Assembly: GCA_965220245.1 (NCBI GenBank)
Contig: CBDCPI010000006.1
Coordinates: 201,876 to 265,875, forward strand
From: Dehalococcoidia bacterium
GTDB taxonomy: Bacteria > Chloroflexota > Dehalococcoidia > Lucifugimonadales > UBA3495
Length of the DNA: 64,000 bases
Reading direction: 5' to 3'
In this document: positions 1-64,000 of the stretch, piece after piece
Layout: every line of letters begins with the position of its first letter
How positions within the stretch are numbered: the stretch's first letter is position 1
The notes under the pieces: generated by a model
Databases searched by the model: none
What the model was told of the DNA's origin: nothing
Seen by the model: the letters and a program-made list of their open reading frames with translations, nothing else
Translations under genes and position numbers: made by a program

Positions 1-942
1 CCGATTCAAAGCGGCACACTTTACCTTGGCTTCCACCTTCTGCTGCGGTAACTTCCTGGCCTGAAGATAGGAACCAAAGATGGTCTTGAACCGAAACATG
101 GCAGTCTCGGCCAGGGAACGCCGATGATAGCCCGACTCTTGTTTCCACCGCTTACGTCCTACCTTCCGAATCCTTCTCAGGTTCTCGTCCCGCACCAGGG
201 GCGGGGTGGCACAGTTCCCATGCTGCCAGATACGGGCATCCTTTCGAGGTGGAATTGCTACCCGCCTGACACCTCTGACAGCGCAGCCCTCATATACCTT
301 CCTTTTGTCGTAGGCCCCATCGCCACCCACCTGCTCCACTGACTCGGTGCTCTGGTCCAGAAGTTCGGGCACCGCTCCCGCATCGTCCAGGCTGGCCTCG
401 CTCAGTACCACGGCCTGGATCTCCTGGGTTTCACTGTCCACGCTTAGATGGAGCTTCCTCCAGGTGCGCCGTTTGGTATAGCCATGCTGACGCACCTTCC
501 ATTCTCCCTCCCCAAAGACTTTCAACCCGGTGCTGTCCAGTACCAGGTGCAAGGGCCCAGCAGCTTTCCTGAGCAAGGAAACCCCCAGGCGCTTGGCGCG
601 CTTGCAGAGGGTGGTATAGTCCGGCACCGGCAAATCCCACTCCAGCAAGTGAAACACGGACCGGAGAAACCCTTCGGCAGCCCTCAGGGTCAAGTGGAAG
701 ACGCTGCGCACCATCAACAGACACTGGATTGCTCCATCGGAATACTGAAACTGCCCACCGCGCTTTCGGGGGCCGTCGGGCTTCCAGGCCCCAATATCCT
801 CTTCGCTGGTCCATAGGGTTATTGAACCCCGCTGGACCAGGCTTTCGTTGTAGTCATGCCAGTTACGTATCCGATACTGGGATTTCCTGGTGGTGGTGCG
901 TTTCTTGGGACGAGCTTTGGAGGCTTGCGGTGTTCGCTTCAT
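1..942 (-). CDS. IS5-family DDE transposase; C-terminal ~15-20 aa lie outside the window
   Basis: I translated an uninterrupted minus-strand frame from ATG at 942 down to position 1. It is absent from the ORF track because it leaves the window. Sequence begins MKRTPQASKARPKKRTTTRKSQYRIRNWHDYNESLVQRGSITLW. DDE-type blocks present: LVLDSTGLKV, VGGDGAYD, RSLAETAMFRFK. Confidence 0.85.
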   Translation of the reverse strand, partial: MKRTPQASKARPKKRTTTRKSQYRIRNWHDYNESLVQRGSITLWTSEEDIGAWKPDGPRKRGGQFQYSDGAIQCLLMVRSVFHLTLRAAEGFLRSVFHLLEWDLPVPDYTTLCKRAKRLGVSLLRKAAGPLHLVLDSTGLKVFGEGEWKVRQHGYTKRRTWRKLHLSVDSETQEIQAVVLSEASLDDAGAVPELLDQSTESVEQVGGDGAYDKRKVYEGCAVRGVRRVAIPPRKDARIWQHGNCATPPLVRDENLRRIRKVGRKRWKQESGYHRRSLAETAMFRFKTIFGSYLQARKLPQQKVEAKVKCAALNR

Positions 943-983
943 GCCTCCAGCTTAACACTACCTCCCATTCATTCAACAAAGCC
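1..983 (-). mobile_element. IS5-family (IS903-group-like) insertion sequence, partial; continues beyond the window start
   Basis: Intact minus-strand transposase frame. Positions 968-983 read ttcattcaacaaagcc, whose reverse complement GGCTTTGTTGAATGAA closely resembles the IS903 terminal inverted repeat GGCTTTGTTGAATAAATC as I remember it. Confidence 0.8.
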
Positions 984-1050
984 GTGCGTCACTGTAGAAA
1001 ACCGCGACAGCAGTAAAGTCCACTGGGTGGGGGTTCAGGGCTTTTCCTGT

Positions 1051-1172
1051 GTCACCTGTCACCCTGAGCACAGCGAAGGGTCTAAAGTCCTTGATTGCAT
1101 TCCCTTGCTTCGATACTCGGATCAGGTTCTTGCTGAAGGATTTTAGATTCTTCCCCGTCGGCTCAGAATGAC
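1051..1172. repeat. Hairpin REP/MITE-like repeat, gtcaccctgagc...gaagggtctaaa / ggattttaga...gctcagaatgac family
   Basis: Two inverted half-sites: gtcaccctgagcacagcgaagggtctaaa and ggattttagattcttccccgtcggctcagaatgac. The same family recurs near 17069, 23110, 33100, 37552, 40634, 41914 and 51128. Confidence 0.8.
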
Positions 1173-1206
1173 ATTTCCCGAGAATGGAGTGGGGGGTTAA
1201 ACCCTC

Positions 1207-1632
1207 TTAAGCGGGCCGCTGTTGGAACAATGCCTCGCGCAAGCCGTCAAGGAACCCTCCCGTCCTCGCCAGGTCCTGCTCCATCAACTGCGACCTCGAT
1301 TCCAACTGGCCCATCCGGGTTTCCAGTTGGTCCATACGAATTTCCAGTTGGTCCATGCGGGTTTCCAGTCGGTCCATGCGGGCTTTCAACTCGGCTACAG
1401 CGGATTCCAGTTGGCCCACACGAATTTCCAACTGGCCCATGCGGGTTTCCAACTGGCCCATGCGGGTTTCCAATTGGCCCATGCGGGTTTCCAATTGGCC
1501 CATGCGGGTTTCCAACCGGTCAATTCGAGTCTCCAACCGGTCAAAGCGCTTGTCGGCGCGGGCAGAAGTGCCGAGCATTAGCGCTGCCAGAGCAACGCCA
1601 ACGCCTATGATTGTGATGGTTTCAGGCGTCAT
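1207..1632 (-). CDS. Membrane-anchored coiled-coil protein built from tandem heptads (RMGQLET-type)
   Basis: 141-aa ORF with an N-terminal hydrophobic segment IIGVGVALAALMLG followed by about 12 consecutive 7-aa units. The underlying DNA has 21-bp periodicity. Confidence 0.6.
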   Translation of the reverse strand: MTPETITIIGVGVALAALMLGTSARADKRFDRLETRIDRLETRMGQLETRMGQLETRMGQLETRMGQLEIRVGQLESAVAELKARMDRLETRMDQLEIRMDQLETRMGQLESRSQLMEQDLARTGGFLDGLREALFQQRPA

Positions 1633-1648
1633 TCTCGCCTCTCGTCCT

Positions 1649-2785
1649 CTACCCGCCCAGTTGGAAAAACTTACCCTCGGTCTTGATCGCGGGAGCGACG
1701 ACCATCTCTGCCTTGTGCATGTCGCGGACCGTATAAGCGCCGCACATGCCCATAGCTACCCGCAAGGCCCCGATGAAGTTCTGGGTGCCGTTGGTAGCCG
1801 ACGTGGGGCCGTACAGTATTTGCTTCAAGCTGCCCTTGGTGCCTACGCTGATGCGGGTGCCCCGCGGCAACTCTGGGTGGGGGTTGGCCATGCCCCAGTT
1901 GTAGCCCTGCCCGGGTGCCTCTTCGGCTTGGGCGAAAGGAGTGCCCAACATCACCCCGTCGGCGCCGCTGGCTATCGCTTTGCAGATATCGCCGCCGGTA
2001 CGCAGGCCGCCGTCGGTTATAACCGAAACGTAACGCCCGGTGCGGCGAAAATGGTCTTCCCGGGCTGCGGCGCACTCTAGGGTGGCCGTCACCTGGGGGA
2101 CACCAACGCCTACTACTTCTCTGGTGGTGCAAGCGGCGCCGGGACCGACACCGACTAGCACACCGTCTATCCCGGTCTCCATCAGCTCTTGGGCTACATT
2201 GTAGCTGACGCAATTGCCGACGACTACCGGCACCTTCAAGGTCTTGATCAGCTCAGAGAATATCAACCCCTGGTAGCTTCGAGACATGTGCCTGGCGGTA
2301 GTCACCGTGGACTGGACAAACACGATGTCGGCGCCGGCCTCCACGGCCACGGGTGACATCCGCTTGGTGTTCTGAGGGGTGAAGGAGACGGCGCATACGG
2401 CGCCGGACTGGCGGACTTCTTGGACCCGCTGGCCGATCAACTCTTCGCGGATCGGCTCCGAGTAGACTTGTTGCAGGTAACCAGTGACGTCCTCCTGCGG
2501 GGTGGAAAGGATCTCTTCCAACACCGAATAGGGGTCATCGTAGCGGGTGTAGAGGCCTTCGGCGTTGAGTACGCCCAAGCCCCCCATTTTATGCATCAGA
2601 ATCGCGAACCGAGGCGAGACCGCTCCGTCCATGGCAGAGGCCATTACGGGAATCTCAAAGGTCTGGTCCCCGATGGTCATCTTAGTCGAAGTCAGGTCGG
2701 GATTGATGGTCACCTGCCCAGGAACAATCGCCACTTCGTCAAAACCGTAGGCCCTTTCCAGTTCCTTAAAAAGGCGTTTCCCCAT
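1649..2785 (-). CDS. IMP dehydrogenase-family protein, GuaB3-like, no CBS pair
   Basis: 378 aa. IMPDH/GMPR TIM-barrel signatures present: VGVGPGAACTTREV and ITDGGLRTGGDICKAIASGAD. Length and lack of a CBS insert fit the IMPDH-related GuaB3 group. Confidence 0.8.
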   Translation of the reverse strand: MGKRLFKELERAYGFDEVAIVPGQVTINPDLTSTKMTIGDQTFEIPVMASAMDGAVSPRFAILMHKMGGLGVLNAEGLYTRYDDPYSVLEEILSTPQEDVTGYLQQVYSEPIREELIGQRVQEVRQSGAVCAVSFTPQNTKRMSPVAVEAGADIVFVQSTVTTARHMSRSYQGLIFSELIKTLKVPVVVGNCVSYNVAQELMETGIDGVLVGVGPGAACTTREVVGVGVPQVTATLECAAAREDHFRRTGRYVSVITDGGLRTGGDICKAIASGADGVMLGTPFAQAEEAPGQGYNWGMANPHPELPRGTRISVGTKGSLKQILYGPTSATNGTQNFIGALRVAMGMCGAYTVRDMHKAEMVVAPAIKTEGKFFQLGG

Positions 2786-3009
2786 CCCTGCTTACCTCGA
2801 AATAATGGGTGAATTTTTAGAAGATAAGTGCTTCGGGGCGGCCATCGCTCAGGGGAAGAATCCAACGGTAATCCTTCTTCGAATGTAGCAGGAAGGAAAC
2901 GGGAAAGTCAATATAATCAGCTTGAGAGAATGCTAGGGTCTGCGGTTGAGGTGGCCCAGCCGAGAGTTTATATAACAAAACTGCAACATAATGTTAAATG
3001 GATAGCCCC

Positions 3010-3038
3010 TTGCACCCTTGTGAAAAATGGTGCATACT
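3010..3038 (+). promoter_or_regulatory. Possible sigma70-type promoter for the 5S rRNA gene
   Basis: TTGCAC at 3010-3015, a 17-nt spacer ending in TG, then CATACT at 3033-3038. It lies about 15 nt upstream of the 5S 5' end. Confidence 0.3.
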
Positions 3039-3052
3039 TTGACCTTAGTTGC

Positions 3053-3173
3053 TTCCTGGTGGTTCTAGCGAGGCGGCCCCACCCGTTCCCATCCCGAACA
3101 CGGAAGTGAAACGCCTCAGCGCCAACGATACTGCTCTGGTAACGGGGTGGGAAAATAGGTCACCGCCGGGAGG
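3053..3173 (+). rRNA. rrf: 5S ribosomal RNA, not linked to a 23S gene in this window
   Basis: cctggtggttctagcgaggcggccccacccgttcccatcccgaacacggaagtgaaacgcctcagcgccaacgatactg...gggaaaataggtcaccgccggga matches the bacterial 5S consensus, including CCCGUUCCCAUCCCGAACACGGAAGU. The terminal helix pairs tcctggtgg with ccgccggga. Confidence 0.88.
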
Positions 3174-3331
3174 CACTTCGAAGCACCAAGCCCTGCTGGG
3201 CGATGCCGATTTTAGAAGGCCAGACCTCCATCTAACGGACAGGTGCAACCAGCCCGGCTTGGGCGACGAAATCCTACTCTGATCGGCATTGCTCCTAGCC
3301 ACAAATTGCGTCCAGACCAGCTTAGCCTGCC

Positions 3332-3360
3332 TTTACACTATTTGGGGCGTCGCCTATAAT
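3332..3360 (+). promoter_or_regulatory. Near-consensus sigma70 promoter upstream of clpC
   Basis: TTTACA at 3332-3337, exactly 17 nt of spacer, TATAAT at 3355-3360. It would give a ~145-nt leader before the clpC ATG at 3510. Confidence 0.55.
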
Positions 3361-3509
3361 TGGACAAAGAGAGCAACCGCGCTATTGCATGCCCGGGGAT
3401 AGGGGGGCCGGTCCGGGATGTTCATCGTAGCTGCTCCGTTAAGCCATTTTGGGTAGAAGCAATATATCCGGTCCAATGGTCCTCACCCTGACCCACTAGG
3501 AGCGGAATC

Positions 3510-5972
3510 ATGGGAAGCAGATTCGAGAAATTCTCCGAACGTGCCCGTCGTGTACTATCGCTAGCCCAGGAAGAAGCCCAGCGCTTCAACCACAACTATA
3601 TCGGGACCGAGCATATCCTCCTCGGACTTGTGCGTGAGACCGAGGGGGTCGCCGCGCGAGTCCTCTCTAGTTTAACCGTCGACTTGGGCAAAGTCCGCTC
3701 TGCAGTAGAGTTCATTATCGGCCGAGGGGAAAAGCCCCCCCAGGGTGAGATTGGACTTACGCCGCGGGCGAAAAAGGTAGTGGAGTTGGCGGTCGATGAA
3801 GCCCGCCGCATGAACCACACTTATATTGGCACTGAGCATCTGCTAATTGGTCTGATGCGAGAGGGTGAAGGGGTAGCCGCCGGCGTTTTGGAAAGTCTTG
3901 GCGTGACTCTGGACAAAGTCCGTGCGGAAACCCACCGCATTTTGAGCAACACCGGCAGCACCAGTTCCTCCGGCGCCAGAAGCAGCACCCGCACCCCCAC
4001 GCTGGACCAATTGGGCGTGGACTTGACCGTTGCCGCCCGGGCCGAGAAGCTGGACCCGGTAATTGGCCGGGAACAGGAAATCCAACGGGTAGTCCAAATC
4101 CTCAGCCGCCGGACCAAGAACAACCCGGTGTTGGTAGGAGAGCCCGGAGTTGGCAAGACCGCGATAGTCGAAGCTTTGGCACAGCGGATTGGCAACGGCA
4201 CCGTGCCAGACACCCTGCAAGGGAAACGGCTGGTCACACTGGATATGGGCGCCTTGGTCGCCGGTACGAAGTACCGGGGCGAGTTTGAAGAGCGGCTGAA
4301 GAAGGTCATCGAGGAGATCAAGTCCTCGGGGAATTGCGTTCTATTCATCGACGAGATTCACACCATCGTGGGAGCTGGGGCTGCGGAAGGCGCGGTGGAC
4401 GCTTCCAATATTCTCAAGCCCTCACTGGCGAGGGGCGAACTCCAGTGCATCGGCGCCACCACGTTGGATGACTACCGGAAGTACGTGGAGCGGGACCCGG
4501 CATTGGAGCGGCGGCTCCAGCCGGTGAAGGTGGAAGAGCCCTCCCAAGATGAGACTGTGGACATCCTTATGGGGGTCAAGGAGCGGTACGAGGAACACCA
4601 CAAAGTGGATATTACCGACGCCGCCATCAGGAGTGCGGCTACCTTGGCGGCCCGCTTTATCCCTGATCGCTTCCTCCCGGACAAAGCGATTGACCTGATC
4701 GACGAAGCGGGGTCCAGAGTGCGTCTGCGGGGCAGCGTAACTCCAGCGCCGCTTAAAGACGCGATTCAGGTGTTGGAGCAGGTCCGGAAGGAAAAGGACG
4801 AAGCCATCGCTTCTCAGCAATACGAGGCGGCGGCTGAGCTTCGTGACCGGGAGCTTCACGCCAACGAGGACCTAGACACCCTGGAGCGGGAATGGCAGGA
4901 GGGTCGCGATAAAGAGCGCTCGGTAGTCACCGACGAAGACATCGCAGAAGTGGTCAGCATGTGGACCGGTATTCCCGTCACCAGGCTGGCGGCGGAAGAG
5001 ACCGAACGGCTCCTTCGCATGGAGGAGGAGATCCACCAGAGGATCATCGGCCAGGACGAAGCTATCGTCAACATTTCCAAGTCGGTCCGCCGGGCTCGGG
5101 CCGGGCTGAAGGACCCGCGCAGGCCCATTGGCGTATTCATGTTCCTTGGCCCTACCGGAGTGGGCAAGACCGAGTTGGTGCGGGCGCTGGCCGAGTTCAT
5201 GTTTGGTGACGAAGACAACATGATCCGCTTGGACATGTCCGAATTCCAAGAGCGCCACACGGTCGCCCGGCTGATTGGCGCCCCTCCGGGATATGTGGGC
5301 TATGACGAAGGCGGTCAGTTGACCGAGGGTGTACGCCGTAAGAACTACTGCGCCGTGTTGCTGGACGAGATAGAAAAGGCCCACCCCGAAGTGTTCAACA
5401 TCCTGCTCCAGATCTTTGACGCGGGCCAGCTCACCGACGCCAGGGGCAGGCGGGTAGACTTCCGCAACTCCATCCTGGTCATGACCAGCAACCTGGGGTC
5501 TGACCTGATCAAGCGGGAAACCACCTTGGGTTTCAGCATCAAGAGCGACGATGCCAAAACCGACGAGAGTTCCTACCAGCGGATGAAGGACAAGGTGATG
5601 GATGAGGTCAAGCGCTTCTTCCGTCCCGAGTTCCTTAACCGTATCGACGCCACCGTGGTATTCCACCAGCTAAGCCGGGTGGAAATCCTAGCCATCGTCG
5701 ACCTGATGATGGACCAAGTACGGAAGGAGTTGGCGGAAAAGGAAGTGGACTTGGAGCTGACCGACGCCGCTCGGGACTACCTGGGTGAGAAGGGCTTCGA
5801 CCCGGTGCTGGGCGCCCGGCCGTTGCGTCGGCTGATCCAGAACGAGGTGGAAGACACTCTCTCCGATGACTTGTTGAGCGGCAGGATCAACCCGGGGGAT
5901 GTGGCGGTTATCGACGCCGAGGAAGGCCACATAGTGGTCCGCACCAAGGTGGTGGCCGAAACCCCGGCTTAA
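3510..5972 (+). CDS. clpC: ATP-dependent Clp protease ATP-binding subunit ClpC
   Basis: 820 aa. Duplicated Clp_N repeats ([14 protein letters not shown] and [14 protein letters not shown]), two P-loops (GEPGVGKTA and GPTGVGKTE), a UVR-like linker ([13 protein letters not shown]), and an AGGAG RBS before the ATG. Confidence 0.95.
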
Positions 5973-6004
5973 CTCTCGCTGCCGGTCAAAACAAAGGCTA
6001 CTGT

Positions 6005-6034
6005 CAGAAGGCCCCGCAGTCGCGGGGCCTTCTG
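6005..6034 (+). terminator. Stem-loop downstream of clpC, candidate intrinsic terminator
   Basis: cagaaggccccgc / agtc / gcggggccttctg forms a 13-bp perfect stem, followed by ctgtta, which is only a weak U tract. Confidence 0.5.
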
Positions 6035-6072
6035 CTGTTATAATCCGCCCACCTAATATGAGGAGGTGGATT

Positions 6073-7602
6073 GTGGCGCGGCCAGGGCGGCAGCTTAGCA
6101 CCGTATTTGTTTGCCGGGAGTGTGGACACGAAAGCCCCAAGTGGATGGGGTTCTGCCCTTCACCCCTATGTAATTCCCGCCTTCCGTTGACGGAGATGGA
6201 GACCACTCCGGTGGTTGAGAAGAATTCGGCCCCGGCCAGGCACACCGGGGACGGCTGGCTAGGCTTCTCCACGGAGCCAGTCCAAGAACTGGCACAAGTA
6301 GACGGCGAGTCCCAATCCCGGATTCCTTTACCTTCCGGTGAGTTGAACCGGGTCCTAGGCGGCGGTTTGGTGGCCGGATCGGTGGTGCTGCTGGCCGGAG
6401 AACCTGGAGTAGGCAAGTCGACGCTACTGCTGCAAATAGCTCATGCCGTATCGTCCCAAGGGCAGAAGGTCCTTTACCTAAACGGGGAGGAGTCGCCGCA
6501 ACAGATCAAGCTGCGGGCGCTGCGCCTCGGTTTTTCCGGAGTCGGAGTGTTTTTACTGTCGGAAACAGATGTGGACCTCGTGGTGAACCAGCTCGAAGAG
6601 TGGCGGCCCGCCATCGGCATCGTCGACTCCATTCAGACCTTGTATTCCCGGGAAACCAACTCCGGCCCCGGCAGTGTTGCTCAAGTAAGGGAGTCGGGGC
6701 TGCGGTTAATGCGGTGGGCCAAACAACGTCACGTGCCGTTGTTGCTGGCCGGGCACATGACCAAGGACGGCTCGGTGGCCGGCCCCCGGGTGTTGGAACA
6801 CATGGTAGACGTGGTGGCCTACCTGGAGCCCCAGGAATTCAGCGATTATCGGATCGTTCGCAGCACTAAGAACCGCTTCGGCTCCACCAATGAAGTCGGC
6901 GTATTTCGAATGACCGGGCAGGGCCTCTCTGACGTACCCGACCCTTCCCGGGCGCTGCTGTCCCAGCGGTACGACCAAGCCGTGGGCGCCGCGTTGGCGC
7001 CAGTATTGGAAGGGTCCCGTCCTTTGTTATTGGAAGTCCAAGCGCTGACCTCACCGACCCAGTTGCCGGTGCCCCGGAGGGTGGCCAATGGGTTGGACCA
7101 CAACCGTTTGCTCATGCTGGCGGCGGTGGCCAGCCGCCGCGCCGGTCTGGAGTTGGCCAGCCAAGACATCATCGTCAACGTAGCCGGGGGTTTTCGCATC
7201 AACGAACCAGCCGCCGATTTGGCGGTGGCGTTGGCGCTCGCTTCCAGTATGCGGAATGAGCCCCTTGACCCCGGCTTGGTGGCTTTGGGGGAAGTGGGAC
7301 TAAGCGGCGAGTTGCGTTCCGTACCCCAGACCCAGCGGCGATTGGCGGAGGCCGCCCGCTTGGGATTCTCCCGTTGTATTTTGCCTCAGACATCCCTAGA
7401 CGGGTCTATCGAAGAGTCCATGAAGGGTTCCGGCAAAGGACCCACGGAGGAGCACATCGAAAGGGCAGGGATGGAGCTAGTGCCGGTCAGGACGCTGCGT
7501 CAAGCATACCGGGCGGTGTTTGGCGACTCCCACGGCAAGGGAGTCGCTCCCGGTGGTCGCTCTGCTCAGGATGAACGGATTGCTCACCCCCGCTCACCCT
7601 GA
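6073..7602 (+). CDS. radA: DNA repair protein RadA
   Basis: Zn ribbon CRECGHESPKWMGFCPSPLC, Walker A GEPGVGKST, KNRFG motif (RSTKNRFGSTNEVG), Lon-like C-terminal domain. The GTG at 6073 sits 6 nt after AGGAGG (6061-6066) and is a better start than the ATG at 6058. The last ~20 codons (GVAPGGRSAQDERIAHPRSP) are encoded by a hairpin repeat. Confidence 0.92.
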   Translation: MARPGRQLSTVFVCRECGHESPKWMGFCPSPLCNSRLPLTEMETTPVVEKNSAPARHTGDGWLGFSTEPVQELAQVDGESQSRIPLPSGELNRVLGGGLVAGSVVLLAGEPGVGKSTLLLQIAHAVSSQGQKVLYLNGEESPQQIKLRALRLGFSGVGVFLLSETDVDLVVNQLEEWRPAIGIVDSIQTLYSRETNSGPGSVAQVRESGLRLMRWAKQRHVPLLLAGHMTKDGSVAGPRVLEHMVDVVAYLEPQEFSDYRIVRSTKNRFGSTNEVGVFRMTGQGLSDVPDPSRALLSQRYDQAVGAALAPVLEGSRPLLLEVQALTSPTQLPVPRRVANGLDHNRLLMLAAVASRRAGLELASQDIIVNVAGGFRINEPAADLAVALALASSMRNEPLDPGLVALGEVGLSGELRSVPQTQRRLAEAARLGFSRCILPQTSLDGSIEESMKGSGKGPTEEHIERAGMELVPVRTLRQAYRAVFGDSHGKGVAPGGRSAQDERIAHPRSP

Positions 7603-7690
7603 GCCTGTCGAAGGGTGGTGGCAAGGGAATGCCCATCCCCGGGTCCTTCGACTGCGCTCCCGGTGGTCGCTCCGCTCAGGATGAGCGGGT
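7541..7690. repeat. Hairpin REP-like repeat cluster, ...gctcaggatgagcgg / cctgagcctgtcgaaggg family
   Basis: Direct and inverted copies of cgctcccggtggtcgctc(t/c)gctcaggatga(a/g)cgg plus cgctcaccctgagcctgtcgaagggtg. It overlaps the radA 3' end. Confidence 0.8.
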
Positions 7691-7760
7691 GCGGGATATT
7701 AGACTCAAGACAAGCGATTCCGTGTCAATGCGCTCACCAACCTGGAACAGTTGCTCTAAT

Positions 7761-8219
7761 CTAGCCAGTGTGGGCGTGGGCCGGTGTGGAGTCGCCAGGC
7801 TGGAACTCGTGGTCCTCACAAGCCACCCAGCGGGCCCCATCATCGTAGACCTCTTTCTTCCAGATGGGGACGATCTCTTTGATCCGGTCTACCGCTTTGT
7901 GGCAGGCGAAGAAGGCTTCCTTGCGGTGGGGCGCGGCGACCGCGATAACCAGGCTGATTTCGCCGATGGGCACGGTGCCGATACGATGGGAAATGGCGAT
8001 GTCCTCTAGCTGGAACTCAACTTGGAGTTCGCCCCGGATCTCCTCCATCTTGTTCAGCGCCATTTCCTCGAAGGCTTCGTACTCCAGTTTGAGCACCCGC
8101 TTGCCCTCGAAGTTGTCCCTGGTCGTCCCAAGGAACGTCACCACGGCGCCGTTGGTGTCCTTGCGTACTTTAGCCGTGACCTTTTCCGGTTCCAGGGTAT
8201 TGTGGGTCAGTTCAATCAT
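7761..8219 (-). CDS. moaE: Molybdopterin synthase catalytic subunit MoaE
   Basis: 152 aa. The pattern GAVVTFLGTTRD...LEYEAFEEMA...ISLVIAVAAPHRKEAF...IPIWKKE is typical of MoaE. It lies directly downstream of moaD. Confidence 0.88.
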   Translation of the reverse strand: MIELTHNTLEPEKVTAKVRKDTNGAVVTFLGTTRDNFEGKRVLKLEYEAFEEMALNKMEEIRGELQVEFQLEDIAISHRIGTVPIGEISLVIAVAAPHRKEAFFACHKAVDRIKEIVPIWKKEVYDDGARWVACEDHEFQPGDSTPAHAHTG

Positions 8220-8223
8220 CGGT

Positions 8224-8469
8224 CTAACCTCCGCTTACCGGGGGTATCAAGCAAACATCGTCGCCGTTGGAAAGGACCGTCTCCGGCTCGGCATACTCGG
8301 CATTCACCGCCACCACGATCTGCACTTCCGGCGGCGCAAGCATCGGGAATTGGCGGCGCACCTCACCGGTGAGATCGGCCACCGTTGCCCTTTCCGGTAG
8401 CTGTATCGCAACGGTATTACGGCCGGCCCGCTCCCGGTACAAAGCAAAGAATCTAACGTCTATTTGCAA
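8224..8469 (-). CDS. moaD: Molybdopterin synthase sulfur-carrier subunit MoaD
   Basis: C-terminus ...DDVCLIPPVSGG has the ThiS/MoaD GG end. An in-frame TTG at 8469 gives MQIDVRFFALYRERAG..., a typical MoaD N-terminus of 81 aa. The longer 159-aa track ORF looks like an N-terminal over-extension. Confidence 0.8.
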   Translation of the reverse strand: MQIDVRFFALYRERAGRNTVAIQLPERATVADLTGEVRRQFPMLAPPEVQIVVAVNAEYAEPETVLSNGDDVCLIPPVSGG

Positions 8470-8662
8470 TCTAAAGGCGCTCTGTCTTTCGTGCCCTGCT
8501 AGCCCTACAGGACTTATAGGACCGCCGGTCCTGCGGGAGGGCAATGGGTCTACGCGACCATTATCGCACAGATAGGACTCAGACCGCACATAGTGAACTC
8601 CTCGGTACAAGGCACTCGTCGGGGTTCGAGTATCTTTTTCTCCAGATACTCGTAGGTAACCA

Positions 8663-9139
8663 TTATTCCGTTTCCGTCCCGAGGCTCGGAGGCGGCTCAT
8701 CAAAAGTTTCTCCCTTAGCCTCCACTTCCATGCGGCGGCGGTTCCAGGCTTCCCACTTCTGTTGGGTTCGTTTCGCGCCCTCTGCCTGGCCCTCTGCCTG
8801 GCCCTCTTCTCTACTTTCCTGCCGGAGTTTTTCGTCCAGCGGGTCGAGGAACTTTCGTTTCAAGTACCTGTAGGTAACCATTATCCCACCTCCGGCGCTG
8901 TCCAGCATTGTTACAACAAAGATAGCATTAACGACAATCAGCGGCACAGCCGGGGCGCTTTTGCTGACCACCGCGCTGGCGGTCTCGGCAATGCCTTCAT
9001 GCTTACCGTTGGAAACCTCGACCCAGGCGACAAACGCCGTCCACCCAATCGTCAGAACAAAGATCAGCCCCAAGCACCAAGGCAACCACCATCGGCCGAC
9101 GCTCCATACGGACTCTCGTTCCTGCCGGTCGTCGTTCAT
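8663..9139 (-). CDS. Membrane protein with two predicted TM helices and a charged C-terminal tail (EGQAEGQAEG...WEAWNRRR...FDEPPP)
   Basis: 158-aa ORF. Hydrophobic segments WWLPWCLGLIFVLTIGWTAFVAWV and VPLIVVNAIFVVTML are present. No function recognised. Confidence 0.55.
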   Translation of the reverse strand: MNDDRQERESVWSVGRWWLPWCLGLIFVLTIGWTAFVAWVEVSNGKHEGIAETASAVVSKSAPAVPLIVVNAIFVVTMLDSAGGGIMVTYRYLKRKFLDPLDEKLRQESREEGQAEGQAEGAKRTQQKWEAWNRRRMEVEAKGETFDEPPPSLGTETE

Positions 9140-9248
9140 AGGCCGGTTGCCAGGTTAAGTGAAAGCTGCCTGGGGCCGAAACTGTATTACTCTATGCTCT
9201 TCGCAATCGTGGACGGGGGCACCCGTCTTGCTTTTCGCCGATGGCCGG

Positions 9249-10676
9249 TTATCCGATGGTTTCGGCAAGGGACTTGACCGATGCTAGCTCTGCCGAATCT
9301 GCGTCAGCGTCCTGCCATGCCTGGTTAACCGCATTAAGGGTAACTCGGGCGTCGTCCAACTGGCCCGTACTTTCTTGGGCTTGTGCCATGCGATATAGGT
9401 CTCTGGTGGTCTCTCTCTTCTTCAGCCGTGCTCGAAGCATGTCTTCCGCCTTATCGAACTGCTCCGCCCGAAGATATGCCTCCAGCAAGGTGTCTTCGAA
9501 GACTTCCCTCTGGGCGTGACTGCCGCCGATCCGGGCAAGCTGGGGGAAGACGGGTTCCAGTTGGGCGACTGCTTCGGCGTATTCGCCGTGGGCAAAGGCG
9601 CTGACCCCCTTAGCGATGGGAAGACTTACCTCGGCCGCTATGGGATTTCCGGCATTGGCGGCCGCGCTGAGGCGGTCCATGAGTTGACTCAAACCGGCTT
9701 GGTCGCCACCCCCGGCAAAGGCCAGCGCGGCGTGAGCGTCCCGGAAAGCGGGGCCGGGACTAGTGGCGGCTGGCTTGGCTATGTCCCGCACCTCGTCCCA
9801 AGGGAAGGGAGGCATCCTACCGCCATACATCTGCAACCGCCACATCAGAGCGGCGCTGTCATTTAGAGAGGTGGTGTTGCCGGCGACGACGGAAGGCCGA
9901 ATGGTTGATTCGTATAAATCGAAAGCTCGCTGGTAATGGCCGGTAGCCAACTCGAACAGGGCTTGGTGCCAAGAGAGGTGGACGTGGTATTGGGCCCGGC
10001 GATCAAACCCGGGCAGCCAAGTGCCCAGAAAGCTAGTGCCGGTCAGGTTGTCTCCCATCTCGAAGTAGGAATGGGCGGCGGAATGGGCGGCGACGGCGTT
10101 GGTCGGCCGGACCGCCAGCGAACGTTGGGCTAGGTCCAAGGCCTCGTCTACCAGGCCTACTTCGTGGTGGGCGAAAGAGTTGGACCCGAGATAGGACCAT
10201 TCATCCCCGTTCTCGCGCTCAACGCTCTTGGTAAGACGGAAGAGATGGTTCGGGAAATCAGGGATGCCAGCGCCGTCACAGCCCAAGGCATACAAACGTT
10301 GGGCCAGCCGGATCATGAAGATGTCCCTGGGGAACTCCTGCATGTGCTGGTGGATGATGGGCATGGCGTCAGGGCCGGAGCCGCCGGTCCAGATGCTGAC
10401 CGCCTCGATTTGCTGTTGCTCCCGGCGGGAGATGCTCGCCGCCAACTCCCGGGCGCGGGCGCTGCTGCTTCTCGCTTCCGCTGGTTGCGCCTTCTGCATG
10501 TAGGTGAAGGCCAACAGAGCGTGAGGCAAAGCAAATCCTTCGTCGGCCTCGACCGCCTTCTGGAACCTTTCCTCGGGTCCGTAAGTGTTCTCCAACAAGA
10601 GGTCCATTCCTTCCACTAGCCATTCGACGGCGGTAGTGGAGCTTGTGCTCAATGGGAGGCCGAATCGGTCGTCCAT
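9249..10676 (-). CDS. TTC38-family tetratricopeptide repeat protein
   Basis: The ATG at 10676 is preceded by AGGAGGAAAGGAA. Sequence shows FALPHALLAFTY...SRREQQQIEAV...PRD...HSAAHSYFEMG...HLSWHQALFELATGHYQRAFDLY, the pattern I associate with bacterial TTC38 homologues. The upstream 47 codons of the track ORF come from the 155-bp repeat. Confidence 0.75.
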   Translation of the reverse strand: MDDRFGLPLSTSSTTAVEWLVEGMDLLLENTYGPEERFQKAVEADEGFALPHALLAFTYMQKAQPAEARSSSARARELAASISRREQQQIEAVSIWTGGSGPDAMPIIHQHMQEFPRDIFMIRLAQRLYALGCDGAGIPDFPNHLFRLTKSVERENGDEWSYLGSNSFAHHEVGLVDEALDLAQRSLAVRPTNAVAAHSAAHSYFEMGDNLTGTSFLGTWLPGFDRRAQYHVHLSWHQALFELATGHYQRAFDLYESTIRPSVVAGNTTSLNDSAALMWRLQMYGGRMPPFPWDEVRDIAKPAATSPGPAFRDAHAALAFAGGGDQAGLSQLMDRLSAAANAGNPIAAEVSLPIAKGVSAFAHGEYAEAVAQLEPVFPQLARIGGSHAQREVFEDTLLEAYLRAEQFDKAEDMLRARLKKRETTRDLYRMAQAQESTGQLDDARVTLNAVNQAWQDADADSAELASVKSLAETIG

Positions 10677-10686
10677 TTCCTTTCCT

Positions 10687-10841
10687 CCTAAACTAAAGCC
10701 AAGGTGAAATGTACATATCGCCAGAACGCCCTGTCGGTGCCCACCAGGTTGGGGCCTAAGGGTGATATGAGGTGCCGTAGAGTCCTTTCGATCCTCGTCA
10801 AAACCCCCGAAATGCACATCCCACCTTGGTATTGGTTTAGG
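10687..10841. mobile_element. 155-bp MITE-like element, copy 1; identical copy at 58888-59042
   Basis: 155/155 identity with 58888-59042 by direct comparison. Imperfect ~33-bp terminal inverted repeats: CCTAAACTAAAGCCAAGGTGAAATGTACATATC versus the reverse complement of the right end, CCTAAACCAATACCAAGGTGGGATGTGCATTTC. Confidence 0.75.
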
Positions 10842-11043
10842 AACAACGATGTGTGACCTACACTCGGATTTAGTCCCATCGGACCGGAGGGACTCACGTG
10901 TCTAATGAGACTGGATACGGGGATGCCCGCTATGGGGCTATTGAAGGGGAGTGTAATCTGGCCTGATTACGGTGTCAACGCGCCGGTCCAGCGATACCCA
11001 GGGCCTTTTAGTTGTCCAAGTTGTAACTCAGCAAAGCTATACA

Positions 11044-11157
11044 TTCCGCTCGCCCTGAGCGTAGCGCAGCGGAGTCGGAGGGGGTTGTCCACATTAAGGA
11101 GAACCCTTCGACAAGCTCAGGGTGAGCGGGAATGCCTGTCCCGAGCTTGTCGAAGGG
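11044..11157. repeat. Hairpin REP-like repeats, cctgagcgtagcgcagcggagtcg / ccttcgacaagctcaggg...cccgagcttgtcgaagg
   Basis: Inverted arms ccttcgacaagctcaggg and cccgagcttgtcgaagg. They translate to the LRQAQGE / LSRACRRG peptides seen in spurious ORF 10905-11300. Confidence 0.8.
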
Positions 11158-11326
11158 GAGGCTTTGGTCCGAAAACTAAGACCCTGTTACTGGTACCTGC
11201 TCGATTGATTCGCCTAGCTCTTTCTTGCTATCCTTGGCGCAAGACGGCCGTTGCTGCCTTGATCGGGACAGCCCGCCTGAGGTGGCGCGGGCGGCGTTGA
11301 CAGTCCTACTAATTAGGAGGATGACC

Positions 11327-12745
11327 ATGCCCGATGCGAGGGTCGACACGATAGTTCGCGGTGGCCAAGTGGTCACGTCGTCGGAAGTCTACGATGCGTC
11401 CATCGCTATTTCCGGGGAGAAGATAGTGGCCTTGGGGCCGGAACAGCTATTGCCCCCCGCTGACAACTACATCGACGCCGAGGGCAAGCTGGTGTTGCCG
11501 GGCCTCATCGACAGTCACGTTCACTTGGACGGCCATGACGACTACGCCTTGGGCGCCAGAGCGGCGGCTTACGCCGGCTTGACCACCCTGGTCCCTTTCG
11601 GCACCTACGATATGGAACGGGAAGAAACTCTGCCTGCGGCCGTGCACCGCATCCGGGAGGAGGTGGAAGCCTCGGCGGTCGTCGACTTTGGCTTTCACTT
11701 CATCTTGCAGAACCGGCCCTACATCCTTAGCGGGCTCCGCCAGGCTATGGAGATGGGGGTCAAGTCGTACAAGATGTTTATGACCTACAAGAAGCGTCCA
11801 GGCCGGATGTGCGACGACGACTACATTTGCCAGGCCATGGAGACGGTGGCTGCCGGCGGTGGGGTGCTCCAGCTTCACTGCGAGAGCGGCAACATAATCG
11901 AATATCTGGAGAATAAGCTGATCGCGGAAGGCCACATTCACCCTACCGATTTTCCCACCGCCTGTCCGGACTGGGCCGAGGAGGAAGCGATCAACCGGGC
12001 CATCCAGATGGGCGCTGCCACCAAATGTCCTACCTACGTGGTCCATCTGAGCACCCAGCTCGGGTTGGAACGCATTAAGCAAGCCCAGTCTTTGGGCCAA
12101 GCGGTCTGGACCGAGACCTGCCCGCAATACTTGCTGCTGTCCGACGCCGAGATGGCCCATTACGGCCCGTTGGCCAAGATCGGCCCTCCCTTACGCCCCG
12201 AGGACGGCCCGGACCGGGACGCCCTGTGGCGTGGACTGGCCCAAGGCCACACGTCTATCGTTGCCAGCGACCACGCGCCCCATCCCCAGCACTTAAAACA
12301 GGTCGGTTGGAACAACATCTTCGTCACACCCGAAGGCGCGTCGGTGCCCTTCGGGTCGCCCGGCGTTGAGACGATAGTTTCTCTGATGTACAGCGAGGGA
12401 GTGGTGAAGCGGGGACTGCCCATCTGGTGGCTGGCCCGGGTAATGTCGGAAAACCCGGCCCGCATCTTTGGTTTGTACCCCCGCAAGGGGACGATTCAGG
12501 TAGGGTCCGATGCCGATCTGCTGATCATAGATCCCGCTGGCGACCGGGTGATTACCGCCAAGAACCACCTTAGCAACTCGGGGTATAGCTTGTTCGAGGG
12601 TTGGCAAGTAAGCGGCCGACCCTGGATGACCCTGCTCCGAGGCAAGGTGCTATTGAACAACGGTGTGCTGGAACAGGACCCCGGATATGGGCGCTTCTTG
12701 GAGTGTACCGGTCCCCGGTCTCCCTTGGGCGGGCCGGTAATGTAG
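11327..12745 (+). CDS. D-hydantoinase/dihydropyrimidinase-type cyclic amidohydrolase
   Basis: The ATG at 11327 lies 6 nt after AGGAGG. Metal-site motifs present: DSHVHLDG, SYKMFMTYK (carbamylated-Lys context), LQLHCESG, VVHLS, ASDHAP. Confidence 0.85.
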   Translation: MPDARVDTIVRGGQVVTSSEVYDASIAISGEKIVALGPEQLLPPADNYIDAEGKLVLPGLIDSHVHLDGHDDYALGARAAAYAGLTTLVPFGTYDMEREETLPAAVHRIREEVEASAVVDFGFHFILQNRPYILSGLRQAMEMGVKSYKMFMTYKKRPGRMCDDDYICQAMETVAAGGGVLQLHCESGNIIEYLENKLIAEGHIHPTDFPTACPDWAEEEAINRAIQMGAATKCPTYVVHLSTQLGLERIKQAQSLGQAVWTETCPQYLLLSDAEMAHYGPLAKIGPPLRPEDGPDRDALWRGLAQGHTSIVASDHAPHPQHLKQVGWNNIFVTPEGASVPFGSPGVETIVSLMYSEGVVKRGLPIWWLARVMSENPARIFGLYPRKGTIQVGSDADLLIIDPAGDRVITAKNHLSNSGYSLFEGWQVSGRPWMTLLRGKVLLNNGVLEQDPGYGRFLECTGPRSPLGGPVM

Positions 12746-12766
12746 GCCGCGTATACCGCTTGAGGG

Positions 12767-12919
12767 CTAGTATTACAACGACGGTTCACAAGAATAGGAC
12801 CTTGAGGACTTCTTCATGGCGACCTGCCCACATGCTTGACAGCTTGGTTGCCTTGCCTTCCGCGGCGTGATTTCCGGCCAATGCCTGACCAAATTGAGGA
12901 AGCGTCGTTGTAATACTAG
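12767..12919. repeat. 153-bp unit bounded by a perfect 17-bp inverted repeat
   Basis: CTAGTATTACAACGACG at 12767-12783 and CGTCGTTGTAATACTAG at 12903-12919, separated by 119 bp. It lies in a convergent intergenic region. Confidence 0.6.
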
Positions 12920-12997
12920 GAGGATGTTTTTAAAAGTCCCTTCTCCTTGGGGAGAAGGTTAGGCCTGTCCTGAGCTTGTCGAAGGGATGAAGGGATA

Positions 12998-13030
12998 GGG
13001 GCGCCGCGATCAGCGAGTCGCAGGCGCCCC
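12998..13030. terminator. GC-rich stem-loop between convergent genes, possible bidirectional terminator
   Basis: ggggcgcc at 12998-13005 pairs with ggcgcccc at 13023-13030. It is followed by attt on the plus strand. There is no strong U tract on either side. Confidence 0.3.
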
Positions 13031-13066
13031 ATTTGGCATCTGATGGCGTTGGGCTTCGGAGAAGGG

Positions 13067-14095
13067 TTACTTGAACTCGGGCATCACCTTTTCAGCGATC
13101 AGCCGAACGGAGTTGGCTACCCGGTCACTGGGTATCTGGCCGCCGTAATTCACTTCCATTACCATGCCGGTAATGCCCAGTTTCTCCCGGTACTCTTGGA
13201 TCCGGTCGATGACCTCCTCTGGCGTGCCGTACATGACCCGGTTCTTGAGGATCTCGCTGTAGGGAGCGTTGGCCGCGCTGAGCAGGCGGGTCCTACCCTC
13301 CTCACTGGCGATACTCTTGATTAGCTCCCGGGCGGCGTATTGAATGGCGTGCCTGGTGCTGGCCTCGGGTTCGTCGGAGGCCTTGCTCGATTCCTCGGCC
13401 ACGTAGGCCGGGATACGCAGAGAGACCTCCCCGGGACCGGTGTGTCCAGCCTCGTGCCGGGCGTCCCAGTACAAAGACAGGCGCTCTTGAAGCTGGGGGA
13501 TCGGCGTATTGGCGCTGACAAAGATGTGATGCCCCAATTTCCCGGCCAGAGAGAAGGTGTCTTCGCTGGCAACCGCTATGCGGGTTGGCGGATGCGGTTC
13601 CTGGTAGGGTTTGGGCACCACGGTGACGTCTTGATAGGAGTAGTGCTCCCCTTGGAAGGAGAACTGGTCCTGTTTCCAGGCGGACATAATGACCTCAAGC
13701 GCCTCCAGAAACCGGGGGCGGCTCTCGGTGTAGGGTACGTTGTAGCCTTCATAGTACTTGGTCAGACCGCTGCGCCCGATGCCGAACTCGAACCGGCCCT
13801 TACTAACGTGATCGACGGTGGCCGCTTCCTCGGCAACCCGTAGGGGGTTGGTTAAGGGCAGCACTTGGACCGCCAGTCCAATCCGTATCTTGCTGGTGCG
13901 GGCGGCAATGGCGCTGGAGAGCACCATGGGCGAAGCCAACACCGACCGGTCGGGGCTGAAGTGGTGCTCGGCCAGCCAAATAGAGTCAATACCCAGGTTC
14001 TCCGCCTCGACAACCTGGGAGAACGATTCGTCAAACGCCTCCGGCTGGCTCATGCCTTGGCGGACGTGAAAGTCCGTAAACGTCCCGAAGTCCAT
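13067..14095 (-). CDS. LLM-class (luciferase-like) flavin/F420-dependent oxidoreductase
   Basis: 342 aa. ENLGIDSIWLAEHHF...RIGLAVQVLPLTNPLRVAEEAATVDHVSKGRFEFGIGRSG is a typical LLM N-terminal half. Confidence 0.85.
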   Translation of the reverse strand: MDFGTFTDFHVRQGMSQPEAFDESFSQVVEAENLGIDSIWLAEHHFSPDRSVLASPMVLSSAIAARTSKIRIGLAVQVLPLTNPLRVAEEAATVDHVSKGRFEFGIGRSGLTKYYEGYNVPYTESRPRFLEALEVIMSAWKQDQFSFQGEHYSYQDVTVVPKPYQEPHPPTRIAVASEDTFSLAGKLGHHIFVSANTPIPQLQERLSLYWDARHEAGHTGPGEVSLRIPAYVAEESSKASDEPEASTRHAIQYAARELIKSIASEEGRTRLLSAANAPYSEILKNRVMYGTPEEVIDRIQEYREKLGITGMVMEVNYGGQIPSDRVANSVRLIAEKVMPEFK

Positions 14096-14146
14096 TATCT
14101 TCTCCCCTGATGTATTGTTCCTATAATTCTTGCCGTAAAGCCAATT

Positions 14147-14251
14147 TTCCGCTCACCCTGAGCGGAGCGGAACGAAGTGGAGCTCAGTCGAGGGGTATTC
14201 TCAAGCGTGGACGGTCCTTCGACTGCGCTGCGCTTCGCTCAGGATGAGCGG
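14147..14251. repeat. Hairpin REP-like repeats
   Basis: ttccgctcaccctgagcggagcggaacgaagtggagctcagtcgagggg and ggtccttcgactgcgctgcgcttcgctcaggatgagcgg. Confidence 0.75.
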
Positions 14252-14266
14252 TCTGAAGCTCCGCGC

Positions 14267-15355
14267 TCAGGCCACCGGCGCTTCCTGGAAATGGGGCATA
14301 ACCTGGGTGGCGAAAAGCTCGATGGACCGCATTACTTTCTCATGGGGCAGCCCGGGGAACCCAAAAGCGCCGAAGACGTGATTGATGCCCGCGGCTTGGG
14401 TCTCTTTCAGGCGTTCGATGACCACCTCCGGCGTTCCCCGGAGGGGCGGTAGCCCGGCGTGGCCCGGATCGTCCCGCCGGTCCCGGTCTTGTTGCCGGTT
14501 GGCCCAGTGCTCGTAGCCCGGAGGGATGTTGCCGTTGGCGTCAATCGGCATACCGATGGCCGCGCCGTTGGTGCCCACCGAACGCAGGATGCGAGAGGAG
14601 AAGTCCTCAAGCCCAACGGGGTCGCGCTCGGCCTCTTCCATGGTGGGGGCCACGTATATCGCCTTGGACATGGGCGGGTCCAGATGGGCATGGGGATGCT
14701 TGAACTGGTCCATTTTGTCGCGCCAGCTTTGAATCACTTGAGGCGCTTGGCCCAGGATGTCGGTGGGGCCGCCAGCGATCACCTGTATCCGGCGGCTGGC
14801 AGCAAACTCGATGCTGGCCGGGCTGGTGCTGACGGCTTGGAACAAGGGTGGATAAGGTTGTTGCAGCGGCTTCGGCAGCACCCACAGGTCGTCTACATTG
14901 GTGTACTTCCCATGATAGGTCAGCCGATCCTCGGTCCACGCCTTGATGATCACGTCCACTGCCTCGGTGAACCGCTCCCGGCTCTCGTTGATGTCTACAC
15001 CGACCCCGTCGAACTCTTGGCGTTGATACCCGGCGCCGATGCCAAAGTTGAGGCGTCCTCCGCTAAGCACATCCACCATCGCCGCTTCTTCGGCCACCAA
15101 GACCGGGTTGTGCAAGGGAAGGACCACCACTGCGGTGCCGATGCGGACGTGCTTGGTTCGCGCGGCGACTTGTCCCAAGAAGGACCAGACCCCGGACACC
15201 AGCCCGTGGCGGGAAAACCGGTGCTCGCCGACCCACACCTCGTCTAAACCCAACTGGTCGGCCAATTCGATTTGCTCTAGAGACTCGTTTAGAGATTGCT
15301 CCTGGGTCTTGCTTTCATGCCAAGGCACGATAGTAAATAGACCAAATTTCATCAT
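14267..15355 (-). CDS. LLM-class flavin/F420-dependent oxidoreductase
   Basis: Start at MMKFGLF (ATG at 15355 or 15352). DQLGLDEVWVGEHRF...RIGTAVVVLPLHNPVLVAEEAAMVDVLSGGRLNFGIGAGY. Confidence 0.85.
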   Translation of the reverse strand: MMKFGLFTIVPWHESKTQEQSLNESLEQIELADQLGLDEVWVGEHRFSRHGLVSGVWSFLGQVAARTKHVRIGTAVVVLPLHNPVLVAEEAAMVDVLSGGRLNFGIGAGYQRQEFDGVGVDINESRERFTEAVDVIIKAWTEDRLTYHGKYTNVDDLWVLPKPLQQPYPPLFQAVSTSPASIEFAASRRIQVIAGGPTDILGQAPQVIQSWRDKMDQFKHPHAHLDPPMSKAIYVAPTMEEAERDPVGLEDFSSRILRSVGTNGAAIGMPIDANGNIPPGYEHWANRQQDRDRRDDPGHAGLPPLRGTPEVVIERLKETQAAGINHVFGAFGFPGLPHEKVMRSIELFATQVMPHFQEAPVA

Positions 15356-15525
15356 AGACCCCCGGTATTGGTGGACTTGCCCGGCGTCTGCGCCCAAGCG
15401 TCTAATTCCAATGGAAGGCTGCTAAGCGCCGCCGTGCCTCTCTATACTGCGGGCAGCATACAACAACCGCAATGCCGATTCAAGGCAGAACGGCTGTAGC
15501 CTAGGGCGTTTGGTTCTCCGACAAT

Positions 15526-15552
15526 AAAAAACCCTCTCCCATTGGGAGAGGG
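15526..15552 (-). terminator. Canonical rho-independent terminator, minus strand
   Basis: The minus strand reads CCCTCTCCC-AAT-GGGAGAGGG followed by TTTTTTATTG. It lies 127 nt downstream of the stop of the 15679-16413 gene. Confidence 0.75.
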
Positions 15553-15678
15553 TAGCGCAGTTGGCCGGTTCTGGTGAATATTCGCCGCAACCAGGACCGG
15601 GGGCGTCAGGAATCACTTCCCTTCTTTCAGTTTATTTTTTAGGCGCCAGGTAACAGTCGCCCGGTGAAAGCCGAAGGT

Positions 15679-16413
15679 TCAGCCAGCTCTGACGTATAGA
15701 GCTTGTGGATTGTTATGGCCCTCTCTGTAACCCCCGTCGACAAACATAACCGGGATGGGGGGGTCGTAAAACCCGTCCCAAACTACAAATTGGGTGTCAA
15801 CTTGGCCTAGTAAAACATTCCTTAGGTTTCCTTCGGCCTTGCTGATGTGGACGTAGAAATTTTCGCCACGGCTAGGACATCTGATGAACCCGAAGCCCCT
15901 CTCTTGGTTGTACCGGAATAGCTCTCCGGTGAGCAGGTTCTCCGGCTCACTTACCGCAACTCTGCTCGATGCGACCGCCCGGAGGTTCCGAGTGTTTTCC
16001 TCCAGATCGAAGAATTCGTAGGAGAGGTCGCTCTCGATGCGAATGCCAGTCACTTTAATATCTTTGTCTTGGTATTGTTTGCCAAAAGTAAGGGCTCCCA
16101 AGGCGAAATAGGCAACCGTTGCTGCCCCATCCAGGTCAGCTTGGGGGGATATTTCGATGAACACGCTCTTGGGTACTACCTTCCCTTGCTGATGGATTCT
16201 CAAGAATTCGCTCTGCTTCCTAACATCATCGTCCTTCAGTGTAACCTGAATGCCGATGGGGTTGGTGAAGAAGGTATCCCTGAATCTGGTGATGGTAAAG
16301 TCAATCTTATAACTGTGATCGAAATTTGGATCATATGCAATGTCGCACCATGTTCCAAGCCTTGTCCGGAGCCGCTCTTCAAAGTCCTTTCCGCTTATTC
16401 GTCTTGTAGCCAC
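15679..16413 (-). CDS. Fusion protein: N-terminal restriction-endonuclease-like (Mrr/PD-QxK-like, tentative) domain + cold-shock domain + C-terminal extension
   Basis: 244 aa. The cold-shock domain is clear: GELFRYNQERGFGFIRCPSRGENFYVHISKA. The N-terminal 150 aa carry GKDFEERL..., DHSYKIDFTI and NPIGIQVTLKDDD, reminiscent of the Mrr-type catalytic core D...(I/V)D...Q-x-K. The gene is visibly AT-richer than its neighbours. Confidence 0.6.
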   Translation of the reverse strand: MATRRISGKDFEERLRTRLGTWCDIAYDPNFDHSYKIDFTITRFRDTFFTNPIGIQVTLKDDDVRKQSEFLRIHQQGKVVPKSVFIEISPQADLDGAATVAYFALGALTFGKQYQDKDIKVTGIRIESDLSYEFFDLEENTRNLRAVASSRVAVSEPENLLTGELFRYNQERGFGFIRCPSRGENFYVHISKAEGNLRNVLLGQVDTQFVVWDGFYDPPIPVMFVDGGYREGHNNPQALYVRAG

Positions 16414-16664
16414 AGACTCTCTCCTTTCCAGTCTGAAAGAGAAGAAACCCCTGTAGAATCCCCCTTCCTATATGATTGTTAAAGTGCCGGCCACTGCGCC
16501 GAGCCCTATTCTAGCAACTATGAGCCTTATGTCAATTGGGATGATTGCACACTCAGCAGGGCCTTTGATGTACCTGTATTAGCGGTCCCCGTCAAAGGAA
16601 ATGTAGCTTAGCGCTCTCAATAGAGAGGTAATTGTAACGAGACAGGAGGCTAGGAAGTAATGCA

Positions 16665-17015
16665 GTGGCCTTCATCGTAGCTGATTCGGGAGAACTCGGG
16701 ACGGCCACCCTTTTTATCCTTCTGACCTTTGTAGCAGCAGTTTGCCCCTTCGGGTTACTCCTCTCTATAATCGCGGTGTTTTGGGCCGTTGTTTTTACTT
16801 GGATTGGCATCGGCTGGCTTCGCAGTCACGGCAAGAATTGGCGAAAGGGTCTGCGGCTGGCCGTTAAAGTCGTCGGCATAATCGCGCTCTTGGGAGCACT
16901 GGCCTACGGGATAGTTTCCGCCGTAGCCGCCTTTCATCCGCCGGGGAGTAAGCCCGACTTGCCGAGCCCCCAGTTTACCCATCTCTGGCCATCCGGTCTG
17001 TCCGAATCCGTGTGA
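16665..17015 (+). CDS. Small integral membrane protein, about 3 TM helices, unknown function
   Basis: 116-aa ORF with hydrophobic stretches TLFILLTFVAAVCPFGLLLSIIAVFWAVVFTWIGIGW and VVGIIALLGALAYGIVSAVAAF. GTG start with a weak RBS context. Confidence 0.4.
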   Translation: MAFIVADSGELGTATLFILLTFVAAVCPFGLLLSIIAVFWAVVFTWIGIGWLRSHGKNWRKGLRLAVKVVGIIALLGALAYGIVSAVAAFHPPGSKPDLPSPQFTHLWPSGLSESV

Positions 17016-17068
17016 GGCCCAAGGTCTTTTAATGCTCGGTGAAAACCGGAAGCCGCCCTCCGGCAGAT

Positions 17069-17176
17069 GTCATTCTGAGCCGCTTTGCGGCGAAGAATCT
17101 AAAATCCTTGGCGGTTAAACCGTTCTCCCGGCAAGGATTTTAGACCCCTCGCTCCGCTCGGGGTGACAGGGGTGAC
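17069..17176. repeat. Hairpin REP/MITE-like repeat, gtcattctgagc...gaagaatctaaaa / ggattttagacc...ggggtgac
   Basis: Inverted arms gtcattctgagccgctttgcggcgaagaatctaaaatcc and ggattttagacccctcgctccgctcggggtgac. Confidence 0.8.
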
Positions 17177-17225
17177 ATCGGGGTGGCAATTGAAATACCC
17201 CTGAAATACCCCGGTATGAGGCCAA

Positions 17226-18626
17226 CTAGATGGGCGGTCTTCGGCGGCGCCACTCATTGGCTTGTTCGTAGGCGTAAGCCACGTTCAGGACGGTTTGCTC
17301 GGCAAAGGGCCTGCCGCCAATCTGGAGCCCGATGGGAAGGTCCTCGGCGGTGAAGCCGCAGCAAATGCTGGCCGAGGGGATGCTGCCCAAGGCGAATGCG
17401 GTGGTCAGCAAGTAGGGAATGCGGTTGGCTTTGTCCTTGGCATTGATCACCGGGTCGGGCACTACTGGTTGGGCAGCCACCCCGGCGGTGGGGACCGCCA
17501 GCACGTCAACCTTTTGCAGAGCGTCCAGTATTTCCTGCCGGAGCAGGGAGCGGAGCTTCTGGGCTTTATAGTAAGCGTTGCCGGGAATAAGACTTCCCGT
17601 CAAGAAGCCGATGCGGTTGTCGTGATTTATTTCCTGCAAGTGGTTAAGTAGCAGATTCCGGTAGTTGGTGGGCGCTTCGACCCGGAGCCCCGCAGAAATG
17701 GTCCCGGCGTGGGCGGTCAAGGGGATCGACAGTTCCTCTACGGAAGCGCCCAACTCACTCAGCCCGTTTACGGCAAGAGAAACTGCGTCCCGGACTTCCG
17801 AAGTCACTTCCTCGGAGTACAGCATCTCTTGGACTACACCCACTCGTAGCCCTCGAATGTTGTCGGTCAAACCCTGGCGATAGTCGGGCACCGGCAGGTC
17901 GGCGGTGTAAGGGTCCTTGGGGTCGCGGCCGGCAATGGCTTGCAGGGTAATCGCGCAGTCCTCGACCGTGCGAGAGATGGGGCCGATTTGGTCCATCGAC
18001 CAAACTCCCGGCATTACTCCGTAGCGGCTGACCCGGCCCCAAGTGGGCCGCAGGCCCATCAGGCCGCACCAGGTTGCCGGAAACCGGACGGAACCGCCGG
18101 TATCCTCGCCCAGGGACGTAGCGCACAGAAAAGCGGCGGTGGCCGCCCCGGAGCCGCTGCTGGAGCCGCCGGTATAGCGGTCCAGGTTCCAAGGGTTGCG
18201 GGCGGTCTCGTAGCCGTGAGAAAGGCCGGTGGTGGCGAACTCGGTCATGTTCAGCTTGCCCAGCAGCACCGCCCCGGCGGACTTCAGGTTGGCGATTACG
18301 GTGGCGTCTTCGGTGGGGACGACATCGTTGAATATGGGACTGCCTCCGGTGGTGCGGATGCCAGCGGTGTATACTTGGTCTTTCACCGCCACCGGCACGC
18401 CGTGCATCGCGCCCAAGTCTTCACCGCGCGCCAAGGCTTGGTCCGCGGCCTGGGCGGCTTGCAGCGCCTCTTCCCGGGCCACGGTCAGGTAGGCATACAG
18501 CTTGCTGTTGAGGTTGTCGATTCGCTCCAAGTAGGCTTCCACCGCCTCCACTGAGGATACTTCCCGTTGCTTAATGGCTTCGGATAACTGGGAGGCGGAT
18601 AGGAAAGGAATGTCGGCTTTGTCCAT
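17226..18626 (-). CDS. Amidase-signature family amidase (GatA-like)
   Basis: 466 aa. The amidase signature GGSSSGSGAATAA is present, with the conserved context KDQVYTAG...TGGS. Confidence 0.88.
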   Translation of the reverse strand: MDKADIPFLSASQLSEAIKQREVSSVEAVEAYLERIDNLNSKLYAYLTVAREEALQAAQAADQALARGEDLGAMHGVPVAVKDQVYTAGIRTTGGSPIFNDVVPTEDATVIANLKSAGAVLLGKLNMTEFATTGLSHGYETARNPWNLDRYTGGSSSGSGAATAAFLCATSLGEDTGGSVRFPATWCGLMGLRPTWGRVSRYGVMPGVWSMDQIGPISRTVEDCAITLQAIAGRDPKDPYTADLPVPDYRQGLTDNIRGLRVGVVQEMLYSEEVTSEVRDAVSLAVNGLSELGASVEELSIPLTAHAGTISAGLRVEAPTNYRNLLLNHLQEINHDNRIGFLTGSLIPGNAYYKAQKLRSLLRQEILDALQKVDVLAVPTAGVAAQPVVPDPVINAKDKANRIPYLLTTAFALGSIPSASICCGFTAEDLPIGLQIGGRPFAEQTVLNVAYAYEQANEWRRRRPPI

Positions 18627-18843
18627 GACGGCGCCTTTCTCCTAAGATTAGAATAAGGGTGGTCTAATGGGGGCGAATTACCAATTGGAGCGCTTTGTTC
18701 GATGGCCCCGGCCTTACTCGGTCGTCTTTGTTAGACAGGGACTGGAGTTGTCCGGTAACAGCATCATAGGCGTGGTTGGGGTCACGGTCAACCCGGGCTA
18801 GACAGCCGATCAGGGTCTTTCGGTCTTGTTCTAAAGCTGATTT

Positions 18844-18973
18844 CTCCGCTCATCCTGAGCGTAGCGCAGCGGAGTCGAAGGATTTTCCCGGCTGCGGACG
18901 GCCCTTCACTGCGCTCCACTCCGCTGCGCTACATTCCGCTTCTCCTGAGCTTGTCGAAGGGCAGGATGAGCGG
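18844..18973. repeat. Hairpin REP-like repeat cluster
   Basis: ctccgctcatcctgagcgtagcgcagcggagtcgaagg, ccttcactgcgctccactccgctgcgct and cttctcctgagcttgtcgaagggcaggatgagcgg. Confidence 0.8.
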
Positions 18974-19044
18974 GGGAGTTGGTGCTAGGCGGAGAACTGA
19001 AAGGCCCTAGCGGCCGATACTGAGTTGGGAGAGGTGTAGGATAT

Positions 19045-20427
19045 ATGGCTGGCGCCACTCTAAAAATCGAGGGCGCCCGGTTCATCTTGACGGTGGACCA
19101 AGGGCGAAGGATTATTCAGGACGGGTCCGTCCTGATTGAAGGACAGAGGATTGCCAAGGTTGGTAAGTCCTCGGAATTGGCGGGCGTTGCCGCGGACCGG
19201 GTAATCGACGCCAGCGAGATGGTGATTACGCCGGGCTTCTGCAACGGCCACATGCACATCAGCTACGCCCATGCCACCAGAGGGATATTCCCCGATAACT
19301 TGGCCCCCGGGGACTACCTGGCCAACGTTTTCACTCTTCAGGCGGCCATGACCGAAGAGGAGGAATACCTAACTTCACTATTGGGCATCACGGAGCTACT
19401 CAAGTACGGCACTACCTGTTTTCTGGACCCGGGTAGCACCAAGTTTTTGGACGCTTGCTTGGCGGCTTACCGGGAGTCGGGCTGCCGCATCGTAACCGGC
19501 AAGCAGGTGGTAGACCGGCCCAACCCCTTGAACCTGCCGGTATACTCCTTGGCCGACGCCGTCTCCCAAATGGAGGAGACGGTCCAGTCTTACGACGGCA
19601 AGCTTGACGGTCGAGTCCGCGCTTGGGCCATGCCCTTCGCCGCCGACTACTGCACGCCGGAGCTGCTGACGGCCGCCAAGGAAATTGCGGACCGGAACCA
19701 TACCGGCCTGACTCTACACCAAGGAAACGCCCCCGCCGCCGTGAACGCCTTCCTTAGCCGCTACGGCAAGCGCCCGGTGGAATATCTGGAGGACATCGGC
19801 GTGTTGGGGCCGAACGTGTTGTTGGCCCACGTAATCGGGTTGGATGAAGCCGAGGTCGATTGCTTGGCCCGCACCGGCGCCAAGGCGGTGATGTGCCCCA
19901 CCGCAGCGTTGAAGATGGGCCAGGGCATTACTTCCCAGGGACTGCTGCCGGAGATGCTGGAAAAGGGGGTTTGCGTCGGGCTGGGCACCGACGCCGGCAA
20001 CAATTCCAGCTTAATCGAGACCATGCGTTCCATGTACCTGATTACGGTGCTTTTCAAAGACGCCCGGCAGACCACGGACGTTATCCCTGCGGAGACGGCC
20101 TTGGAGATGGCGACCATTCAAGGCGCAACGGCTCTCGGCTTGGGTGATGACATCGGTTCCATCGAAGAGGGCAAGAAGGCCGATCTGGTGCTCTTCGACA
20201 CCAAGCGGCCTGAGTGGCGCACCATATTTAACCCGGTAAATAATTTGGTGTACAACGCCGACGGACGTAGCGTCCACACCGTAATCGTGGATGGCAGGGT
20301 GGTAGTGGAAGACCATACTCCGGTGTTTGTGGACGAGTGGGAGCTTATCCAGAAGGTACAAAAGCTGGGCCAGGACATGCTGCAACGCACCGGAATATCC
20401 TTTCCGCAGCGTTGGCCGGTGATTTAA
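19045..20427 (+). CDS. Amidohydrolase-superfamily deaminase/chlorohydrolase-like enzyme (COG0402-type)
   Basis: 460 aa. HxH metal motif in ITPGFCNGHMHISYAH, then LLAHVIGL and GLGTDAGN. The overall layout resembles MTA/SAH or guanine deaminase-like proteins. Confidence 0.75.
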   Translation: MAGATLKIEGARFILTVDQGRRIIQDGSVLIEGQRIAKVGKSSELAGVAADRVIDASEMVITPGFCNGHMHISYAHATRGIFPDNLAPGDYLANVFTLQAAMTEEEEYLTSLLGITELLKYGTTCFLDPGSTKFLDACLAAYRESGCRIVTGKQVVDRPNPLNLPVYSLADAVSQMEETVQSYDGKLDGRVRAWAMPFAADYCTPELLTAAKEIADRNHTGLTLHQGNAPAAVNAFLSRYGKRPVEYLEDIGVLGPNVLLAHVIGLDEAEVDCLARTGAKAVMCPTAALKMGQGITSQGLLPEMLEKGVCVGLGTDAGNNSSLIETMRSMYLITVLFKDARQTTDVIPAETALEMATIQGATALGLGDDIGSIEEGKKADLVLFDTKRPEWRTIFNPVNNLVYNADGRSVHTVIVDGRVVVEDHTPVFVDEWELIQKVQKLGQDMLQRTGISFPQRWPVI

Positions 20428-20456
20428 GCACCGGTACTTTAATCAAAGGAGCCCCC

Positions 20457-21170
20457 ATGAGCCAGCTAGTTTTCATTCACGGCCCGGGAGCAGGCGCTTG
20501 CGCCGAGGGCTTCACCCACCAGCTAACCCGCTTCCCCGGCAGCTTGGCGCCCAACCTGCCCGGCCACTTATCCGGCGCCCCATGCCCCGATGTTGCGCGG
20601 TATACCGAGTGGCTTAGGGGATGGCTGTGGGCCAACGGGGCGGACCGGGACTTGGTGTTGTGCGGGTTCACCCTTGGGGCTTGCATCGCCTTGCAATACG
20701 CGCTGGACTACCCCGAGGAGGTCAAAGGGCTGGTGCTGATGACCGTAGCTATGAAACCCAAGGAACGGGCCCCGGGAAGCCTGGAGATGCGGCTAAAGGC
20801 CGCCCAGGACCCAAGTAGCTTTGACCAGTGGCTGGACGCCATGCGCCACGCCATGATGTTCATTGACGAGGAGCTGCGGGAACGCTTGGTTGAGCGCCAC
20901 CGGAAGGTGGGGCCTACCTCTCAGTACAACGACTTGCTGGTTATCGACCGCTTCGACGTCCGGGACCGCATTGGCTCCCTCAAGCCGCCACTGCTGCTAA
21001 TCCGGGGAGTGGATGATCCTCTGGAGCCGCCGGAATACGAACTGGAGATACATCAGGCCGTGGCCGGGTCCAAGTACTTGAAGTTTTCCCAAGCGGGCCA
21101 CTTTCCCATGGCGGAAAAGCCGGTGGAGGTCAACCAGGCCATTGCGGACTTCCTGAAAACGTTGACCTAA
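20457..21170 (+). CDS. Alpha/beta-fold hydrolase family protein
   Basis: The ATG at 20457 follows AAGGAG. LVFIHGPGAG... is present. The nucleophile-elbow position reads GFTLG, with Thr where Ser is usual. The C-terminus has GHFPMAEKP. Confidence 0.7.
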   Translation: MSQLVFIHGPGAGACAEGFTHQLTRFPGSLAPNLPGHLSGAPCPDVARYTEWLRGWLWANGADRDLVLCGFTLGACIALQYALDYPEEVKGLVLMTVAMKPKERAPGSLEMRLKAAQDPSSFDQWLDAMRHAMMFIDEELRERLVERHRKVGPTSQYNDLLVIDRFDVRDRIGSLKPPLLLIRGVDDPLEPPEYELEIHQAVAGSKYLKFSQAGHFPMAEKPVEVNQAIADFLKTLT

Positions 21171-21224
21171 GCCCGCCCGTACCGGGATTACCTTTATCAG
21201 GTATCAGGCGTTAGGGAGTTGGCA

Positions 21225-21425
21225 ATGACAACGGCAACCGAATCCGACGATACCCGGATGGGGCGGCTGGAAGGGCAAATGAACCACGTGGTTCTAGTCC
21301 TTCAGGAACTCCGCCAGGAACTCCGGGCGGTCAACGCCAGGGTAGACCGGCTGTTTCTGGCAACGTGGGCTATCGGCGGCGGCATCATCGCCGCCTTGGT
21401 GGTCCAGATAGTCCGGGCCGGGTAA
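21225..21425 (+). CDS. Small tail-anchored coiled-coil protein (XhlA-like architecture)
   Basis: 66 aa from the ATG at 21225. N-terminal coiled coil RMGRLEGQMNHVVLVLQELRQELRAVNARVDRL and C-terminal TM segment FLATWAIGGGIIAALVVQIV. Confidence 0.45.
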   Translation: MTTATESDDTRMGRLEGQMNHVVLVLQELRQELRAVNARVDRLFLATWAIGGGIIAALVVQIVRAG

Positions 21426-21770
21426 TCCGGCGCCGATTCATCAACTGCCGGGAGAGTGAAGCAATGACAATTGCAACCGCCAGCCACACCGCAATCGCGC
21501 CGAAGGGCGCGGGGCTTCGTCCCTTCCCTCTAGCCCGGAGTTCGTCGCGGCGTATCTGGCGCGGCGGGCGTAAGCCGAGGCGAGGGCCACCACGTTGAAG
21601 CTGGACCGGCCGCTATCGCCGATGCCCACTGGCGGGCCGGGCTGGACGACGTGACACATGAAGGAACCAAGCGGGTGCTGGCCGGTCTGGTGTGGGCCGA
21701 CGAGCGGCCCCAAGAACAGGTCGCACCGCACACATCCGAAGCCTTAGCCGCAATCAGGGCCACACCTGAA

Positions 21771-23024
21771 TTAATCCAGGCCCATAAGCTCCGCCCAGCG
21801 TTGGTAAAAGCGCCGGTGGTTGCTCTCGCTCATCCTGAAATCGCTGGCCCAGCCGCCCAGGTCCTCGTGGAAGCCTTCGTGGCCCAAGCCCATTTGCATG
21901 TTCAGCGGGTAGCGGCGGGAGACCACTCCCCGGGCGGTCTCGGTGCATCCCTGCCAGTTGTCCATGTCATCCTGCTCGTAGGTTCCCGAAGCGGAAAAGC
22001 TGCGTAAACTGGCCAATCGCATTGCATCCTTCACCTCGGCGGGCGCCGAGCGGTCGACGTAAGCCCATACCCAGATCTCAGTCTTGTCGACGCCCTTGGG
22101 ATGCCAGACTCGTAGGGTGTGGGCGGGCGCCCGGTTAAAGGAGAAGTTCGGGAAGGCCGTGCCGAATAGGGGCTGGACCCGGCTCAGGCGGGGACCAAGC
22201 CGCCGGTGCATCTCTGGTAAGACCCGTTCCTCATAGGCTGAAATCTCCGGTATCGGCGGCGCGGTCTTATCATTGGGACCCACGGTTACTATGCCATGGC
22301 CGTTTCCGGGAGAGACTATCCTCCCTGTCCAGTTCTGCCGGTTGGCGGCGGTGGCCCCGTACCCGGTAGTGATAGCCGACAAGTGGCTCCAAGGGGCGTG
22401 GTACAAGTCCCCGGCGAAGTTCTCCGAAGGAAACTTCCAGTTGCAAGGGACCACCCACTTGTGGGGCCGCCCTATAACCTCAATCCCGCCCTCGCACCGG
22501 TCCACGAATACATCGAGGTACCAAGCCATCTCTCCCAAGTATTCCGGGAGAGGGGGCGCCGCCGGATCGAAGGTAGCAAAGACCAGCCCCTTATAGCTGT
22601 CCAGTTGGGCTACCGGGCTGAGCCCCCAGTTGTCGGTGTCCAACTCGTTATAGTAGGCGTCTTGGAGATTTGGAACGGCTTGCAACTTACCTTCGTTGGT
22701 GTAAGTCCAGCCGTGATAGGCGCAGATAAAGGCGCTGGCGTTCCCTACGTCGGCCCGGCACAACCGGTTTCCCCGGTGCCGGCACACGTTGAGGAAGGCT
22801 TTCACCTCGCCCTGCGTGTCCCGCACCACCAATACAGGGTCTTCCCCCATGTAGGTAGTCATAAAGTCGCCGGGGTTTGGAATCTGGCTTTCGTGGCCCA
22901 GGAAAAGCCAACACCTGGCAAAGATACGCTCCAACTCTCGCTGATAAATTGATTCCTCGACGAATATTCGCCGGCTTACCAGGCCATGCTCAGCATCGAC
23001 CAGTGGCGTTTTCGGAGTAGACAA
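21771..23024 (-). CDS. Rieske [2Fe-2S] ring-hydroxylating oxygenase, alpha subunit
   Basis: 417 aa. Rieske motif CRHRGNRLC...CAYHGW is present, and the catalytic domain has DLYHAPWSH. No adjacent beta subunit or ferredoxin gene. Confidence 0.88.
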
Positions 23025-23049
23025 TTGACGACTCCTGGGGACAGATCAG

Positions 23050-23215
23050 CCTAAGAGGGTGTTTAAAAACCGATTGCGGCCCATCCCTTCGACAGGCTCA
23101 GGACGGGCCCTGTCATTCCGAACGAAGTGAGGAATCTAAAATGCTTGGCAGCAGCAACGCTTAAGAAGGCAAGAAGTCTAGACCCTTCGCTTTACTCAGG
23201 GTGACAGGTGAGCGG
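23050..23215. repeat. Composite hairpin MITE-like repeat, related to 33041-33259
   Basis: It shares cctaagagg(g/a)tgtttaaaa(a)ccgattgc(g/a)gcccatccc...tgtcattccgaac(g/a)aagtgaggaatctaaaatgc...agacccttcgc...ctcagggtgacaggtga with the 33-kb copy. The right terminal repeat is missing here. Confidence 0.7.
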
Positions 23216-23300
23216 TTGCGAGCAAAATTGAAAATAAGGGACCCACCGAGGCTGAAGGCCAACGCTGGGTCCCAATGGTGATCAACTTGGGTCTTTAGAC

Positions 23301-24299
23301 TTACAAGTTAATCGGGTGCTCCACGTATTCCTTTACTTTGTCGTAGATTTGGAGGCGGTGCCTGGAGGACTCCAGCACGAAGATCCGGTCTTGGTCGTCA
23401 ATGTTAACCGCCACCGGCCGATGGAAGCGCCATTCCGGCTCCATATCCGCCCGGCGCCGGGCTTTGATGATGTCCGGATTGGCGTCGATGTAAGTCTGCG
23501 TCCATGGGGAAGGAGTCTGGGCATCGCCAACCAAGGTGGTGACGAACTTGCCGTTGGGACCGTAAATCTGAAGCCGGTGGTTGCCCCAGTCGGTCACGTA
23601 GACGTCGCCCTCGGAGTCCACCGCCACCCCGGAGGGGCCGTTGAGGCTCCCTACCCCGGAATCCGACCCCTCGAACTTGAGGAGCAGGTCACCCTCGGGG
23701 CTGAACTGTTGCACCCGGTTGTTCCTCCAATCGGCGACATAGACTTGGTCGGCGGCGTCGATGCAGACGCCCCACGGCATATCCAGTTGGCCGTCGCCGG
23801 AACCTTGCTCTCCCCATTGGCCCAGGTACTTCCCCTCTTTCGAGAATTTCTGCACCCGGTTGTTGAGACTGTCTACCACGAACACATCGTCATTGGAGTC
23901 AAAGGCGATCCCCGAAGGCCCGTTCAACTCCCCGTCACCGCTGCCGGCCGTACCCCAACCGGACAAAAATCGGCCTTCGCTGTTGAAGACGGATACCCGG
24001 TTCAAGTATTCGTCCGTGGCGTAGATGTTTTCGTCTTGGTCTAGGTCTATGGAGCGCGGCCAAATAAACTGGCCGTCGCCCGATCCATTGGCGCCGAACT
24101 GGCCCAAAAACTCATGGTCCAAGCTCACGGTAGAAATACGCTGGCCCAACTCCTCAGCGCCGCGGCTCAAAACGTAGAAGCGGCCGTTGGAACCCAAGGC
24201 GAAGTCCTGGGGAGACCAGAACCCCTGCCCGGCCATCGCGTACATCCCGATGCAATGGCTGTAATCGAACACTCGCCCGGCGGCGACGGTGGTCAGCAT
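23301..24299 (-). CDS. NHL-repeat beta-propeller protein
   Basis: 332 aa with six repeats of the type GSGDGQ(F/L)xxPxG(I/V)xxD...(I/V)YVxDxxNxRVQxF. Confidence 0.85.
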   Translation of the reverse strand: MLTTVAAGRVFDYSHCIGMYAMAGQGFWSPQDFALGSNGRFYVLSRGAEELGQRISTVSLDHEFLGQFGANGSGDGQFIWPRSIDLDQDENIYATDEYLNRVSVFNSEGRFLSGWGTAGSGDGELNGPSGIAFDSNDDVFVVDSLNNRVQKFSKEGKYLGQWGEQGSGDGQLDMPWGVCIDAADQVYVADWRNNRVQQFSPEGDLLLKFEGSDSGVGSLNGPSGVAVDSEGDVYVTDWGNHRLQIYGPNGKFVTTLVGDAQTPSPWTQTYIDANPDIIKARRRADMEPEWRFHRPVAVNIDDQDRIFVLESSRHRLQIYDKVKEYVEHPINL

Positions 24300-24363
24300 C
24301 GCGGTCCTCCTGAGCGGCTTACTGCGGGACTGATGTTAATCAAGGTTTTACTTGACTAAGTGT

Positions 24364-25497
24364 CTAAACAAAGTCCAGTTCTTCGAACTTGCCGCCGACA
24401 ATGGGCACCGGGTCCAAGCCCAGCCACTTGTCGACCACGGTGGAGTAGAAGCCCCGGAAGTCGTAGTTGGGCTCCAAGTCGCCTTGGGTCAGGTCTTCGG
24501 GCTTGACTGAAGGATAGTGGCTGTACATGCCGCCCTTGACGCCGTTGCCGATGACGAAGGCAACGCCGCCGGCCCCGTGGTCGGTGCCGGTGCCGTTGTC
24601 GCGCACCCGGCGGCCGAACTCGGTGAACAGCATCATGATCAGGTTGTCGCCAGCATCGTGCTCCTTAAGATCGTCGAAGAAATCGCTGATGGCGGCGGAG
24701 GTGTCGATCCAGAGCTTCTGGTGCATCGGCGGCTGGTTGAAGTGGGTGTCGAAACTGCCGTGGGCAGTGTAGAAAATCTGCGTCCCCAAATCGGCAAGGT
24801 ACACTCGGGCCACGTCTCTTAGGGCCTTGGCGATGGGTGTCTCCGCGTACTCGATAGACGACGAGTACTTTTCGGGGGCGCTCTTGATGATGTCGGCGCC
24901 TTTCAGCGCGTCTCGCCCGGTCTGGCCCAGATAGTCCATGGTGGCGCCGGTGCCGATGGCCGGGGCATACATGCGGGCGAACCGTTCCAGAATCTTAGTC
25001 CGGTCTTGCTCGGCGATTCCGGGCACCCCCGACATTACGCCGTAGGACTCCAGGTTAGACACCGAGGTGATGGGCACTCCTCGCAGCGCTAGGGCCCGCG
25101 GCAGACCTTGGCCGAAGTTGACCCCTTTCAGCACGTTCTCTCCATTGGGGTCCAAATCCCGGATTACCTTGGCGACCCAACCCTCGGTGCCCACCTTGTC
25201 GGGCTCGCAAGTGTGCCAAATGTCCATGGAGCGGAAGTGGGAGCGGGGCGAGTTCTCATAACCTATGCCGTGAACGATGGCAAGTTTGCCTTCGTCGTAG
25301 AGCTTCTTCACCGGACCCATGTTGGGGTTGAAGGCCAACTCGCCGTCGATGGGGATCACTTGGTCTTCCGGAATACCCACCCTGGGCCGGGCGTCCCGGT
25401 AGTAGGGATTGGTGTAAGGGATTATCGTGTTCAGGTAATCGTTGGCCCCGGTTAGCTGCAAGATAACCAGCACCGGGTCCTTCTTGGTGGTTGCCAT
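24364..25497 (-). CDS. DUF1501 domain protein (sulfatase-like fold)
   Basis: The ATG at 25497 lies 7 nt after AGGAGG. DPVLVILQLTGANDYLNTIIPY...IVHGIGYENSPRSHFRSMDIWHT...FDTHFNQ...FTEFGRRVRDNGTGTDHG. It is a paralogue of 63081-64000. Confidence 0.85.
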   Translation of the reverse strand: MATTKKDPVLVILQLTGANDYLNTIIPYTNPYYRDARPRVGIPEDQVIPIDGELAFNPNMGPVKKLYDEGKLAIVHGIGYENSPRSHFRSMDIWHTCEPDKVGTEGWVAKVIRDLDPNGENVLKGVNFGQGLPRALALRGVPITSVSNLESYGVMSGVPGIAEQDRTKILERFARMYAPAIGTGATMDYLGQTGRDALKGADIIKSAPEKYSSSIEYAETPIAKALRDVARVYLADLGTQIFYTAHGSFDTHFNQPPMHQKLWIDTSAAISDFFDDLKEHDAGDNLIMMLFTEFGRRVRDNGTGTDHGAGGVAFVIGNGVKGGMYSHYPSVKPEDLTQGDLEPNYDFRGFYSTVVDKWLGLDPVPIVGGKFEELDFV

Positions 25498-25574
25498 AGC
25501 CATTCCTCCTGTTGTCGTCGGCTTGCCGGCGCGCGGGTTAAGCGAGTGTCTGCAAAGTTCCCTCTCCCTCTGGG

Positions 25575-26906
25575 CTGACAAGGGTAGGCATTTGATTGTT
25601 TCAGGTTTCTGCATGGTAGATGAGCTTCATATCGGGCGACGGTTCCGGCCACGGTTCAGGAAGCAGCCAGACCCTGCGCCAAAGTCTGCCCTTGGGCAGC
25701 AGCCGTCTCAGCCAGATGATGCCCTGCCGCAGTACACTGATAGTCCGTTTGGGAGCGCTCCAAGCGCTGCGGTGAGTGGACGCCAGAGCCTTCGGCGGTG
25801 CTCTGAGATGGCCGGGCGCTATGCCAAGCTCATTGGCGTCTTCTACCCTGGTCCCATACGCCAGCGTCCAGAACGTCGCCACCGACAACGCAAGCCAGTG
25901 CCTCGCCACCCGTTCGGGATCGGTCCTGCGAGTGTTCTGCCACTGCCACCCCAAGCTCTTGAGTGCTCTGAAGCCCAGTTCTATCCAGAACCGGAGCATG
26001 TACCAGCACACCCCTGCTTCGCCGGGCGGCAGGTCGGTCATCACCACCCACGGCTCGTCTTGGCCCTGGTCCCAGACCACAATCACCGTCCCGCGGCGGC
26101 GCTTGCTGCTGTCCCTGAAAGCCGTCCCGGACCCAACATATGCGTGCCCCGGCCCCGGCACCAACGCTCGCGCCGGCAGGCGGGTTCCTCCGTCAGGGCA
26201 GAACACGGTGTTGACCGATTGCCGCATGTAAGGATGCCACCCCACAGAGCGTATCTGCTCCCACAGCCGCGGACTCCTCAAACCGCGGTCAGTCATCACC
26301 AGCACGCTCATGTCCGGCGGCACCGCTTCGGACAGCAACTTCAGCAGACTCACCGCCGGCGCTATCCACTGCCCGGGTTTGTTGGCGGGCAGGATGTGCC
26401 AGGCCACCGGAATAGCGCAACTGCGATAGACCACGCTTATCGCAATGGCGTTTATCCGGTCGCCCTTCATCGTCGGGTCTATGGCAAGCACCAATCTGTC
26501 AGACTTCCACCAATTGAGAATCCATCGCAGCAGTGGAACGAAGCACAGTCTGACATCCAACTGCACTCCGCACGGGTTGGCGCGGTCCTGCCCATTGTAC
26601 AGCCCTCCCGGAGATACTGCCGTATGCTGTTGAAGTTGCCTATGAACGAAAGCTCAGCGGCGACCGCGTTCTGGCAGCCGCTCTGGGCCATTATGATGCC
26701 GTACACCCACAGGACCAGTCCCTTCAACTGAGACCCTCTGAGATGCGGCATGTAGTATTGTATGGTCTGCTTCATCTGGTAGTATTCGGTTGGGAAGCGC
26801 ATGGCGAACCTCTGGCAGCCTTTCTGATTCTCACCAAAAAGATGCCAGAAAGCTGTGCGCTTTCCAAGTTCTTATGCCTATTTCATACTTTGCCTACCCT
26901 TGTCAG
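25575..26906 (-). mobile_element. Complete IS4-family insertion sequence (1332 bp) with an 11-bp target-site duplication
   Basis: Perfect 16-bp terminal inverted repeats: CTGACAAGGGTAGGCA at 25575-25590 and TGCCTACCCTTGTCAG at 26891-26906. They are flanked by direct repeats CTCCCTCTGGG at 25564-25574 and 26907-26917. Confidence 0.9.
25601..26802 (-). pseudogene. IS4-family DDE transposase split by a frameshift into two ORFs (26802-26479 and 26566-25601)
   Basis: The N-terminal ORF ends ...NSIRQYLREG. The second frame continues LYNGQDRANPCGVQLDVRLCF.... DDE blocks LAIDPT and LVMTDRG are present, plus the IS4 Y-(2)-R-(3)-E-(6)-K signature in YMLRFWIELGFRALK. The frame change lies near the G-rich run gggagggc around 26600. 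Confidence 0.8.
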
Positions 26907-27026
26907 CTCCCTCTGGGAGAGGGTTAGGGTGAGGGCTATTCTAGCGGTGAACTACCTTGGCCGTCGCCAGGCATTTCCCCTCATCCCAACCTTCTCCCCA
27001 AGGAGAAAGGGCTTTTGAAACACCTT

Positions 27027-28430
27027 CTATGCGAATTGATAGTCCCTGGATGCGGCGATTAGGGCCAGCATGACGCCGATCCTAGCCTCAGACTCGTTAA
27101 TATCCTCTTTGGAGTCCCAACTGAGGTCTCCGCTCTCTTGGGCTTGGGCCAGCAGTTCGGCGTGGGTCGACTCGCTGACCTCCAGCGGGCCCACCGCGTC
27201 GAGACAAGCGGCCACCAACTCGGCGGGCGAGAGGTCCCCTTGGGACCTCAGGTGCTCGACCACGGAGCGGATGCCGGGTAGCGAGGTGTTGCCCAACAGG
27301 CCGGAAGCGAAATTCACTCTTCGCACCAAGGCTCCGCCATCTATCCATTCCGACCCGGTATGCCAGCTCTCTACGCTGGGCGGATTGAGCAACTCCTGCC
27401 CCTGATAGGCGCACTCGAAGGCCAAGGAGTTGAAACCGGGCCTGGGGCCGTTGAAGTTGCCCACTAGGCGAACGGTCCCCACCACCAACTCAGCCGGGCT
27501 CTTGACCCGGGCAAAGCGGGCATTTTTGAAGAAGTCCGAGTTGAACAGCACGCGGAGCATCGAGCGGATGTCGTAGTTGGACTCGTGGTAAACGTCCACC
27601 AAGGTCTGGATGGCCTCGGGGTCTTGGGGCGGGGTGATATTCCAGCTAGGCACTTGAGGTTCATCGGCTACAAAGAAATTGTACAGGTGCCGGGCCAAGA
27701 ACCGGGGAGAGGCCGGTTGGCTTGCGATGATGTCGATAACGTCGCTGCCGTTGAACCGGCCAGTCTGCCCCAAGAAAGTCTTCTCGCCGTCGTCGTGGTC
27801 CTCGGGCTTGTATTCGAACTTCCAGTAGAAGCGGCCCAGCGGGTTCCGGGGAATCTTGGGGGCGACGGTCCATCCGGTAAAGGCCCGGGAAGCTTCTTTG
27901 ATGTCCTCTTCGGAGTAGTTGCCCACGCCCAAAGAGAAAAGCTCCATGAGCTCCCGGCCCCAGTTTTCGTTGATCGCCCCGTTGTGATTGCCGTTGTTGT
28001 CCAGCCAGTAGATCATGGCCGGCGATTTGGCCAACTCCACCAACAGGTCTCGGAAGCTCCCCAACCCGTATTTGCGGAGCATGGCGATCTGTTGGGTAAG
28101 CTCCGGGGGATTGTCTACTTTGGAGTTGCCGGTGGCAAACAACTGGTGCCAGAAGAGCGCCATTTTTTCTTCTAAAGGCCGCTTGGTGTTGATCATCCGG
28201 TACACCCAGTCGGCCTGGTTTATGGGAGGGCCCAAGGCGCCTTCGTAGCCCGGGAAAACCCGGTACAGGAGGGCCTCGTCAATTGGTGGTTGCTCTTCAG
28301 GGTGTAGAAGCTCCTCCACGGTAGCTTCATAGCCCTTGGCGACCCGAGCTTCCAGTTCTTCCCGGGGAGCCCCAAAACCGGCCCGCCGCATCAGGTGGGC
28401 CATCAAGGCAATATCATCTCCGTGAGGCAT
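27027..28430 (-). CDS. DUF1800 domain protein
   Basis: 467 aa. LMAHLMRRAGFG...EKMALFWHQLFATG...NENWGRELMELFSLGVGNYSEEDIKEASRAFTGW. It is a paralogue of 61607-63007 and the usual partner of DUF1501. Confidence 0.85.
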   Translation of the reverse strand: MPHGDDIALMAHLMRRAGFGAPREELEARVAKGYEATVEELLHPEEQPPIDEALLYRVFPGYEGALGPPINQADWVYRMINTKRPLEEKMALFWHQLFATGNSKVDNPPELTQQIAMLRKYGLGSFRDLLVELAKSPAMIYWLDNNGNHNGAINENWGRELMELFSLGVGNYSEEDIKEASRAFTGWTVAPKIPRNPLGRFYWKFEYKPEDHDDGEKTFLGQTGRFNGSDVIDIIASQPASPRFLARHLYNFFVADEPQVPSWNITPPQDPEAIQTLVDVYHESNYDIRSMLRVLFNSDFFKNARFARVKSPAELVVGTVRLVGNFNGPRPGFNSLAFECAYQGQELLNPPSVESWHTGSEWIDGGALVRRVNFASGLLGNTSLPGIRSVVEHLRSQGDLSPAELVAACLDAVGPLEVSESTHAELLAQAQESGDLSWDSKEDINESEARIGVMLALIAASRDYQFA

Positions 28431-28502
28431 GGCTATCCCTCCTCTGGAGTTAGATTCAGGTTTAGATCCTAGGTAAAAGTCAACACTCTGTCAGCTAACA
28501 TC

Positions 28503-28898
28503 CTACGGTTGCCCAAGAGTGGTGTCAAGCAACTTCACCTCCACCAGCGGGCTGCCGGCCACCCAGGACTCCAAGTCCCGATTGCCGCCTATTTTTCGCA
28601 GAATTCCGGCTATAATCTCCCGCCGCTGCTCCTGGTCCACCACCGGCGTCGCTCTGGCGGACAAGTCCGCCTTTGTCGTCTGCTTCAGGTGGAAAGTGAA
28701 CTCCGGGCGGGCCACCAGGTTGGCGTACCAGTCCCGCCGCCCCGGGGTGCCGGTGATGAACAAGCGGCCCTCCAGGTTATGAAACCAGATCTCTTTGCGC
28801 CGGGGCTGCCCCGAATTCTTGCCGGTGGTGGTGATGTCGATGGTACGGTCCTGATTTAGGGCCCGGCTAATATCTGCGTTCACTGGTACCCCCCTCAA
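28503..28898 (-). CDS. Deazaflavin (F420H2)-dependent nitroreductase-family protein (DDN/DUF385-like)
   Basis: 131 aa. ITTTGKNSGQPRRKEIWFHNLEGRLFITGTPGRRDWYANLVARPEFTFH fits the DDN-family pattern. Confidence 0.7.
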   Translation of the reverse strand: MRGVPVNADISRALNQDRTIDITTTGKNSGQPRRKEIWFHNLEGRLFITGTPGRRDWYANLVARPEFTFHLKQTTKADLSARATPVVDQEQRREIIAGILRKIGGNRDLESWVAGSPLVEVKLLDTTLGQP

Positions 28899-28988
28899 TC
28901 GCCCAATTATACTCAGCTTAGGAGGCTTACGATTTTTCGCTAAACTGTCCTAAACTTTTCGACGGCTCTCCCTTATTGAGACCTTTGC

Positions 28989-29065
28989 GTAACCCCGTAG
29001 GGGCACCCCTTGTGGGTGCCTTGACGTTGTCACCCCCAAGGGCAACCACAAGGGTCGCCCCTACA
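28989..29065. repeat. Hairpin repeat of the ggcaaccacaagggtcgcccctac family
   Basis: gtaggggcaccccttgtgggtgcc and ggcaaccacaagggtcgcccctac are inverted copies. Relatives lie at 44477-44501 and 45505-45580. Confidence 0.75.
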
Positions 29066-29095
29066 TTTCTCGATACCTGCGCGCAGCAGTCCCGG

Positions 29096-29599
29096 TTATG
29101 CAAAGGTCTCCTTTTGTATATCTTCCTCGAAGGGTGGTCTGAACCCGTCCTTGCCCTCGCCCAACTCCGGCAAAGTGTCCTTCAACACGTCGAAGCCCAT
29201 TCTGTAGTGCTCCAGGTACTCGGTACGGAACGACTTCCGGTCACAACCCAACTTCTGGGCCATCAGGTCGAACGCCTTGTCGCGGGTCCCGGCCAAGAAC
29301 TTCCCTCGTTGGAAGTGGAAGGGTTGGGCGATGAACTTCCGGACGCCCGTGCCGCAAAGGCTGTCGGCGAAAGCATCGGGGCTACTTACCAGCAGCGCGT
29401 CCCCAGTCAACACCACCAATCCCGGGAAGTGGGCCGCTTGCTCTTCAATCCAGCTCTGGGTGGCTTTGGCCTCATCCACATGGTAAGGAGTCAACTCCTG
29501 GTTCAGGGACACCTGGGCCTCTTGGGCAAACAGATGCACCAACCCCAATTGGCGGCCTCCTTCCCACATCCCCCAGCAACTCTTCCCGTCTACGGCCAC
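29096..29599 (-). pseudogene. Transposase-like remnant (DDE-type, N-terminally truncated)
   Basis: The 167-aa ORF begins directly with AVDGKSCWG...LVHLFAQEAQVSLNQ...VDEKA-like and ...VVLTGDALL blocks, reminiscent of ISAs1/IS4-type catalytic cores. There is no room upstream for the N-terminal domain. Confidence 0.4.
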
Positions 29600-29697
29600 T
29601 GTGAATAGGATGGGGGTGCCTTACGGCGGCTTCAGGCAAGGGAGGACAAAATAGTACTGGAAAGAGGCGGGCTTATAGTGGAAGACTTTGAAGGGAT

Positions 29698-30167
29698 TTA
29701 TATGGCCTGCTTGACGACCCTGACTGATGCCCCTTGTTTGTCCGACTCTATTATTTCAACGCCATCTGGTATGAAATGGGCGTAGGTTCTAACGTAATAC
29801 TCCGCCAGGGTTTCTTTTCGCTTTTCGTTATAATCCCGCAAAACAAAAGGATTTTCCGGTATTCATCTGGTGCCAAGTAAAACAAGAACATCGCTTCGTT
29901 CCAGGCATGCATTTTTCCTGTAGGGGTATTGCCGTTTCTCATCCAAGTATGGCATTTGCATTCCACCAACACCCGCATTCGCTCTGAACCCAAATCAAAC
30001 TGGTGTTTCTTCTTCTCCCTAAGCCCTATTTTGAGTTCAAACGACCTTGTGAGTTCCAATCTCTCAAGTCGCCTGAAATATTGTTGGGCAGTTATTTCAA
30101 ATTCTTTGCCCACGACCGGGTTTTCTTTCCCGTCGGTATTCTTGAAGATGTCATTTGAAATGGCCAT
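29698..30167 (-). pseudogene. PD-(D/E)xK nuclease-like small protein, interrupted by a frameshift
   Basis: ATG at 30167 after AAGGAGG. Core FDLGSERMRVLVECKCHTW has the D...E-x-K pattern. After ...DEYRKILLF the track frame degenerates. Shifting one base within the T-run cttttgtttt gives LRDYNEKRKETLAEYYVRTYAHFIPDGVEIIESDKQGASVRVVKQAI, ending at 29698. The segment is AT-rich. Confidence 0.55.
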
Positions 30168-30211
30168 CGTCAATCCCTCCTTTTCGCTCGGGATACGGCG
30201 GCCTTCCTACC

Positions 30212-30490
30212 TCAACCGCCGTTGCCCCGTCTCGCCCAGGCTATCGCATCCGCCACGTCAGTCTCGATTATACCCCGTTTCGCTAGCTTCTCCCTCACCG
30301 CGTCCACCGGAGAGATGTGAACGGGCGTAAGCACGATGCAGCCGTTCTTTTTAGTCACGTCGAAATACTCGATTCCCCCAAAGACTGCCCTCGCCTCTTC
30401 CAGGAAAGTTAGCTGGTTGGTGCCAGTCCGTTTTGCAAGCGTGTCGATTTCCTCGTTAAAGTCCTTGGAACAATGGGCCTTTACCGTCAT
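30212..30490 (-). CDS. Small antitoxin-like protein, possible ribbon-helix-helix N-terminus
   Basis: 92 aa. The N-terminal beta-alpha-alpha pattern TVKAHCS / DFNEEIDTLAKRTG / NQLTFLEEARAVF resembles CopG/RHH antitoxins. The gene sits 38 nt upstream of the nuclease-like gene on the same strand. Confidence 0.4.
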   Translation of the reverse strand: MTVKAHCSKDFNEEIDTLAKRTGTNQLTFLEEARAVFGGIEYFDVTKKNGCIVLTPVHISPVDAVREKLAKRGIIETDVADAIAWARRGNGG

Positions 30491-30563
30491 TGTAATCTAT
30501 TATCTCCGTAATCTATTGGCCCCGCCAACGGGATACAGCCGGACCGTCACTGCCCCGTACCTC

Positions 30564-30917
30564 TCAGTTGACCAACTCCGCTAGGCGGTAAACCAAGCGG
30601 CGCACCCGGTCTCGGTCTCTAGCTATGGTCCGGTCGTTCATACTGTCCTCGTACATATTGCGGTGCAGCCGGCTGGCGCGCCTAAACCAGTGTATTATGC
30701 GAGTGTCGTTAAGGTTGTGAGCCAAGCGTTCGGTGACGTCAAAAAGGTCATGGTGGCTTTCGTTGCGCCAGCCCCAATGTTTGGCGGCGGCCTTGACTGC
30801 GTGGACTGCTGCGCACCAGAGGATTTCCGAGCGCAGTAGCCGGTTCCGCAACGCGATGGAGTGGTCCGCCAAATCGAGAAACTCCACCGCCGCGGCGATG
30901 TGGGCACGGGGATTCAC
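30564..30917 (-). CDS. PaREP1/HEPN-like helical protein B1 (retains an R-x4-5-H motif)
   Basis: 117 aa. LRSEILWCAAVHAVKAAAKHWGWRNESHHDLF...FRRASRLHRNMYED. The GTG start overlaps the stop of the upstream gene as GTGA. Confidence 0.65.
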   Translation of the reverse strand: MNPRAHIAAAVEFLDLADHSIALRNRLLRSEILWCAAVHAVKAAAKHWGWRNESHHDLFDVTERLAHNLNDTRIIHWFRRASRLHRNMYEDSMNDRTIARDRDRVRRLVYRLAELVN

Positions 30918-31270
30918 TCGTTCAGTGCCTGTAAGTTCTCGATGAAACGCTGGACTGTCTCGCGAGAGTAATCTATTTCGTATGATTTCATAAAGTCGCG
31001 GCGGGCGTTTTCAAGGCAGTCTTCGGCGGCCCCGAACTCTGCACCCAGGTCGGGGTCATAGCCGGACTCTTCGGACAGGTGTTCGGCGAAGTCGCCCAGG
31101 TCGTCGGGGGTTTCGTGGGGCCAGCCTCGCTGTTTGGCGACGATGGCGACCAGCGAGGCGGCGGCGTCCCAGAGCTTTTGCGAGCCGAGGCGGACATCGT
31201 CGGCGTCAAAAGCCCGGTCGGCCTCTTTGATGATGTTACGGGCAGCCTGGATTTGTTCCGGTGTCAGCAT
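30914..31270 (-). CDS. PaREP1/HEPN-like helical protein A1 (degenerate motif)
   Basis: 118 aa from the ATG at 31270: MLTPEQIQAARNIIKEADRAF...GSQKLWDAAASLVAIVAKQRGWPHETPDDL...ENARRDFMKSYE. Confidence 0.65.
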   Translation of the reverse strand: MLTPEQIQAARNIIKEADRAFDADDVRLGSQKLWDAAASLVAIVAKQRGWPHETPDDLGDFAEHLSEESGYDPDLGAEFGAAEDCLENARRDFMKSYEIDYSRETVQRFIENLQALNE

Positions 31271-31331
31271 AGTTGAGTTATTCTCTCTATGGCGAGTATC
31301 AGTTAGGCCGACTGCGCTGGGCAGACTCCGC

Positions 31332-31685
31332 TCAGTTGACCAGCGCTTCAAGGCGATAGACCAGGCGGCGCACCCGGCCCTGGTCTCTGGCTATGTCCCG
31401 GTCGTTCATCCTGCCCTCGTACATATTGCGGTGCAACCGGCCAGCGCTTCTGAACCCGGACCTCAGATAATCGTTGCCAAGGTTACGCGCCAGATTCCCG
31501 GCAATATGAAAGAGGTCATCATGGCTTTCGTTGCGCCAGCCACGTTGTTTGCCGACGGCCTTGACTGCATGGGCGGCGGCGCACCAGAGGATTTCTGAGC
31601 GCAGCAACCGGTTTTGGAGCGCGATGGGATGGTCCGCCAAATCCAGGAAGTCCAAAGCCGCGGCGATGTGTTCCCTGGGATTCAC
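31332..31685 (-). CDS. PaREP1/HEPN-like helical protein B2, paralogue of B1
   Basis: 117 aa. LRSEILWCAAAHAVKAVGKQRGWRNESHDDLF...FRSAGRLHRNMYEG. GTGA start/stop overlap with A2. Exactly 768 bp from B1. Confidence 0.65.
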   Translation of the reverse strand: MNPREHIAAALDFLDLADHPIALQNRLLRSEILWCAAAHAVKAVGKQRGWRNESHDDLFHIAGNLARNLGNDYLRSGFRSAGRLHRNMYEGRMNDRDIARDQGRVRRLVYRLEALVN

Positions 31686-32038
31686 CTGGTCAGCGCCTGC
31701 ATGTTCTCGATGAAACTCTGGACTGCATCGCGGCAGTCGTCCAATTCGTATGGTCTCATAAAATTGTGTCGGGCGTTGTCGAGAAGGTACTCGGCGGCCC
31801 CGAACTCTCCACCCAGGTCCGGGTCATAGCCGCGCTCTTTGCCCAGATATTCGGCGGCGTCTCCCAGGTCACTGGGGGTTTCGTGGGGCCAGCCTCGCTG
31901 TTTAGCGACGATGGCGACCAGTGAGGCGGCGGCGTCCCAGAGCTTTTGCGAGCCGAGGCGGACATCGCCGGCGTCAAAGGCCCGGTCGGCCTCTTTGACG
32001 ATGCTACGGGCAGCCTGGATATGTTCCGGCGTCAGCAT
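31682..32038 (-). CDS. PaREP1/HEPN-like helical protein A2, paralogue of A1
   Basis: 118 aa from the ATG at 32038: MLTPEHIQAARSIVKEADRAF...GSQKLWDAAASLVAIVAKQRGWPHETPSDL...DNARHNFMRPYE. Confidence 0.65.
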   Translation of the reverse strand: MLTPEHIQAARSIVKEADRAFDAGDVRLGSQKLWDAAASLVAIVAKQRGWPHETPSDLGDAAEYLGKERGYDPDLGGEFGAAEYLLDNARHNFMRPYELDDCRDAVQSFIENMQALTR

Positions 32039-32119
32039 GGTTGAGGACACTCCCTTTTGGCGGCTAATCATCATCCAAAACAATGACCGTTAATGAGAGC
32101 ATACGGGGCGAAATCCGGT

Positions 32120-33007
32120 TTATCGCGCCGGCATATACTCCCCAAACCACCCCAAAGTCTCCGCCATGACCTCGCTGAAAGCCGGCTCGACATAGACCTC
32201 GTAGTGCCCATAACCCTTCAAGACCACCAACTTCTTCGGCTCGCCGGCGTGGGCGTACAGTTGCTCCGACTCCTCCGGCAAGACCAAGCGGTCGTCGTCG
32301 GTGGTGATGAACAGTATGGGCCTGGGCGAGATTTTGCCCACGATCCACTCCGGGTTGAACCCGATGGTGTCATCGACGTATTCCATAGGAATAGTGCTGA
32401 CCGCCGCCGGGTTATGCCGCCGGGCTTCCTCGGCCAGCTTGGCCGACTGGCGGTCCGGCAGCAGAATCTCGCTGCGCTCCACCATTTCCGACTGCCCGGT
32501 GGCGGCCCGTTGCTCCCGGTCATGCTGGGAGCGCTCTTGCAAGTCGTACCATTCGTCCACCCGGCGGACCCGGCTCATCCAGCGGGCGCCGTGGCCGATG
32601 CCCACCACGCTGACGATGCACTTGGCCCGGGGGTCCACCGCACCGACCCAAGAGACGGTGGCCCCGCCGTAGCTGGTGCCGTACAAGCCGATAGCCCCGG
32701 AGTCGACCTCCGGCTGAATTCCCAAGATGGTCATAGCCGCTTGGACGTCCATCACCCGGCTGTAGGGGGCCAGCCGGGAGCGCGAGCCCTCACTGCCTCC
32801 CCATCCTTTGTAGTCGAAGGTCATCGCCACGTACCCGGCCTCATTCAAAGCCCGGGCGTTGTCAGGCAAGTAAAGGTCTTTAACTCCGGTATAGCCGTGA
32901 CAGAGCAAGACGGCCGACCGTTGCTCTCCCGGGGCAAGGCCGTCGGGGACATAAACGTCGCCGCAAAGCTTGAACCCCTCGCTGTAGAACTCGATTTCCC
33001 GTTTCAT
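32120..33007 (-). CDS. Alpha/beta hydrolase (dienelactone hydrolase/peptidase S9-like)
   Basis: 295 aa. Contains LLCHGYTG, the nucleophile elbow GTSYGG, and a C-terminal GYGHYEVY. Confidence 0.8.
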   Translation of the reverse strand: MKREIEFYSEGFKLCGDVYVPDGLAPGEQRSAVLLCHGYTGVKDLYLPDNARALNEAGYVAMTFDYKGWGGSEGSRSRLAPYSRVMDVQAAMTILGIQPEVDSGAIGLYGTSYGGATVSWVGAVDPRAKCIVSVVGIGHGARWMSRVRRVDEWYDLQERSQHDREQRAATGQSEMVERSEILLPDRQSAKLAEEARRHNPAAVSTIPMEYVDDTIGFNPEWIVGKISPRPILFITTDDDRLVLPEESEQLYAHAGEPKKLVVLKGYGHYEVYVEPAFSEVMAETLGWFGEYMPAR

Positions 33008-33017
33008 AGTCTCTTCT

Positions 33018-33259
33018 CCTGAGCTTGCCGAAGGGCGAACCCTAAGAGGATGTTTAAAACCGATTGCAGCCCATCCCTACCATTCTGTGCGGCCCATCCC
33101 TGTCATTCCGAACAAAGTGAGGAATCTAAAATGCCCGGCGCAGCAGCGCCTTTAAGAAGGCGAGGAGTTTAGACCCTTCGCGGAGTTTATCTTGAGCGCA
33201 GCCGAAAGGCTCAGGGTGACAGGTGACTGGTTGCGAGGACTTATTAAACACCCTCTAAG
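33018..33259. repeat. Composite hairpin MITE-like repeat with CTAAGAGGRTGTTTAA-type termini
   Basis: Left end cctaagaggatgtttaaaac starts at 33041. The right end ttaaacaccctctaag at 33244-33259 is its imperfect inverse. The interior carries gtcattccgaacaaagtgaggaatctaaa / agacccttcgc...ctcagggtgac hairpin arms. The stop codon of the 33255-34904 gene lies inside the right terminus. Confidence 0.7.
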
Positions 33260-34904
33260 TAAAGTTGGAGAACTCGTTGGGCGTTTGCACGTCAATGACG
33301 GTGATGGTATCCGACTTCAAGGCCGACTCCAAGGCCGGGACCAGTTCCTTCACCGACGCCACTTGGACCCCATTGGCCCCGTAGGCTTCCGCCAGCTTGG
33401 CAAAGTCGGGGTTCCGCAGGCCGGTGCCTAGGTACCGCCCATCGTAAAAGTCTTTCTGGCGTTCCTTGAGCACTCCCCAAGAGTTGTCGTTAAACACCAA
33501 GACCACCGGATTCAGGCCGTACTCGACGCAAGTCCCAATCTCTTGAATGTTGAACTGGAACCCGCCGTCCCCGGTTAGGCAAACAACCTGGCGGTCAGGG
33601 AGACCGGCTTTGGCCCCGGCAGCAGCCGGAAAGGCGAAGCCAAGCCCTCCCCACTGGGGCGTCATGTAGGTGCGGGGTTCGTAGGCTTCGAGGCAATAGG
33701 TGGCCCCGCGGTGCGTCGCCACGTTGGCGTCGCCGGTAAAGATAGCGTCCCGTTCGGTTACGCCGCGGATGGCTTCCATCACCCGCATCTCGTTGGGCAG
33801 GGCCTGCCACCAGTAGGCGGAGGACTTTTCCTTGACCTCGCGGATTTCCCGGTCGAACCCCGCCTGAAGCTGGGTCGCCTTACCTTCGACCGCGCTGTTG
33901 ATTTGGCGCAGGGCCGCCCCGGCGTCCGCCACCACGGTGACTGCGGCATTATAGAGTTTGCCGATGGACTCCTCGTCGATGTCGACGTGAATCATGTTGG
34001 CGGGCAGTTCGAGGCCCTTGGCCTTGGCCCTAGAGTGGGAGAGGCTCGAACCAACCACCAAGACCGTATCCAAGCTATCCAAGAACGTCTGTAGCGGGTC
34101 CTCGATGGGGCTTCTGGTCCACCCGGGGATGCCGCCGTATACCCCCAAGGACAGCGGGTTATCCTCGGGTATCGCTCCCTTGCCCGCCGGCGTGGTAAAT
34201 ACCGGCGCCCCCAGGCTCTCCGCCAGCCGGGCCAGTTCCTCAGTCGCCCCGGAGCGGTGCACCCCGGCTCCGGCCAGAATCCCGACCCGTCGGCCGGACA
34301 AGAGCAGCCGCGCCGCCTGCTCCACCGCCGCCGGGTCCCCTTCCGGCGCCGGAAGGAGCATGGATTGCGGAATCTCCATCTCCCCAATCTGGGCTTGAAT
34401 ATCGACAGGCACCTCAATCTCGATAGGCCGGGGACGGCGGGTCTGGAACCGTTCAAAGGCTTCGTAAATACGGTCCGGGATCTCCTCGGGGTTGCTGACG
34501 TGGTTGTTCCACTGGGTGACCGCCGTGAACATACCCAACTGGTCTTTGATCTCGTGCCCGACTCCCAAGCCGCGGCCGTAAAGCTCCTCTTCGGCGGTGC
34601 TGGTTATATTGAGGATTGACGAGGAGCTGAAATAGGCTTCGCCCATGCCGCCCATGGAGTTGGCGGCGCCGGGCCCGGTACTGGTGAAACACACGCCGGG
34701 CTTGCCGGTGACCCTGGCGTAGCCGTCGGCCATGAGGGCCGCGCCGTGTTCGTGCCGGGCGCTGATGAAACGGATGTTATTTTGCTGCTCGAACAAGGCA
34801 TCATAAATATCCATCATGTGAATGGAGATGATGCCGAAGACCGTGTCCACCCCTTGGGCTTGTAACGACTGGACTACCGCCTGTCCACCCTTGAGCTTAG
34901 CCAT
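33255..34904 (-). CDS. Thiamine-diphosphate-dependent enzyme (acetolactate synthase large-subunit-like)
   Basis: 549 aa. N-terminal Pyr domain (HEHGAALMADGYARVTGKPGV) and the TPP-binding motif GDGGFQFNIQE...NDNSWG. Confidence 0.88.
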   Translation of the reverse strand: MAKLKGGQAVVQSLQAQGVDTVFGIISIHMMDIYDALFEQQNNIRFISARHEHGAALMADGYARVTGKPGVCFTSTGPGAANSMGGMGEAYFSSSSILNITSTAEEELYGRGLGVGHEIKDQLGMFTAVTQWNNHVSNPEEIPDRIYEAFERFQTRRPRPIEIEVPVDIQAQIGEMEIPQSMLLPAPEGDPAAVEQAARLLLSGRRVGILAGAGVHRSGATEELARLAESLGAPVFTTPAGKGAIPEDNPLSLGVYGGIPGWTRSPIEDPLQTFLDSLDTVLVVGSSLSHSRAKAKGLELPANMIHVDIDEESIGKLYNAAVTVVADAGAALRQINSAVEGKATQLQAGFDREIREVKEKSSAYWWQALPNEMRVMEAIRGVTERDAIFTGDANVATHRGATYCLEAYEPRTYMTPQWGGLGFAFPAAAGAKAGLPDRQVVCLTGDGGFQFNIQEIGTCVEYGLNPVVLVFNDNSWGVLKERQKDFYDGRYLGTGLRNPDFAKLAEAYGANGVQVASVKELVPALESALKSDTITVIDVQTPNEFSNFT

Positions 34905-34948
34905 AATCGCCTCCTTCTGGTCCGATTCTTTCTGGTTTTAGGGGAATT

Positions 34949-34989
34949 GGTCCTTCGACTCCGCTGCGCTGCGCTCAGGATGAGCGGTT
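34949..34989. repeat. Hairpin REP-like repeat (half unit)
   Basis: ggtccttcgactccgctgcgctgcgctcaggatgagcgg, the same unit as at 14213 and 7641. Confidence 0.7.
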
Positions 34990-35009
34990 CCGTCTGGGCC
35001 AAACTTTGT

Positions 35010-36203
35010 CTATTCGTCTACCCTTTGGCTGCTGCTGTAGTACTCCTCATCCGCCACCTGGGAGAACCGGCCGGGCAAAAAGGCTTGCATTAACTCCGGG
35101 ACTTGGCCCTTGCCCCCCAGGATATAGTCCGCCACCGTCCGGCCGGTGATGGGGCCTAGGTGGACCCCCTTGGTGCCGTGGCCGGTGGCTAAAACAATCC
35201 CTTCCCAACCGGGTACCGGGCCGATAATGGGGAAGCGGTCCGGACTCAAGGGCCGGGACCCGGCCAGTTGCTGGACCAGTTCGGCATCCTGCAAGGCGGG
35301 GAAAACGTCGATGCCCCGCTGGAGCAACTCCACCCGGGCCTTCTCGGTGGGCTGGCGGTCAAACCCTTCGCCAAGAAATAGCTCATCCCGGTCGTAGTCC
35401 CGTCCTCCGGTGCTTCCGATGCTCATAAAACCGTCCCGTCGGCTGATCATGTGACCCCGTTTGGGAGAACTGATGAGCACCGGCAGCGGTTCTCCGGCGA
35501 AGCGGAGCATCAGGCGCTCCCCTTTCAAGGCGCGGACCGGCACCGGAAAATTGATCGATTCCCCAAAGGGAGCGCTCCACACCCCCGCCGCCAGCACGAC
35601 CGTTCCGGCGGAATACTCACCGCTGGCGGTGCGCACTCCGGTGACCGTCGAGCCGTCGATGACCAGTCCAATGACTTCCCGGGCGTGAAGGCGGGCCCCC
35701 TTGGCTTCGGCGGCTTGGCCCAAGGCCAGGGTCAAACGGTAGCTGTCCAACTGGGCCGATTGTTCCTCATACACCGCCCCTCTAATATTGGGAGACAAAC
35801 GGGACTCGATGTTCAATACTTCGCTACCATCGATCCACTTCATGGCAACTTGCTCTTGCTGCCAAGCCATCAGGTCTTTAATTAGGGTCTCTTCCTCTTC
35901 GTCCAAGGCCAAACGAAGGGACGGGCGCTCTTGATAAAGCAGGTCCATCCCGGTAGCCTCCTCCAGTTGTCCCACCAACTCAGGAAATTCCCGGTGGCCG
36001 GCCAGAGCAAACCGGAAAGAAGCTCCGGGGGCAAACTCCGCGCCCAGCAAACTGAGCGAGCCGGTGGCATGGGCTGAGGCGCCGCTGCCGATGGCCTCCC
36101 GTTCCAGCAGGGTTACGCTGGCTCCCTCCCTGGTCAGGTAGTAGGCCACCGAACACCCGATAACTCCGGCTCCAATCACTATTACGTCGGAATGCCCAGC
36201 CAT
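35010..36203 (-). CDS. FAD-dependent oxidoreductase (DAO/sarcosine oxidase beta-like)
   Basis: 397 aa with the N-terminal dinucleotide-binding motif DVIVIGAGVIGCSVAYYL. Confidence 0.85.
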   Translation of the reverse strand: MAGHSDVIVIGAGVIGCSVAYYLTREGASVTLLEREAIGSGASAHATGSLSLLGAEFAPGASFRFALAGHREFPELVGQLEEATGMDLLYQERPSLRLALDEEEETLIKDLMAWQQEQVAMKWIDGSEVLNIESRLSPNIRGAVYEEQSAQLDSYRLTLALGQAAEAKGARLHAREVIGLVIDGSTVTGVRTASGEYSAGTVVLAAGVWSAPFGESINFPVPVRALKGERLMLRFAGEPLPVLISSPKRGHMISRRDGFMSIGSTGGRDYDRDELFLGEGFDRQPTEKARVELLQRGIDVFPALQDAELVQQLAGSRPLSPDRFPIIGPVPGWEGIVLATGHGTKGVHLGPITGRTVADYILGGKGQVPELMQAFLPGRFSQVADEEYYSSSQRVDE

Positions 36204-36372
36204 AACTACCCCTGCGCTTACCTAAATTATTGAGCTAAACGGCTACTAAGCTAAACGTAATGAGTCGAAGGTTGAATGACTCAAATTATGTTTAGGCCCG
36301 GCACTACTGTCAAACTTGGGGGCTCCGGCCAGACCGAAACTCAACAAGATGAGCGTTTCCCCCGGACGGCTT

Positions 36373-37263
36373 TCAACTAACTGCTTGGCGTGGGAATTGA
36401 AACTTGTGGCCGGTTAGCTGCTCGCTGGCCTCCCATAGCTGCCGGGCGGCGTCGCCATCGTAGGAGGCTACGGACGAGGTCATCGGCGCTTCATCCATGA
36501 AGTACCGGCCGGTTACCCCCGCGACATCGGATGATGAAGCGAGGTAGGTAATCGTCCGTGCGCCTCGGTTTACACTGCGGCCGAAGAGACGTACAAACGT
36601 ATTGACTACCTTCCCGCGGAGGCCGTTGTTGCCAAGAAACCCACTGGCGACCAAGCCGGGGTGCATGGCGTTTACGCTGATGCCGGCCCCCTCCAGCCGA
36701 CGGGCCAACTCATAGGTAAATAGGAGGTTAGCCAGCTTGGACTTGCCGTAGGCCAGATAGCCGCCATACCTGCGTTTACACTCCAGGTCCTCGAAGTCCA
36801 AGCGGGCCCCTTGATGAGCGGCGGACGAAACGTTGATTACCCGGGAAGGGCTGCCGGACTGCAATACGTCCAAGAGCAAATTGGTCAGCAGGAAGTAGTT
36901 CAAGTGGTTGAGGGCAAAGGTCAACTCAATGCCGTCCACGCTTACTTGACGGGACAACATCAAGGCCCCGGCGTTGTTTACCAAGACATCCAACCGCGGG
37001 TAGCGGGCCTGGTAGTCCTCGGCTAGCTGGCGAATAGCCCGCTGGGACGATAGGTCGGCCAGTAAGGAGTGTATCTCGGGGTTGCCGGACTGTTCCTGAA
37101 TTTGCGCGACTGCGGCCGCCGTCTTTTGGGGATTTCTCCCCACCAAGACCACCGTGGCGCCCAACCGGGCGATTTGAGCGGCTGCCGCCTTGCCAATACC
37201 CGAGGTCGCGCCGGTGATCAAGCAGGTCTTTTGGCCTAATGGGTTCTGCCCGATACCCTCCAT
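36373..37263 (-). CDS. Short-chain dehydrogenase/reductase (SDR)
   Basis: Start MEGIGQ at 37263. TGATSGIGKAAA cofactor motif, NNAG, and the YGKSK catalytic Y-x3-K. Confidence 0.88.
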   Translation of the reverse strand: MEGIGQNPLGQKTCLITGATSGIGKAAAAQIARLGATVVLVGRNPQKTAAAVAQIQEQSGNPEIHSLLADLSSQRAIRQLAEDYQARYPRLDVLVNNAGALMLSRQVSVDGIELTFALNHLNYFLLTNLLLDVLQSGSPSRVINVSSAAHQGARLDFEDLECKRRYGGYLAYGKSKLANLLFTYELARRLEGAGISVNAMHPGLVASGFLGNNGLRGKVVNTFVRLFGRSVNRGARTITYLASSSDVAGVTGRYFMDEAPMTSSVASYDGDAARQLWEASEQLTGHKFQFPRQAVS

Positions 37264-37509
37264 AATACTTCCCAGTATATCCCAACAACCCTGTCCCGGC
37301 TTCAAGAATTTGGGGATGACCCAGCAACAAATTTGCCAGCGGGGCGACCCGGTCCTACAATCCCTAGAATACGTTCACAAGAAGACGCTTCACTCTAGGG
37401 CCTTAGCAGGCGGTGGGATGGACTCAGGGCTTCTTAGGGCCTTGGGCCGGTTTACTAGAGCGACAAACAGCGCGGCGGAGACACGTAGTCCTGTAGATGA
37501 AGCAGGGTA

Positions 37510-37669
37510 TTTCAGTTTCCATGTTGGAGTGGTGCAGTAACTCCCTACAATGTCATTCTGAGGAGCTTACGACGAAGAATCTAAAGTTTTTCGGCGGCAA
37601 AATGGTTGGTATGGGCAGGATTTTAGACCCTTCGCTGCGCTCAGGGTGACAGGTGACAACTGAAAGACC
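37510..37669. mobile_element. MITE-like element, family with TTTCAGTT...AACTGAAA termini, copy 1
   Basis: Near-identical to 51089-51243 over its full length except for a 7-bp ggtgaca duplication and a few substitutions. The termini tttcagttt and aactgaaag are inverted. The interior is a gtcattctgagg...gaagaatctaaag / ggattttagaccc...ctcagggtgac hairpin. Confidence 0.75.
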
Positions 37670-37695
37670 TTGGTACTGGTATATGAAGGAGAAGT

Positions 37696-38652
37696 ATGGC
37701 AGAGGCGAAGGTGACCTTTGGCTGTAGCTTGGGGTTGGACGGCTACTGGGATGTCGCGGCATTGGCCCAAAGGGCGGAGAGCCTGGGCTTTGAACGGGTC
37801 ACCATCGGCGAGCACGTCATGGACGGCAATCCGCCGCGGCCAACCCTGTTGAATATCCCGGCCATGGCCGCCGCTGCTGGGGCTACCCGCAATATCCGGG
37901 TTATGACCGGCATCGTCATCGCTCCCCTTTATCATCCGGTGATGCTGGCTAAATTGGCTACCACCCTGGACTTGGTTTCCAACGGGCGCTTGGACTTCGG
38001 TATCGGCATCAGCGGCCAGCGCGACACCCAGATCGAGTTTGAAGCCTTGGACATTCCGGTGCGTACCAGGGGGCGCCGCACCGATGAAATTATGCAGGTC
38101 TTGAAGCGCCTTTGGACCGAGGAGCACGTGTCCCATCAGGGCCGGTTTTTCAGCTTCGAAGACGTCACTCTGCTGCCCCGGCCCATGCAGCATCCTTACC
38201 CGCCGATATGGGTGGCGGGGCGCAGCGAGGCCGCCATGCGGCGGGCCGCGTTGTTGGGCGATGGCTGGTACCCGTACTTGTTCACGGTGCGGCGTCTCAA
38301 GGCCAGCAATGAGACCATCGCCAACTACGCCGCCGAAGCGGGGCGAGACTTGTCGGGTTTCCATTGGGGACTGAACCAGCCCACTGCCATCAGCGAGGAC
38401 CCCAACGCGGCGTTGGGGCTGGCGGTGACCAACGTTGGGCAGCGGTACGTGACGCCCGAAAGAAGCGCCGAAGACATCGCCCGGGCCTTGTGCATCTCCG
38501 GTACCCCTCAAGACTGCATCAAGGCGGTCGAGGAACGCATTGATGCGGGAGTCCGGGACTTTAACTTCAGCTTCCTCGCCTCGGAGCCGGAGGAGCTATA
38601 CGCCCAAATGGAATTGTTCTCCGGGCGGGTGATGCCTTATTTCCGTTCTTGA
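37696..38652 (+). CDS. LLM-class F420-dependent oxidoreductase
   Basis: 318 aa. ESLGFERVTIGEHV...IRVMTGIVIAPLYHPVMLAKLATTLDLVSNGRLDFGIGISG. Confidence 0.85.
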   Translation: MAEAKVTFGCSLGLDGYWDVAALAQRAESLGFERVTIGEHVMDGNPPRPTLLNIPAMAAAAGATRNIRVMTGIVIAPLYHPVMLAKLATTLDLVSNGRLDFGIGISGQRDTQIEFEALDIPVRTRGRRTDEIMQVLKRLWTEEHVSHQGRFFSFEDVTLLPRPMQHPYPPIWVAGRSEAAMRRAALLGDGWYPYLFTVRRLKASNETIANYAAEAGRDLSGFHWGLNQPTAISEDPNAALGLAVTNVGQRYVTPERSAEDIARALCISGTPQDCIKAVEERIDAGVRDFNFSFLASEPEELYAQMELFSGRVMPYFRS

Positions 38653-38843
38653 TCTTCGACGCAAAGACGCAAGGGCGCAAAGAGGCAAAAAGTGGCCTTC
38701 GCGTTCCGGTTTTCGGCTATGGCGGTATCAGGTGCAGGGGAGTAAAATCCCCCTAAACCCGGTGTCTTGACCGGATCACCCGGATGGACCCGTTCCGGTG
38801 TCCTGTCGAAAAGAACCAATCCGTCGTGTAGGGGGAGCGCCAC

Positions 38844-40589
38844 ATGCCCGAATCCAATGCTATCAAGTTGGAGACCAACATCGCTGTTCCCATGAGGGAC
38901 GGCGTCAAGCTTTATGCCGACGTCTACCGCCCCGACGGACCGGGGCCGTTTCCTGTCATGTTGCAGCGGACGCCTTACGACAAGACCACGCCCTTGGCCA
39001 TGATGATGTTGGACCCGGTGAAGTCGGCCAAGCACGGCTACGCCACCGTGGTCCAAGACACCCGAGGCCGGTACACGTCTGAGGGGAGCTTCTATTGCTT
39101 CGCCGACGATATTAACGACGGCTACGACACTGTGGAGTGGGCCGCAGCACAGCCTTGGTCCACCGGCAAGGTAGGAATGTATGGCGCATCCTACGTGGGC
39201 GCGACCCAGTGGTTGTCGGCCATTTCACAGCCGCCCCATTTGACCGCCATCGCGCCCAACGTCACCGCTTCCAACTACCACGACGGATGGACCTATCAGG
39301 GGGGCGCTTTCGAATTGGGGTTCAACGTGTCTTGGACCTTGCTGCAACTGACCTTGGCCAACTTCAACACCATCGCCTCCGGCAATGGCGTTCCGGAGGG
39401 TAGCCGGGAGAGTCTAGTGGCTGCGGTGGACCAGATGCAGGACGCTTTCCGGGCCGCGCCCTTGAAAGAGTTTTCCCACCTAAAGGGCGGTCTGGCTGAC
39501 TACTTCTACGATTGGATCGCCCATCCCAGCTACGACGACTACTGGAAGAAGTTGTGCATCGAGGAGCACCATTCTTCGATAACTACCCCGGCCTTGAACA
39601 TCGGAGGGTGGTATGACATTTTCCTGGGCGGCACCATCCGCAATTACTTGGGTATGCGGGAAAAGGCCACCACCGAGGAGGCCCGCAACGGCCAGAAGTT
39701 GATCATCGGCCCTTGGCAGCACGGGTCGAGAGGCACCAGCTTGGTGGGCAGCCATTACTTTGGCCTAGCGGCCGACGCGCTGGCCTTGGACTTGGACGGC
39801 ATCCACTTCAAATGGTTCGACTATTGGTTGAAAGGCGAAGCCAACGGGTTGCTGGAACAGCCGCCGGTACGCATTTTTGTGATGGGCGACAACGTGTGGC
39901 GCGACGAGCAGGAATGGCCTCTGTCTCGCGCCCGGTCTACCAATTACTACCTCCACAGCCAGGGTAAAGCCAACTCCCTGCATGGCAACGGGATGCTGAG
40001 TCCCGAAGCGCCAGTGGACGAACCGCCCGATGTCTTCCTTTACAACCCCAACGACCCGGTCCCGACCACCGGCGGTGGGCTTTGTTGCAACCCCTACTTT
40101 GCCGCCAATGGGGCTTTCGAGCAAAGCGCCGTTGAGGCCCGGGAGGACGTGCTGGTGTACACCACGCCGCCGCTGCAACAGGAGGTGGAAGTAACCGGTC
40201 CGATCACGGTTATCCTTTGGGCGGCCAGTTCGGCCCCCGATACCGACTTTACCGCCAAGCTGGTGGACGTTTGCGAAGAGGGGTGCGCCCGAAACTTGAC
40301 CGACGGCATCATTCGGGCCCGGTACCGGGAATCGATGTCCTCGCCGTCCTTGCTGGAGCCGGGAAGGGCCTATTGCTACACCATCGACCTCTGGGCCACC
40401 AGCAACGTATTCAAGGCGGGGCACCGGATCAGAGTGGAGATTTCCAGCAGCAATTTCCCGCGGTTTGACCGCAATTCCAATACCGGCAACACTATAGCCG
40501 AGGACGCGGTCTTCAAGCCGACGTTGCAAACGGTCCTGCACGACGGCCAGCACCCGTCGCACATCACGTTGCCCATCGTACCCAGGTAG
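38844..40589 (+). CDS. CocE/NonD-family hydrolase (X-Pro dipeptidyl-peptidase S15 family)
   Basis: 581 aa. VPMRDGVKLYADVYRP...VMLQRTPYDK...GYATVVQDTRGRYTSEG...VGMYGASYVG, with a C-terminal jelly-roll domain. Confidence 0.88.
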   Translation: MPESNAIKLETNIAVPMRDGVKLYADVYRPDGPGPFPVMLQRTPYDKTTPLAMMMLDPVKSAKHGYATVVQDTRGRYTSEGSFYCFADDINDGYDTVEWAAAQPWSTGKVGMYGASYVGATQWLSAISQPPHLTAIAPNVTASNYHDGWTYQGGAFELGFNVSWTLLQLTLANFNTIASGNGVPEGSRESLVAAVDQMQDAFRAAPLKEFSHLKGGLADYFYDWIAHPSYDDYWKKLCIEEHHSSITTPALNIGGWYDIFLGGTIRNYLGMREKATTEEARNGQKLIIGPWQHGSRGTSLVGSHYFGLAADALALDLDGIHFKWFDYWLKGEANGLLEQPPVRIFVMGDNVWRDEQEWPLSRARSTNYYLHSQGKANSLHGNGMLSPEAPVDEPPDVFLYNPNDPVPTTGGGLCCNPYFAANGAFEQSAVEAREDVLVYTTPPLQQEVEVTGPITVILWAASSAPDTDFTAKLVDVCEEGCARNLTDGIIRARYRESMSSPSLLEPGRAYCYTIDLWATSNVFKAGHRIRVEISSSNFPRFDRNSNTGNTIAEDAVFKPTLQTVLHDGQHPSHITLPIVPR

Positions 40590-40620
40590 GACCGGCCCAG
40601 GTAGAATCGGCGGACCCAAG

Positions 40621-40827
40621 GGCAATCGCATTTTGTCATTCTGAGGAGCCCTTCGACTTGGCTCAGGATAAACTCCGCGACGAAGAATCTAAAATGCCAG
40701 CCGACCAAAACGGCTTTCCTCGCCGCAGCGACTCCGGGCAAAGGAAACGCATCGACGGCAAGGATTTTAGGCCCTTCACTCCGTTCAGAGTGACAGTAAC
40801 GGGGCAGGGTGACAGAATGCGATTGCC
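40621..40827. repeat. 207-bp hairpin MITE-like element with GGCAATCGCATT termini
   Basis: ggcaatcgcattttgtcattctg at 40621 and cagggtgacagaatgcgattgcc ending at 40827 are inverted. The interior contains gaagaatctaaaatgcc / ggattttaggccc arms. Confidence 0.7.
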
Positions 40828-40897
40828 CTGCATCGCACCCAAGTAGCCTTGGCTATCCACAATCTTAAAGAGAACAAATAGGCATACGGAGGAAAAC

Positions 40898-41884
40898 ATG
40901 CTAGAAAAACCGATGCTCACAGAGATGTTGCGGCGCATGATGCGCATCCGGTATTTCGAGGAGGCGGTCATTAGCATGGTGGAACGGGGCGAGATCGTCG
41001 GCGCCGCCCACTCCTACATCGGAGAAGAAGCGGTAGCCGTGGGCGCTTGCATGGCGCTGCGGGATGACGACTGGATGACCGGCAACCACCGCTCTCACGG
41101 GCACCCCATCGCCAAGGGCGGAGACGTGAGGAAGGCGATGGCCGAGCTCTTGGGCAAGACCACCGGCTTTTGCAAGGGGAAGGGTGGGTCGATGCACTTG
41201 GCCGACTTCAGCGTCGGCATTCTGGGAGAGTCGGGTATCCTGGGGTCTTCCATCCCCACCGCAGTCGGAGCCGCCTTGGGCAGCAGGCTCCAAGGCAACG
41301 ACCGGGTGGCGGTCCCCTTCTTCGGCGACGGCGCCAGCAACGAGGGGGCTTTCCATGAATCGGTCAACCTGGCGGCAGTCTGGAAGCTGCCGGTGGTCTT
41401 CCTGTGCGAAAACAACCAGTACGCGGTTACTAGCAGTTTCAAGGACATGGTGGCTTCGGACAATATCTCCGACCGGTCGGCCGCATACAATATCCCCGGT
41501 GTCTTGGTCGACGGGCAAGACGCCATCGCAATGTACGAGGCGGTTTCGGAGGCAGTGGCCCGGGCCCGGGCCGGGCAGGGCCCCTCTCTAATCGAAGGAC
41601 GCACCTACCGCTACTACGACCACTCCTTGGGACTGGGCCGCATCGTCCGGGACCCTTATCGAGGCGACGACGAGGTCGAGGAGTGGAAGCAACGAGACCC
41701 CATCGTCATTCACAAGCAGCGTCTGTTGGAGCAGGGCATTGTGACCCAGCAGGAAATAGACGATATTGAGAATGAGGTCAAGGAACAGATAGAAGAAGCT
41801 ATCACCTTCGCCAGGGAGAGCCCTTACCCCGAGCCGGGAGACTTGTTCGAGGATATGTTCGCTGACCGCATCCCTCTGGAATAA
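40898..41884 (+). CDS. 2-oxoacid (pyruvate/acetoin-type) dehydrogenase E1 component, alpha subunit
   Basis: 328 aa. The TPP-binding region GDGASNEGAFHESVNLAAVWKLPVVFLCENNQYA is present. Confidence 0.9.
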   Translation: MLEKPMLTEMLRRMMRIRYFEEAVISMVERGEIVGAAHSYIGEEAVAVGACMALRDDDWMTGNHRSHGHPIAKGGDVRKAMAELLGKTTGFCKGKGGSMHLADFSVGILGESGILGSSIPTAVGAALGSRLQGNDRVAVPFFGDGASNEGAFHESVNLAAVWKLPVVFLCENNQYAVTSSFKDMVASDNISDRSAAYNIPGVLVDGQDAIAMYEAVSEAVARARAGQGPSLIEGRTYRYYDHSLGLGRIVRDPYRGDDEVEEWKQRDPIVIHKQRLLEQGIVTQQEIDDIENEVKEQIEEAITFARESPYPEPGDLFEDMFADRIPLE

Positions 41885-41913
41885 CAGGGCCTTTTCAAAG
41901 TCGCTGCCACCAC

Positions 41914-41996
41914 CTGTCATTCTGAGCGGAGCGAAGAATCTCAGCTACAGTGGAGACACCCTTCGGAGAGACCCTTCGCTTTGCTCAGGGTGACAA
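41914..41996. repeat. Hairpin REP-like repeat between the E1 alpha and beta genes
   Basis: cctgtcattctgagcggagcgaagaatctc ... gagacccttcgctttgctcagggtgacaatg. Confidence 0.75.
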
Positions 41997-42058
41997 TGAA
42001 AAGGCCCGGCTGGAATAAGCACGGCGATGGAGAAATCTATTAGCGGGGAGGCCAGGTA

Positions 42059-43039
42059 ATGACACAAACCCAAAACCGAAACATAACCCTGACCCAGGCC
42101 CTCAACGAGGCGATGCGAGAAGAGATGGGCCGCGATGAACGGGTGTTCATCATGGGTGAGGACATCCAACGGGGCGTGTACGGCGCCTCGGCGGGGCTGT
42201 TTGCCGAATTCGGCGGCGAACGGGTCCGGGACTGCCCCCTTTCCGAGAACGCTTTCATGGGGGCCGCCGTGGGGGCGGCGGCCGTGGGAATGCGGCCGAT
42301 AGTCGAAAGCGCCTTCTGCTTCATGTGGGTGGCGATGGACTCCTTGGTGAGCCAAGCGTCCAAGATGCGCTACATGTTTGGCGGCCAAGTAGACCTGCCG
42401 ATAGTGTACCGGTCTTCCATGTACTACGGCGGCAGCATGGCGGCGCACCACTCGGATAGGTCCTATCCGATATTCATGCACATTCCGGGTTTCAAGGTCG
42501 TTTTCCCCAGCAATGCCTACGACGGGAAGGCGTTGTTGAAGACCGCCATCCAGGAAAATGACCCGGTGATCTTCTGCGAAGACCGCACGATTTTGGGAGC
42601 TAGAGCCTACGTGCCGGAGGAAGACTACTCCATCCCCCTGGGTGTGGCCGACGTTAAACGCGAAGGCACCGACGCCACGGTAGTAGCCATCGGAGGTATG
42701 GTGCCTCGCGCTCTGGAGGCTGCCGAAACCTTGGCCGAAGAAGGAATATCCGTTGAGGTAGTCGATCCCCGGAGCCTCGTGCCCCTGGACAAGGCGGCCA
42801 TCCTGAAGTCGGTGGCCAAGACCGGACGGCTGGTCGTAGTGGACATGGCCCACAAGACCTGTAGCGCTGCCAGCGAAATTGCTTCTATTGTGGCCATGGA
42901 GGGTTTCTGGGACTTGCAAGCGCCCATCCAACGGCTGGGCACGGCCAACGTTCACATACCCTTCAGCCCGGCCTTGGAGCCGCTGTGCTACCCCACTGGC
43001 GAGACCATCACCGAGGCGGTGCGGACCACTCTGGGTTAA
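42059..43039 (+). CDS. 2-oxoacid dehydrogenase E1 component, beta subunit
   Basis: 326 aa. ITLTQALNEAMREEMGRDERVFIMGEDI...PIVYRS...FKVVFPSNAYDGKALLKTAIQENDPVIFCE. Confidence 0.9.
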   Translation: MTQTQNRNITLTQALNEAMREEMGRDERVFIMGEDIQRGVYGASAGLFAEFGGERVRDCPLSENAFMGAAVGAAAVGMRPIVESAFCFMWVAMDSLVSQASKMRYMFGGQVDLPIVYRSSMYYGGSMAAHHSDRSYPIFMHIPGFKVVFPSNAYDGKALLKTAIQENDPVIFCEDRTILGARAYVPEEDYSIPLGVADVKREGTDATVVAIGGMVPRALEAAETLAEEGISVEVVDPRSLVPLDKAAILKSVAKTGRLVVVDMAHKTCSAASEIASIVAMEGFWDLQAPIQRLGTANVHIPFSPALEPLCYPTGETITEAVRTTLG

Positions 43040-43119
43040 GTGGCTTAGTCGCGCGCCAGTGCCAGCACTGGCCACTGAGCACTAGCCACTGTCCACTTAT
43101 GCGTTTTGGGAGAAGGATT

Positions 43120-44466
43120 ATGGCCGCGGAGATCGTGCTTCCCCAATGGGGAATGGAAATGCAGGACGGGGTCATCATTAAATGGCTAAAGAAAGAGGGT
43201 GATCCGGTCCAGGAAGGGGAGCCGATTGTAGAGATCGAAACCGCCAAGCTACAAACGGAGTTGGAATCCACCGCCTCCGGTGTCTTGGCCCGTATCGTGG
43301 CCCAGGAGGGGGAGATCGTGCCGATCCGGGGCTTGTTGGCAGTTATAGCCGCCCCCGGGGAGGAAGTCTCCGCGCCTGCCTCTGCGGCCCCCGCTACAGC
43401 CCCGCGGCCAAGTACCCCGGCTCCCGTTGGACCCACCCCAGCGGCGGCCAGGCGTACCCCGGACGGCGCCGGGGTCCAGGTAGTCCCGGCGGCCCGCCGC
43501 TTGGCCCAAGAACACAATATCGACTTGACCCAAGTGACGGGCAGCGGTCCCCGGGGCCGGATTCTCATTGCCGATGTGGAAAAGGCGGTCCAAGACGCTG
43601 CTGCCCCTCCCCAACCGGCGGTTGACGGCGCCAGGGTGCAAGTCGTTCCGGCGGCCCGCCGCTTGGCCCAGGAAAACGGCATCGACTTGGCCCAAGTGCC
43701 GGGTAGTGGGCCCGGCGGCCGGATTCTGGTGGCCGATGTGGAGCAGGCCATCCAGGGCGCTAGTGCGGCAGCGCCCCAATCGGGCGCGGGCCAGACGATA
43801 TTGCTGGAAGGGATGCGCCGCACCATCGCCACCCGGATGTTGCAAAGCGTTCAGACCATGGCCCAAGTGACGGTCACTACCGAGGCCGACGTGACCGAAG
43901 CGATGGTGTTGCGTCAGGGGCTCTCCCGCCACCAGGACCAAGGCAGCATCAGCCCGCTCCACTTGGTGATCAAAGCTGCCGCCCGGGCCTTGAAAGACCA
44001 CCCCCGCCTGAACGCCCTCCAGATGGAGGACCGGGCGGAGATAGCTGACCGGATTAACATCGGCGTCGCCGTCGCCTTGGATGAGGGACTGATCACCCCG
44101 GTGATCCGGGACGCCGATACCAAGGCCCTGCGGGAACTGGCCGAAGAGGGCCGGGAATTGGCGGCCAAGACCAGAGAAGGAAGAGCCAGGCTGGAAGAGG
44201 TCACCGGCGGGACGTTTACTATTACCAATCTGGGCGCCTTTGGAATCGACGCTTTTACCCCCATCATCAATCCGCCTCAAGTGGCGATCCTGGGCGTTGG
44301 GCGAGTGATGGAAAAACCGGTGATCCGAGACGGTCAAGTGGCCAAGGGGTCGCTAATGTACCTGAGCTTGACCTTCGATCACCGGATCGTCGACGGGGCG
44401 CCGGCAGCGGAATTCCTTCAATCTGTGGCCAAATACTTGGCAGACCCTTGGTGGATGGTGTCTTAG
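43120..44466 (+). CDS. Dihydrolipoamide acyltransferase (E2) component
   Basis: ATG at 43120 after GGGAGAAGG. Lipoyl domain (IETAKLQTELES), two tandem E3/E1-binding domains (VVPAARRLAQE...GSGP.GRIL.ADVE), and a catalytic domain with DHRIVDG. Confidence 0.9.
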   Translation: MAAEIVLPQWGMEMQDGVIIKWLKKEGDPVQEGEPIVEIETAKLQTELESTASGVLARIVAQEGEIVPIRGLLAVIAAPGEEVSAPASAAPATAPRPSTPAPVGPTPAAARRTPDGAGVQVVPAARRLAQEHNIDLTQVTGSGPRGRILIADVEKAVQDAAAPPQPAVDGARVQVVPAARRLAQENGIDLAQVPGSGPGGRILVADVEQAIQGASAAAPQSGAGQTILLEGMRRTIATRMLQSVQTMAQVTVTTEADVTEAMVLRQGLSRHQDQGSISPLHLVIKAAARALKDHPRLNALQMEDRAEIADRINIGVAVALDEGLITPVIRDADTKALRELAEEGRELAAKTREGRARLEEVTGGTFTITNLGAFGIDAFTPIINPPQVAILGVGRVMEKPVIRDGQVAKGSLMYLSLTFDHRIVDGAPAAEFLQSVAKYLADPWWMVS

Positions 44467-44520
44467 CCCGGCAAGGGCGACCACAAGGGTCGTCCCTCCA
44501 GGGATGATGGCGTTGCGGGT

Positions 44521-45453
44521 CTAGTTGGCCGGTCCGTCGGACTCGGCTAACGTGGGCTTTACCGCGTGGCCGCCGAATTGATTACGTAGGGCGGCCAGCA
44601 AGCGGGGGCCGAAGGGTTGGTCTTGGCGAGACCGGAAACGTTGTTGCAGGGAAAGGGTAATCACCGGCGCCGGGACCGCCAACTCCACCGATTCTTGCAC
44701 CATCCAACGGCCTTCTCCGGAGTCATCCACGTAGGCTTGCAGGCCAGTCAGTCCGGGGTCCTCGGCCAGAGCGGCGGCGGCTAGGTCCAGTAGCCAGGAA
44801 CGGGCCACGCTGCCGTGGCGCCAAGTCTGGGCTACTTGGGCCAAGTCCAGGTCGAATTCTTTCTTGGCCTCCATAATTTCAAAGCCTTCGGCGTAGGCTT
44901 GCATCAAGCCGTACTCGACGCCGTTGTGGACCATCTTGACGAAATGCCCAGCGCCCACCGGTCCCACATGCCCCAGCCCTTGGTCTTCGCCGGGCGCCAG
45001 GGTTTGGAAGATGGGGAGCAAACGCTGGAATACCTCGGTTTTGCCGCCGATCATCAGAGAGTAGCCTTCGGTCAATCCCCAAATGCCGCCGCTGGTGCCC
45101 ACGTCCATAAAGTCGATGCCGTGGCTGGACAGCATCTCGGCGCGGCGCATACTGTCCTTGTAGTTGGCATTGCCTCCGTCCAGCACCGTATCGCCGGGCG
45201 CCAGCAAGGGGACTAAGCTATCAATGGTGTCCTCGGTGGGCTGTCCGGCCGGTACCATCACCCAGACGGCCCGGGGTTGGGACAAGCAACCCACCAAGGC
45301 ACCCAATGATGCGGCTCCCACCGCGCCGTCGGCTAGGCTGGAAGCCACCGCCTCCGCGCTCTGGTCGTAAGTTACTACCCGGTGCCCGCCTTGCAGCAAG
45401 CGGAGCACCATGTTGCCGCCCATACGGCCCAACCCGATCATCCCGATTTCCAT
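44521..45453 (-). CDS. gnd: 6-phosphogluconate dehydrogenase, short (~300 aa) decarboxylating type
   Basis: Start MEIGMIGLGRMGGNMVLRL at 45453. GHFVKMVHNGVEYGLMQAYAEGF. The longer track ORF reads through an upstream hairpin repeat. Confidence 0.85.
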   Translation of the reverse strand: MEIGMIGLGRMGGNMVLRLLQGGHRVVTYDQSAEAVASSLADGAVGAASLGALVGCLSQPRAVWVMVPAGQPTEDTIDSLVPLLAPGDTVLDGGNANYKDSMRRAEMLSSHGIDFMDVGTSGGIWGLTEGYSLMIGGKTEVFQRLLPIFQTLAPGEDQGLGHVGPVGAGHFVKMVHNGVEYGLMQAYAEGFEIMEAKKEFDLDLAQVAQTWRHGSVARSWLLDLAAAALAEDPGLTGLQAYVDDSGEGRWMVQESVELAVPAPVITLSLQQRFRSRQDQPFGPRLLAALRNQFGGHAVKPTLAESDGPAN

Positions 45454-45504
45454 CAAGTCCCCTTGGTGTTTCGTCAACTTAAATCGGATAAATGCGGCGA
45501 CCAA

Positions 45505-45580
45505 GGCAACCACAAGGGTTGCCCCTACATTTCTACGTTTCGGTATTGTGGCCATCGTAGCGGCGCCCCTTGTGGGCGCC
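45505..45580. repeat. Hairpin repeat of the ggcaaccacaagggttgcccctac family
   Basis: ggcaaccacaagggttgcccctaca at 45505-45529 and gtagcggcgccccttgtgggcgcc at 45557-45580 are inverted copies. Confidence 0.75.
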
Positions 45581-45638
45581 CAGTGGTCGTAGTGGCCGAC
45601 TCCGCCCAAAATCTCCCTCCCAATATCTCCAATGAAGT

Positions 45639-47294
45639 TCAAGGAGCAACCAAGCCGGACAAGCCGGCTACCGGGTCTTGGCCCAAGTGGACCCGAACCA
45701 CCCGCCGGCCGGCTTTACGTAGGGCCGCCATATCCCCGGCAGCTTGGGCATCCGCCAACATCCTGAAGCTAAAGCCTTGGTTGGGGATTGCCAGCTCCTG
45801 AGGATGGTCAGCCGTAAGCTGGAGAAACAGACCGGAATCGGGGCCGCCCTTGTGCAGTTGGCCGGTGGAGTGAAGGAACCGAGGACCGTAGCCGAGAGTT
45901 GTAGCCACACCATACCGCTGGATGGTCTTACTCCGTAGCGCAGCCAACGCTTGGTTCAACTCCGGCGTCTGGTGGAGGTAGGCCATGATCGCCATATAAT
46001 CGCTGGCCTTGGCGTCAGCCAGCAGGTTAGTCAGAGATGCGGTGGGTTCCATCGCCAGAGATTGGCCGGTGCCTTGATACTGCCCGAGCAGAGAGTCGGT
46101 CAGGTCCTTTGACGCTTGGACGTTTGGTTGGTCGAAGGGGTTGACGCCCAGGTAGCCGCCAGCCATGGCCGTAGCCATCTCCCACCGAAAGAACTCGGCC
46201 CCAAGGCCGTACTCGTCTGGCAAATCAAAGCGCATCACCGGATGCCCGGCATTCTGGACAGCCTCGATGGCAGCGTCCGTAGCGCTATTGTCCTCTTCGC
46301 TTAATCTCAGGTACACAAAAAACCGGTCTTGGCCATAGTGTTCCGGGGATGCAAGCGGCTCCCCGGCCACCGGAACGATTCCCAGGCCCTCTTTCCCGGT
46401 GCTCTCGGCGATCAACTGCTCCACCCAGAGGCCGAAGCTGGCGATTGCCGGAGAGGTGATCAGGGTAAGCTTGTCGCGCCCTTGGCGGGCCAGCAAGGCC
46501 ATCGCTACGCCGAGCCAAGTAGCGGGATTATCATTGGTCGGGATGTTGGGAACGCACCGGTTCCGCATGGCGTCGGCGCGGTACAGTAACTTCTCGACAT
46601 TGATGCCGGTTATAGTCGCAGGGACCAATCCAAAGTAGGACAAGACCGAGTAACGGCCCCCGATGTCGGACGGGTTGAGAAACACCCGGCGAAAGCCTTG
46701 GTCTTTAGCTAATCTTTCCAGGACCGTTCCGGGGTCGGTGACCGCGATGAAGTGCCGCCCCGCTCGTTCTTTATCCACCGCTTTTTCCACCAGGTCTCGG
46801 AAGTAGACGTAGAACATGTTCGGTTCGGTGGTGGAGCCGGACTTGGATGAGACCAGGAACAGGGTTGTCGCCGGGTCTATTGCTTGGGCGACGGCGCTTA
46901 CCCAAGCGGGAACGGTCGAGTCCAGCACGATTAACTCAGGGTATCCGGGGGCGCTGCCGAAGGACTGGCGCAAGACCTCCGGCCCCAAGCTGCTGCCTCC
47001 CATGCCCAACAGCACCAAGTGGCGAAAGCCCTCGCCGCGTATCTCTTGGGCAAAGGCAGCCAACGCCGGTAATTGCTGCTCCATGAAGCCGCTGACGGTG
47101 AGCCAGCCCAGCCGGTTGGTGATTTCGGTAGGGTCCGGCTTCCACACCGTATGGTCCCCCCACCAAATGCGGGGAACAACCTCGTCTTGGCGCAGCTTTT
47201 CCAAGGCAGCTTCCACCCTGGGCAAATAGGCTCCCAACGAGACGCCTGTGGGTTGGCGCTCCCCAGCCTTCGGTTGGGAGTCCGGTTCGTTCAC
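45639..47294 (-). CDS. pgi: Glucose-6-phosphate isomerase
   Basis: 551 aa. LGMGGSSLGPEV, SKSGSTTEP and GGRYSVLS are SIS/PGI signature blocks. Confidence 0.85.
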   Translation of the reverse strand: MNEPDSQPKAGERQPTGVSLGAYLPRVEAALEKLRQDEVVPRIWWGDHTVWKPDPTEITNRLGWLTVSGFMEQQLPALAAFAQEIRGEGFRHLVLLGMGGSSLGPEVLRQSFGSAPGYPELIVLDSTVPAWVSAVAQAIDPATTLFLVSSKSGSTTEPNMFYVYFRDLVEKAVDKERAGRHFIAVTDPGTVLERLAKDQGFRRVFLNPSDIGGRYSVLSYFGLVPATITGINVEKLLYRADAMRNRCVPNIPTNDNPATWLGVAMALLARQGRDKLTLITSPAIASFGLWVEQLIAESTGKEGLGIVPVAGEPLASPEHYGQDRFFVYLRLSEEDNSATDAAIEAVQNAGHPVMRFDLPDEYGLGAEFFRWEMATAMAGGYLGVNPFDQPNVQASKDLTDSLLGQYQGTGQSLAMEPTASLTNLLADAKASDYMAIMAYLHQTPELNQALAALRSKTIQRYGVATTLGYGPRFLHSTGQLHKGGPDSGLFLQLTADHPQELAIPNQGFSFRMLADAQAAGDMAALRKAGRRVVRVHLGQDPVAGLSGLVAP

Positions 47295-47295
47295 C

Positions 47296-47760
47296 TTAGT
47301 CGCGGACCTCGATTACGCAGTCCACGATGACCGCAGTGTTTCCGGGCAACGCCCCCATGCCGGGGGCCGACCGGCTGTGCCGCCCTTGGTCACCGAACAC
47401 GGCGACGAACAAGTCCGATGCGCCGTCCACGACGCGGGGTTGGTCCACAAAGTTCGGGGCACTGTTGACCATGCCGACCACTTTTAGAATGCGGCTGACT
47501 TTGTCCAAGTCCCCAAGCTCGGCTTTCATCCGGGCCAATAGGTTCAGCGCAGCCCAGCGGGCCGCCTCATAGCCTTGGTCCACCGTCAGGTCGTCGCCCA
47601 ACTTGCCGGTTATGCTGGCCCCGTCGGCCATTCGAGAGCCCACGCCGGCCATCCACATAAGGTTGCCGCTCCTGGTGACGGGCAGGTAATTGCCCACCGG
47701 CGCCGGCGGGGTGGGCAACTGGTAACCCATGCTTGCCAGCTTGGACTCCACTATCGACAT
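47296..47760 (-). CDS. RidA/YjgF-family protein
   Basis: 154 aa. Shows the YjgF/RidA pattern ...GNLMWMAGVG...ARWAALNLLA...PGNTAVIVDCVIEV. Confidence 0.75.
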   Translation of the reverse strand: MSIVESKLASMGYQLPTPPAPVGNYLPVTRSGNLMWMAGVGSRMADGASITGKLGDDLTVDQGYEAARWAALNLLARMKAELGDLDKVSRILKVVGMVNSAPNFVDQPRVVDGASDLFVAVFGDQGRHSRSAPGMGALPGNTAVIVDCVIEVRD

Positions 47761-47776
47761 ATAAACCGCTCCTAGG

Positions 47777-48370
47777 TTAGGACGTGAACCGGGTCTTGTA
47801 TTCGGCGGTCATTGCCCTTTGGGCAACCTCGCAGATAATGTGCCCAATGGTTATGTGGGCTTCTTGGACCCGGGGCACACTCTTGGCGGGGACTTCGATT
47901 ACTATGTCAGCGATTTCGCTGATAGGGCCGCCTTCGCCGGACAACGCCACCGTCCGAGCGCCCAGCCTATTAGCCGCGACTAGCCCGTTGATTACGTTCG
48001 GGGAGCTTCCGCTGGTGCTCAACCCGATTGCCAGGTCGCCTTCCTTCACTATGGCCTCAATCTGGCGGCTGAACACTTCTTGGTATCCAAGGTCATTGCT
48101 GACCGCCGTCAGCAGTGCGGTGTTGTCGGATAGAGCGATGGCCAGCAGACCGCGGGCCGTATCCGGGCCCTCGGTTATCCCCAGCATCTCTGCGGCAATG
48201 TGCTGGGCGTCGCAGGAACTGCCCCCATTGCCGAATAGCACGACCTTCCCGCCCTGTTTCAGAGTGTCGGTAACCGCCGTTGCGGCTTCCGTGATGCGCG
48301 GGGACGCACGTTTTAGGCTTTCCATCACATTGATGTGATCACCGATAGCTTGCAGAACGGTATCTTCCAT
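47777..48370 (-). CDS. SIS-domain sugar-phosphate isomerase (GmhA/phosphoheptose isomerase-like)
   Basis: 197 aa. VVLFGNGGSSCDAQHIAAE...GLSTSGSSPNV...HITIGHIICE. Confidence 0.8.
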   Translation of the reverse strand: MEDTVLQAIGDHINVMESLKRASPRITEAATAVTDTLKQGGKVVLFGNGGSSCDAQHIAAEMLGITEGPDTARGLLAIALSDNTALLTAVSNDLGYQEVFSRQIEAIVKEGDLAIGLSTSGSSPNVINGLVAANRLGARTVALSGEGGPISEIADIVIEVPAKSVPRVQEAHITIGHIICEVAQRAMTAEYKTRFTS

Positions 48371-48403
48371 CGCTTTCTAATCCACTTGAGGGCCGAATTC
48401 CTC

Positions 48404-48964
48404 TTACCCCTTGCGAGCCAACACCCGGACCGACGCCCTATCGCCGAACCAGCCCTCCTGGTAGTACACGATTTGCAGCGGGCCGCAGTCTTGGCGCAGT
48501 TCTCCGGGCTCGGCCAAGTACTGCAAGGACGGGTGAGCGTGCCGCTGTAGGTTGGGGACGGTGGACACTTCCGCCAGGAAATAGCCCCCAGCCTTCAAGC
48601 TTGCGCGAATGAAGGGAAACAGGTCGCGTTGGCGGTAGTTAAAGCAGGTGATCAGGTCGAACGGGCCCGTGGGCAACGGACCGGCTTCCAAGTCCACCGC
48701 CAGCGTTTCGATCCGGAGACCCTGGGCCAAGGCGGCCTGCCCCGCCAAGTCCAGCCCGGCCGGGGAGATGTCCACCGCCAAGACATCAAAGCCCCGTTCC
48801 GCCAGCCATAAGCCTATACGCCCGGCCCCGGCCGCAATGTCCAGAGCCCAACCCTGCCGGGGAAGCGCCTCGTCAATTTCTTGGAGCCAGTCGGGAGGCG
48901 CTAAATCGGGCTTGTCGGCCTGGGTATACTGGTAGTCCCATTTGATGCGGTCCGATTCTGCCAT
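48404..48964 (-). CDS. Class I SAM-dependent methyltransferase
   Basis: 186 aa with motif I, ALDIAAGAGRIGLWLAERGFDVLAVDIS. Confidence 0.8.
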   Translation of the reverse strand: MAESDRIKWDYQYTQADKPDLAPPDWLQEIDEALPRQGWALDIAAGAGRIGLWLAERGFDVLAVDISPAGLDLAGQAALAQGLRIETLAVDLEAGPLPTGPFDLITCFNYRQRDLFPFIRASLKAGGYFLAEVSTVPNLQRHAHPSLQYLAEPGELRQDCGPLQIVYYQEGWFGDRASVRVLARKG

Positions 48965-49032
48965 ACCCGCCTAGGAAAGACCTTGGCTCCGTCCATTGTA
49001 CCAACCGGGACTAGGGCAAAGCTCGGCAGGAG

Positions 49033-49512
49033 CTAATCGTCTGCCGCTACCAGAGGCTCCTCCAGCTTCCAGGGGAACTCGCCGCCAAAGAGGCCCTTGT
49101 CCTCCGGCCATTCCCACTGGTCCTTGGGCATCTCGTAGTAGACCTCGATTTCGTTGTTGTCGGGGTCCACTAGGTACACGCCTAAGGAGATGCCGTGGTC
49201 GCCGATGCGGAGAATTCGGGCGCCGTTCTCCTTGAGCCGGGAGTACAACTCTTGCAGGTCCTCGAAGGTCTCCATCTGCCAGGCCATGTGGGCTTGTCCC
49301 ACCCGTGATTCGTCGGGGTCTCCGGCGTCCATGCCGATGGCCCGGATCGCCAACTCATGGGACTTCTCGGTGTTGGCCGACATAAATACAGTGCCGCTGG
49401 CGGTCCGCTCCATGATGGTCAGGCCCATCACCCGGGTGTAGAAGTCCAAGGACCGTTCCATGTCGCGCACACGCATGACCACGTGCCCCAGATGCTTTGG
49501 TGTGTAACCCAT
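49033..49512 (-). CDS. VOC-family (glyoxalase/extradiol dioxygenase-like) protein
   Basis: ATG at 49512 after AGGAGGAAAGGAA. HLGHVVMRVRDMERSLDFYTRVMGL...HMAWQMETFEDL. Confidence 0.8.
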   Translation of the reverse strand: MGYTPKHLGHVVMRVRDMERSLDFYTRVMGLTIMERTASGTVFMSANTEKSHELAIRAIGMDAGDPDESRVGQAHMAWQMETFEDLQELYSRLKENGARILRIGDHGISLGVYLVDPDNNEIEVYYEMPKDQWEWPEDKGLFGGEFPWKLEEPLVAADD

Positions 49513-49528
49513 TTCCTTTCCTCCTGCT

Positions 49529-50983
49529 TTAGTCTTCCAGGGCCATGAAATCCCGGACGCGCTGCTTAAAGGGTTCCTTGTTGTAGTTATTGAACAGCAT
49601 GGTGGCGTTACGTACCGGGTTTCCGCCAAACATCCGTTCGTATAGCACTTGGCGCCCGCTAAAAGAGCTGCACGCTACGTCCCACGCCAAGTGGAACAAA
49701 CGCGCCCGTTCGCGGGCGTTGCTGGTGTCGGTGGACAAATACCGGTCTATTTCCGGCGCCAAAGCGGTGTCGAAGTCGGCCTCGGCCGGCAGCGCCATGA
49801 GACTGCTGGTGCCCAGCAACTGGATGATTTCGATCATTCTGGGGTAGAGCGTCCTGCCAAAAATCGTGCGGCCCGCTTGGATGGGCCCAATCGCCGGGGA
49901 CATCACCCCCCATTGGTTGGGGACGGCGTCCGCCTCGGCGGCCCGCAGGCAAGCCCGCATCAAGTCCCGCTGGGTAATCACTTCGGCCACCAATTCTTGG
50001 ACGTGGGGAATGGCGCCTGAGCCCAGTGTCTCCACTATCAGGTCCGCCAAGCCCAAGATAAACTCGGCCTTCACCACGCACCGGGTCAACACTTGGTGTC
50101 CGGTGTGGGAATTGGAATGGGTGCCGGTGCCGTAGTTGTTACACAACTCCACATCCCCCATCAGAAAGACCCTTTCCCAGGGCACCAGCACATCGTCAAA
50201 AAAGACGGTCGAATCCATCTCTTCGAACCGGGAACCCAGGGGATGGTTAAAGTGGGACCGGCCCAAGTCTAAGCTCTCCCGACAAAGGAACTTCACGCCG
50301 GGAGTGTCGCAGGGGATGGAGAAGGAGAACGACTGTCGAGTGTCAGCTTCATGCAAGCGGTGACTGGCCGCCGGATAAATGGCTATCTCATCGGAGATCG
50401 GCCCCAAGGTCGCTAACACCCGGCTGCCGCGTACCACCATCCCGGCGTCGTTCTCGTCGACCACCGTCAGGGCGACCTGATCACTCAGCACGTCGGCGGG
50501 ACCGGGAGAACGGCGGCGTTGCAAGTTTACCAAGGCGTGGGTCAGGGTAAGGTCATTTTCGCGGATAAACTTGTGGTAGTTGATTACGTTTTTCTTGAAC
50601 TCGGGGCGGTCCTGGGCGAAATAGTCCCCCGCGCCAGCCCAAGCCGCGAAGATGACGTTCAGGAAGTCCGGAGACCGGCCCATCATGCCGCAACTGGCCC
50701 AAGCCCAGCGCTCCATCATGCTGCGCCGCCGTTCCAAGTCTTCAATGGTCTCCGGGACCAGGAACGAGAGGCCCACCGGTTGGCCGCTGGTGGGAGACGG
50801 AAAGGTCATCTCTTCCAGCAACGCCGGGTCGTTTTGCATATCATATAAGCCGGCCACCGACTTGATGCCGTTGCGGAAGGCGGGGTGAGTGGTTATGTCG
50901 CCAACGCTTTCGCCGTCAATCCACACTTCCTTAGGGCGCTCTTTGAGACCAAGAATATACTCTTGTCCGGTGCGTGCTGGCAT
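49529..50983 (-). CDS. 4-hydroxyphenylacetate 3-hydroxylase (HpaB)-family flavin monooxygenase, oxygenase component
   Basis: 484 aa. N-terminus MPARTGQEYILGLKERPKEVWIDGESVGDITTHPAFRN and overall HpaB-family length and layout. Confidence 0.8.
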   Translation of the reverse strand: MPARTGQEYILGLKERPKEVWIDGESVGDITTHPAFRNGIKSVAGLYDMQNDPALLEEMTFPSPTSGQPVGLSFLVPETIEDLERRRSMMERWAWASCGMMGRSPDFLNVIFAAWAGAGDYFAQDRPEFKKNVINYHKFIRENDLTLTHALVNLQRRRSPGPADVLSDQVALTVVDENDAGMVVRGSRVLATLGPISDEIAIYPAASHRLHEADTRQSFSFSIPCDTPGVKFLCRESLDLGRSHFNHPLGSRFEEMDSTVFFDDVLVPWERVFLMGDVELCNNYGTGTHSNSHTGHQVLTRCVVKAEFILGLADLIVETLGSGAIPHVQELVAEVITQRDLMRACLRAAEADAVPNQWGVMSPAIGPIQAGRTIFGRTLYPRMIEIIQLLGTSSLMALPAEADFDTALAPEIDRYLSTDTSNARERARLFHLAWDVACSSFSGRQVLYERMFGGNPVRNATMLFNNYNKEPFKQRVRDFMALED

Positions 50984-51088
50984 CCTTCTCCCTCCTTCCC
51001 AAGAGGCCGTCCGGTGGTCGTGGCGCAGTCCCTCGGGACCCGTTCATTCTACCATGCCCACGCTCCTGGGGTGGGGTCCTTTCCGGAG

Positions 51089-51243
51089 TCTTTCAGTTTT
51101 TATGTTGGAGTGGTGCAGTAACCCCCTACTGAGTTATTCTGAGGAGCTTGCCACGAAGAATCTAAAGTTTTTCGGCGGCAAAATAGTTGGAATGGGCAGG
51201 ATTTTAGACCCTTCGCTGCGCTCAGGGTGACAACTGAAAGACC
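51089..51243. mobile_element. MITE-like element, family with TTTCAGTT...AACTGAAA termini, copy 2
   Basis: See 37510-37669. It shares tttcagttt..atgttggagtggtgcagtaac.ccctac...ttctgaggagctt.c.acgaagaatctaaagtttttcggcggcaaaat.gttgg.atgggcaggattttagacccttcgctgcgctcagggtgaca...actgaaagacc. Confidence 0.75.
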
Positions 51244-51414
51244 CTGCGCTCCTTTCCCAGGGTTTGGTGTTGCTGATGGATTACCCGACGCCCGCTTGCG
51301 GCTTAGCCGAGGTTTGAGTACCATGAGGCCAAGTAGCCGGCGCCAATTAGCCGGTCTAACCTACGGTCCTGCTAGTCCTACTGGAGTAACCATCAAACAC
51401 CCGCTGGAGCTACT

Positions 51415-52344
51415 ATGAAGCTAGTTTTCTACAACGACTTTACCCTTGGCGTCATCAAAGGCGATACCGTGGTCGATGTGTCGGCCGCGGTCAGTGGTGT
51501 AACCCACACCTCGCCGCAGGACCTTATTAACCGGGTCATAGAAGACTTCCCGCAACACCGGGGAAATCTTCAGGCCGCTGCCGACCAAGGCGTGGGAGTG
51601 TCCCTGAGCCAAGTACGGCTCCGCTCCCCCTTACCCAAGCCGGGCAATATCGTAGCGATGGCCGTCAATTATATGGAGGATGGCACCAGGGACGAACCGG
51701 CGCCGATCAACGCCTTCCACAAATCGCCCAACGCAGTGGTTGGGCACGGCGACACCATGATACTTCCCGACATCCCGGCCACCATATTCGAAGGGGAAGC
51801 CGAGATGGCCCTAGTAATCGGCAAAAGGGCCAACCAGGTCCGGGCGGAGGACGCTTACGATTATGTTTTCGGCTACCTGAACTTCATTGATGGATCGGCC
51901 CGAGGGCTGCAACCGGGTGGAAACACCTTTTACCAGATGAAGTCCCGCCGGGGCTTCGCTCCCATGGGCCCCTGGCTGGTTACCGCCGACGAGATCGAAG
52001 ACCCGCATAACCTTCCCGTCAGACTTTGGGTCAACGAGGACTTGAAGCAGAACTTCAATACCAATGATATGGCCCACCAGATTCCCCGCATCGTGGAGTG
52101 GGTAAGCTCGTTGCACGAACTGGAGCCGGGGGATGTCATCGCGACGGGCACCAATCACCGGGGCCTGAGCGCCTTCCAAGACGGCGACAACATTGAGCTA
52201 GAGGTGCAGGGGCTGGGTACGTTGCAGATCAACGTTCAAGACGACCTGAAGCGGGTGTGGCCCAGGACTACCAGGCTCGAGATGGCGGAACAAGGCCGGG
52301 AGGGCACCGCGCCCCAGTCCTCGGGGAAGTACGCCCCCGGCTGA
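51415..52344 (+). CDS. Fumarylacetoacetate hydrolase (FAH)-family protein
   Basis: 309 aa. PLPKPGNIVAMAVNY...FEGEAEMALVIGKRA...GDVIATGT. Confidence 0.85.
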   Translation: MKLVFYNDFTLGVIKGDTVVDVSAAVSGVTHTSPQDLINRVIEDFPQHRGNLQAAADQGVGVSLSQVRLRSPLPKPGNIVAMAVNYMEDGTRDEPAPINAFHKSPNAVVGHGDTMILPDIPATIFEGEAEMALVIGKRANQVRAEDAYDYVFGYLNFIDGSARGLQPGGNTFYQMKSRRGFAPMGPWLVTADEIEDPHNLPVRLWVNEDLKQNFNTNDMAHQIPRIVEWVSSLHELEPGDVIATGTNHRGLSAFQDGDNIELEVQGLGTLQINVQDDLKRVWPRTTRLEMAEQGREGTAPQSSGKYAPG

Positions 52345-52406
52345 GGCACTAAGCGGAAGCCCCACCCCGGCAACGGTTCCTTGGGAAGCGGACCGCCCTA
52401 GTCAAT

Positions 52407-52615
52407 TACTGATGCGTGAGTAAACATCTAAACCAAGCCATCCCGTAATTACCATGAAAATACCCAACCCGTCATTCCCGCCTGCGCGGGAATCCACTAT
52501 CCCTTATCGTTAGTTCCATTGCGAAATCGCCCACCACCTACCTCTGGACTCCAGCTTTTGTAGGAGTGACAGGAGGGGGTGCGCCAGAGGTTAGTTCTTT
52601 GTTCCCGTATCGGTA
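52407..52615. mobile_element. TA-flanked MITE (CTGATRCGTGAACAA...CTAAAC termini), copy 1
   Basis: Left terminus ctgatgcgtgagtaaacatctaaac starts at 52409. The right terminus ggttagttctttgttcccgtatcgg ends at 52613 and is its imperfect inverse. TA is present on both flanks. The interior hairpin is gtcattcccgcctgcgcgggaatcc. Confidence 0.7.
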
Positions 52616-52708
52616 AACGAGGTGCCCCGCTCGGATTGCTCCGAGCGGGGCACCAGTTGTGACACAGGGGCAAACGGCCGGAGCCGTTTCAATGCTGAAT
52701 GGTGACTG

Positions 52709-53920
52709 CTAGGGAGCCTTCTGGAAGGGGTCGGTCAGCTCCAGTTCCTCGCCGATCTCCCGCAGGGCCGGCAGCACCTCTTGGCCCATCAGTTCCAAAC
52801 ACCGCATGGAGTCCTCGTGGCTGATGGTGCCGTCGTTGGTCCAAACCGCCAGAATACCGGGCCGCATTTGCGACAAAATCTCCCGAAGGTTATTGACCAC
52901 GGTATCGGGACTGCCGATGACCCAACGCTTCGACTCCAAGATTTGATCGTAGGCGGCCGTGTCCAAGCCCCCGACTCGGAACGGGTCGCTGCGTATCTGC
53001 TCCCTTAACCTGAGGTAACGGGGGTCCCGGCTGGCGCTGGCGTAGCCGACCGGAGACTGATAGTCTCGGGGCAGAGGGATTCGCCCCACGCCGATGTTCC
53101 CCTCCATATAGCCCTGGCCCACCTCTTGGGCCTTTTCATCGGTGTCCTGTACGTGGATCCTTACCAGATAGCCAAAATGCTCCGGCCCCGGCTCGTAGCC
53201 GTGGTTGCGGGCGGTCTCGGCATAAATGTCCATCATGTCCTGGGTGCCCTGATGGTCCGTCTCCAAGAAGAGGTACGGATAGCGGCGCTCGGCGCACCAG
53301 ACCAAGGTTTCCGGGCTGCCGGTGCCCGGTATCCAGACCGGAGGGTGGGGTTTTTGCAAGGGGACCTGGAAGGGGTTGACCACTCGGAATTGGTAATGCT
53401 TGCCCTCCCAGCGGAAAGGCCCCGGAGTGGTCCAAGTCTTGATGACCAGGTCATGGGCTTCCTCGAAGCGCTCCCGGTTGTGCAGCGGGTTGGTATTGGT
53501 GGCCAGGCTTTCCACCCCGGTGCCCCGCACAAAGCCCGACACCAAGCGGCCCCGGGAAATCATGTCGATCTCCGCCAACTCTTCGGCCAACCGTATGGGG
53601 TTGTCGAAGATGGGCAGCGGGTTGCCCAGAAGCACGATCTTGGGGTCTTTGGTGATACGGGCCAAGATGGCGGCTTCCAGGTTCATGGTCGCCCCAAGGC
53701 AGGTAGGGGTATTGTGGTGCTCGTTGAGCATCAGCCCGTCGAACCCCATCTCCTCGGAGTACTGGTACTCGTCGAGGTGCTCGTTGTACAAATCGGCCCC
53801 CACTTCGGGGTCGAAGTGGGAGTTGGAGAAGGTTAGCCTGACGGCGCTATTGGGGCTGTTCCTGACGTCCTCGGCCGTGTAGTTGACATAAGCCCGCTCG
53901 GTAAATCGCATTAAAAACAC
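52709..53920 (-). CDS. LLM-class flavin-dependent oxidoreductase
   Basis: 403 aa. EEMGFDGLMLNEHHNTP...PKIVLLGNPLPIFDNPIRLAEELAEIDMISRGRLVSGFVRG. Confidence 0.85.
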   Translation of the reverse strand: MFLMRFTERAYVNYTAEDVRNSPNSAVRLTFSNSHFDPEVGADLYNEHLDEYQYSEEMGFDGLMLNEHHNTPTCLGATMNLEAAILARITKDPKIVLLGNPLPIFDNPIRLAEELAEIDMISRGRLVSGFVRGTGVESLATNTNPLHNRERFEEAHDLVIKTWTTPGPFRWEGKHYQFRVVNPFQVPLQKPHPPVWIPGTGSPETLVWCAERRYPYLFLETDHQGTQDMMDIYAETARNHGYEPGPEHFGYLVRIHVQDTDEKAQEVGQGYMEGNIGVGRIPLPRDYQSPVGYASASRDPRYLRLREQIRSDPFRVGGLDTAAYDQILESKRWVIGSPDTVVNNLREILSQMRPGILAVWTNDGTISHEDSMRCLELMGQEVLPALREIGEELELTDPFQKAP

Positions 53921-54032
53921 GGTAGCCCTCCTGTTAGTGGCGGCGTTGCCCCATCCTAACCGGGCCGCTGGAGCAGGTCAAGCCAGATGTCCCTCTAGGC
54001 TAGGGCCTTACGCCACTCTCCCCGGACGTTCC

Positions 54033-54551
54033 CTTACAGGGGTAGGTATCCGCATTCTGTCGTTCCGGCGCAGGCCGGAACCCAGGGGCGGGGCCGGGCC
54101 TGCCCCGGATCAAGTCCGGGGCAGGCTCTAACGAATGCATACGAGGCGGACCCAGCAGTATGACGTACTCTTCCCGCAACCCGGAAAAAATTCCCTGCGT
54201 ATACCTCCTTGCCAGCAAGAGAAACGGGACGCTGTACACTGATGTTACCTCGGACCTGGCACAGCGTGTGTGGCAACACAAGAACGACTTCGTGGCAGGG
54301 TTTACCAGGCAGTACGGAGTCCACCGTCTCGTCTGGTATGAGACACATCCGGCCATGGAGAGCGCGATAGGACGGGAGAAGCAACTGAAGGGTTGGCACC
54401 GGAGTTGGAAGATTCGATTGATAAAGGAAGTGAACTACGACTGGGTTGACCTGTACCCGCAGATAGTCTGAATACTAGGAGGTGCGTCCCACCCACCTGG
54501 GTTCCGGCCTACGCCGGAACGACGGAGCAAGCAAATACCTGCCCCTGTAAG
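54033..54551 (+). mobile_element. TIR-bounded cassette carrying only a GIY-YIG nuclease gene
   Basis: Left end: CTTACAGGGGTAGGTATCCGCATTCTGTCGTTCCGGCGCAGGCCGGAACCCAGG. Reverse complement of the right end: CTTACAGGGGCAGGTATTTGCTTGCTCCGTCGTTCCGGCGTAGGCCGGAACCCAGG. The 10-bp direct repeat CCGGACGTTC lies at 54022-54031 and 54552-54561. Confidence 0.65.
54160..54471 (+). CDS. GIY-YIG nuclease-family protein (small stand-alone UPF0213/COG2827-like)
   Basis: 103 aa. VYLLASKRNGTLYTDVTSDLAQRVWQHK...GVHRLVWYE...AIGREKQLKGW matches the GIY-(10-11)-YIG/R/E core layout. Confidence 0.85.
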   Translation: MTYSSRNPEKIPCVYLLASKRNGTLYTDVTSDLAQRVWQHKNDFVAGFTRQYGVHRLVWYETHPAMESAIGREKQLKGWHRSWKIRLIKEVNYDWVDLYPQIV

Positions 54552-54637
54552 CCGGACGTTCTGGAGTAGACGCACCGAGGTATAATGGGGAACGGCCATA
54601 CAGTAGCGGATAGTCATTTGAAAGGATGAGGTGCAGC

Positions 54638-55198
54638 ATGGCGCGCATACCCACTTTGACTCGGGACCAAGTGCCGGAGGAGTTTCTGGAGGCATTCGAC
54701 CACGAAACAGCGGAGAGCGGTGGGGTGGTAGAGTCGGGGCCGGGCTCGGTAATGATCTACAGTCCGGAAATGCGCCGGCGGGCCAACCACCTGGTGGGCT
54801 ACTTTCGCCAAGTGACCGACCTGCCGCACCGGCTCCAAGAGCTGGCCATGTTGCTCACCGCCCGCCACCTGGACTGCCAATACATCTGGTATGCCCATTC
54901 GGTCCGGGGCCGACAGCAGGGCCTCAGTGACGAACTGGTTGACGCACTCCGGGACAAGAAACCCCTGCCCGGCCTGCCGCCGGATGAGGCTGCGTTGGTG
55001 GCCTACGCCACCGAGATGTTCAACGATCACCGGGTGAGTGAGGCGACCTTCCAGGCGGCTCTGGCCCAATTCGGCCCTCGTTGGCTCACCGAACTCTCCA
55101 CCATGATGGGCTACTACACCCTGCTGGCTTACAACGCCAACTTATTCGAAATCGACCTGCCTGAAGGCGGCTCGGAGCCGGTCCTCCCTATTTACTGA
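54638..55198 (+). CDS. Carboxymuconolactone decarboxylase (CMD/AhpD-like) family protein
   Basis: ATG at 54638 after GAGGTG. RLQELAMLLTARHLDCQYIWYAHSVRGRQQGLSDELVDAL is the typical CMD helix pair. The stop codon TGA at 55196-55198 lies inside the MITE terminus. Confidence 0.75.
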   Translation: MARIPTLTRDQVPEEFLEAFDHETAESGGVVESGPGSVMIYSPEMRRRANHLVGYFRQVTDLPHRLQELAMLLTARHLDCQYIWYAHSVRGRQQGLSDELVDALRDKKPLPGLPPDEAALVAYATEMFNDHRVSEATFQAALAQFGPRWLTELSTMMGYYTLLAYNANLFEIDLPEGGSEPVLPIY

Positions 55199-55359
55199 TA
55201 CGTGAACAAGTTTCTAAACTATCCTCTCCCCCGTCGTTCCGGCGAAGGCCGGAATCTAGGATCGTTCTCTGCCAGCTACGTTCTTTGTTCTCAGAATTTT
55301 GGATTCCGGCTCAAGGCCGGAAAGACGGACTGGTTTAGGTAATTGTTCACGCATCAGTA
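55193..55359. mobile_element. TA-flanked MITE (CTGATRCGTGAACAA...CTAAAC termini), copy 2
   Basis: Left terminus ctgatacgtgaacaagtttctaaac starts at 55195. The right terminus gtttaggtaattgttcacgcatcag ends at 55357. TA is on both flanks. The interior holds inverted hairpins gtcgttccggcgaaggccggaat and attccggctcaaggccggaaagacgg. Confidence 0.75.
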
Positions 55360-55510
55360 ATGCTCTTACCCATCTAATGATGGGGTCCGGCTGGCCTTGG
55401 TCTAGGTAGACAAGTCCTACTCCCGCAGCTACTATTCCCTCGTACCGCTCCCGCATCCAAAGTTAGGGTAAACCTGCCAAAACTGAGCGGCATGGTTGAG
55501 GGCGTAAGCG

Positions 55511-56470
55511 ATGACTTCAAATGGTAAAAGAGTAGGCGTGGTGGTGGTTGCCGCCGAAAGCAACCGGGCCGTGTCGATTGTAGAAGACTTGGAAGAGCGG
55601 GGTATTCCCGCCGCTTGGATGACCAGCGGCAGCGCCGGGGGAGCGGACAGCCTCAGTCTATTTGCAGTGGCCGCCGCCCGCACGCAGCAGATTATGCTGG
55701 GCACGGCGATTACCCAGACCTTTCCCCGCCATCCGATCGCGGTAGCCCAACAGGTGCTGGTGCTGGACCAACTGGCTCCCGGTCGGTTCCGGCTGGGCTT
55801 GGGCACCAGCGGCCGCGGCGGCATGGAGCAGACGTTGGGCGTCAATTTCCGGGCGCCCTTGACCCATTTGCGGGAGTATATTCAGATAGAAAAGGCGTTG
55901 CTCCAGCAAGGTTCGGTGGACTTCTCCGGACGCTACTATAACGCCCACACCAGCATCGGTTCCGCGGTGAATATTCCGGTCATGGGCGCCGCCCTCGGCC
56001 GGGATGCTTTCCGGCTTTGCGGGGCCGAGGCCGACGGCGCGATAAGTTGGGTGTGTCCGGGTGCTTATCTTCACGACGTGGCGCTGCCCGCCATGCGCGC
56101 GGGAGCGGAGGCGGCGCACCGCCCCGTGCCGCCGCTGATTGCCCACATCCCGGTATGCGTCCACGACGATGCAAATGAGGCGCGGGAAGCGGTGCGGCAG
56201 CAATTTGCCGGATTTGCCCGGGCCCCCTTTTACCAGAATATGTTCATCGCCGCTGGGTTCCCCGAGGTATCCCAAGGAACTTGGAGCGACGGGATGGTGG
56301 ACGCGGTGGCCGCTTGCGGTAGCGAGTCCCAAGTATCCGAGGGCTTGCAAAGGCTCTTCAGCTTGGGAGCGACCGAAATCATGGCCTCGCCGGTGGCGGC
56401 CGGGGACGACCGGGAGGCGTCCTTGGACCGTACCCTAGGGCTATTGGCCCAAGTAGCCGCAGCAGGCTAA
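55511..56470 (+). CDS. LLM-class F420-dependent oxidoreductase
   Basis: 319 aa. IMLGTAITQTFPRHPIAVAQQVLVLDQLAPGRFRLGLGTSG. Confidence 0.85.
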   Translation: MTSNGKRVGVVVVAAESNRAVSIVEDLEERGIPAAWMTSGSAGGADSLSLFAVAAARTQQIMLGTAITQTFPRHPIAVAQQVLVLDQLAPGRFRLGLGTSGRGGMEQTLGVNFRAPLTHLREYIQIEKALLQQGSVDFSGRYYNAHTSIGSAVNIPVMGAALGRDAFRLCGAEADGAISWVCPGAYLHDVALPAMRAGAEAAHRPVPPLIAHIPVCVHDDANEAREAVRQQFAGFARAPFYQNMFIAAGFPEVSQGTWSDGMVDAVAACGSESQVSEGLQRLFSLGATEIMASPVAAGDDREASLDRTLGLLAQVAAAG

Positions 56471-56525
56471 CCCCGGGTAGCGGACAGCTTTAAGAGCTAC
56501 CTAAACAAACAAGGAGGTCTCTCTC

Positions 56526-56915
56526 ATGGCTTTAACTTTGGCGGATGCGAACCGAATGGTCCAAGGAGCCGTAGCCAAGGCCGACGAACTGGGTGTCAAG
56601 CTGAGCATAGCGGTGTGCGACTCTGGTGGGAGCCTCTTGGCCTTTAACCGGATGGAGGGCGCCAGCGCGGTAAGCGCCACGGTGGCCCAAGGCAAGGCTG
56701 CCGCCTCTGCCGGATTTGGCCGGGCCAGCGGCTCATTGCAGGCCGACTCTCCCGTAATCCAAGCGGTGATCGCCGCCATGGGAGGCCGGATGCTCCCGGC
56801 CCAGGGCGCGGTGCCGGTGGTGAAAGACGGCGAGCTAGTGGGGGCCATCGGGGGTAGTGGCGCCACGGCCCAACAAGATGAGGACTGCGCTCAAGCCGGT
56901 TTAAGCGCCCTGTAA
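56526..56915 (+). CDS. GlcG/HbpS-like heme-binding protein (DUF336)
   Basis: 129 aa. LSIAVCDSGGSLLAFNRMEGA...AQGKAAASA...GAVPVVKDGELVGAIGGSG. Confidence 0.85.
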   Translation: MALTLADANRMVQGAVAKADELGVKLSIAVCDSGGSLLAFNRMEGASAVSATVAQGKAAASAGFGRASGSLQADSPVIQAVIAAMGGRMLPAQGAVPVVKDGELVGAIGGSGATAQQDEDCAQAGLSAL

Positions 56916-56944
56916 CCCGGCGCACGGGATACCCAGACGGCGGT

Positions 56945-57916
56945 TCAGTCCGTAAAGCCGGACTTCTCCCGCCACTTCAGGCAAGCGCTCAGGCCGGCCA
57001 AAATGTCGTGACTGGGCGCGTATCCTAAGTCGGCCATTAGCCGGGAGGAGTCCCGCAATGGTGCTTGCGCCAAGGCTAGCGACCCTTCTCCTTTGGCGTC
57101 GATCACTTGGAGCGATGGCCGCAACTCAGTTAGAGCGTTGACTACTTGCTCCAAGCTGGTGGGGCTGCCGGAGAGGTTGTACACGTCATGGGGCAAGGCG
57201 GGGGCGTCCAAAACGGTCTGGATGCCGGCGGACACGTCGCCTACGAAGGTGTAGTCTCGGGTATAGGTCCGGTCCTCGACAACGATGGGTTCCCCGCGGA
57301 CTACGTTGCCGGTCCACTGGTATAGCAACGACATCCGGGTGCGGTGACCGGTCGGCCGCTCCATGGGCCCGTAAGGGTAGCTCAGCCTAACGCTTGCGGT
57401 CTCAAACCCGTGCAGTTCACCATACCTTCGGGTCAGAAGCTCGCTGGTATGTTTGCTGATAGCGTAAAGGTTTCGAGGCTGTAGCGGAGCATCCTCATCA
57501 AGAAACGTCACACCCGGCGGCGGGTCCCCGTATACAGCCTCGGAACTCACGTAAAGGAATCGCTTGAGAGAAGTGCGGGCCGCTAGGTCCAAGAGGTTCG
57601 CCGTACCCTCGATGTTGATATTCACAATGTCCCGGCTTCTCTCGCTTTCCACATTGCCAGCGCGGCTGGGGGTAAGAACGGCGGCATGGACGATCTTGTC
57701 GACCGGGTTTAGTGCCGCTGCCTGCCGCAAGTCCTCTACATTGAGAATGTCGCCTTGGAAAAAGGTCACCTTATCTGCCCAAGGTCTCAGGTAGTCCCGA
57801 AGTAGGGAGTCGGCCGGGCTCAAATCGAAGCTGACCACCTCGTGGCCTCGTTCCGCTAGGCCCTTGACGATGTTGCTGCCGACAAATCCGGCTCCGCCGG
57901 TGACTAGAGTCGTCAT
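56945..57916 (-). CDS. NAD-dependent epimerase/dehydratase (extended SDR)
   Basis: Start MTTLVTGGAGFVGSNIV at 57916, with the YAISK catalytic Y-x3-K. Confidence 0.88.
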   Translation of the reverse strand: MTTLVTGGAGFVGSNIVKGLAERGHEVVSFDLSPADSLLRDYLRPWADKVTFFQGDILNVEDLRQAAALNPVDKIVHAAVLTPSRAGNVESERSRDIVNINIEGTANLLDLAARTSLKRFLYVSSEAVYGDPPPGVTFLDEDAPLQPRNLYAISKHTSELLTRRYGELHGFETASVRLSYPYGPMERPTGHRTRMSLLYQWTGNVVRGEPIVVEDRTYTRDYTFVGDVSAGIQTVLDAPALPHDVYNLSGSPTSLEQVVNALTELRPSLQVIDAKGEGSLALAQAPLRDSSRLMADLGYAPSHDILAGLSACLKWREKSGFTD

Positions 57917-57933
57917 AAAGCCTCGCTTTCTGA

Positions 57934-58845
57934 CTATGGGGCCGGCTTGGCCCTTAGAACCCGGTACCAATCAGGCAGCCGGTCCTCGCTGCCCGTCCAA
58001 GTACGCTGGCATTCGCAGTTGGCTTGGGCCGGAATGGCGCCGATGGCGTCTCTGACGATGGGAGCCAGTTCCTCCGGCGTGATATTCACCCAGTCCTTCT
58101 GGTCGCTGACCCCGGCGGCGTCGGATATCCAGCACAAGCCGGCGTAGCAGGTCTCCAATTCCCGGAAGTAGACCACCTCGGGATAGATGGTGGTGCATAC
58201 GACGTCGGCGCCCCAGCGGCGGTAGGCTTCTATCTCCGCCGGGGTCTCGTTGTGCGGCCCTTGGACGCAGATGTTGACCGCCCGGTCGATCACCCGGCGT
58301 TGGCTGTTACGACGGGCAGCGGCTACCAGACTCTCCCGCACCTCGGGGCAAAAGGGGACTTCCATCTTTGCCCTGGGCCAAGTTGGCTCACCGGCGAAAA
58401 TGGTTGTGGGAGTTCTCTCGCACATCCGGATGTAATCGTGGTAGGCCACTAGGTCACCGAGGTCCAAGTCGAGATTGACCCCGCCGAAGCCGTTTAGGGT
58501 AATGACCCGGCGCACCCCCAATTGCAGAAAGGCCAGGGCGTGGGCAGCATGAGACACCACGTCGGAAGCCAGGTTGTCCCCCCAGCCGAAGCGGCGTATG
58601 TACGCCACGCTACGGTCGCCAACTGCCCCGGTGAGCACCGGTACGTCACCGTAACGAGTGGCGACCGTGGACCGGTCTAGCGAGCCCTCCAAGATTGCCT
58701 CATATCTGGATGCTCCGAGAATGCCTATCACCCCAGCCCCCTCTTTAGGTTGTTCCCGGTTAGCCGTTGGAAGTTGGTCATTCACTATATAGGGCTGTAT
58801 AGTACTACATGCCGCAAATCCTATGACGAGGAATGAAATGGCCAC
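57934..58845 (-). CDS. Purine/MTA nucleoside phosphorylase-family (PNP_UDP_1) protein
   Basis: Conserved core VIGILGASRYE...VAYIRRFGWG...VITLNGFGGVN...ADVVCTTIYPEV. The start is uncertain. The ATG at 58845 adds a lipobox-like MAISFLVIGFAAC leader, whereas an in-frame GTG at 58731 preceded by GAGGGGG gives a conventional MIGILGAS N-terminus. Confidence 0.7.
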   Translation of the reverse strand: MAISFLVIGFAACSTIQPYIVNDQLPTANREQPKEGAGVIGILGASRYEAILEGSLDRSTVATRYGDVPVLTGAVGDRSVAYIRRFGWGDNLASDVVSHAAHALAFLQLGVRRVITLNGFGGVNLDLDLGDLVAYHDYIRMCERTPTTIFAGEPTWPRAKMEVPFCPEVRESLVAAARRNSQRRVIDRAVNICVQGPHNETPAEIEAYRRWGADVVCTTIYPEVVYFRELETCYAGLCWISDAAGVSDQKDWVNITPEELAPIVRDAIGAIPAQANCECQRTWTGSEDRLPDWYRVLRAKPAP

Positions 58846-58887
58846 AGGTTTCTCTAGGTCGGGAGTTTCCCGATTCGATGACCGGGA

Positions 58888-59042
58888 CCTAAACTAAAGC
58901 CAAGGTGAAATGTACATATCGCCAGAACGCCCTGTCGGTGCCCACCAGGTTGGGGCCTAAGGGTGATATGAGGTGCCGTAGAGTCCTTTCGATCCTCGTC
59001 AAAACCCCCGAAATGCACATCCCACCTTGGTATTGGTTTAGG
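58888..59042. mobile_element. 155-bp MITE-like element, copy 2; identical to 10687-10841
   Basis: 155/155 identity with copy 1 in the same orientation. It lies in the divergent region between the PNP-like gene and the formamidase gene. Confidence 0.75.
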
Positions 59043-59064
59043 AGCGCCCCGCGTCCGGTGCGAA

Positions 59065-60183
59065 GTGGGTAGGCCCCTCTCGGACCAACCGGATATCGGC
59101 CATAACCGGTGGCACCCGGACATTCCCCCTCTGATCGAGATTGAACCCGGCGGAGAGATGATCCTAGAGTCGCCGGGCTATGACGACTATCAACTCCGAG
59201 ATGACGATAGCACCGCCGATGTGTCCACCATGGACTTGACCCGGGTCCACCCGTTGGCGGGGCCGGTGGCGGTGCGCGGTGCGGAACCCGGCGATTTATT
59301 GGTGGTGGACCTCTTGGAGCTGTCACCCCTGAGCGGAGTGGGCTACTCCTGTGTCATTCCGGAAATCGGAGGCATTCTGCGAGACGTCTATCCCCAAGCC
59401 TATAAATCGGTCTGGTATATGCGGGGAAACGTCTACGCCGAGTCCCGGCACATACCGGGGGTGCGGATTCCGGCTTTGCCCCATCCGGGAGTGATCGGTG
59501 TGGCGCCGTCTCATCAGATGCTGGCCCGGTGGAACGAACGGGAAGCCCCGTTGGCCGCAGATGAACGGGCCTACCCGCCCCACGCGGAAACCGCGTTGTT
59601 CCGCGGCGTCGACGCCGCTAAACACGCGTCGATGGCGGCGGAGGCGGCTAGGACGGTGCCGCCAAGGGAAAACGGCGGCAACGTGGACATCAAGAATCTC
59701 TCCAGCGGCTCCAGAATATTTTTCCCGGTATTTGTGCCGGGAGCTTTGCTTTCCGTGGGCGACCTGCATTTTGCTGAAGGCGATGGCGAAGCCACTTGGA
59801 ACGCCATCGAGATGGACGGAGTGACCTGGCTGCGGGCGGGCCTCATCAAGGGCGGCGCCACGAAATACAATGTACGCACGCCCATGTTTCAACCGGGCCC
59901 GGTCGAACCCCGGTTTGGCAACCGGTACCTGACCTTCACCGGCTTCAACTTCCGGGATAGCCAGCAGGCGTTCAACGATTGCACCATGGCGGCCCGAGAA
60001 GCGATGCTGCAAGCCATTGACCACTTGACCAACTTCGGCTACAGCGGAGAACAGGCTTACACGCTATTGAGCGTTGCCCCGATAGAGCTCCGCATCAGTG
60101 GCATCACCGATGTGCCCAATGCTTGCGTTACCTTGTACCTGCCGCTGGACATTTTTGACCAAGGAATTTTGCCCAGCGAATAA
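59065..60183 (+). CDS. Acetamidase/formamidase (FmdA/AmdA)-family protein
   Basis: 372 aa. GHNRWHPDIPP...ENGGNVDIKNL...VGDLHFAEGDGE. The GTG start lies only 22 nt after the 155-bp element. The N-terminus looks about 10 aa shorter than in family members I remember. Confidence 0.85.
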   Translation: MGRPLSDQPDIGHNRWHPDIPPLIEIEPGGEMILESPGYDDYQLRDDDSTADVSTMDLTRVHPLAGPVAVRGAEPGDLLVVDLLELSPLSGVGYSCVIPEIGGILRDVYPQAYKSVWYMRGNVYAESRHIPGVRIPALPHPGVIGVAPSHQMLARWNEREAPLAADERAYPPHAETALFRGVDAAKHASMAAEAARTVPPRENGGNVDIKNLSSGSRIFFPVFVPGALLSVGDLHFAEGDGEATWNAIEMDGVTWLRAGLIKGGATKYNVRTPMFQPGPVEPRFGNRYLTFTGFNFRDSQQAFNDCTMAAREAMLQAIDHLTNFGYSGEQAYTLLSVAPIELRISGITDVPNACVTLYLPLDIFDQGILPSE

Positions 60184-60224
60184 GGCCCCAACGCGGCCGG
60201 CCAATCCGGTCCCTCTTGAACAAG

Positions 60225-60293
60225 TCCGCTCATCTTGAGCGAAGAACATTACCCCCGCTCATCCTGAGCGAAGCGCAGCGGAGTCGAAGGACC
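60225..60293. repeat. Hairpin REP-like repeats
   Basis: gtccgctcatcttgagcgaagaac and ccgctcatcctgagcgaagcgcagcggagtcgaagg. Confidence 0.75.
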
Positions 60294-60354
60294 CGGTCCG
60301 AGCCCAGCAGACCGGCGTAGCCTGAACAAGAATCATCGACGGAGAGGTGTAGCT

Positions 60355-61509
60355 ATGGCGGAAAGTCCGAAGAGTATCGTACAAGAAGCTATCGACGTCG
60401 CCATCGGAGAACGCGGCGAGATCGGCGTTCAGGTGGCGGCCTACTTGGACAGCGAATTGGTCATTGACCAGTGGGGTGGTCTGGCGGATGAGACCACCGG
60501 CCGGGAGGTCGATGGGGAAACCCTCTTCCCGGTGTTTTCCAACATCAAAGCAATGACGGCGACGGCCCTCCACCTACAGGCCGAGCGGGGGCTGGTGGAC
60601 TATTACCAGCCGGTGGCTAAATACTGGCCCGAATTCGGCAAGTATGGCAAAGACAAGGGGACGGTGTTCGATGCGTTGACCCACCGTATCGGGGTCCCCC
60701 TGATGCCCGTGGGAGTTACGCCGGAGCTGATGTGCGACTGGGACTGGATGGTGGGGCAGATCGCGGAAATGCACCCCCTCTTTGAGCCGGGCACCCGAAG
60801 CGGCTACATGGCCTACACTTTTGGCTGGGTTGTAGGCGAGGTAGTGCGCCGCACCGATCCAAAGCACCGGCCCTTTGGTCAGTTCATCCAAGAAGAGATC
60901 TGCCAACCCTTGGGCATCACTGGCCTGTGGGCCGGAATTCCCCCGGCGGTTGAGCCCCGGGTGGCTAAACTTACCGATTTGCCCCCGGTCCCTCCCGGCG
61001 CCCCGGGAATACCCCCGGACTCCCTAAGGTTCCGGGCATCTCCGCCAGTGGTTGGCACTAACCAGGAGGTGTTCGGCCGTTCTGACGTGCGCCAAGCCTG
61101 TATCCCCGGAGCCCAAGGGATCATGAACGCGCGAAGCCAAGCCCGGTTCTACGCCATGCTAGCCAATGGCGGCGAACTGGACGGCGTGCGCCTTCTTTCG
61201 GAAGACCGGGTGCGCACCTTCCATATACCCCGTCCCCCCAGTGATTACGATCCGGTGCATGGCAAACCCCATCACGGCACCATCGGAGGCTTCCACTTCG
61301 CGGGTAGTCCCGGAATGGGCGCTATGGGCAGTAATCCCTTGGCTTTCGGCCATAACGGCGCGGGAGGCTGTCTGGGCTGGGCCGATCCCCGGCATCGACT
61401 AGCGGTCGCTATCCAGCACAACCGCATGGTCCCCCACGGCCCGCCCGAAGAAAGCCCGCTGACGCCCATCGGCGGAGCGGTGCGACGGGCCCTGGGGATA
61501 CCGGAGTAG
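60355..61509 (+). CDS. Serine hydrolase of the beta-lactamase/esterase (class C-like) family
   Basis: 384 aa. S-x-x-K motif in FPVFSNIKAMTA, a later YMAY-type Tyr region, and HNGAGG near the C-terminus. Confidence 0.8.
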   Translation: MAESPKSIVQEAIDVAIGERGEIGVQVAAYLDSELVIDQWGGLADETTGREVDGETLFPVFSNIKAMTATALHLQAERGLVDYYQPVAKYWPEFGKYGKDKGTVFDALTHRIGVPLMPVGVTPELMCDWDWMVGQIAEMHPLFEPGTRSGYMAYTFGWVVGEVVRRTDPKHRPFGQFIQEEICQPLGITGLWAGIPPAVEPRVAKLTDLPPVPPGAPGIPPDSLRFRASPPVVGTNQEVFGRSDVRQACIPGAQGIMNARSQARFYAMLANGGELDGVRLLSEDRVRTFHIPRPPSDYDPVHGKPHHGTIGGFHFAGSPGMGAMGSNPLAFGHNGAGGCLGWADPRHRLAVAIQHNRMVPHGPPEESPLTPIGGAVRRALGIPE

Positions 61510-61606
61510 CCTGCTTGTGGTTACAAAGGCCAGCTTGAACGGGTAGACGCCGGAGTGCTATTATACTGTGCAGTTAGGGGTCTGTTTTATTTGAGGAGAA
61601 GGACGG

Positions 61607-63007
61607 ATGGCAGATAACGATATCGTTCTGATGGCGCATTTAATGAGGCGCGTCGGGTTTGGCGCCCAGTACCATGAGCTGGAGGCTCGGGCTGCCAAGG
61701 GTTACCAGGCGACCCTGGAAGAACTGCTGAATCCCGAAGACCATTCCAACGGCTTGGAATTGGACCTGGCGGAGCGGTACTTCATCGAGTGGAACCAGTT
61801 CACCAGAGGAGTCCCGGAATACTTCGCTTGGCGGATGATCAACTCCAAGAGCCAGTTGGAAGAGAAGATGGTGCTCTTCTGGCATGGCATCCTGTGCACT
61901 GCCGACAGTAAGACGCAGAGTTATCCCACGTCTTACAAGGAATTGGAGATGTTTCGCCAATATGGCATGGGCAGCTTCAGGGACCTGCTGGTCCAGATTT
62001 CCAAAGACCCGGCCATGGTGTTCTTCCTGGATAACTGCCTAAGCCACAAAGACGCCATCAACGAGAACTACGGGCGGGAGCTCTTGGAGTTGTTCTCGAT
62101 GGGTGTGGGCATGGACGGGGAGTTCAACTACACCGAGGATGACGTGAAGGAGTGCGCCCGGGCCTTTACCGGCTGGACCATCGCCAACGGCATTCCGGGG
62201 CAGCCCTATGGGCGTTACGACTCCATGTTCGTTTATAACCCTGCCGACCACGACGACGGGGAGAAGACGTTCCTGGGAGAGACGGGGCGGTTTAACGGCG
62301 AAGACGTCATCGACATCATCGTCAAGCAGCCAGCCACGGCCCGGTTCCTTTCCCGCCACCTGTACAGTTACTTCGTCGCTGACGAAGCCCAAGTACCGTC
62401 CTGGATGAGCACCCCGCCCCGGGACCCCGAGACCATCCGAATGCTGGAAGAGGAATACTTCCGGTCGGGTTACAACATCCGCTCCATGCTGCGGGTGCTG
62501 TTCAACTCCGACGCCTTCAAGAACGCCCGGTTCTCTAGGATCAAGAGTCCGATAGAAACGGTGATAGGCACTTTGCGCCTTATCGGCGATTGGACCTCTC
62601 CCAAGCCCGGCTTTGAGTTCATTTTCGACGAAATGAAGTTCATGGGGCAGGAGATATTTAATCCGCCTTCCGTAGAAGGCTGGCATACCGGCCGGGAGTG
62701 GATCGACGGCGGGACCTTGGTGCACCGGATTAACTTCACCTCCGACTTTGTGGGAGACTCGAAATTCCCCGGCATTCAGGAGATAATTGGCCGACTGGCC
62801 TCGGAAGATGTAACCCCGTCCCCCGAAGGTGTGGTCGATGGCTGCTTGCAGTTGCTGGGGCATTACGAGCTGGCCGATGAGACCCGGGATATGCTGGTGA
62901 ACCACGCCGAGCGATCGGGAATCACCCCCGATTCCGAAGATTTCCCCGAGCAAGTCGGTGAAATGCTTCAAATGATTGTGGCTACCAAGGAGTACCTCTA
63001 CGCCTAG
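61607..63007 (+). CDS. DUF1800 domain protein, second copy
   Basis: 466 aa. LMAHLMRRVGFG...EKMVLFWHGILCT...NENYGRELLELFSMGVG...ECARAFTGW. Collinear with 27027-28430. Confidence 0.85.
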   Translation: MADNDIVLMAHLMRRVGFGAQYHELEARAAKGYQATLEELLNPEDHSNGLELDLAERYFIEWNQFTRGVPEYFAWRMINSKSQLEEKMVLFWHGILCTADSKTQSYPTSYKELEMFRQYGMGSFRDLLVQISKDPAMVFFLDNCLSHKDAINENYGRELLELFSMGVGMDGEFNYTEDDVKECARAFTGWTIANGIPGQPYGRYDSMFVYNPADHDDGEKTFLGETGRFNGEDVIDIIVKQPATARFLSRHLYSYFVADEAQVPSWMSTPPRDPETIRMLEEEYFRSGYNIRSMLRVLFNSDAFKNARFSRIKSPIETVIGTLRLIGDWTSPKPGFEFIFDEMKFMGQEIFNPPSVEGWHTGREWIDGGTLVHRINFTSDFVGDSKFPGIQEIIGRLASEDVTPSPEGVVDGCLQLLGHYELADETRDMLVNHAERSGITPDSEDFPEQVGEMLQMIVATKEYLYA

Positions 63008-63080
63008 CCGATGGCTTTGGCTAACTGGGGCACGCTCAAGAGACCGAGAGACATAACCCCATACTGGGAAGGAGAAAGAC

Positions 63081-64000
63081 ATGACGTCCAATAGAAAAGA
63101 CCCGGTGCTGGTAGTGCTGCAGATGTCGGGTGCTTACGATGCTCTCAACACGATAATTCCTTACAATGACCCCTTGTACCAGGACTACCGGCCAGTGTTG
63201 AAGGTGGAGCCGGAGCGGGTCCTCCATATCGATGACAAAGTCGGCTTCCACCCGTCCATGGCGCCGATGAAGGACCTGTACGACCAAGGCAAGGTTGCGG
63301 TCATCCAGGGTATCGGCTATCCCGACCCGATCCGTTCCCACTTCCGCTCTATGGACATCTGGCACACCGCCGAGCCCGCGAAAATGGTCACTGAAGGCTG
63401 GCTGGGTAAGGCGATCCGGGACTTGGACCCCAACAAAGAGAACGTGCTCACCGCCGTGAACTTTGGGCGCGGCCTTCCCAGGGCATTGGCGGCGCCGGGG
63501 GTGTCGGTGGCGTCGGTAGGCGACCTGACCTCCTACGGGGTATTGACCGGGATCGACGGCGAAGACCAGAGGCTGGAAGCCCTGGATATTTTCTCCAAGA
63601 TGTATTCGCCCATGATCGGCACCGGCCCGGCCAATGATTATCTGTCCCAGACCGGACTGGACGCCCTAAAAGGGGCCGACATCCTCAACACGGCGCCAGA
63701 GATGTACTCCTCCACCATTGAGTACAACGGTGACATGTTCTCCCAATGGGTGAAAAGCATCGCTCAGGTCCACTTGGCGGAGTTCGGCACCAGGATTCTT
63801 TACACCGGCCTCAACCCCGGCGCCTTCGATACCCACGCCAATCAGAACACCGCTTTCCCCAAACTCTGGGGCGAGGTTACCAACGCCGTAAGCGACCTCT
63901 ATGCGGACTTGAAAGAGCACCACGCCAACGAAGAGGTAGTCATCCTAATGTTCACCGAGTTCGGCCGGCGGGTGCAGGACAATGGCTCGGGGACCGACCA
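63081..64000 (+). CDS. DUF1501 domain protein, second copy; 3' end beyond the window
   Basis: I translated the open frame from the ATG at 63081 (RBS GGAAGGAG) to the window end: MTSNRKDPVLVVLQMSGAYDALNTIIPY...IQGIGYPDPIRSHFRSMDIWHT...FDTHANQ...FTEFGRRVQDNGSGTD. It is not in the ORF track because it leaves the window. Confidence 0.85.
   Translation, partial: MTSNRKDPVLVVLQMSGAYDALNTIIPYNDPLYQDYRPVLKVEPERVLHIDDKVGFHPSMAPMKDLYDQGKVAVIQGIGYPDPIRSHFRSMDIWHTAEPAKMVTEGWLGKAIRDLDPNKENVLTAVNFGRGLPRALAAPGVSVASVGDLTSYGVLTGIDGEDQRLEALDIFSKMYSPMIGTGPANDYLSQTGLDALKGADILNTAPEMYSSTIEYNGDMFSQWVKSIAQVHLAEFGTRILYTGLNPGAFDTHANQNTAFPKLWGEVTNAVSDLYADLKEHHANEEVVILMFTEFGRRVQDNGSGTD

Follow-up and report, generated by a model that had tools for sequence, protein, structure and literature searches.

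The window analysed here, a 64-kb stretch of DNA from a Dehalococcoidia bacterium, carries on its minus strand a gene for a 244-aa protein composed of two domains, which is preceded by a predicted promoter and leader, followed by an intrinsic terminator, and accompanied by a divergent ORF of 116 aa (Table 1). The ORF of the 244-aa protein, together with the peptide stretches that first drew attention to it, is present in the translation, and the exact protein sequence is already on record.

Table 1. Features of the locus, with the elements or evidence that define them.
Feature	Position	Strand	Description
CDS of the 244-aa two-domain protein	15679..16413	-	GTG start, TGA stop, Shine-Dalgarno GGAGAG
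N-terminal domain (residues 1 to ~155), Hjc/Mrr-type restriction-endonuclease fold	15949..16413	-	AlphaFold, hhalign, conservation
C-terminal cold-shock domain (residues ~160-243)	15682..15936	-	Pfam, PDB match, AlphaFold, Foldseek
Sigma-70-like promoter (predicted)	16508..16535	-	TTGACA, 16-nt spacer, TG-extended TAGAAT; 11/12 matches
5' untranslated leader, ~88 nt	16414..16501	-	predicted hairpin at ~16410-16456
Intrinsic terminator, ACCCTCTCCC-AAT-GGGAGAGGGT followed by T6	15520..15553	-	10-bp GC-rich stem, 3-nt loop; 125 nt past the stop codon
Divergent 116-aa ORF	16665..17015	+	two long hydrophobic segments, fits 2-3 transmembrane helices (hydropathy)

Both promoter hexamers recur in L001, the closest orthologue, whose -10 element reads TATAAT. 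The leader is predicted to fold into a hairpin in which the Shine-Dalgarno sequence is paired with the 5' arm, CUUCUCUU. Over the upstream 140 nt the identity to L001 is 85%, with one compensatory change in the stem (A-U to G-C). The predicted fold shows no excess of stability over shuffled sequences (z=-0.29), and the 11 aligned upstream sequences diverge too strongly to be analysed for covariation; the hairpin is a weak candidate for a real element. An Rfam scan of positions 15300-17300 returned a single chance miRNA match and nothing else. The terminator, whose stem-loop lies at 15553..15531, had been described as a textbook case and the sole one in the window, and this description holds, as a scan of the whole 64 kb found no other clean canonical terminator. 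We consider it somewhat probable that the locus comprises just one transcription unit, complete in itself and with a single gene, whose product is a chromosomal protein conserved in a clade of Dehalococcoidia.

The divergent 116-aa ORF is an annotated gene in the source record; its sole cluster mate is a 41-aa fragment and it matches no family in Pfam, NCBIfam, PADLOC or PHROGs. It was considered as a partner of the 244-aa gene and rejected because a counterpart is absent from all 10 related loci. A toxin-antitoxin reading was rejected as well, since no small gene is conserved beside it as a partner.

The original prediction placed the two genes on an AT-rich islet that looked horizontally acquired. 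The base composition of the 244-aa gene agrees with the first part of this statement: its GC content is 0.501, whereas the 54 ORFs of the window average 0.600 (sd 0.032; z=-3.1, rank 2 of 54), its GC3 is 0.576 against 0.719, and the 735-bp segment with the lowest GC of the entire 64 kb falls within it. The intergenic region (16414-16664) has a GC content of 0.474. The 116-aa ORF, on the other hand, has a GC content of 0.570, about 1 sd under the mean, and is no outlier, so that the "islet" is reduced to one gene and its promoter region. The ORF at 29751-30173 has a GC content even lower than that of the 244-aa gene. Members of the gene family, both orthologues and relatives from other phyla, have GC contents of 0.50-0.53 in hosts of 0.54-0.62. 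As the orthologues have low GC too, the low GC is no evidence of recent acquisition here, and we are inclined to regard it as a recurrent trait of the gene family rather than as a mark of recent acquisition in the present genome. A GC3 value this far under the genome mean is equally expected of a foreign gene, and this has to be counted against our preferred explanation.

The C-terminal part of the protein resembles cold-shock proteins, as originally claimed. The similarity is real, even if it stays below the threshold in Pfam: the match to PF00313 (E=8e-5) covers profile positions 3-43 of 66 and scores 22.9 bits, which does not reach the gathering cut-off of 27, and the same profile is matched by 38 of 91 family members at E<=0.01. 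In the PDB, CspC (8h1i) is found as a sequence match at E=6e-4. AlphaFold predicts strands at residues 160-169, 174-179, 184-189, 215-229 and 236-243 that form a five-stranded antiparallel OB-fold barrel (pLDDT 76-97 by 10-residue block). When the whole model was compared with the PDB by Foldseek, the top 36 matches were all cold-shock domains (E down to 3.5e-5), with 83-87 columns aligned to whole Csp proteins of 67-71 aa and target-normalised TM values of 0.73-0.78. The barrel is shared with CspA, CspC and CspE, and so are an RNP1-like GFGFI at 173-177 (within ERGFGFI, 171-177) and an RNP2-like FYVHI at 186-190 (within NFYVHIS, 185-191), for which the family consensus is GxGFI and FFHI, respectively. 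The differences from these proteins lie in an inserted helix (195-201) and in an elongated hairpin between strands 4 and 5. As modelled, the C-terminal part is a complete but divergent cold-shock domain in which the aromatic RNA/ssDNA-binding motifs are kept. The separate beta-rich tail of about 50 aa that had been described behind it disappears in this picture: since residues ~160-243 form one complete domain, the tail corresponds to strands 4-5, which follow the inserted helix.

The N-terminal domain is covered by no model in Pfam, NCBIfam, PHROGs or PADLOC, and when 58 N-domains were compared with Pfam at E<=10, neither PF01870 nor any recurrent family was found. The remark that the protein is not recognisable as a described system is thus borne out, the only similarity in these collections being that of the cold-shock domain. 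With an alignment of 91 sequences AlphaFold reached a pLDDT of 93.5 overall and above 90 in the N-domain, as opposed to below 50 in the N-domain when only the 20 close homologues were used. The predicted topology is H8-19, E23-26, E39-44, E53-58, H64-74, E82-88, and past this endonuclease core there are about 60 extra residues with helices at 94-115, strands at 121-135 and a helix at 137-154. The hhalign comparison of the N-domain profile with archaeal Hjc gave 82.6%, a score of 37.2 and P 1e-5, about 8 sd over the shuffled controls (shuffled profiles 11.9-14.9 +/- 2.8, maximum 22.6; reversed profile 14.4). An independent HMM search of the PDB found the Hjc structure 1gef weakly (E=1), in the same register as hhalign, and the profile of the close homologues gave nothing meaningful against the PDB. 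Foldseek matches of the N-domain to PaqCI, YaeQ, AF2093, Rpb5, MmcB-like and PD-(D/E)XK proteins all point to endonuclease-fold proteins but are each weak (E about 1e-2), as the search was run with the whole model rather than by domain and the cold-shock matches swamped them. On this profile and model evidence the N-domain has an archaeal Hjc/Mrr-type restriction-endonuclease fold, and the Pfam, HMM and hhalign results together indicate a remote relationship to PF01870, not membership.

The three peptide stretches highlighted in the original prediction, GKDFEERL, DHSYKIDFTI and NPIGIQVTLKDDD, fall on motifs I, II and III of this fold, as defined in PMC8805305, in both the AlphaFold model and the hhalign alignment. 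The proposed Mrr-type PD-(D/E/Q)xK core therefore stands as far as the fold and the location of the motifs are concerned, but the canonical (D/E/Q)xK is not there. Motif I is G8-x3-E12, motif II is K36-x-D38, and motif III is a degenerate G54-V-Q56-V-T58, so the ExK of core strand 3 is replaced by GxQ in the hhalign register (in ~97% of members) or by QxT in an alternative register. Mrr_cat (PF04471) has no Pfam match, and the Lys of its hhh(E/D/Q)hK motif is missing. The catalytic tetrad of Pfu Hjc, E-D-E-K, reads E-VD-EVK (PMC8805305); E12 and D38 are present in the N-domain, while the position of the Hjc Glu (E46) is taken by G54 and that of the catalytic Lys (K48) by Q56, or by T58 in the alternative register. 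Among 91 sequences with 20-48% identity, E12, D32, K36, D38, G54, Q56, T58, K66 and F70 are each conserved in at least 90%. The second core helix carries K66 at its start and, further along, F70 (99% conserved, aligned with the invariant F68 of Hjc); K60 of the "TLK" stretch is not conserved in the wider family. E87 was considered as a "migrated" catalytic acid and down-weighted, since it is conserved at just 87%, about 12 members having K, Q, V or L in its place. A few divergent members lose the conserved residues jointly, with 4-6 changes at once.

The position of K66 has a parallel in Pa4535 (PD-EXX-K, 1y0k), in which the catalytic Lys has left strand 3 for the second core helix (PMC3424549). 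The likeness is by description, and Pa4535 keeps the Glu of motif III where the present family has Gly and Gln. If our reading is right, the family would be a natural test case for the plasticity of PD-(D/E)xK enzymes, with ExK turned into GxQ and the Lys provided by the next helix. We lean slightly towards the view that the protein is a structure-specific nuclease that depends on metal ions and whose active site has been rearranged. The cold-shock domain would grip single-stranded RNA or DNA and thereby bring the Hjc-like module onto a neighbouring segment that is structured or branched; the module probably dimerises, as the near-invariant F70 aligns with the invariant Phe of Hjc, and it keeps E12 and D38, with G54-x-Q56 in place of ExK and K66 on the second core helix. 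If it is no nuclease, it would be a nuclease-derived binding module. In both cases the role may lie in housekeeping nucleic-acid metabolism, i.e. in RNA processing or in repair and recombination intermediates with single strands, and not in phage defence. A housekeeping nucleic-acid-processing or -binding protein is what we consider most likely.

D38, situated directly before strand 39-44, is kept in 90 of the 91 family sequences, and E12 in 92%. In four close homologues that make up a Dehalococcoidia subclade (P0003, P0004, P0005 and P0018), D38 is replaced by Gly or Asn, and this subclade is still under purifying selection (omega 0.089), therefore canonical catalysis appears dispensable, at least in that subclade. 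This observation is in line with another possible, if less probable, reading, in which the protein has no catalytic activity and serves as a nucleic-acid chaperone or regulator: an inactivated Hjc-like fold would be kept for dimerisation and for duplex or junction binding, and the protein would act like a dimeric Csp (RNA chaperone, antiterminator, nucleoid-associated factor), perhaps with leader-controlled translation. The nearly universal loss of ExK and the want of a reliable migrated acid point the same way, as do the preserved RNP motifs of the cold-shock domain and the strong promoter, long leader and Shine-Dalgarno-pairing hairpin (all predicted), which resemble the organisation of csp genes. 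Inactivated PD-(D/E)xK domains kept for binding are, moreover, a known theme (PMC11090510, PMC3424549). However, an acidic pair retained across phyla at 92% (E12) and ~99% (D38) is hard to explain by binding alone, the polar constellation behaves as a single site, rearranged yet active sites have precedents (PMC3424549), and the leader fold is no stabler than its shuffles.

It is useful to compare the general features of the protein to those of known nucleases. The likeness to archaeal Hjc (PF01870; 1gef) comes from sequence and model, and it comprises the G-x3-E of motif I, the K-x-D-h-h of motif II and the Phe on the second helix, all in register. At the same time, Hjc is archaeal and the present family bacterial, the E-V-K of Hjc reads G-V-Q here, and the present protein has about 60 extra residues and a cold-shock domain. 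NucS/EndoMS is a small protein that stands alone and couples a barrel for single-strand or non-specific nucleic-acid binding to a domain with the restriction-endonuclease fold, and this combination of an OB-fold with PD-(D/E)xK acts on DNA. SfsA (PF03749) follows the same logic and likewise acts on DNA (PMC3424549). The present protein differs from both in that the domain order is reversed, with the barrel at the C-terminus, the barrel is a cold-shock domain proper, and the active-site motif is another one; there is no profile match of the family to SfsA or NucS/EndoMS. Since Hjc is the best-matching characterised family, one could think of the protein as standing in, in bacteria, for a resolvase of Holliday junctions or forks, an Hjc orthologue-like enzyme recruited by ssDNA via its cold-shock domain, a thought to which the two DNA-acting proteins above and the RecQ gene in the conserved block of one related locus (L006) lend some colour. 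The two catalytic residues by which Hjc is defined, Glu and Lys, are absent, though, PF01870 is not matched, and cold-shock domains bind RNA more often, all of which makes this reading highly improbable. We also entertain, as a rather doubtful extension of the nuclease reading, a bacterial nuclease class that has gone unrecognised, with an Hjc-type fold, an active site made of E-D-Q and a helix-borne Lys, and guidance by the obligatory cold-shock domain to single-stranded RNA or DNA; in soil bacteria and uncultivated Chloroflexota it could act as a new RNA- or fork-processing enzyme, or else as a sensor-effector compacted into a single protein at the edge of defence hot spots.

The family as found consists of about 120 sequence clusters; the searches gave 19 close homologues and 91 remote cluster representatives, and so far it has been seen only in scattered groups, i.e. 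uncultivated Dehalococcoidia, Actinomycetota, Entotheonellia and lineages from soil metagenomes. Of 112 full-length members, 109 carry the cold-shock domain, always behind the endonuclease-fold domain and never free-standing, so this fusion appears essentially obligatory across the family. If our assignment is true, this is a new protein family that combines two well-known modules in an arrangement for which the databases have no model; its practical importance is moderate, because the carrier organisms are uncultivated. Judging from dN/dS values of 0.04-0.10 in the N-domain and 0.09-0.19 in the cold-shock domain, both domains are under strong purifying selection.

In the related Dehalococcoidia the gene is found in a stable setting. 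Each of the 10 species genomes found to carry it has one copy, and in 9 of the 10 moaB/mogA lies directly downstream on the same strand, followed by a block of F1, NHL, DUF1501 and DUF1800 genes. The pairwise divergence of the orthologues correlates with that of moaB and F1 (rho ~0.44) and proceeds at a similar rate, the mean identity being 0.78 for the orthologues, 0.82 for moaB and 0.85 for F1. Together with the recurrent low GC, the single-copy orthologues, the moaB synteny and a divergence that tracks the neighbours contradict the idea of a horizontally acquired islet. We hold with moderate confidence that the 244-aa gene behaves as a chromosomal gene that Dehalococcoidia conserve and pass on vertically.

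Among the relatives the upstream flank varies, and some neighbours do call defence to mind. In L006 a Hma-type system and a HEPN-MNT gene lie directly upstream of the orthologue, a defence island on that side of the gene, and 4 of the 10 loci carry an inserted Swt1-like HEPN gene, two genes downstream. A PADLOC hit to "mad3/mad8" beside the L008 orthologue was rejected as a generic similarity of ABC-transporter ATPases. The original prediction envisaged a single-gene anti-phage or abortive-infection effector. In such a protein the cold-shock domain would sense phage nucleic acid and the nuclease domain would destroy it or the nucleic acid of the host. Besides these neighbours, this reading can draw on a gene with outlying GC and GC3 and a promoter and terminator of its own, and on a family that is rare and scattered across phyla. 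The pairing of a nuclease fold with a cold-shock domain also recurs in CoCoNuT defence systems: CnuC/McrC carry a PD-(D/E)xK domain, sometimes inactivated, and a cold-shock-type OB fold in one protein, with RNA targeting proposed (PMC11090510). CoCoNuTs, though, are multi-gene operons of the McrBC type; their McrB GTPase, DUF2357, coiled coils and zinc ribbons were found neither in the 244-aa protein nor among its neighbours.

The rest of the evidence speaks against a defence role. Firstly, PADLOC gives a sole, weak match (E=0.019) to the generic cold-shock-domain model CSD_V, PHROGs give a weak cold-shock match only, and no relatives were found among 50,697 phage records, 72,556 plasmids and 2.9 million viral contigs. 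Secondly, the defence-like neighbours come and go while the 244-aa gene stays, as the HEPN gene is present in L002 and absent in L097, which carries the identical protein. Thirdly, no integrase, transposase or tRNA flank was seen, and the gene of such an effector would hardly be expected to be kept in one copy by all related genomes found, to be under strong purifying selection and to diverge at a rate similar to that of its housekeeping neighbours. For these reasons we regard the defence reading as improbable. The case is a caution for genome scans, since the combination of a nuclease fold and a nucleic-acid sensor with low GC and a terminator of its own mimics a defence gene, and it is the comparative context that indicates a vertically inherited core gene instead.

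The neighbourhoods of homologues, which the original prediction had proposed to search for defence islands, are conserved and housekeeping, an outcome that it had itself regarded as adverse. Of 129 non-redundant neighbours, pooled over 45 loci, the great majority are metabolic or housekeeping genes, with genuine defence matches from L006 alone and no conserved functional partner that would point to a specific pathway. In the wider family, four distant contexts and a 16-locus soil clade have homoserine dehydrogenase, EF-G, RNase E/G and peptide ABC transporter genes as neighbours.

The 244-aa protein is classified as a new family of the PD-(D/E)xK superfamily in which motif III is rewired and a cold-shock domain is obligatory. 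Profile libraries recognise only the cold-shock domain, and this below threshold (PF00313 of Pfam on residues 163-202, E = 8e-5, 22.9 bits, cut-off 27); the protein also matches CspC 8h1i with E = 6e-4. Residues 1-155 (the N-domain) are uncovered in Pfam, NCBIfam, PADLOC and PHROGs, and a literature search found no paper describing their fusion to a cold-shock domain, in agreement with the original prediction that this is not a described system. A word-indexed search returned only 19 homologues (62-75% identity), and an exhaustive search with a profile of only the N-domain returned 91 cluster representatives at E <= 1e-3, nearly all of them 230-310 aa long. A family-built HMM places the C-terminal cold-shock domain in 109 of the 112 full-length members, therefore the fusion is obligatory. 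Both modules are familiar and the genomic context is ordinary, but their architecture is new and the family unannotated.

A structural model built from 20 close homologues failed over the N-domain, and the 91-sequence alignment gave a mean pLDDT of 93.5 and a pTM of 0.73. Residues 160-243 are modelled as one cold-shock barrel that has a helix inserted at 195-201 and an elongated hairpin of strands 4-5. Foldseek aligns 83-87 columns with whole Csp proteins of 67-71 aa (E down to 3.5e-5, target-normalised TM 0.73-0.78); since the alignment spans these proteins entirely, the separate beta-rich tail of about 50 aa that had been proposed is the second half of the same barrel. The N-domain is modelled as helix 8-19, strands 23-26, 39-44 and 53-58, helix 64-74 and strand 82-88, followed by extra helices and a hairpin. 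Its Foldseek matches are weak (E ~1e-2), the whole-model search being dominated by the cold-shock domain, and all point to the endonuclease fold: PaqCI, YaeQ, AF2093, Rpb5, MmcB-like, "Endonuclease like" and PD-(D/E)XK.

The closest characterised family, although remote, is archaeal Hjc. A PDB search with a 58-sequence N-domain profile pointed to Pyrococcus furiosus Hjc (1gef) with a non-significant E = 1 and a telling register, in which G8, E12, K36, D38, G54, Q56, T58 and F70 stand opposite Hjc G5, E9, K31, D33, E46, K48, T50 and F68, respectively. Profile comparison gave a probability of 82.7% against the Hjc sequence (checked to be identical to 1gef_A) and 82.6%, with a score of 37.2, against a 25-sequence Hjc family profile, as opposed to scores of 14.4 for the reversed profile, 11.9 +/- 2.8 (maximum 20.7) for 60 column-shuffled and 14.9 +/- 2.8 (maximum 22.6) for 60 block-shuffled profiles. 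The published motif scheme of the group is G-x-E...G(F/Y), hDhh and hhh(E/D/Q)hK, with E-VD-EVK in P. furiosus Hjc (PMC8805305); in this register, then, nothing is missing from motifs I and II. Motif III lacks both the acid and the lysine; with Q56 set at the acid position, only the lysine is lost. A defining catalytic motif of Hjc is lacking. The possible Mrr-type PD-(D/E/Q)xK core read by the original prediction is supported by motifs I and II and by the weak fold matches, but not by motif III.

Over 91 sequences of 20-48% identity, conservation is 90% or higher at each of G8, E12, D32, K36, D38, G54, Q56, T58, K66 and F70. A handful of divergent members have lost 4-6 of the conserved N-domain residues together, as would be expected for a single functional site. 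K66 stands at the beginning of the second core helix, the helix to which the catalytic lysine has moved in Pa4535 (PD-EXX-K) according to the PD-(D/E)XK census (PMC3424549). Speaking against catalysis, D38 is replaced by Gly or Asn in four close homologues of one lineage (L003-L005) that are otherwise intact and under purifying selection (omega 0.089); P0003, P0004 and P0005 carry D38G or D38N, and in P0019, which is N-terminally truncated, D38 is not scorable. Given this change in intact, selected homologues, we would put retention of nuclease activity by the N-domain only slightly ahead of its loss. P0003, P0004, P0005 and P0019, of one Dehalococcoidia subclade, also bear a Pro/Gln/Tyr/Ser-rich low-complexity C-terminal extension of 30-55 aa, after about residue 236, ending in GNY or GNF.

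As to mechanism, single-stranded RNA or DNA should be the ligand of the cold-shock domain, in which the aromatic residues of RNP1 and RNP2 are retained. From the alignment of F70 with Hjc F68, the Hjc-like domain is probably a dimer; it would bind, or cut, a neighbouring segment that is duplex, branched or structured. In this the 244-aa protein would resemble SfsA and NucS, enzymes that combine an OB-fold with PD-(D/E)xK, but it has the reversed domain order and no sequence relationship to them.

The gene had been placed on a horizontally acquired-looking islet, and its inheritance argues against this. The orthologue is single-copy in each of ten GTDB species genomes, all Dehalococcoidia MAGs, and in nine of them a MoCF_biosynth (MoaB/MogA) gene follows directly downstream on the same strand, and then a conserved 115-aa gene, an NHL-repeat protein, DUF1501 and DUF1800; the NHL-repeat/DUF1501/DUF1800 block is syntenic in 8/10 related loci. 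The moaB adjacency is gone in the window and in its closest relative (L001). In the window the block lies ~7 kb off, inverted relative to the gene, and moaB and the 115-aa gene are absent from the 64 kb, pointing to a local rearrangement in the window's lineage. Divergence parallels that of the neighbours: pairwise identities correlate with those of MoaB (rho 0.44) and the 115-aa protein (rho 0.43), the means being 0.78, 0.82 and 0.85, respectively. dN/dS is 0.04-0.10 in the N-domain and 0.09-0.19 in the cold-shock domain.

Low GC recurs among orthologues as well. The GC of the gene is 0.501 against a mean of 0.600 (sd 0.032, 54 window ORFs; z = -3.1, rank 2/54), its GC3 is 0.576 against 0.719, and the intergenic region bearing the promoter has 0.474. 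Five orthologues (L001, L002, L006, L009, L010) lie 5-10 points under their loci, and distant relatives in other phyla have 0.50-0.53 in hosts of 0.54-0.62; the low GC is not peculiar to the window's genome. The L003-L005 copies, contrary to the window's copy, have a high GC3 (0.87-0.88). The divergent 116-aa ORF (GC 0.570) is not an outlier, Pfam, NCBIfam, PADLOC and PHROGs gave no match for it, and related loci lack a counterpart; of the two-gene AT-rich islet there consequently remains a single gene with its control regions.

A defence or abortive-infection role, the other part of that proposal, appears very improbable to us. In four distant contexts the neighbours are housekeeping genes (homoserine dehydrogenase with a PilZ response regulator; rhodanese with EF-G; RNase E/G with a glycosyltransferase and CofH; OEP with HtrA), and no relative was found by tblastn in phage and plasmid collections or by a pattern scan of 2.9 million viral contigs. 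In a soil clade of 16 metagenome loci (L024, L026, L027, L037, L038, L040-L043, L045-L047, L054, L057, L061, L067; N-domain 46-50% identical) the gene precedes, on the same strand, two BPD_transp_1 permeases and an SBP_bac_5 binding protein of a peptide ABC transporter, with apparent gaps of 2-127 nt by a crude calling of ORFs; nothing points to a functional link. The 129 pooled non-redundant neighbours belong to varied metabolic Pfam families, each seen three times at most, and their PADLOC matches were traced to generic homologies, save one genuine island. That island, in L006, speaks for defence: directly upstream of the orthologue stands an Hma-type cluster with a DUF499 ATPase, a DUF1156 methyltransferase (HmaB-like, E=7e-59), an SNF2 helicase (HmaA/DrmD-like) and a fused nucleotidyltransferase-HEPN protein. 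Moreover, a Swt1-like HEPN gene lies between moaB and the 115-aa gene in 4/10 Dehalococcoidia loci, a variable, possibly defence-type insertion. However, it is absent in L097, from another assembly, whose orthologue is identical in protein sequence to that of L002, and the Hma island occurs in one genome; thus the defence-like genes vary, whereas the 244-aa gene and moaB are constant. Homologues lie in conserved housekeeping surroundings, an outcome that the original prediction had itself named as refuting it. The closest defence precedent is the CnuC proteins of CoCoNuT (PMC11090510), but none of that system's defining components is present with the 244-aa protein.

Features of the window and of related loci
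Feature	Position	Strand	Remarks
CDS of the 244-aa protein	15679-16413	-	GTG start, GGAGAG upstream
Sigma-70-like site, strong	16535..16508	-	TTGACA, 16 nt, TG-extended TAGAAT; 11/12 matches; ~95 nt upstream of ORF
Terminator hairpin	15553..15531	-	10-bp GC-rich stem, T6 tract; 125 nt past stop
Leader hairpin	16410-16456	-	CUUCUCUU paired with Shine-Dalgarno GGAGAG; also kept upstream of L001 10001
Divergent 116-aa ORF	16665-17015
NHL/DUF1501/DUF1800 block, window	23301-28430
NHL-repeat/DUF1501/DUF1800 block, related loci	L002-L010 12700-17500
140-aa ORF	29751-30173	-	lowest GC of the window (0.435; GC3 0.54)
Hma-type cluster	L006 / L095 1-9568
Swt1-like HEPN gene	L002 11256-12584, L007 11253-12587, L009 11342-12712		442-456 aa, N-terminal PF18731 (E=4.9e-7)
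Swt1-like HEPN gene, apparently disrupted	L006 11274-12574		two pieces

The gene would be transcribed as a unit from its own promoter, and no second clean canonical terminator turned up when both strands of the 64 kb were scanned, so its terminator is, as claimed, the only textbook one in the window. Between the window and L001 the leader shows 85% identity, and its inner stem (UUUCA/UGGAA as compared to UUCCG/CGGAA) holds one compensatory change; fold stability is not above that of shuffles, and the pairing gives only a hint of possible translational control. Several loci share an ACYTTAAC motif about 75 nt ahead of the start.

The 140-aa ORF has no Pfam match and its exact sequence is absent from the protein collection; the 29.3-30.5 kb around it form the window's second AT-rich patch. 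Finally, window segments 13067-15397 and 17226-23024, like L001 and L097, abound in genes for luciferase-like monooxygenases, amidase, amidohydrolase, Rieske ring-hydroxylating oxygenase and alpha/beta hydrolases, a content typical of SAR202-type marine or sponge Dehalococcoidia.

Follow-up and report, generated by a model that had tools for sequence, protein, structure and literature searches.

Two pairs of small genes, each pair joined by an overlap of stop and start codons, lie next to each other on the minus strand of a 64,000-nt stretch of DNA from a Dehalococcoidia bacterium (hereafter, the window). They raise the question of what two proteins that resemble each other, and that seem to be made together, could do as a pair. 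In the original prediction, B was a HEPN-type RNase with a retained R-x4-5-H active-site motif and A was its degenerate partner, both related to the PaREP1 family.

Two coupled pairs of PaREP1-type genes

The four ORFs follow each other in the order A2-B2-A1-B1 and form two two-gene units, in which A is the degenerate and B the intact PaREP1/HEPN-fold paralogue. In the first unit, A2 (32038-31682, 118 aa) starts with an ATG at 32038 and ends with a stop codon at 31684-31682, and B2 (31685-31332, 117 aa) starts with a GTG at 31685. The second unit, composed of A1 (31270-30914, 118 aa) and B1 (30917-30564, 117 aa), is separated from the first by a B2-A1 spacer of 61 nt (31271-31331). In both units the A stop and the B start overlap as GTGA (31682-31685 and 30914-30917, respectively), as read from the sequence. 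All three landmark spacings between the A2-B2 and A1-B1 units are 768 bp, and a direct-repeat search of the window found the two 768-bp repeat units (30560-32038) at this spacing with a nucleotide identity of 78-82%. The predicted four ORFs, their coordinates, the 768-bp period and both GTGA overlaps could all be confirmed in this way from the sequence. A consensus scan detected no promoter- or terminator-like site in the B2-A1 spacer, and the promoter and terminator counts were not above shuffled expectation.

The two copies had been judged by eye to be about three-quarters identical, and the measured protein identities are close to this (77% for A1 and A2, 71% for B1 and B2). The resemblance noticed between A and B was also found, with 30-33% identity over the full length and, in a profile-profile comparison of the A and B families, a probability of 99.6% and an E-value of 1.6e-24 over 117 columns. 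Taken with the repeats, this supports the proposal that the locus arose by two successive duplications. A2 is 99% identical to the database protein P0038, and B2 is identical to P0004 at all aligned positions past the start codon. The GC content of both units (0.57-0.63) is similar to that of the flanks. A foreign origin of the A-B units was considered and rejected, their GC being host-like and low GC being confined to positions 29600-30200.

Homologue searches returned many homologues for both A and B (for the B profile, 1123 clusters at 50% identity in a representative sequence library), and dN/dS lay between 0.16 and 0.56 across all 13 comparisons, for both partners. A and B are thus genuine genes and not chance ORFs, and these ratios indicate that both are under purifying selection.

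All four proteins score above the gathering threshold of PF05942 (PaREP1), set at 24.4 bits: 25.7 for A1, 29.0 for A2, 38.6 for B1 and 38.0 for B2. The profile spans B2 over its full length, and its alignment to the A proteins is limited to profile positions ~3-77, corresponding in A2 to the N-terminal two-thirds. The deeper, type-2 A relatives and the fused A domains described below score under the threshold. B1 also gave a weak match to the HEPN profile PF05168 (E=0.037); no usable match for the A and B proteins was obtained with NCBIfam. A single-sequence search with B1 against PDB sequences returned no match, and the B profile paired H85 with the His of the 2q00/2jpu sequence in a match that was not significant (E=0.25), so that a comparison of folds was required. 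AF2 models were obtained with a pLDDT of 97.4 and a pTM of 0.91 for B1, and of 95.4 and 0.89 for A1, the latter predicted to have five helices. In Foldseek searches, 2q00 came out on top for both the A and B predicted models (TM 0.67-0.79 overall, 0.72-0.79 for B1), 2hsb matched the B1 model with a TM of 0.86 and shared the top matches of the A1 model, and other HEPN domains were matched as well. On the basis of these profile scores and models, A and B are assigned to the PaREP1 branch of the HEPN fold, in agreement with the original prediction.

Conserved positions in B and their counterparts in A

The HEPN/HEPN-T active site was described by Anantharaman et al. as a helix-2 acidic residue, an AF0298-type insert His and a motif His at the end of helix 3 (PMC3710099). 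These three positions are E31, H55 and H85 in B, with H55 located at the start of an insert helix (residues 55-69) in the AF2 model. The invariant positions among 38 B homologues include E31, H55, H85, N87, Y89 and E90. Conservation extends to the wider family, where E31 is found in 135, H55 in 127 and H85 in 140 of 152 domains. B2 retains E31, H55 and the string H85-R-N-M-Y-E. At the positions where the family has E, H and H, A2 carries Q31, P55 and L86. Across the A families, position 31 is Q or L, the position aligned with 55 is not a His and position 85 is occupied by L, Q, R, M, W or K. Since the motif His is absent, A is a degenerate member of PaREP1. Judged by these alignments, none of the three predicted HEPN-T site positions (E31, H55 and H85-x-N87) is lost in B and all of them are lost in A, so that the picture of A as a degenerate partner stands.

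The same does not hold for the R-x4-5-H motif. The strings FRRASRLH and FRSAGRLH on which it was based do occur in the B copies, but B1 residues R79, R80 and R83 vary among the 38 homologues. Position 79 can be R, K, N, S, G, I, H, Y or Q and position 80 can be R, S, Q, W, N, L, H or I; in the wider family, an Arg is present at position 79 in only 14 of the 152 domains. The motif was therefore rejected as a conserved feature of B, in which H85 alone is conserved and the canonical Rx4-6H at the end of helix 3 is not. This corresponds to the published trait of Parep1/8, which 'lacks R but H is conserved' (PMC3710099), a trait found in B and not in A. R29 and R86 of B are lineage-specific. As the canonical catalytic Arg is absent, the 'site' of B could alternatively be a patch binding a ligand or a partner, or be purely structural.

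A-B pairs and HyuB fusions in related genomes

The adjacency and coupling of A and B, expected from the original prediction to be kept elsewhere, were observed at every B-bearing locus examined outside the source genome (15 foreign loci at first, then L025, then two further lineages): an A-type domain is always located directly upstream of B. All related loci show either a stop/start overlap (NTGA, TGATG or TAATG) or direct abutment, and this coupling is retained across lineages sharing only ~35-45% identity. The organisms carrying these foreign loci, where named, are all Dehalococcoidia/Chloroflexi. Similarly, the genome-collection loci with the B lineage, identified by a scan with B-specific peptide patterns that covers this PaREP1 lineage only, are in 13 of 13 cases from Dehalococcoidia/Chloroflexi MAGs and do not follow the pattern described for the family, of archaeal, mostly thermophilic hosts and expansions specific to lineages. 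The A-B bearing genomes come from mesophile-type bacterial metagenomes.

The A and B distance matrices are correlated (r=0.89 for all pairs taken together, r=0.68 within type 1), and not one of 5000 permutations in a Mantel test gave an r as high as that observed. As judged by these distances, A and B are co-inherited. A without B was found in a close relative, on 5 contigs (L020-L022), showing that A can persist alone; in L020 a deletion took out the B genes. B without A was not found among the loci examined. The copy number thus differs between close relatives: the window has two pairs and L002 has one, and L020 is left with A alone. In addition, at least 13 among the best 150 representatives carry two PaREP1 domains on one chain, and several of them have the His in one domain only. 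Such proteins provide a Rosetta-stone argument for an interaction between domains.

A further arrangement was observed at 11 related loci, where A forms the last ~120 aa of a protein of 700-713 aa carrying a complete Hydantoinase_B domain (E~5e-175), as at L003 3902-6001; the count of 11 refers to the loci examined, since these 700-aa proteins, although they exist, were missed when homologues were searched with the A alignment. The enzyme part, of ~580 aa, is of the full-length hydantoinase-B/caprolactamase-beta-like type, and the HyuB structures 6yra_B and 7hk5 align only to residues 3-572 of the fused protein. In most of the fusions, the point where the A domain begins is not marked by a start codon. 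B is coupled to the fusion at these loci and has diverged to ~58-71% identity, and HyuA is located 8-10 kb away from HyuB-A. No fusion of HEPN and hydantoinase was found in the literature search; should the one seen here be functional, core metabolism would be connected to a conflict-type fold. The deeper, type-2 A-B pair has yet another context: in separate genomes it lies 30 nt after a class III aminotransferase gene, within the core genes IDH-MDH...Sdh-NADK-Nuo. Neighbour-joining trees, which carry no support values, hint at a secondary fission. The free, duplicated state of A-B in the window looks derived, and the free-standing A-B state was probably released secondarily from the HyuB fusion.

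The surroundings of the locus are partly shared with close relatives. Upstream lies an alpha/beta-hydrolase gene (32120-33007, minus strand; Pfam Hydrolase_4, Abhydrolase_1 and Peptidase_S15), and this left flank is common to L002 and L020 with 77-78% nucleotide identity. Downstream, a 92-aa gene (30212-30490, minus strand), which is not part of the A-B pair and has no Pfam match, is 87% identical to L002 6460-6690. Its orthologue precedes a PIN_3 toxin gene in L002, L020 and L022, that is, in the position of an antitoxin. In the window, the place of PIN_3 is taken by a 140-aa gene (29751-30173, minus strand) of low GC (0.45-0.47, compared to ~0.6 in the flanks), for which no Pfam or PDB sequence match was obtained; its earlier description as a 'nuclease' goes back to a D...ECK string noticed by visual inspection. 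At the far edge of the variable segment, the gene at 29096-29599 (minus strand), previously taken for a transposase remnant, turned out to be something else: along 104 aa it shares 74% identity with the C-terminal end of L020 12829-13821, with a nucleotide match to this relative, and is thus the C-terminal remnant of a truncated radical-SAM/DUF5131-like gene. No MNT-type nucleotidyltransferase was found among the ORFs annotated within ~10 kb, in agreement with the original prediction, and no NTP_transf-type neighbour was found in the related loci, both scans covering part of the small ORFs.

Possible modes of action of the A-B pair

We give about even chances to the reading in which A and B are ancient PaREP1-branch HEPN paralogues whose working form is an obligate, asymmetric A:B heterodimer. 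From the pairing and the residue patterns we infer the heterodimerisation itself, the role of the site and its substrate. A single mRNA would encode both proteins, and B, whose GTG overlaps the A stop, would have no start context of its own. Given the GTGA overlap, ribosomes finishing A would re-initiate on B, favouring synthesis of the two proteins in roughly equimolar amounts and at one location. HEPN dimers have their functional cleft at the interface, and on this model the cleft of the heterodimer would contain one intact polar site rather than two. B would supply the helix-2 acid E31, the 'alternative' His H55 in the insert between helices 2 and 3, and H85-x-N87 at the end of helix 3; A, with all three positions replaced, would have a structural or regulatory role. 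RNA or a nucleotide would be the likely substrate. As to its evolution, the A-B module was probably freed from the HyuB fusion, then duplicated in tandem long ago and lost differentially in relatives.

Among known systems, the closest is the PaREP1/8 family itself (PF05942; HEPN-T(Parep1/8) of Anantharaman et al. 2013; 2q00/2jpu, S. solfataricus ORF c02003), with the same family, the same fold and, in B, the same loss of R and retention of H. Operons with Parep genes in tandem, comparable to the arrangement here, had been reported from archaea as early as 2013 (PMC3710099). The family was however described from thermophilic Crenarchaeota, whereas the hosts here are Dehalococcoidia (Chloroflexota) metagenome assemblies, and the arrangement here is a fixed hetero-pair of a degenerate and an intact member, always A then B, with overlapped stop and start and with A often C-terminal in a Hydantoinase_B protein. 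A literature search found none of these distinguishing features, and nothing relevant on degenerate, tandem or heterodimeric HEPN pairs. The original remark that no such bacterial architecture was known has to be qualified in view of the archaeal operons. The literature search also found no biochemical study of any PaREP1 protein and no function for PaREP1/8, a sizeable branch of HEPN. The locus and its relatives (free pair, duplicated pair, orphan A, HyuB-fused A and two-domain fusions) provide a clean, testable set.

The AF0298-type HEPN-T protein 2hsb gives the best superposition for the B model (TM 0.86, rmsd 2.1) with a sequence identity of only 15%. It keeps the basic residue and lacks the motif His, whereas B keeps the motif His together with the second histidine, and its Arg is not conserved. 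HepT is a dimer with its motif at the interface. HepT-MntA (HEPN-MNT) type VII toxin-antitoxin modules (5yep, 6m6u, 7bxo and 7ae9) share the HEPN fold, being among the Foldseek matches of A and B, and are also small two-gene modules; in contrast, the partner within A-B is a HEPN paralogue and not a toxin-AMPylating enzyme, no MNT is present and the Arg of Rx4-6H is not conserved. In Cas13 effectors, two HEPN domains form one composite site. With Cas13 and Las1 ('two HEPN motifs to cut'), the A-B pair would share the concept of two HEPN units building a functional cleft, as could also apply to the two-domain PaREP1-PaREP1 proteins; both HEPN units of Cas13 and Las1 nevertheless carry Rx4-6H and both are needed for cleavage, whereas here one partner keeps the conserved residues.

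The alternative that survives best, which we regard as possible though clearly less probable than the asymmetric heterodimer, is a type II toxin-antitoxin-like module in a variable, TA-rich patch: B would be a toxic HEPN RNase and the dead A would neutralise it in a heterodimer, preventing formation of an active B:B. The gene order with its 4-nt overlap is like that of antitoxin-then-toxin operons, the sole broken pair found is an orphan A, and the A-B copy number varies between close relatives (the window, L002 and L020). The slot downstream seems to accept swappable toxin-type genes, with the small gene and PIN_3 in L002 and L020 and the low-GC 140-aa gene in the window, and Uma2 genes, IS elements and an R-M hot spot are found near related loci. 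HEPN domains with conserved polar residues are moreover usually conflict RNases, and Makarova et al. left open in 2013 whether paREP1 proteins are toxins with an as yet unidentified antitoxin (PMC3632139). Most contexts nevertheless argue against a typical mobile toxin-antitoxin system. A labile-antitoxin role is hard to reconcile with the covalent fusion of A to a complete HyuB-type enzyme in conserved synteny at the 11 loci. The position of the type-2 pair in conserved core-metabolic synteny is untypical of mobile type II modules. The vertical co-inheritance of A and B and their host-like GC count against this reading as well. PADLOC-DB 2.0 gave zero matches at E<=10 for all four proteins, the catalytic Arg of Rx4-6H is not conserved and A has no DNA-binding domain for autoregulation.

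The contexts that count against a toxin point to another role, which we think unlikely: a metabolic accessory or regulatory module, in which A:B would bind a nucleotide, a metabolite or mRNA and modulate the ATP-dependent HyuAB or amino-group metabolism, the copies in the window being leftovers with a generic regulatory role. It is suggested by the HyuB-A fusions with their coupled, diverged B, by the type-2 pairs directly downstream of the aminotransferase, by an Aminotran_3 gene ~5 kb upstream in L020 and L021 and by the place of the HEPN fold in the nucleotidyltransferase substrate-binding clan. A precedent exists in MtlR, an inactive-HEPN regulator of a metabolic operon proposed to act by binding mRNA and not by cutting (PMC3710099). 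The likeness of MtlR to the HyuB-fused and aminotransferase-adjacent contexts is one of idea only; MtlR has no conserved polar residues, whereas B has a strongly conserved set, whose His, Glu and Asn resemble a catalytic site more than a scaffold. Furthermore, the pair is under purifying selection, and is even duplicated, without an adjacent hyuB. Since it persists in this state, the function of A-B cannot depend on the HyuB fusion. The distance of 8-10 kb between HyuA and HyuB-A is an unusual context for the enzyme, and characterised HyuB enzymes have no such domain.

An idea combining both sides, to which we attach slightly less weight still, is a HEPN heterodimer repeatedly kept in physical connection with primary metabolism, tethered covalently through A to HyuB in one clade and co-transcribed with the aminotransferase in another. 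The state of the enzyme or its ligand would gate a single-site RNase or RNA-binding unit, and the pairs in the window would be a released form of this effector. If true, a metabolic enzyme would be directly coupled to RNA control.

Finally, the view that the pairs are redundant duplicates in decay, with no current function and retained by chance in a rearranging region (the L020 deletion, the truncated radical-SAM gene and the foreign low-GC insert, along with a dN/dS that is highest, 0.56, for A1/A2), is very improbable, as the four frames are intact and keep their coupling signal, dN/dS remains below 1 throughout, the family invariants are present in both B copies and the copies are old (dS 0.25-0.70) yet both kept.

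Gene layout, fold and residue pattern of A and B

The four ORFs of the original prediction are present on the minus strand: A2 (32038-31682), B2 (31685-31332), A1 (31270-30914) and B1 (30917-30564). Read directly, the A/B junctions are accagGTGAatccc and aacgaGTGAatccc. As proposed, the start codon of each B is a GTG overlapping the TGA of its A by four bases. The 768-bp period was also exact, as judged by the spacing of starts, overlaps and stops of the two units, and a repeat search of the window returned direct repeats of 78-82% identity at this spacing. Identity between copies, earlier put at about three-quarters by eye, is 77% for A1 versus A2 and 71% for B1 versus B2. Full-length alignment of A with B gives 30-33% identity, and the two families match in profile-profile comparison (probability 99.6%, E=1.6e-24). 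The two units are old (dS between copies 0.25 in A, 0.70 in B). That dS is lower in A, and that the A copies share a long identical stretch, may reflect partial gene conversion between them.

All four proteins pass Pfam PF05942 ('Archaeal PaREP1/PaREP8 family', gathering cut-off 24.4 bits), with 25.7 and 29.0 bits for A1 and A2, and 38.6 and 38.0 bits for B1 and B2. B1 also matched HEPN PF05168 below threshold; no usable match to the A and B proteins was obtained in NCBIfam, PADLOC or a PDB sequence search. AlphaFold2 models were built for B1 (38 homologues; pLDDT 97.4, pTM 0.91; helices 3-17, 20-24, 26-47, 55-69, 73-90 and 95-116) and A1 (50 homologues; pLDDT 95.4, pTM 0.89). For both, Foldseek against the PDB ranked first 2q00, an S. 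solfataricus protein cited as the Parep1/8 structure (PMC3710099), followed by AF0298 (2hsb; TM 0.86 for B), with further matches to HEPN domains (4nqf, 1wol, 1o3u, sacsin 3o10 and 1ufb) and HepT toxins. Pfam scores and structural ranking thus show that the PaREP1/HEPN assignment was correct: B is a typical PaREP1/8 member and A a degenerate one.

The R-x4-5-H motif previously taken as the B active site did not hold, since its arginines (R79, R80 and R83) are freely replaced among 38 B-type proteins. Invariant positions in this alignment include E31, H55, D57, F78, A81, L84, H85, N87, M88, Y89 and E90, with R86 near-invariant. In a wider-family alignment (152 domains out of the 150 best representatives), His is found at position 85 in 140 domains, Glu at 31 in 135 and His at 55 in 127, and Arg at 79 in only 14. 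These counts exactly match the published Parep1/8 trait, 'Lacks R but H is conserved' (PMC3710099). In HEPN proteins, helix 2 carries a conserved acidic residue beside the motif, and the His of the motif lies where helix 3 ends, at its C-terminus; AF0298-type HEPN-T proteins have an alternative His within the insert separating helices 2 and 3 (PMC3710099). E31, H55 and H85 of the predicted B structure are located in helix 2, the helix 2-3 insert and the helix 3 end, respectively. In A, position 31 is Q in the window type and L in type 2 (the deeper A-B lineage), position 55 is P or acidic, and position 85 is L, Q, R, M, W or K, while N88 is retained. Since E31, H55 and H85 are kept in B and replaced in A, the proposed contrast of intact B and degenerate A stands, on positions 31, 55 and 85 instead of the residues first cited for it.

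Inheritance of the pair and fusion to HyuB

Homologue searches gave 37 clusters for B and 8 for window-type A. A search with the A-domain profile reached 85, many of them 124-128-aa type-2 A proteins below the PF05942 threshold. B-specific peptide patterns, applied to one genome per species, gave 13 loci with the B lineage, each from a Dehalococcoidia/Chloroflexi MAG. The window, part of a 436-kb contig and 100% identical to a Logan contig (L001), presumably comes from a Dehalococcoidia genome. A- and B-family HMMs were run on every stop-to-stop frame of the fetched loci. Adjacency extends beyond this genome: an A-type domain ends where B starts in 15/15 foreign loci and additionally in L025, and likewise in two further lineages (L027-L031). 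Junctions take the form GTGA, ATGA or TTGA, TGATG or TAATG, or TGA then ATG directly, and overlap or abutment is kept between lineages sharing only ~35% (A) and ~45% (B) identity. A and B distance matrices are correlated (r=0.89 over 17 pairs, 0.68 within type 1, the lineage of the window genes), and 0 of 5000 Mantel permutations were as high as the observed r. The conserved junction and correlated distances show that the pair is inherited as a unit. The sole exception is a close relative with an orphan A, 99% identical to A2, on five contigs. Its alignment with the window ends 27 nt into B2 and resumes just downstream of B1, which marks a ~1.16-kb deletion of B2, A1 and B1.

In 11 related loci, A forms the C-terminal ~120 residues of a protein of 700-713 aa (HyuB-A), treated as one gene by gene callers. 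Pfam finds in it a complete Hydantoinase_B (1-519 of 519, E~5e-175), then a weak PaREP1 match, and at most junctions the domain boundary carries Leu rather than a start codon. The HyuB part is similar to N-methylhydantoinase and caprolactamase beta, of which solved chains align to residues 3-572 only. B follows HyuB-A with the same stop/start overlap. The neighbourhood is conserved, in the order HyuA (the partner subunit); ThuA, MDMPI, hydrolase and TPP enzyme, which are oppositely oriented; a variable Uma2/MFS/LRR part; and HyuB-A with B. In neighbour-joining trees drawn without support values, free window-type A and B are nested in the fused clade and type 2 forms the outgroup, so the free state is probably secondary. 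A GSA-aminomutase-like class III aminotransferase precedes type-2 pairs by 30 nt; in separate genomes, these pairs are flanked by IDH-MDH and Sdh-NUDIX-NAD kinase-Nuo genes.

Several other features of these loci were observed. HyuA (locus start) and HyuB-A (~7.9 kb), whose genes are normally adjacent, are 6.5-7.5 kb apart in L017-L019; between them stand ThuA, MDMPI/DinB, hydrolase and TPP-enzyme genes in the opposite orientation, an arrangement kept in three genomes. Genes for putative Uma2-family endonucleases (PF05685) recur beside the locus (L017 5494-7777, L018 7040-7786, L002 3715-4578 and L020 7586-8140), and in L017 three of them stand in tandem immediately before HyuB-A. In one Dehalococcoidia genome this place holds two leucine-rich-repeat proteins of 597 and 321 aa (L003 911-3792; LRR_1, LRR_4 and LRR_8, E down to 6e-51). 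Between BNR/Sortilin-like and HbpS-like genes, ~2.5-4 kb downstream of B, restriction-modification genes differ by genome: NgoFVII/PLD-type (L017 13975-15999), BglII with N6_N4 methylase (L027 3870-5467) and MmeI/Eco57I-type (L028 3816-5761). This slot looks like a defence-gene hot spot. Several relatives also carry, downstream of A or B and on the opposite strand (minus in L003, L005, L020 and L028), a separate PaREP1 gene of canonical type, 144-148 aa long and scoring 69-70 bits in Pfam, which the window lacks. It lies 0.3-0.6 kb away in L003 (6969-7406), L005 (6972-7415), L028 (1242-1676) and, as a fragment, L027 (1754-1918), and 3.5 kb away in L020 (13818-14252).

A proposed asymmetric heterodimer and its alternatives

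The best-supported reading, which we hold with middling confidence, is that A and B would form an obligate asymmetric HEPN heterodimer. Coupled translation would deliver both together; the one intact polar site (E31, H55 and H85-x-N87, with R29 and R86 as lineage-specific additions) would come from B and the degenerate half from A, which in many lineages would additionally tether the complex to HyuB. A catalytic or ligand role of the B site, and its substrate, are presumed. Apart from adjacency, the reading is supported by single proteins that contain two PaREP1 domains; these number at least 13 among the top 150 representatives, and several have His in only one domain. Such polypeptides, of 239-314 aa, include P0124, P0127, P0129, P0130, P0132, P0136, P0143, P0154, P0158, P0159 and P0207; the motif His occurs in both domains, in one (R, S, E or W in the other) or in neither.

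A toxin-antitoxin module would account for the antitoxin-first-like gene order, the A that stands without B, the varying copy number and the TA-type neighbours. We rate it as less likely than the heterodimer; the enzyme fusion of A, core-genome synteny, vertical co-inheritance of A and B, the missing Arg of the HEPN motif and the absence of a match to defence models speak against it. The HyuB fusion, joined by the aminotransferase linkage, would instead favour a metabolic accessory or regulatory role, which we rate as less probable still; that the free pair persists and is duplicated away from hyuB speaks against it. Functionless decay is very unlikely. The four are expressed-type coding genes rather than chance ORFs, with dN/dS of 0.56 for A1/A2, 0.27 for B1/B2 and 0.07-0.35 versus orthologues.

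Tandem Parep genes in operons are already on record for archaea (PMC3710099). In the literature searched we found no Dehalococcoidia PaREP1 lineage, no fixed hetero-pair of degenerate and intact members with conserved stop/start overlap, and no fusion of a degenerate partner to Hydantoinase_B. The A-B finding overturns no current understanding; PaREP1/8 function is a small but genuine question, which the A-B configuration makes testable.

Surroundings of the A-B units

GC of the A-B units is host-like, at 0.57-0.63. The upstream alpha/beta-hydrolase gene is common to L002 and L020. The downstream 92-aa gene is the orthologue (87% identical) of the small gene preceding a PIN_3 toxin in L002, L020 and L022. 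The PIN_3 place is occupied in the window by a 140-aa gene of low GC (0.45-0.47), without Pfam or PDB sequence match, in which a D...ECK string was seen by eye only. This is an apparent toxin swap by an unrelated gene (slot at window 29751-30490, L002 6460-7100 and L020 10475-11132). The supposed transposase remnant (29096-29599) proved to be a truncated radical-SAM/DUF5131-like gene: its C-terminal 104 aa are 74% identical to L020 12829-13821, its N-terminal part is unrelated, and it marks a rearrangement breakpoint near 29400. The hydrolase flank, swapped gene and truncated gene together indicate that 29.4-32.1 kb is undergoing rearrangement, between flanks that are conserved. Among the scanned neighbours there was no MNT-type gene, as originally noted. 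The wider window holds mostly metabolic genes and one DDE transposase: a DDE_Tnp_1 ORF (25601-26566, E=5e-7) between DUF1501 and DUF1800 genes is the only transposase-type match among the neighbours scanned.

Follow-up and report, generated by a model that had tools for sequence, protein, structure and literature searches.

Single-domain GIY-YIG proteins of the cd10448 family, named Ssn, have been described as site-specific endonucleases of single-stranded DNA (Chenal et al. 2025, Nat Commun 16:2388, PMC11893778). These proteins, of which SsnA of Neisseria meningitidis (NMV_0044/NMB0047) is one, bind a hairpin repeat, viz. the NTS of Neisseria (CGTCATTCCCGCGMAVGCGGGAATCYRG), which contains dRS3 and has been generalised as the SRM, and they cut one strand only, at a distance of a few nucleotides on the 5' side of the hairpin, leaving double-stranded DNA uncut (PMC11893778). 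In Nm, cutting depends on the GTC that precedes the palindrome on its 5' side and binding on the C at its 3' side, and cutting limited to ssDNA has been established for the Nm, Ne, Nw and Wp homologues (PMC11893778). A hairpin-ssn-hairpin architecture is reported across phyla, NTS-ssn-NTS being the typical arrangement, and the discoverers, who term NTS-ssnA-NTS "identical to" insertion sequences and compare it with RAYT/REP, have raised the question of whether NTS-ssn-NTS is, or formerly was, a mobile element (PMC11893778). Their study contains no demonstration of transposition, target duplications or empty sites, it does not report 26-nt outer inverted-repeat arms with an abutting 10-bp direct repeat, and the string "Chloroflex" is absent from its main text (PMC11893778). 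A literature search did not find follow-up work on Ssn transposition.

The locus considered here is located in a 64-kb stretch of DNA (referred to below as the window) from a Chloroflexota (Dehalococcoidia-like) MAG, and it is very probably an Ssn nuclease gene with two inverted cognate hairpins, i.e. an SRM-ssn-SRM module. It is similar to the Ssn/NTS system in that a single-domain GIY-YIG protein of about 94-103 aa is encoded by a gene bracketed by inverted GTC-palindrome-C hairpins, in that gene-less hairpin copies are present nearby, and in its wide spread across phyla, whereas it differs in its host, in a G28D change in the protein, in a hairpin dialect which is off the SRM at position W, and in the presence of 26-nt outer arms with an abutting 10-bp direct repeat. 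A cassette of this type had been regarded as undescribed in the first-pass annotation of this DNA; however, hairpin-ssn-hairpin units are already found in Chenal et al. 2025 (PMC11893778). As a type the system is an established one, and what is new is the host lineage (Dehalococcoidia), the hairpin dialect and a transposon-like duplication in one copy.

Other described elements share some of these characteristics. Classical insertion sequences and MITEs with terminal inverted repeats and target-site duplications are like the locus in being small and in having inverted repeats at their ends that abut a direct repeat, but the locus is without a DDE, serine or tyrosine transposase and the duplication is seen in the window copy only. 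The RAYT/REP-REPIN systems are made up of Y1 HUH transposases related to IS200/IS605 together with repetitive extragenic palindromes. They resemble the locus in having a low-copy nuclease gene with inverted hairpin flanks, in the occurrence of the hairpins both as singlets and as inverted doublets, in the recognition of hairpins in ssDNA, and in an inheritance which is largely vertical and stable with occasional transfer; however, the fold in the window is GIY-YIG and not HUH, and the resemblance is architectural only. A GIY-YIG enzyme works without a covalent tyrosine intermediate, and therefore no obvious rejoining chemistry is available to it. With the dRS3/NIME repeats of Neisseria the locus shares a palindrome core of the dRS3 type and the mosaic or tandem clustering of hairpins beside genes and at rearrangement breakpoints, although the stem sequence in the window differs and its arrays are modest. 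The dRS3 repeat is an integration target of phage-encoded IS110-like transposases, and no sign of integration by an IS110-like transposase was seen at the window hairpins.

The unit is 519 bp long (54033-54551), and its ends are imperfect terminal inverted repeats of 54 and 56 nt (54033-54086 versus 54496-54551; gapped local alignment score of 71, with one 2-nt indel), which surround a single gene on the plus strand (54160-54471) for a 103-aa, single-domain GIY-YIG nuclease assigned here to the Ssn (cd10448) family. Based on the ORF lists and Pfam, this is the sole ORF with a domain match within the unit, and it is the one ssn copy in the window. On the left side, the inverted repeat comprises an outer arm, CTTACAGGGGTAGGTATCCGCATTCT (54033-54058, plus strand), which extends the repeat 5' of the hairpin motif, followed by the SRM/NTS-like hairpin motif TGTCGTTCCGGCGCAGGCCGGAACCCAGG (54058-54086, plus strand). 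On the right side, the corresponding hairpin motif CGTCGTTCCGGCGTAGGCCGGAACCCAGG (54496-54525) and the outer arm CTTACAGGGGCAGGTATTTGCTTGCTC that extends it (54526-54551) are both on the minus strand. The GTC side of each of the two hairpins is gene-distal. The outer arms are 26 nt long, with the sequence CTTACAGGGGYAGGTAT and the termini CTTACAGGGG... The 10-bp direct repeat CCGGACGTTC, a candidate target-site duplication, is present exactly twice in the 64 kb, and its two copies (54022-54031 and 54552-54561) abut both ends of the inverted repeats, with one extra C (54032) on the left. The right copy lies about 20 nt upstream of the TATAAT (54581-54586) of the CMD gene, and this TATAAT is outside the unit, as is the promoter-like site TTGACC-17-TAGGAT (53981-53953) of the divergent LLM gene. 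The gene, the 519-bp unit with its inverted repeats, the terminal hairpins, the direct repeat with its extra base and a plausible divergent promoter region on joining of the flanks had all been recognised in the first-pass annotation, and the coordinates given there for the gene and the unit are borne out. In addition, the ssn leader contains a perfect palindrome with a 12-bp stem (54098-54126; folding -17.8 kcal/mol, z -5.7), which is an insertion of about 26 nt unique to the window copy (an alignment gap in the related loci L118, L003 and L048) and whose core, CCCCGGA-N5-TCCGGGG, is the core of another hairpin dialect (cf. the arm of locus L033). A scan of 50-58 kb against Rfam gave zero matches.

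The sole Pfam match of the 103-aa protein is GIY-YIG (PF01541; E=8.9e-14, residues 13-85), and no second domain is present. In a BLASTP comparison the protein shows 60% identity over 92 aa (E=7e-42, 119 bits) to a 94-aa ORF of N. gonorrhoeae, which was the single match in PLSDB, a database that includes N. gonorrhoeae chromosomes mislabelled as plasmids. Canonical NTS copies flank this ORF, and in view of its length, its NTS flanks and its genus it is presumably the SsnA orthologue; with this presumed orthologue as the comparator, the E value is below the published homology limit (E<1e-10 to Neisseria SsnA). The best match in the PDB is the UPF0213 structure 1zg2 (BH0048), with E=9e-5, and a search of NCBIfam with the window protein gave no family. 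Although a small GIY-YIG fold is common to the window protein and the UPF0213/YhbQ/SLX1-like proteins (cd10456; 1zg2), the similarity is just 26 bits, versus 119 bits to the N. gonorrhoeae ORF, and membership in UPF0213/YhbQ was rejected. As the similarity to 1zg2 is marginal, the label "UPF0213-type", under which the protein had at first been placed, is wrong.

The relatives of the window protein within the E cut-off number 3,854, with an identity of 65-83% even to proteins from Pseudomonadota, and an identity of 60-70% to proteobacterial proteins argues for horizontal spread. The catalytic-motif residues Y15, Y26, R36, H40 and E73 are conserved in it; however, at position 28, within the YIG motif, an Asp is found in the window copy only and a Gly in 21 of 21 aligned relatives. 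Due to this change (G28D) of an otherwise invariant Gly, the window protein may be weakened or inactive. Across the ssn clade the dN/dS values are in the range of 0.11-0.17, from which the gene is seen to be under purifying selection, but the value for the window ssn compared with its nearest relative (L003) is 0.49.

Each of the two arms carries a perfect 8-bp hairpin, GTTCCGGC-N4-GCCGGAAC, in the context GTC-GTTCCGGC-N4-GCCGGAAC-C, so that both the GTC and the post-palindrome C are kept, and when folded as ssDNA the arms, with one 8-bp hairpin each, reach -14.9 and -13.9 kcal/mol (z -3.8 and -3.1). The pattern GTTCCGGCNNNGGCCGGAAC is found at three sites in the window (54062, 54501 and 55236; 6 matches when both strands are counted) versus 0.01 expected. 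In an alignment of 26 hairpins from different loci, G2, T3, C4 and the post-palindrome C are invariant, 94% of the cells pair, and double changes have occurred at 6 of the 8 pairs; the pairing score of these hairpins was reached by none of 500 shuffles. The published degenerate SRM pattern (HGTCWY...) has 0 strict matches in the window, and this test thus failed, whereas with the W relaxed to D there are 3 matches, viz. both arms and 55232. The deviating position has a G in place of W and forms one side of a compensated pair (AU 16, GC 5). Thus, the window hairpins miss the SRM motif because their outermost palindrome pair is a compensated G-C and not A-T, and the strict regular expression, with its 0 matches, is too strict for the dialect of the window. 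Based on these compensatory changes, GTCGTTCCGGC...GCCGGAACC is identified as a new hairpin dialect. Hairpins of the cognate dialect are present in 5 copies, all of which lie within 3 kb of ssn, with zero elsewhere in the window; a generic hairpin finder, which gave 41 matches versus about 25 in shuffles, is too noisy for the counting of dialects.

Some of these hairpins are part of gene-less elements. The first of these (55192-55360) is MITE-like, with a 28-nt outer inverted repeat (TTACTGATACGTGAAC..., 86%) and two inverted hairpins, 55232-55259 on the plus strand and 55304-55328 on the minus strand, that are of the same dialect as the cassette arms. The second (52405-52494, plus strand) consists of a partial MITE terminus (52405-52442) followed by a hairpin of the canonical type, GTCATTCCCGCCTGCGCGGGAATC (52471-52494); the left terminus of this element, which spans about 52405-52600, is 79% complementary to the 55324-55361 terminus, and no inverted partner was detected for it. 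Of the two gene-less MITEs proposed earlier, the one at 55192-55360 is therefore upheld with its inverted repeat and two hairpins, whereas the one placed at 52407-52615 is reduced to a partial element with one hairpin and no inverted partner. The related proposal, that the GIY-YIG protein and the hairpins form a functional pair, gains support, and the same hairpins recur in these gene-less copies nearby. Doublets of GTCAYYCYGAGC are abundant.

Related loci were obtained by means of a pattern-based scan of species-representative genomes (43 loci) and from IMG/VR (47 loci), giving about 90 in total, in most of which the gene has hairpins on both sides as in the window; individual loci are denoted here by L numbers. 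The 43 genome loci are from Chloroflexota, Alpha- and Betaproteobacteria, Planctomycetota, CPR bacteria, Bacteroidota, Firmicutes, Acidobacteriota and others. With a score cut-off of 40, inverted arms are present in 24 of the 43 genome loci and in 40 of the 47 IMG/VR loci, and by eye an inverted hairpin pair can be seen in most of the 43 genome loci. The hairpins of the relatives follow the grammar CGTCA-stem-loop-stem-TCC with a stem that varies by lineage, and where a hairpin is located on each side of the gene their orientation is as in the window, with the GTC (cleavage) side gene-distal, in 41 of 55 loci. In blastn comparisons of the window with L003 and L002, the homology (about 80%) extends exactly from hairpin to hairpin (54059-54525), and the flanks and neighbouring genes are unrelated. 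For the closest relative, L118, the right outer arm is common with the window up to 54551, after which the flanks diverge; for L048, the left outer arm beside the hairpin is common with the window from 54039 onward; and L003 and L004 are without outer arms. A search with the outer-arm pattern gave no additional copy in the window or the 43 genome loci, and it was in a later alignment that the right outer arm of L118 was seen to match that of the window, with substitutions. Since homology between genomes at the DNA level goes no further than the hairpins or the outer arms, the cassette is a module which is discrete and can be relocated, and the earlier suggestion of such a module agrees with its presence in different genomic contexts. 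The two copies of ssn in one MAG (L010/L011) and the inversion of the cassette between L002 and L049, both described below, also speak for a discrete, mobile unit.

The preferred identification of the locus has several rivals. One account, which is doubtful, is that ssn is a resident, domesticated nuclease which is immobile, and that the 10-bp repeat arose by coincidence or as a side effect of recombination where hairpins cluster. L012 and L022 have ssn at the same syntenic position, as do L009 and L021, which argues that in these lineages the gene resides stably and is not actively moving, and the purifying selection noted above is consistent with this. In L001, L002 and L049, rearrangement breakpoints and inversion of the cassette coincide with hairpin clusters, with the cassette in L002 being inverted relative to its neighbours in comparison with L049. 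Further, ten-mers shared by chance are found in controls in about 0.1-0.2% per locus. However, in the window the repeat lies within 1 nt of the ends of the inverted repeats, for which the chance in random sequence is about 3 x 4^-10, and the homology of about 80% that is limited to the module, with unrelated flanks, indicates that the cassette has been relocated or transferred. In a presence/absence comparison of Rhizobium plasmids, ssn is absent beside a ctpA-like gene in 125 related plasmids, with boundaries too indistinct to be placed.

A second account, which we consider improbable, is that the 519-bp unit is an active autonomous transposon, in which the GIY-YIG ssDNA nuclease is the sole enzyme and cuts at the outer ends of the inverted repeats, with a target duplication of 8-10 bp. 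The abutment of the inverted repeats on the 10-bp direct repeat is as expected for such an element, and so are the exact end of the L118 homology at the end of the inverted repeat, the outward cleavage side in 41 of the 55 loci and the occurrence of the module in unrelated contexts. Symmetric repeats of at least 8 bp are present in 3 of 27 genome loci, viz. the window (10 bp), L004 (9 bp) and L042 (8 bp), all of them 21-31 nt outside the hairpin, versus 5 of 702 mismatched-flank controls for these loci; at a length of at least 10 bp, mismatched-flank controls gave 1 of 702 and 3 of 1482 pairs. However, in the independent IMG/VR set none of 39 loci has a symmetric repeat of at least 8 bp, and the pooled figure, 3 of 66 loci, is barely above expectation. 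A flanking duplication is hence not a general feature of ssn loci, and the target-site duplication that had been proposed at the outset holds for the window copy only and not as a general feature of the 66 loci. In addition, the lack of outer arms in L003 and L004 does not agree with such a transposon.

Several other observations also weigh against an autonomous transposon. There is one ssn in the window, and in the pattern-based scan one ssn match per complete MAG chromosome, the exception being one MAG (L010/L011) with two that are 95% identical; the position of the gene is stable in the two syntenic pairs of loci described above; and the characterised Ssn proteins cut ssDNA only, a few nucleotides from the hairpin and not at a distance of 26-27 nt, with no strand transfer known for them. 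Compared with the features by which an insertion sequence is recognised, the terminal inverted repeats are present, but a recognised transposase is absent and so is a duplication at every copy (in other loci, 2 of 26 and 0 of 39). An empty site in relatives, which the first-pass annotation had pointed to as informative, was not found by any of three routes. The LLM orthologues (93% aa identity) have other neighbours and their intergenic DNA is unalignable; the CMD orthologues (84-86% aa identity) also have other neighbours and only the promoter-proximal right flank aligns; and the junction 20-mer of the uninterrupted site (...CTCTCCCCGGACGTTCTGGAG...) gave 6 matches in JGI metagenomes, all of which are chance matches in coding sequence. 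The right copy of the repeat and the CMD leader align with the region upstream of the CMD gene in L058 (p about 0.002), but the left flank does not align (p=0.18).

It could also be proposed that the outer arms and the 10-bp duplication were made in trans, by an unrelated transposase of the DDE type acting on a MITE-like shell in which ssn and its hairpins are cargo, and this too appears to be an improbable explanation. Inverted repeats accompanied by a duplication of fixed length are a classic DDE signature, hairpins enclosed by outer inverted repeats are also found in the gene-less element at 55192-55360, and most ssn loci are without the duplication. However, no other copy of the outer arms is present in the window or the 43 genome loci, and no transposase gene was found near the locus in the neighbouring ORF lists and Pfam scans. 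Further, parts of the arms travel with ssn elsewhere, the left one in L048 and the right one in L118, and due to this the arms are to be regarded as belonging to the ssn module. Lastly, a free-standing GIY-YIG homing endonuclease, spreading by the cutting of empty alleles and repair copying, would agree with the GIY-YIG domain and the intergenic position, but it can be set aside as highly improbable, as the protein has no DNA-binding domain beyond the catalytic core of about 90 aa, the homing process leaves neither inverted repeats nor duplications, members of this family leave dsDNA uncut (PMC11893778), and the window protein had no matches among 50,697 phage records.

Returning to the SRM-ssn-SRM module, its working can be envisaged from the Neisseria and Wolbachia homologues. 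By this analogy, the 103-aa protein would bind its hairpin only when the latter is in ssDNA, e.g. at a replication fork or in DNA that enters the cell by transformation or conjugation, would read the GTC and the C which immediately border the palindrome on its 5' and 3' sides, respectively, and would nick the bound strand a few nucleotides upstream of the hairpin. As both hairpins have the GTC side facing outward, the predicted nicks would lie at the two outer borders of the module, one on each strand. The protein and its hairpins would then work like a pair of the RAYT-REP/REPIN kind, in which a low-copy and mostly resident nuclease gene is accompanied by dispersed gene-less hairpin copies and doublets, and the window protein, which presumably binds and cuts ssDNA, would generate or maintain the hairpin copies. 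The window copy with its 26-nt arms may have arrived between the divergent promoters as a discrete 519-bp unit, leaving a 10-bp duplication. However, since Ssn is described as nicking ssDNA near the hairpin without a known joining activity, the 26-nt arms and the 10-bp repeat are unaccounted for by it, and both the arrival of the window copy by a 10-bp-duplicating insertion and the enzyme responsible for this are uncertain. It would be incorrect to interpret the duplication at this one locus as a characteristic of ssn loci in general.

The results described here extend the Ssn/SRM nuclease-hairpin system to a Dehalococcoidia-like genome, with a new hairpin dialect, and each new pair of an Ssn protein and its hairpin is a candidate sequence-specific reagent for the cutting of ssDNA. 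In addition, they have a bearing on the open question of Ssn mobility, as the module is sharply bounded, is found in unrelated contexts, shows a strong bias toward an outward cleavage side and in one copy is accompanied by a duplication; this transposon-like signature would bear on Ssn mobility if it were generalised. If a GIY-YIG transposon of this kind were true, it would represent a class of prokaryotic mobile element with a new mechanism, and the pan-bacterial GTCA...TC hairpin repeats would have originated from it.

The leader of ssn, the gene for the single-domain GIY-YIG nuclease (Ssn) of the cassette, contains at window 54098-54126 a perfect palindrome with a 12-bp stem (GCCTGCCCCGGA-TCAAG-TCCGGGGCAGGC), which constitutes an insertion of approximately 26 nt that is lacking in the ssn loci L118, L003 and L048 from other genomes. 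The core of this palindrome, CCCCGGA-N5-TCCGGGG, is the same as that of the hairpin flanking ssn in a Phycisphaerae MAG (L033), and this match, taken together with the absence of the insertion from the other three loci, indicates that a hairpin of one dialect (viz. a lineage-specific version of the stem) has landed within a cassette of a different dialect. The Ssn protein encoded in the window also differs from its relatives in the YIG motif, where the Gly that is present at position 28 in all 21 of the 21 aligned relatives is replaced by Asp (codon GAT, window 54241-54243); this change could be inactivating, or else it could be an assembly error. In the closest relative (L118 2930-3450, 88% aa identity), a 1-nt frameshift is found close to the 3' end of ssn and the left hairpin lacks its 5' half, ending directly where an MFS gene has its stop codon, and these features suggest either decay or a breakpoint within the hairpin loop.

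Far commoner in the window than the Ssn-cassette hairpins is a second hairpin family, consisting of REPIN-like inverted doublets (TGTCAYYCYGAGC-N3-GCGARRRRTCTAAAAT ... ATTTTAGAYYYYTCGC-N3-GCTCRGRRTGACA), which are located at ~1052-1170, 17069-17170, 23108-23210, 33098-33225, 37550-37655, 40660-40800, 41912-41996 and 51130-51237. The GTCA...TC grammar is common to both families; however, the stems of the second family, unlike those of the Ssn hairpins, carry tandem G.A mismatches. As no ssn gene matching the second family is present within the 64-kb window, a second ssn paralogue is likely to be located elsewhere in the genome. Other repeats in the window include a tandem array (1279-1579) in which a 21-bp unit (TTCCAACTGGCCCATGCGGGT-like) is repeated ~14 times and one strand of which may code for a stretch of protein with heptad repeats, a 156-bp direct repeat (10687-10842 and 58888-59043; 100% identical, spacing 48 kb), and an extended similarity in inverted orientation (71% identity over up to 489 nt) between 24847-28199 and 61832-63725, ~34 kb apart, probably representing paralogous genes in opposite orientation. 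Separately, several 2-5 Mb "plasmid" records in PLSDB (NZ_CP119140.1, NZ_CP119142.1 and others) are really chromosomes, e.g. that of N. gonorrhoeae (2.17 Mb), due to a database labelling error.

In four of the ssn loci, the gene is adjoined by tandem arrays of 70-130-bp units with one hairpin per unit (L010 4530-4980, L011 4560-5200, L048 3330-3640 and L001 3420-3950), an arrangement reminiscent of Neisseria NIME or BIME-like mosaics; the array copy number is unequal between two 95%-identical loci within one MAG (L010 and L011). Further, in three genomes whose flanking genes are ~90% identical (L001, L002 and L049), the ssn cassette is the exact point at which synteny breaks, and in L049 it is inverted relative to the neighbouring genes. 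Due to this break and inversion, the hairpin clusters look like rearrangement hot spots.
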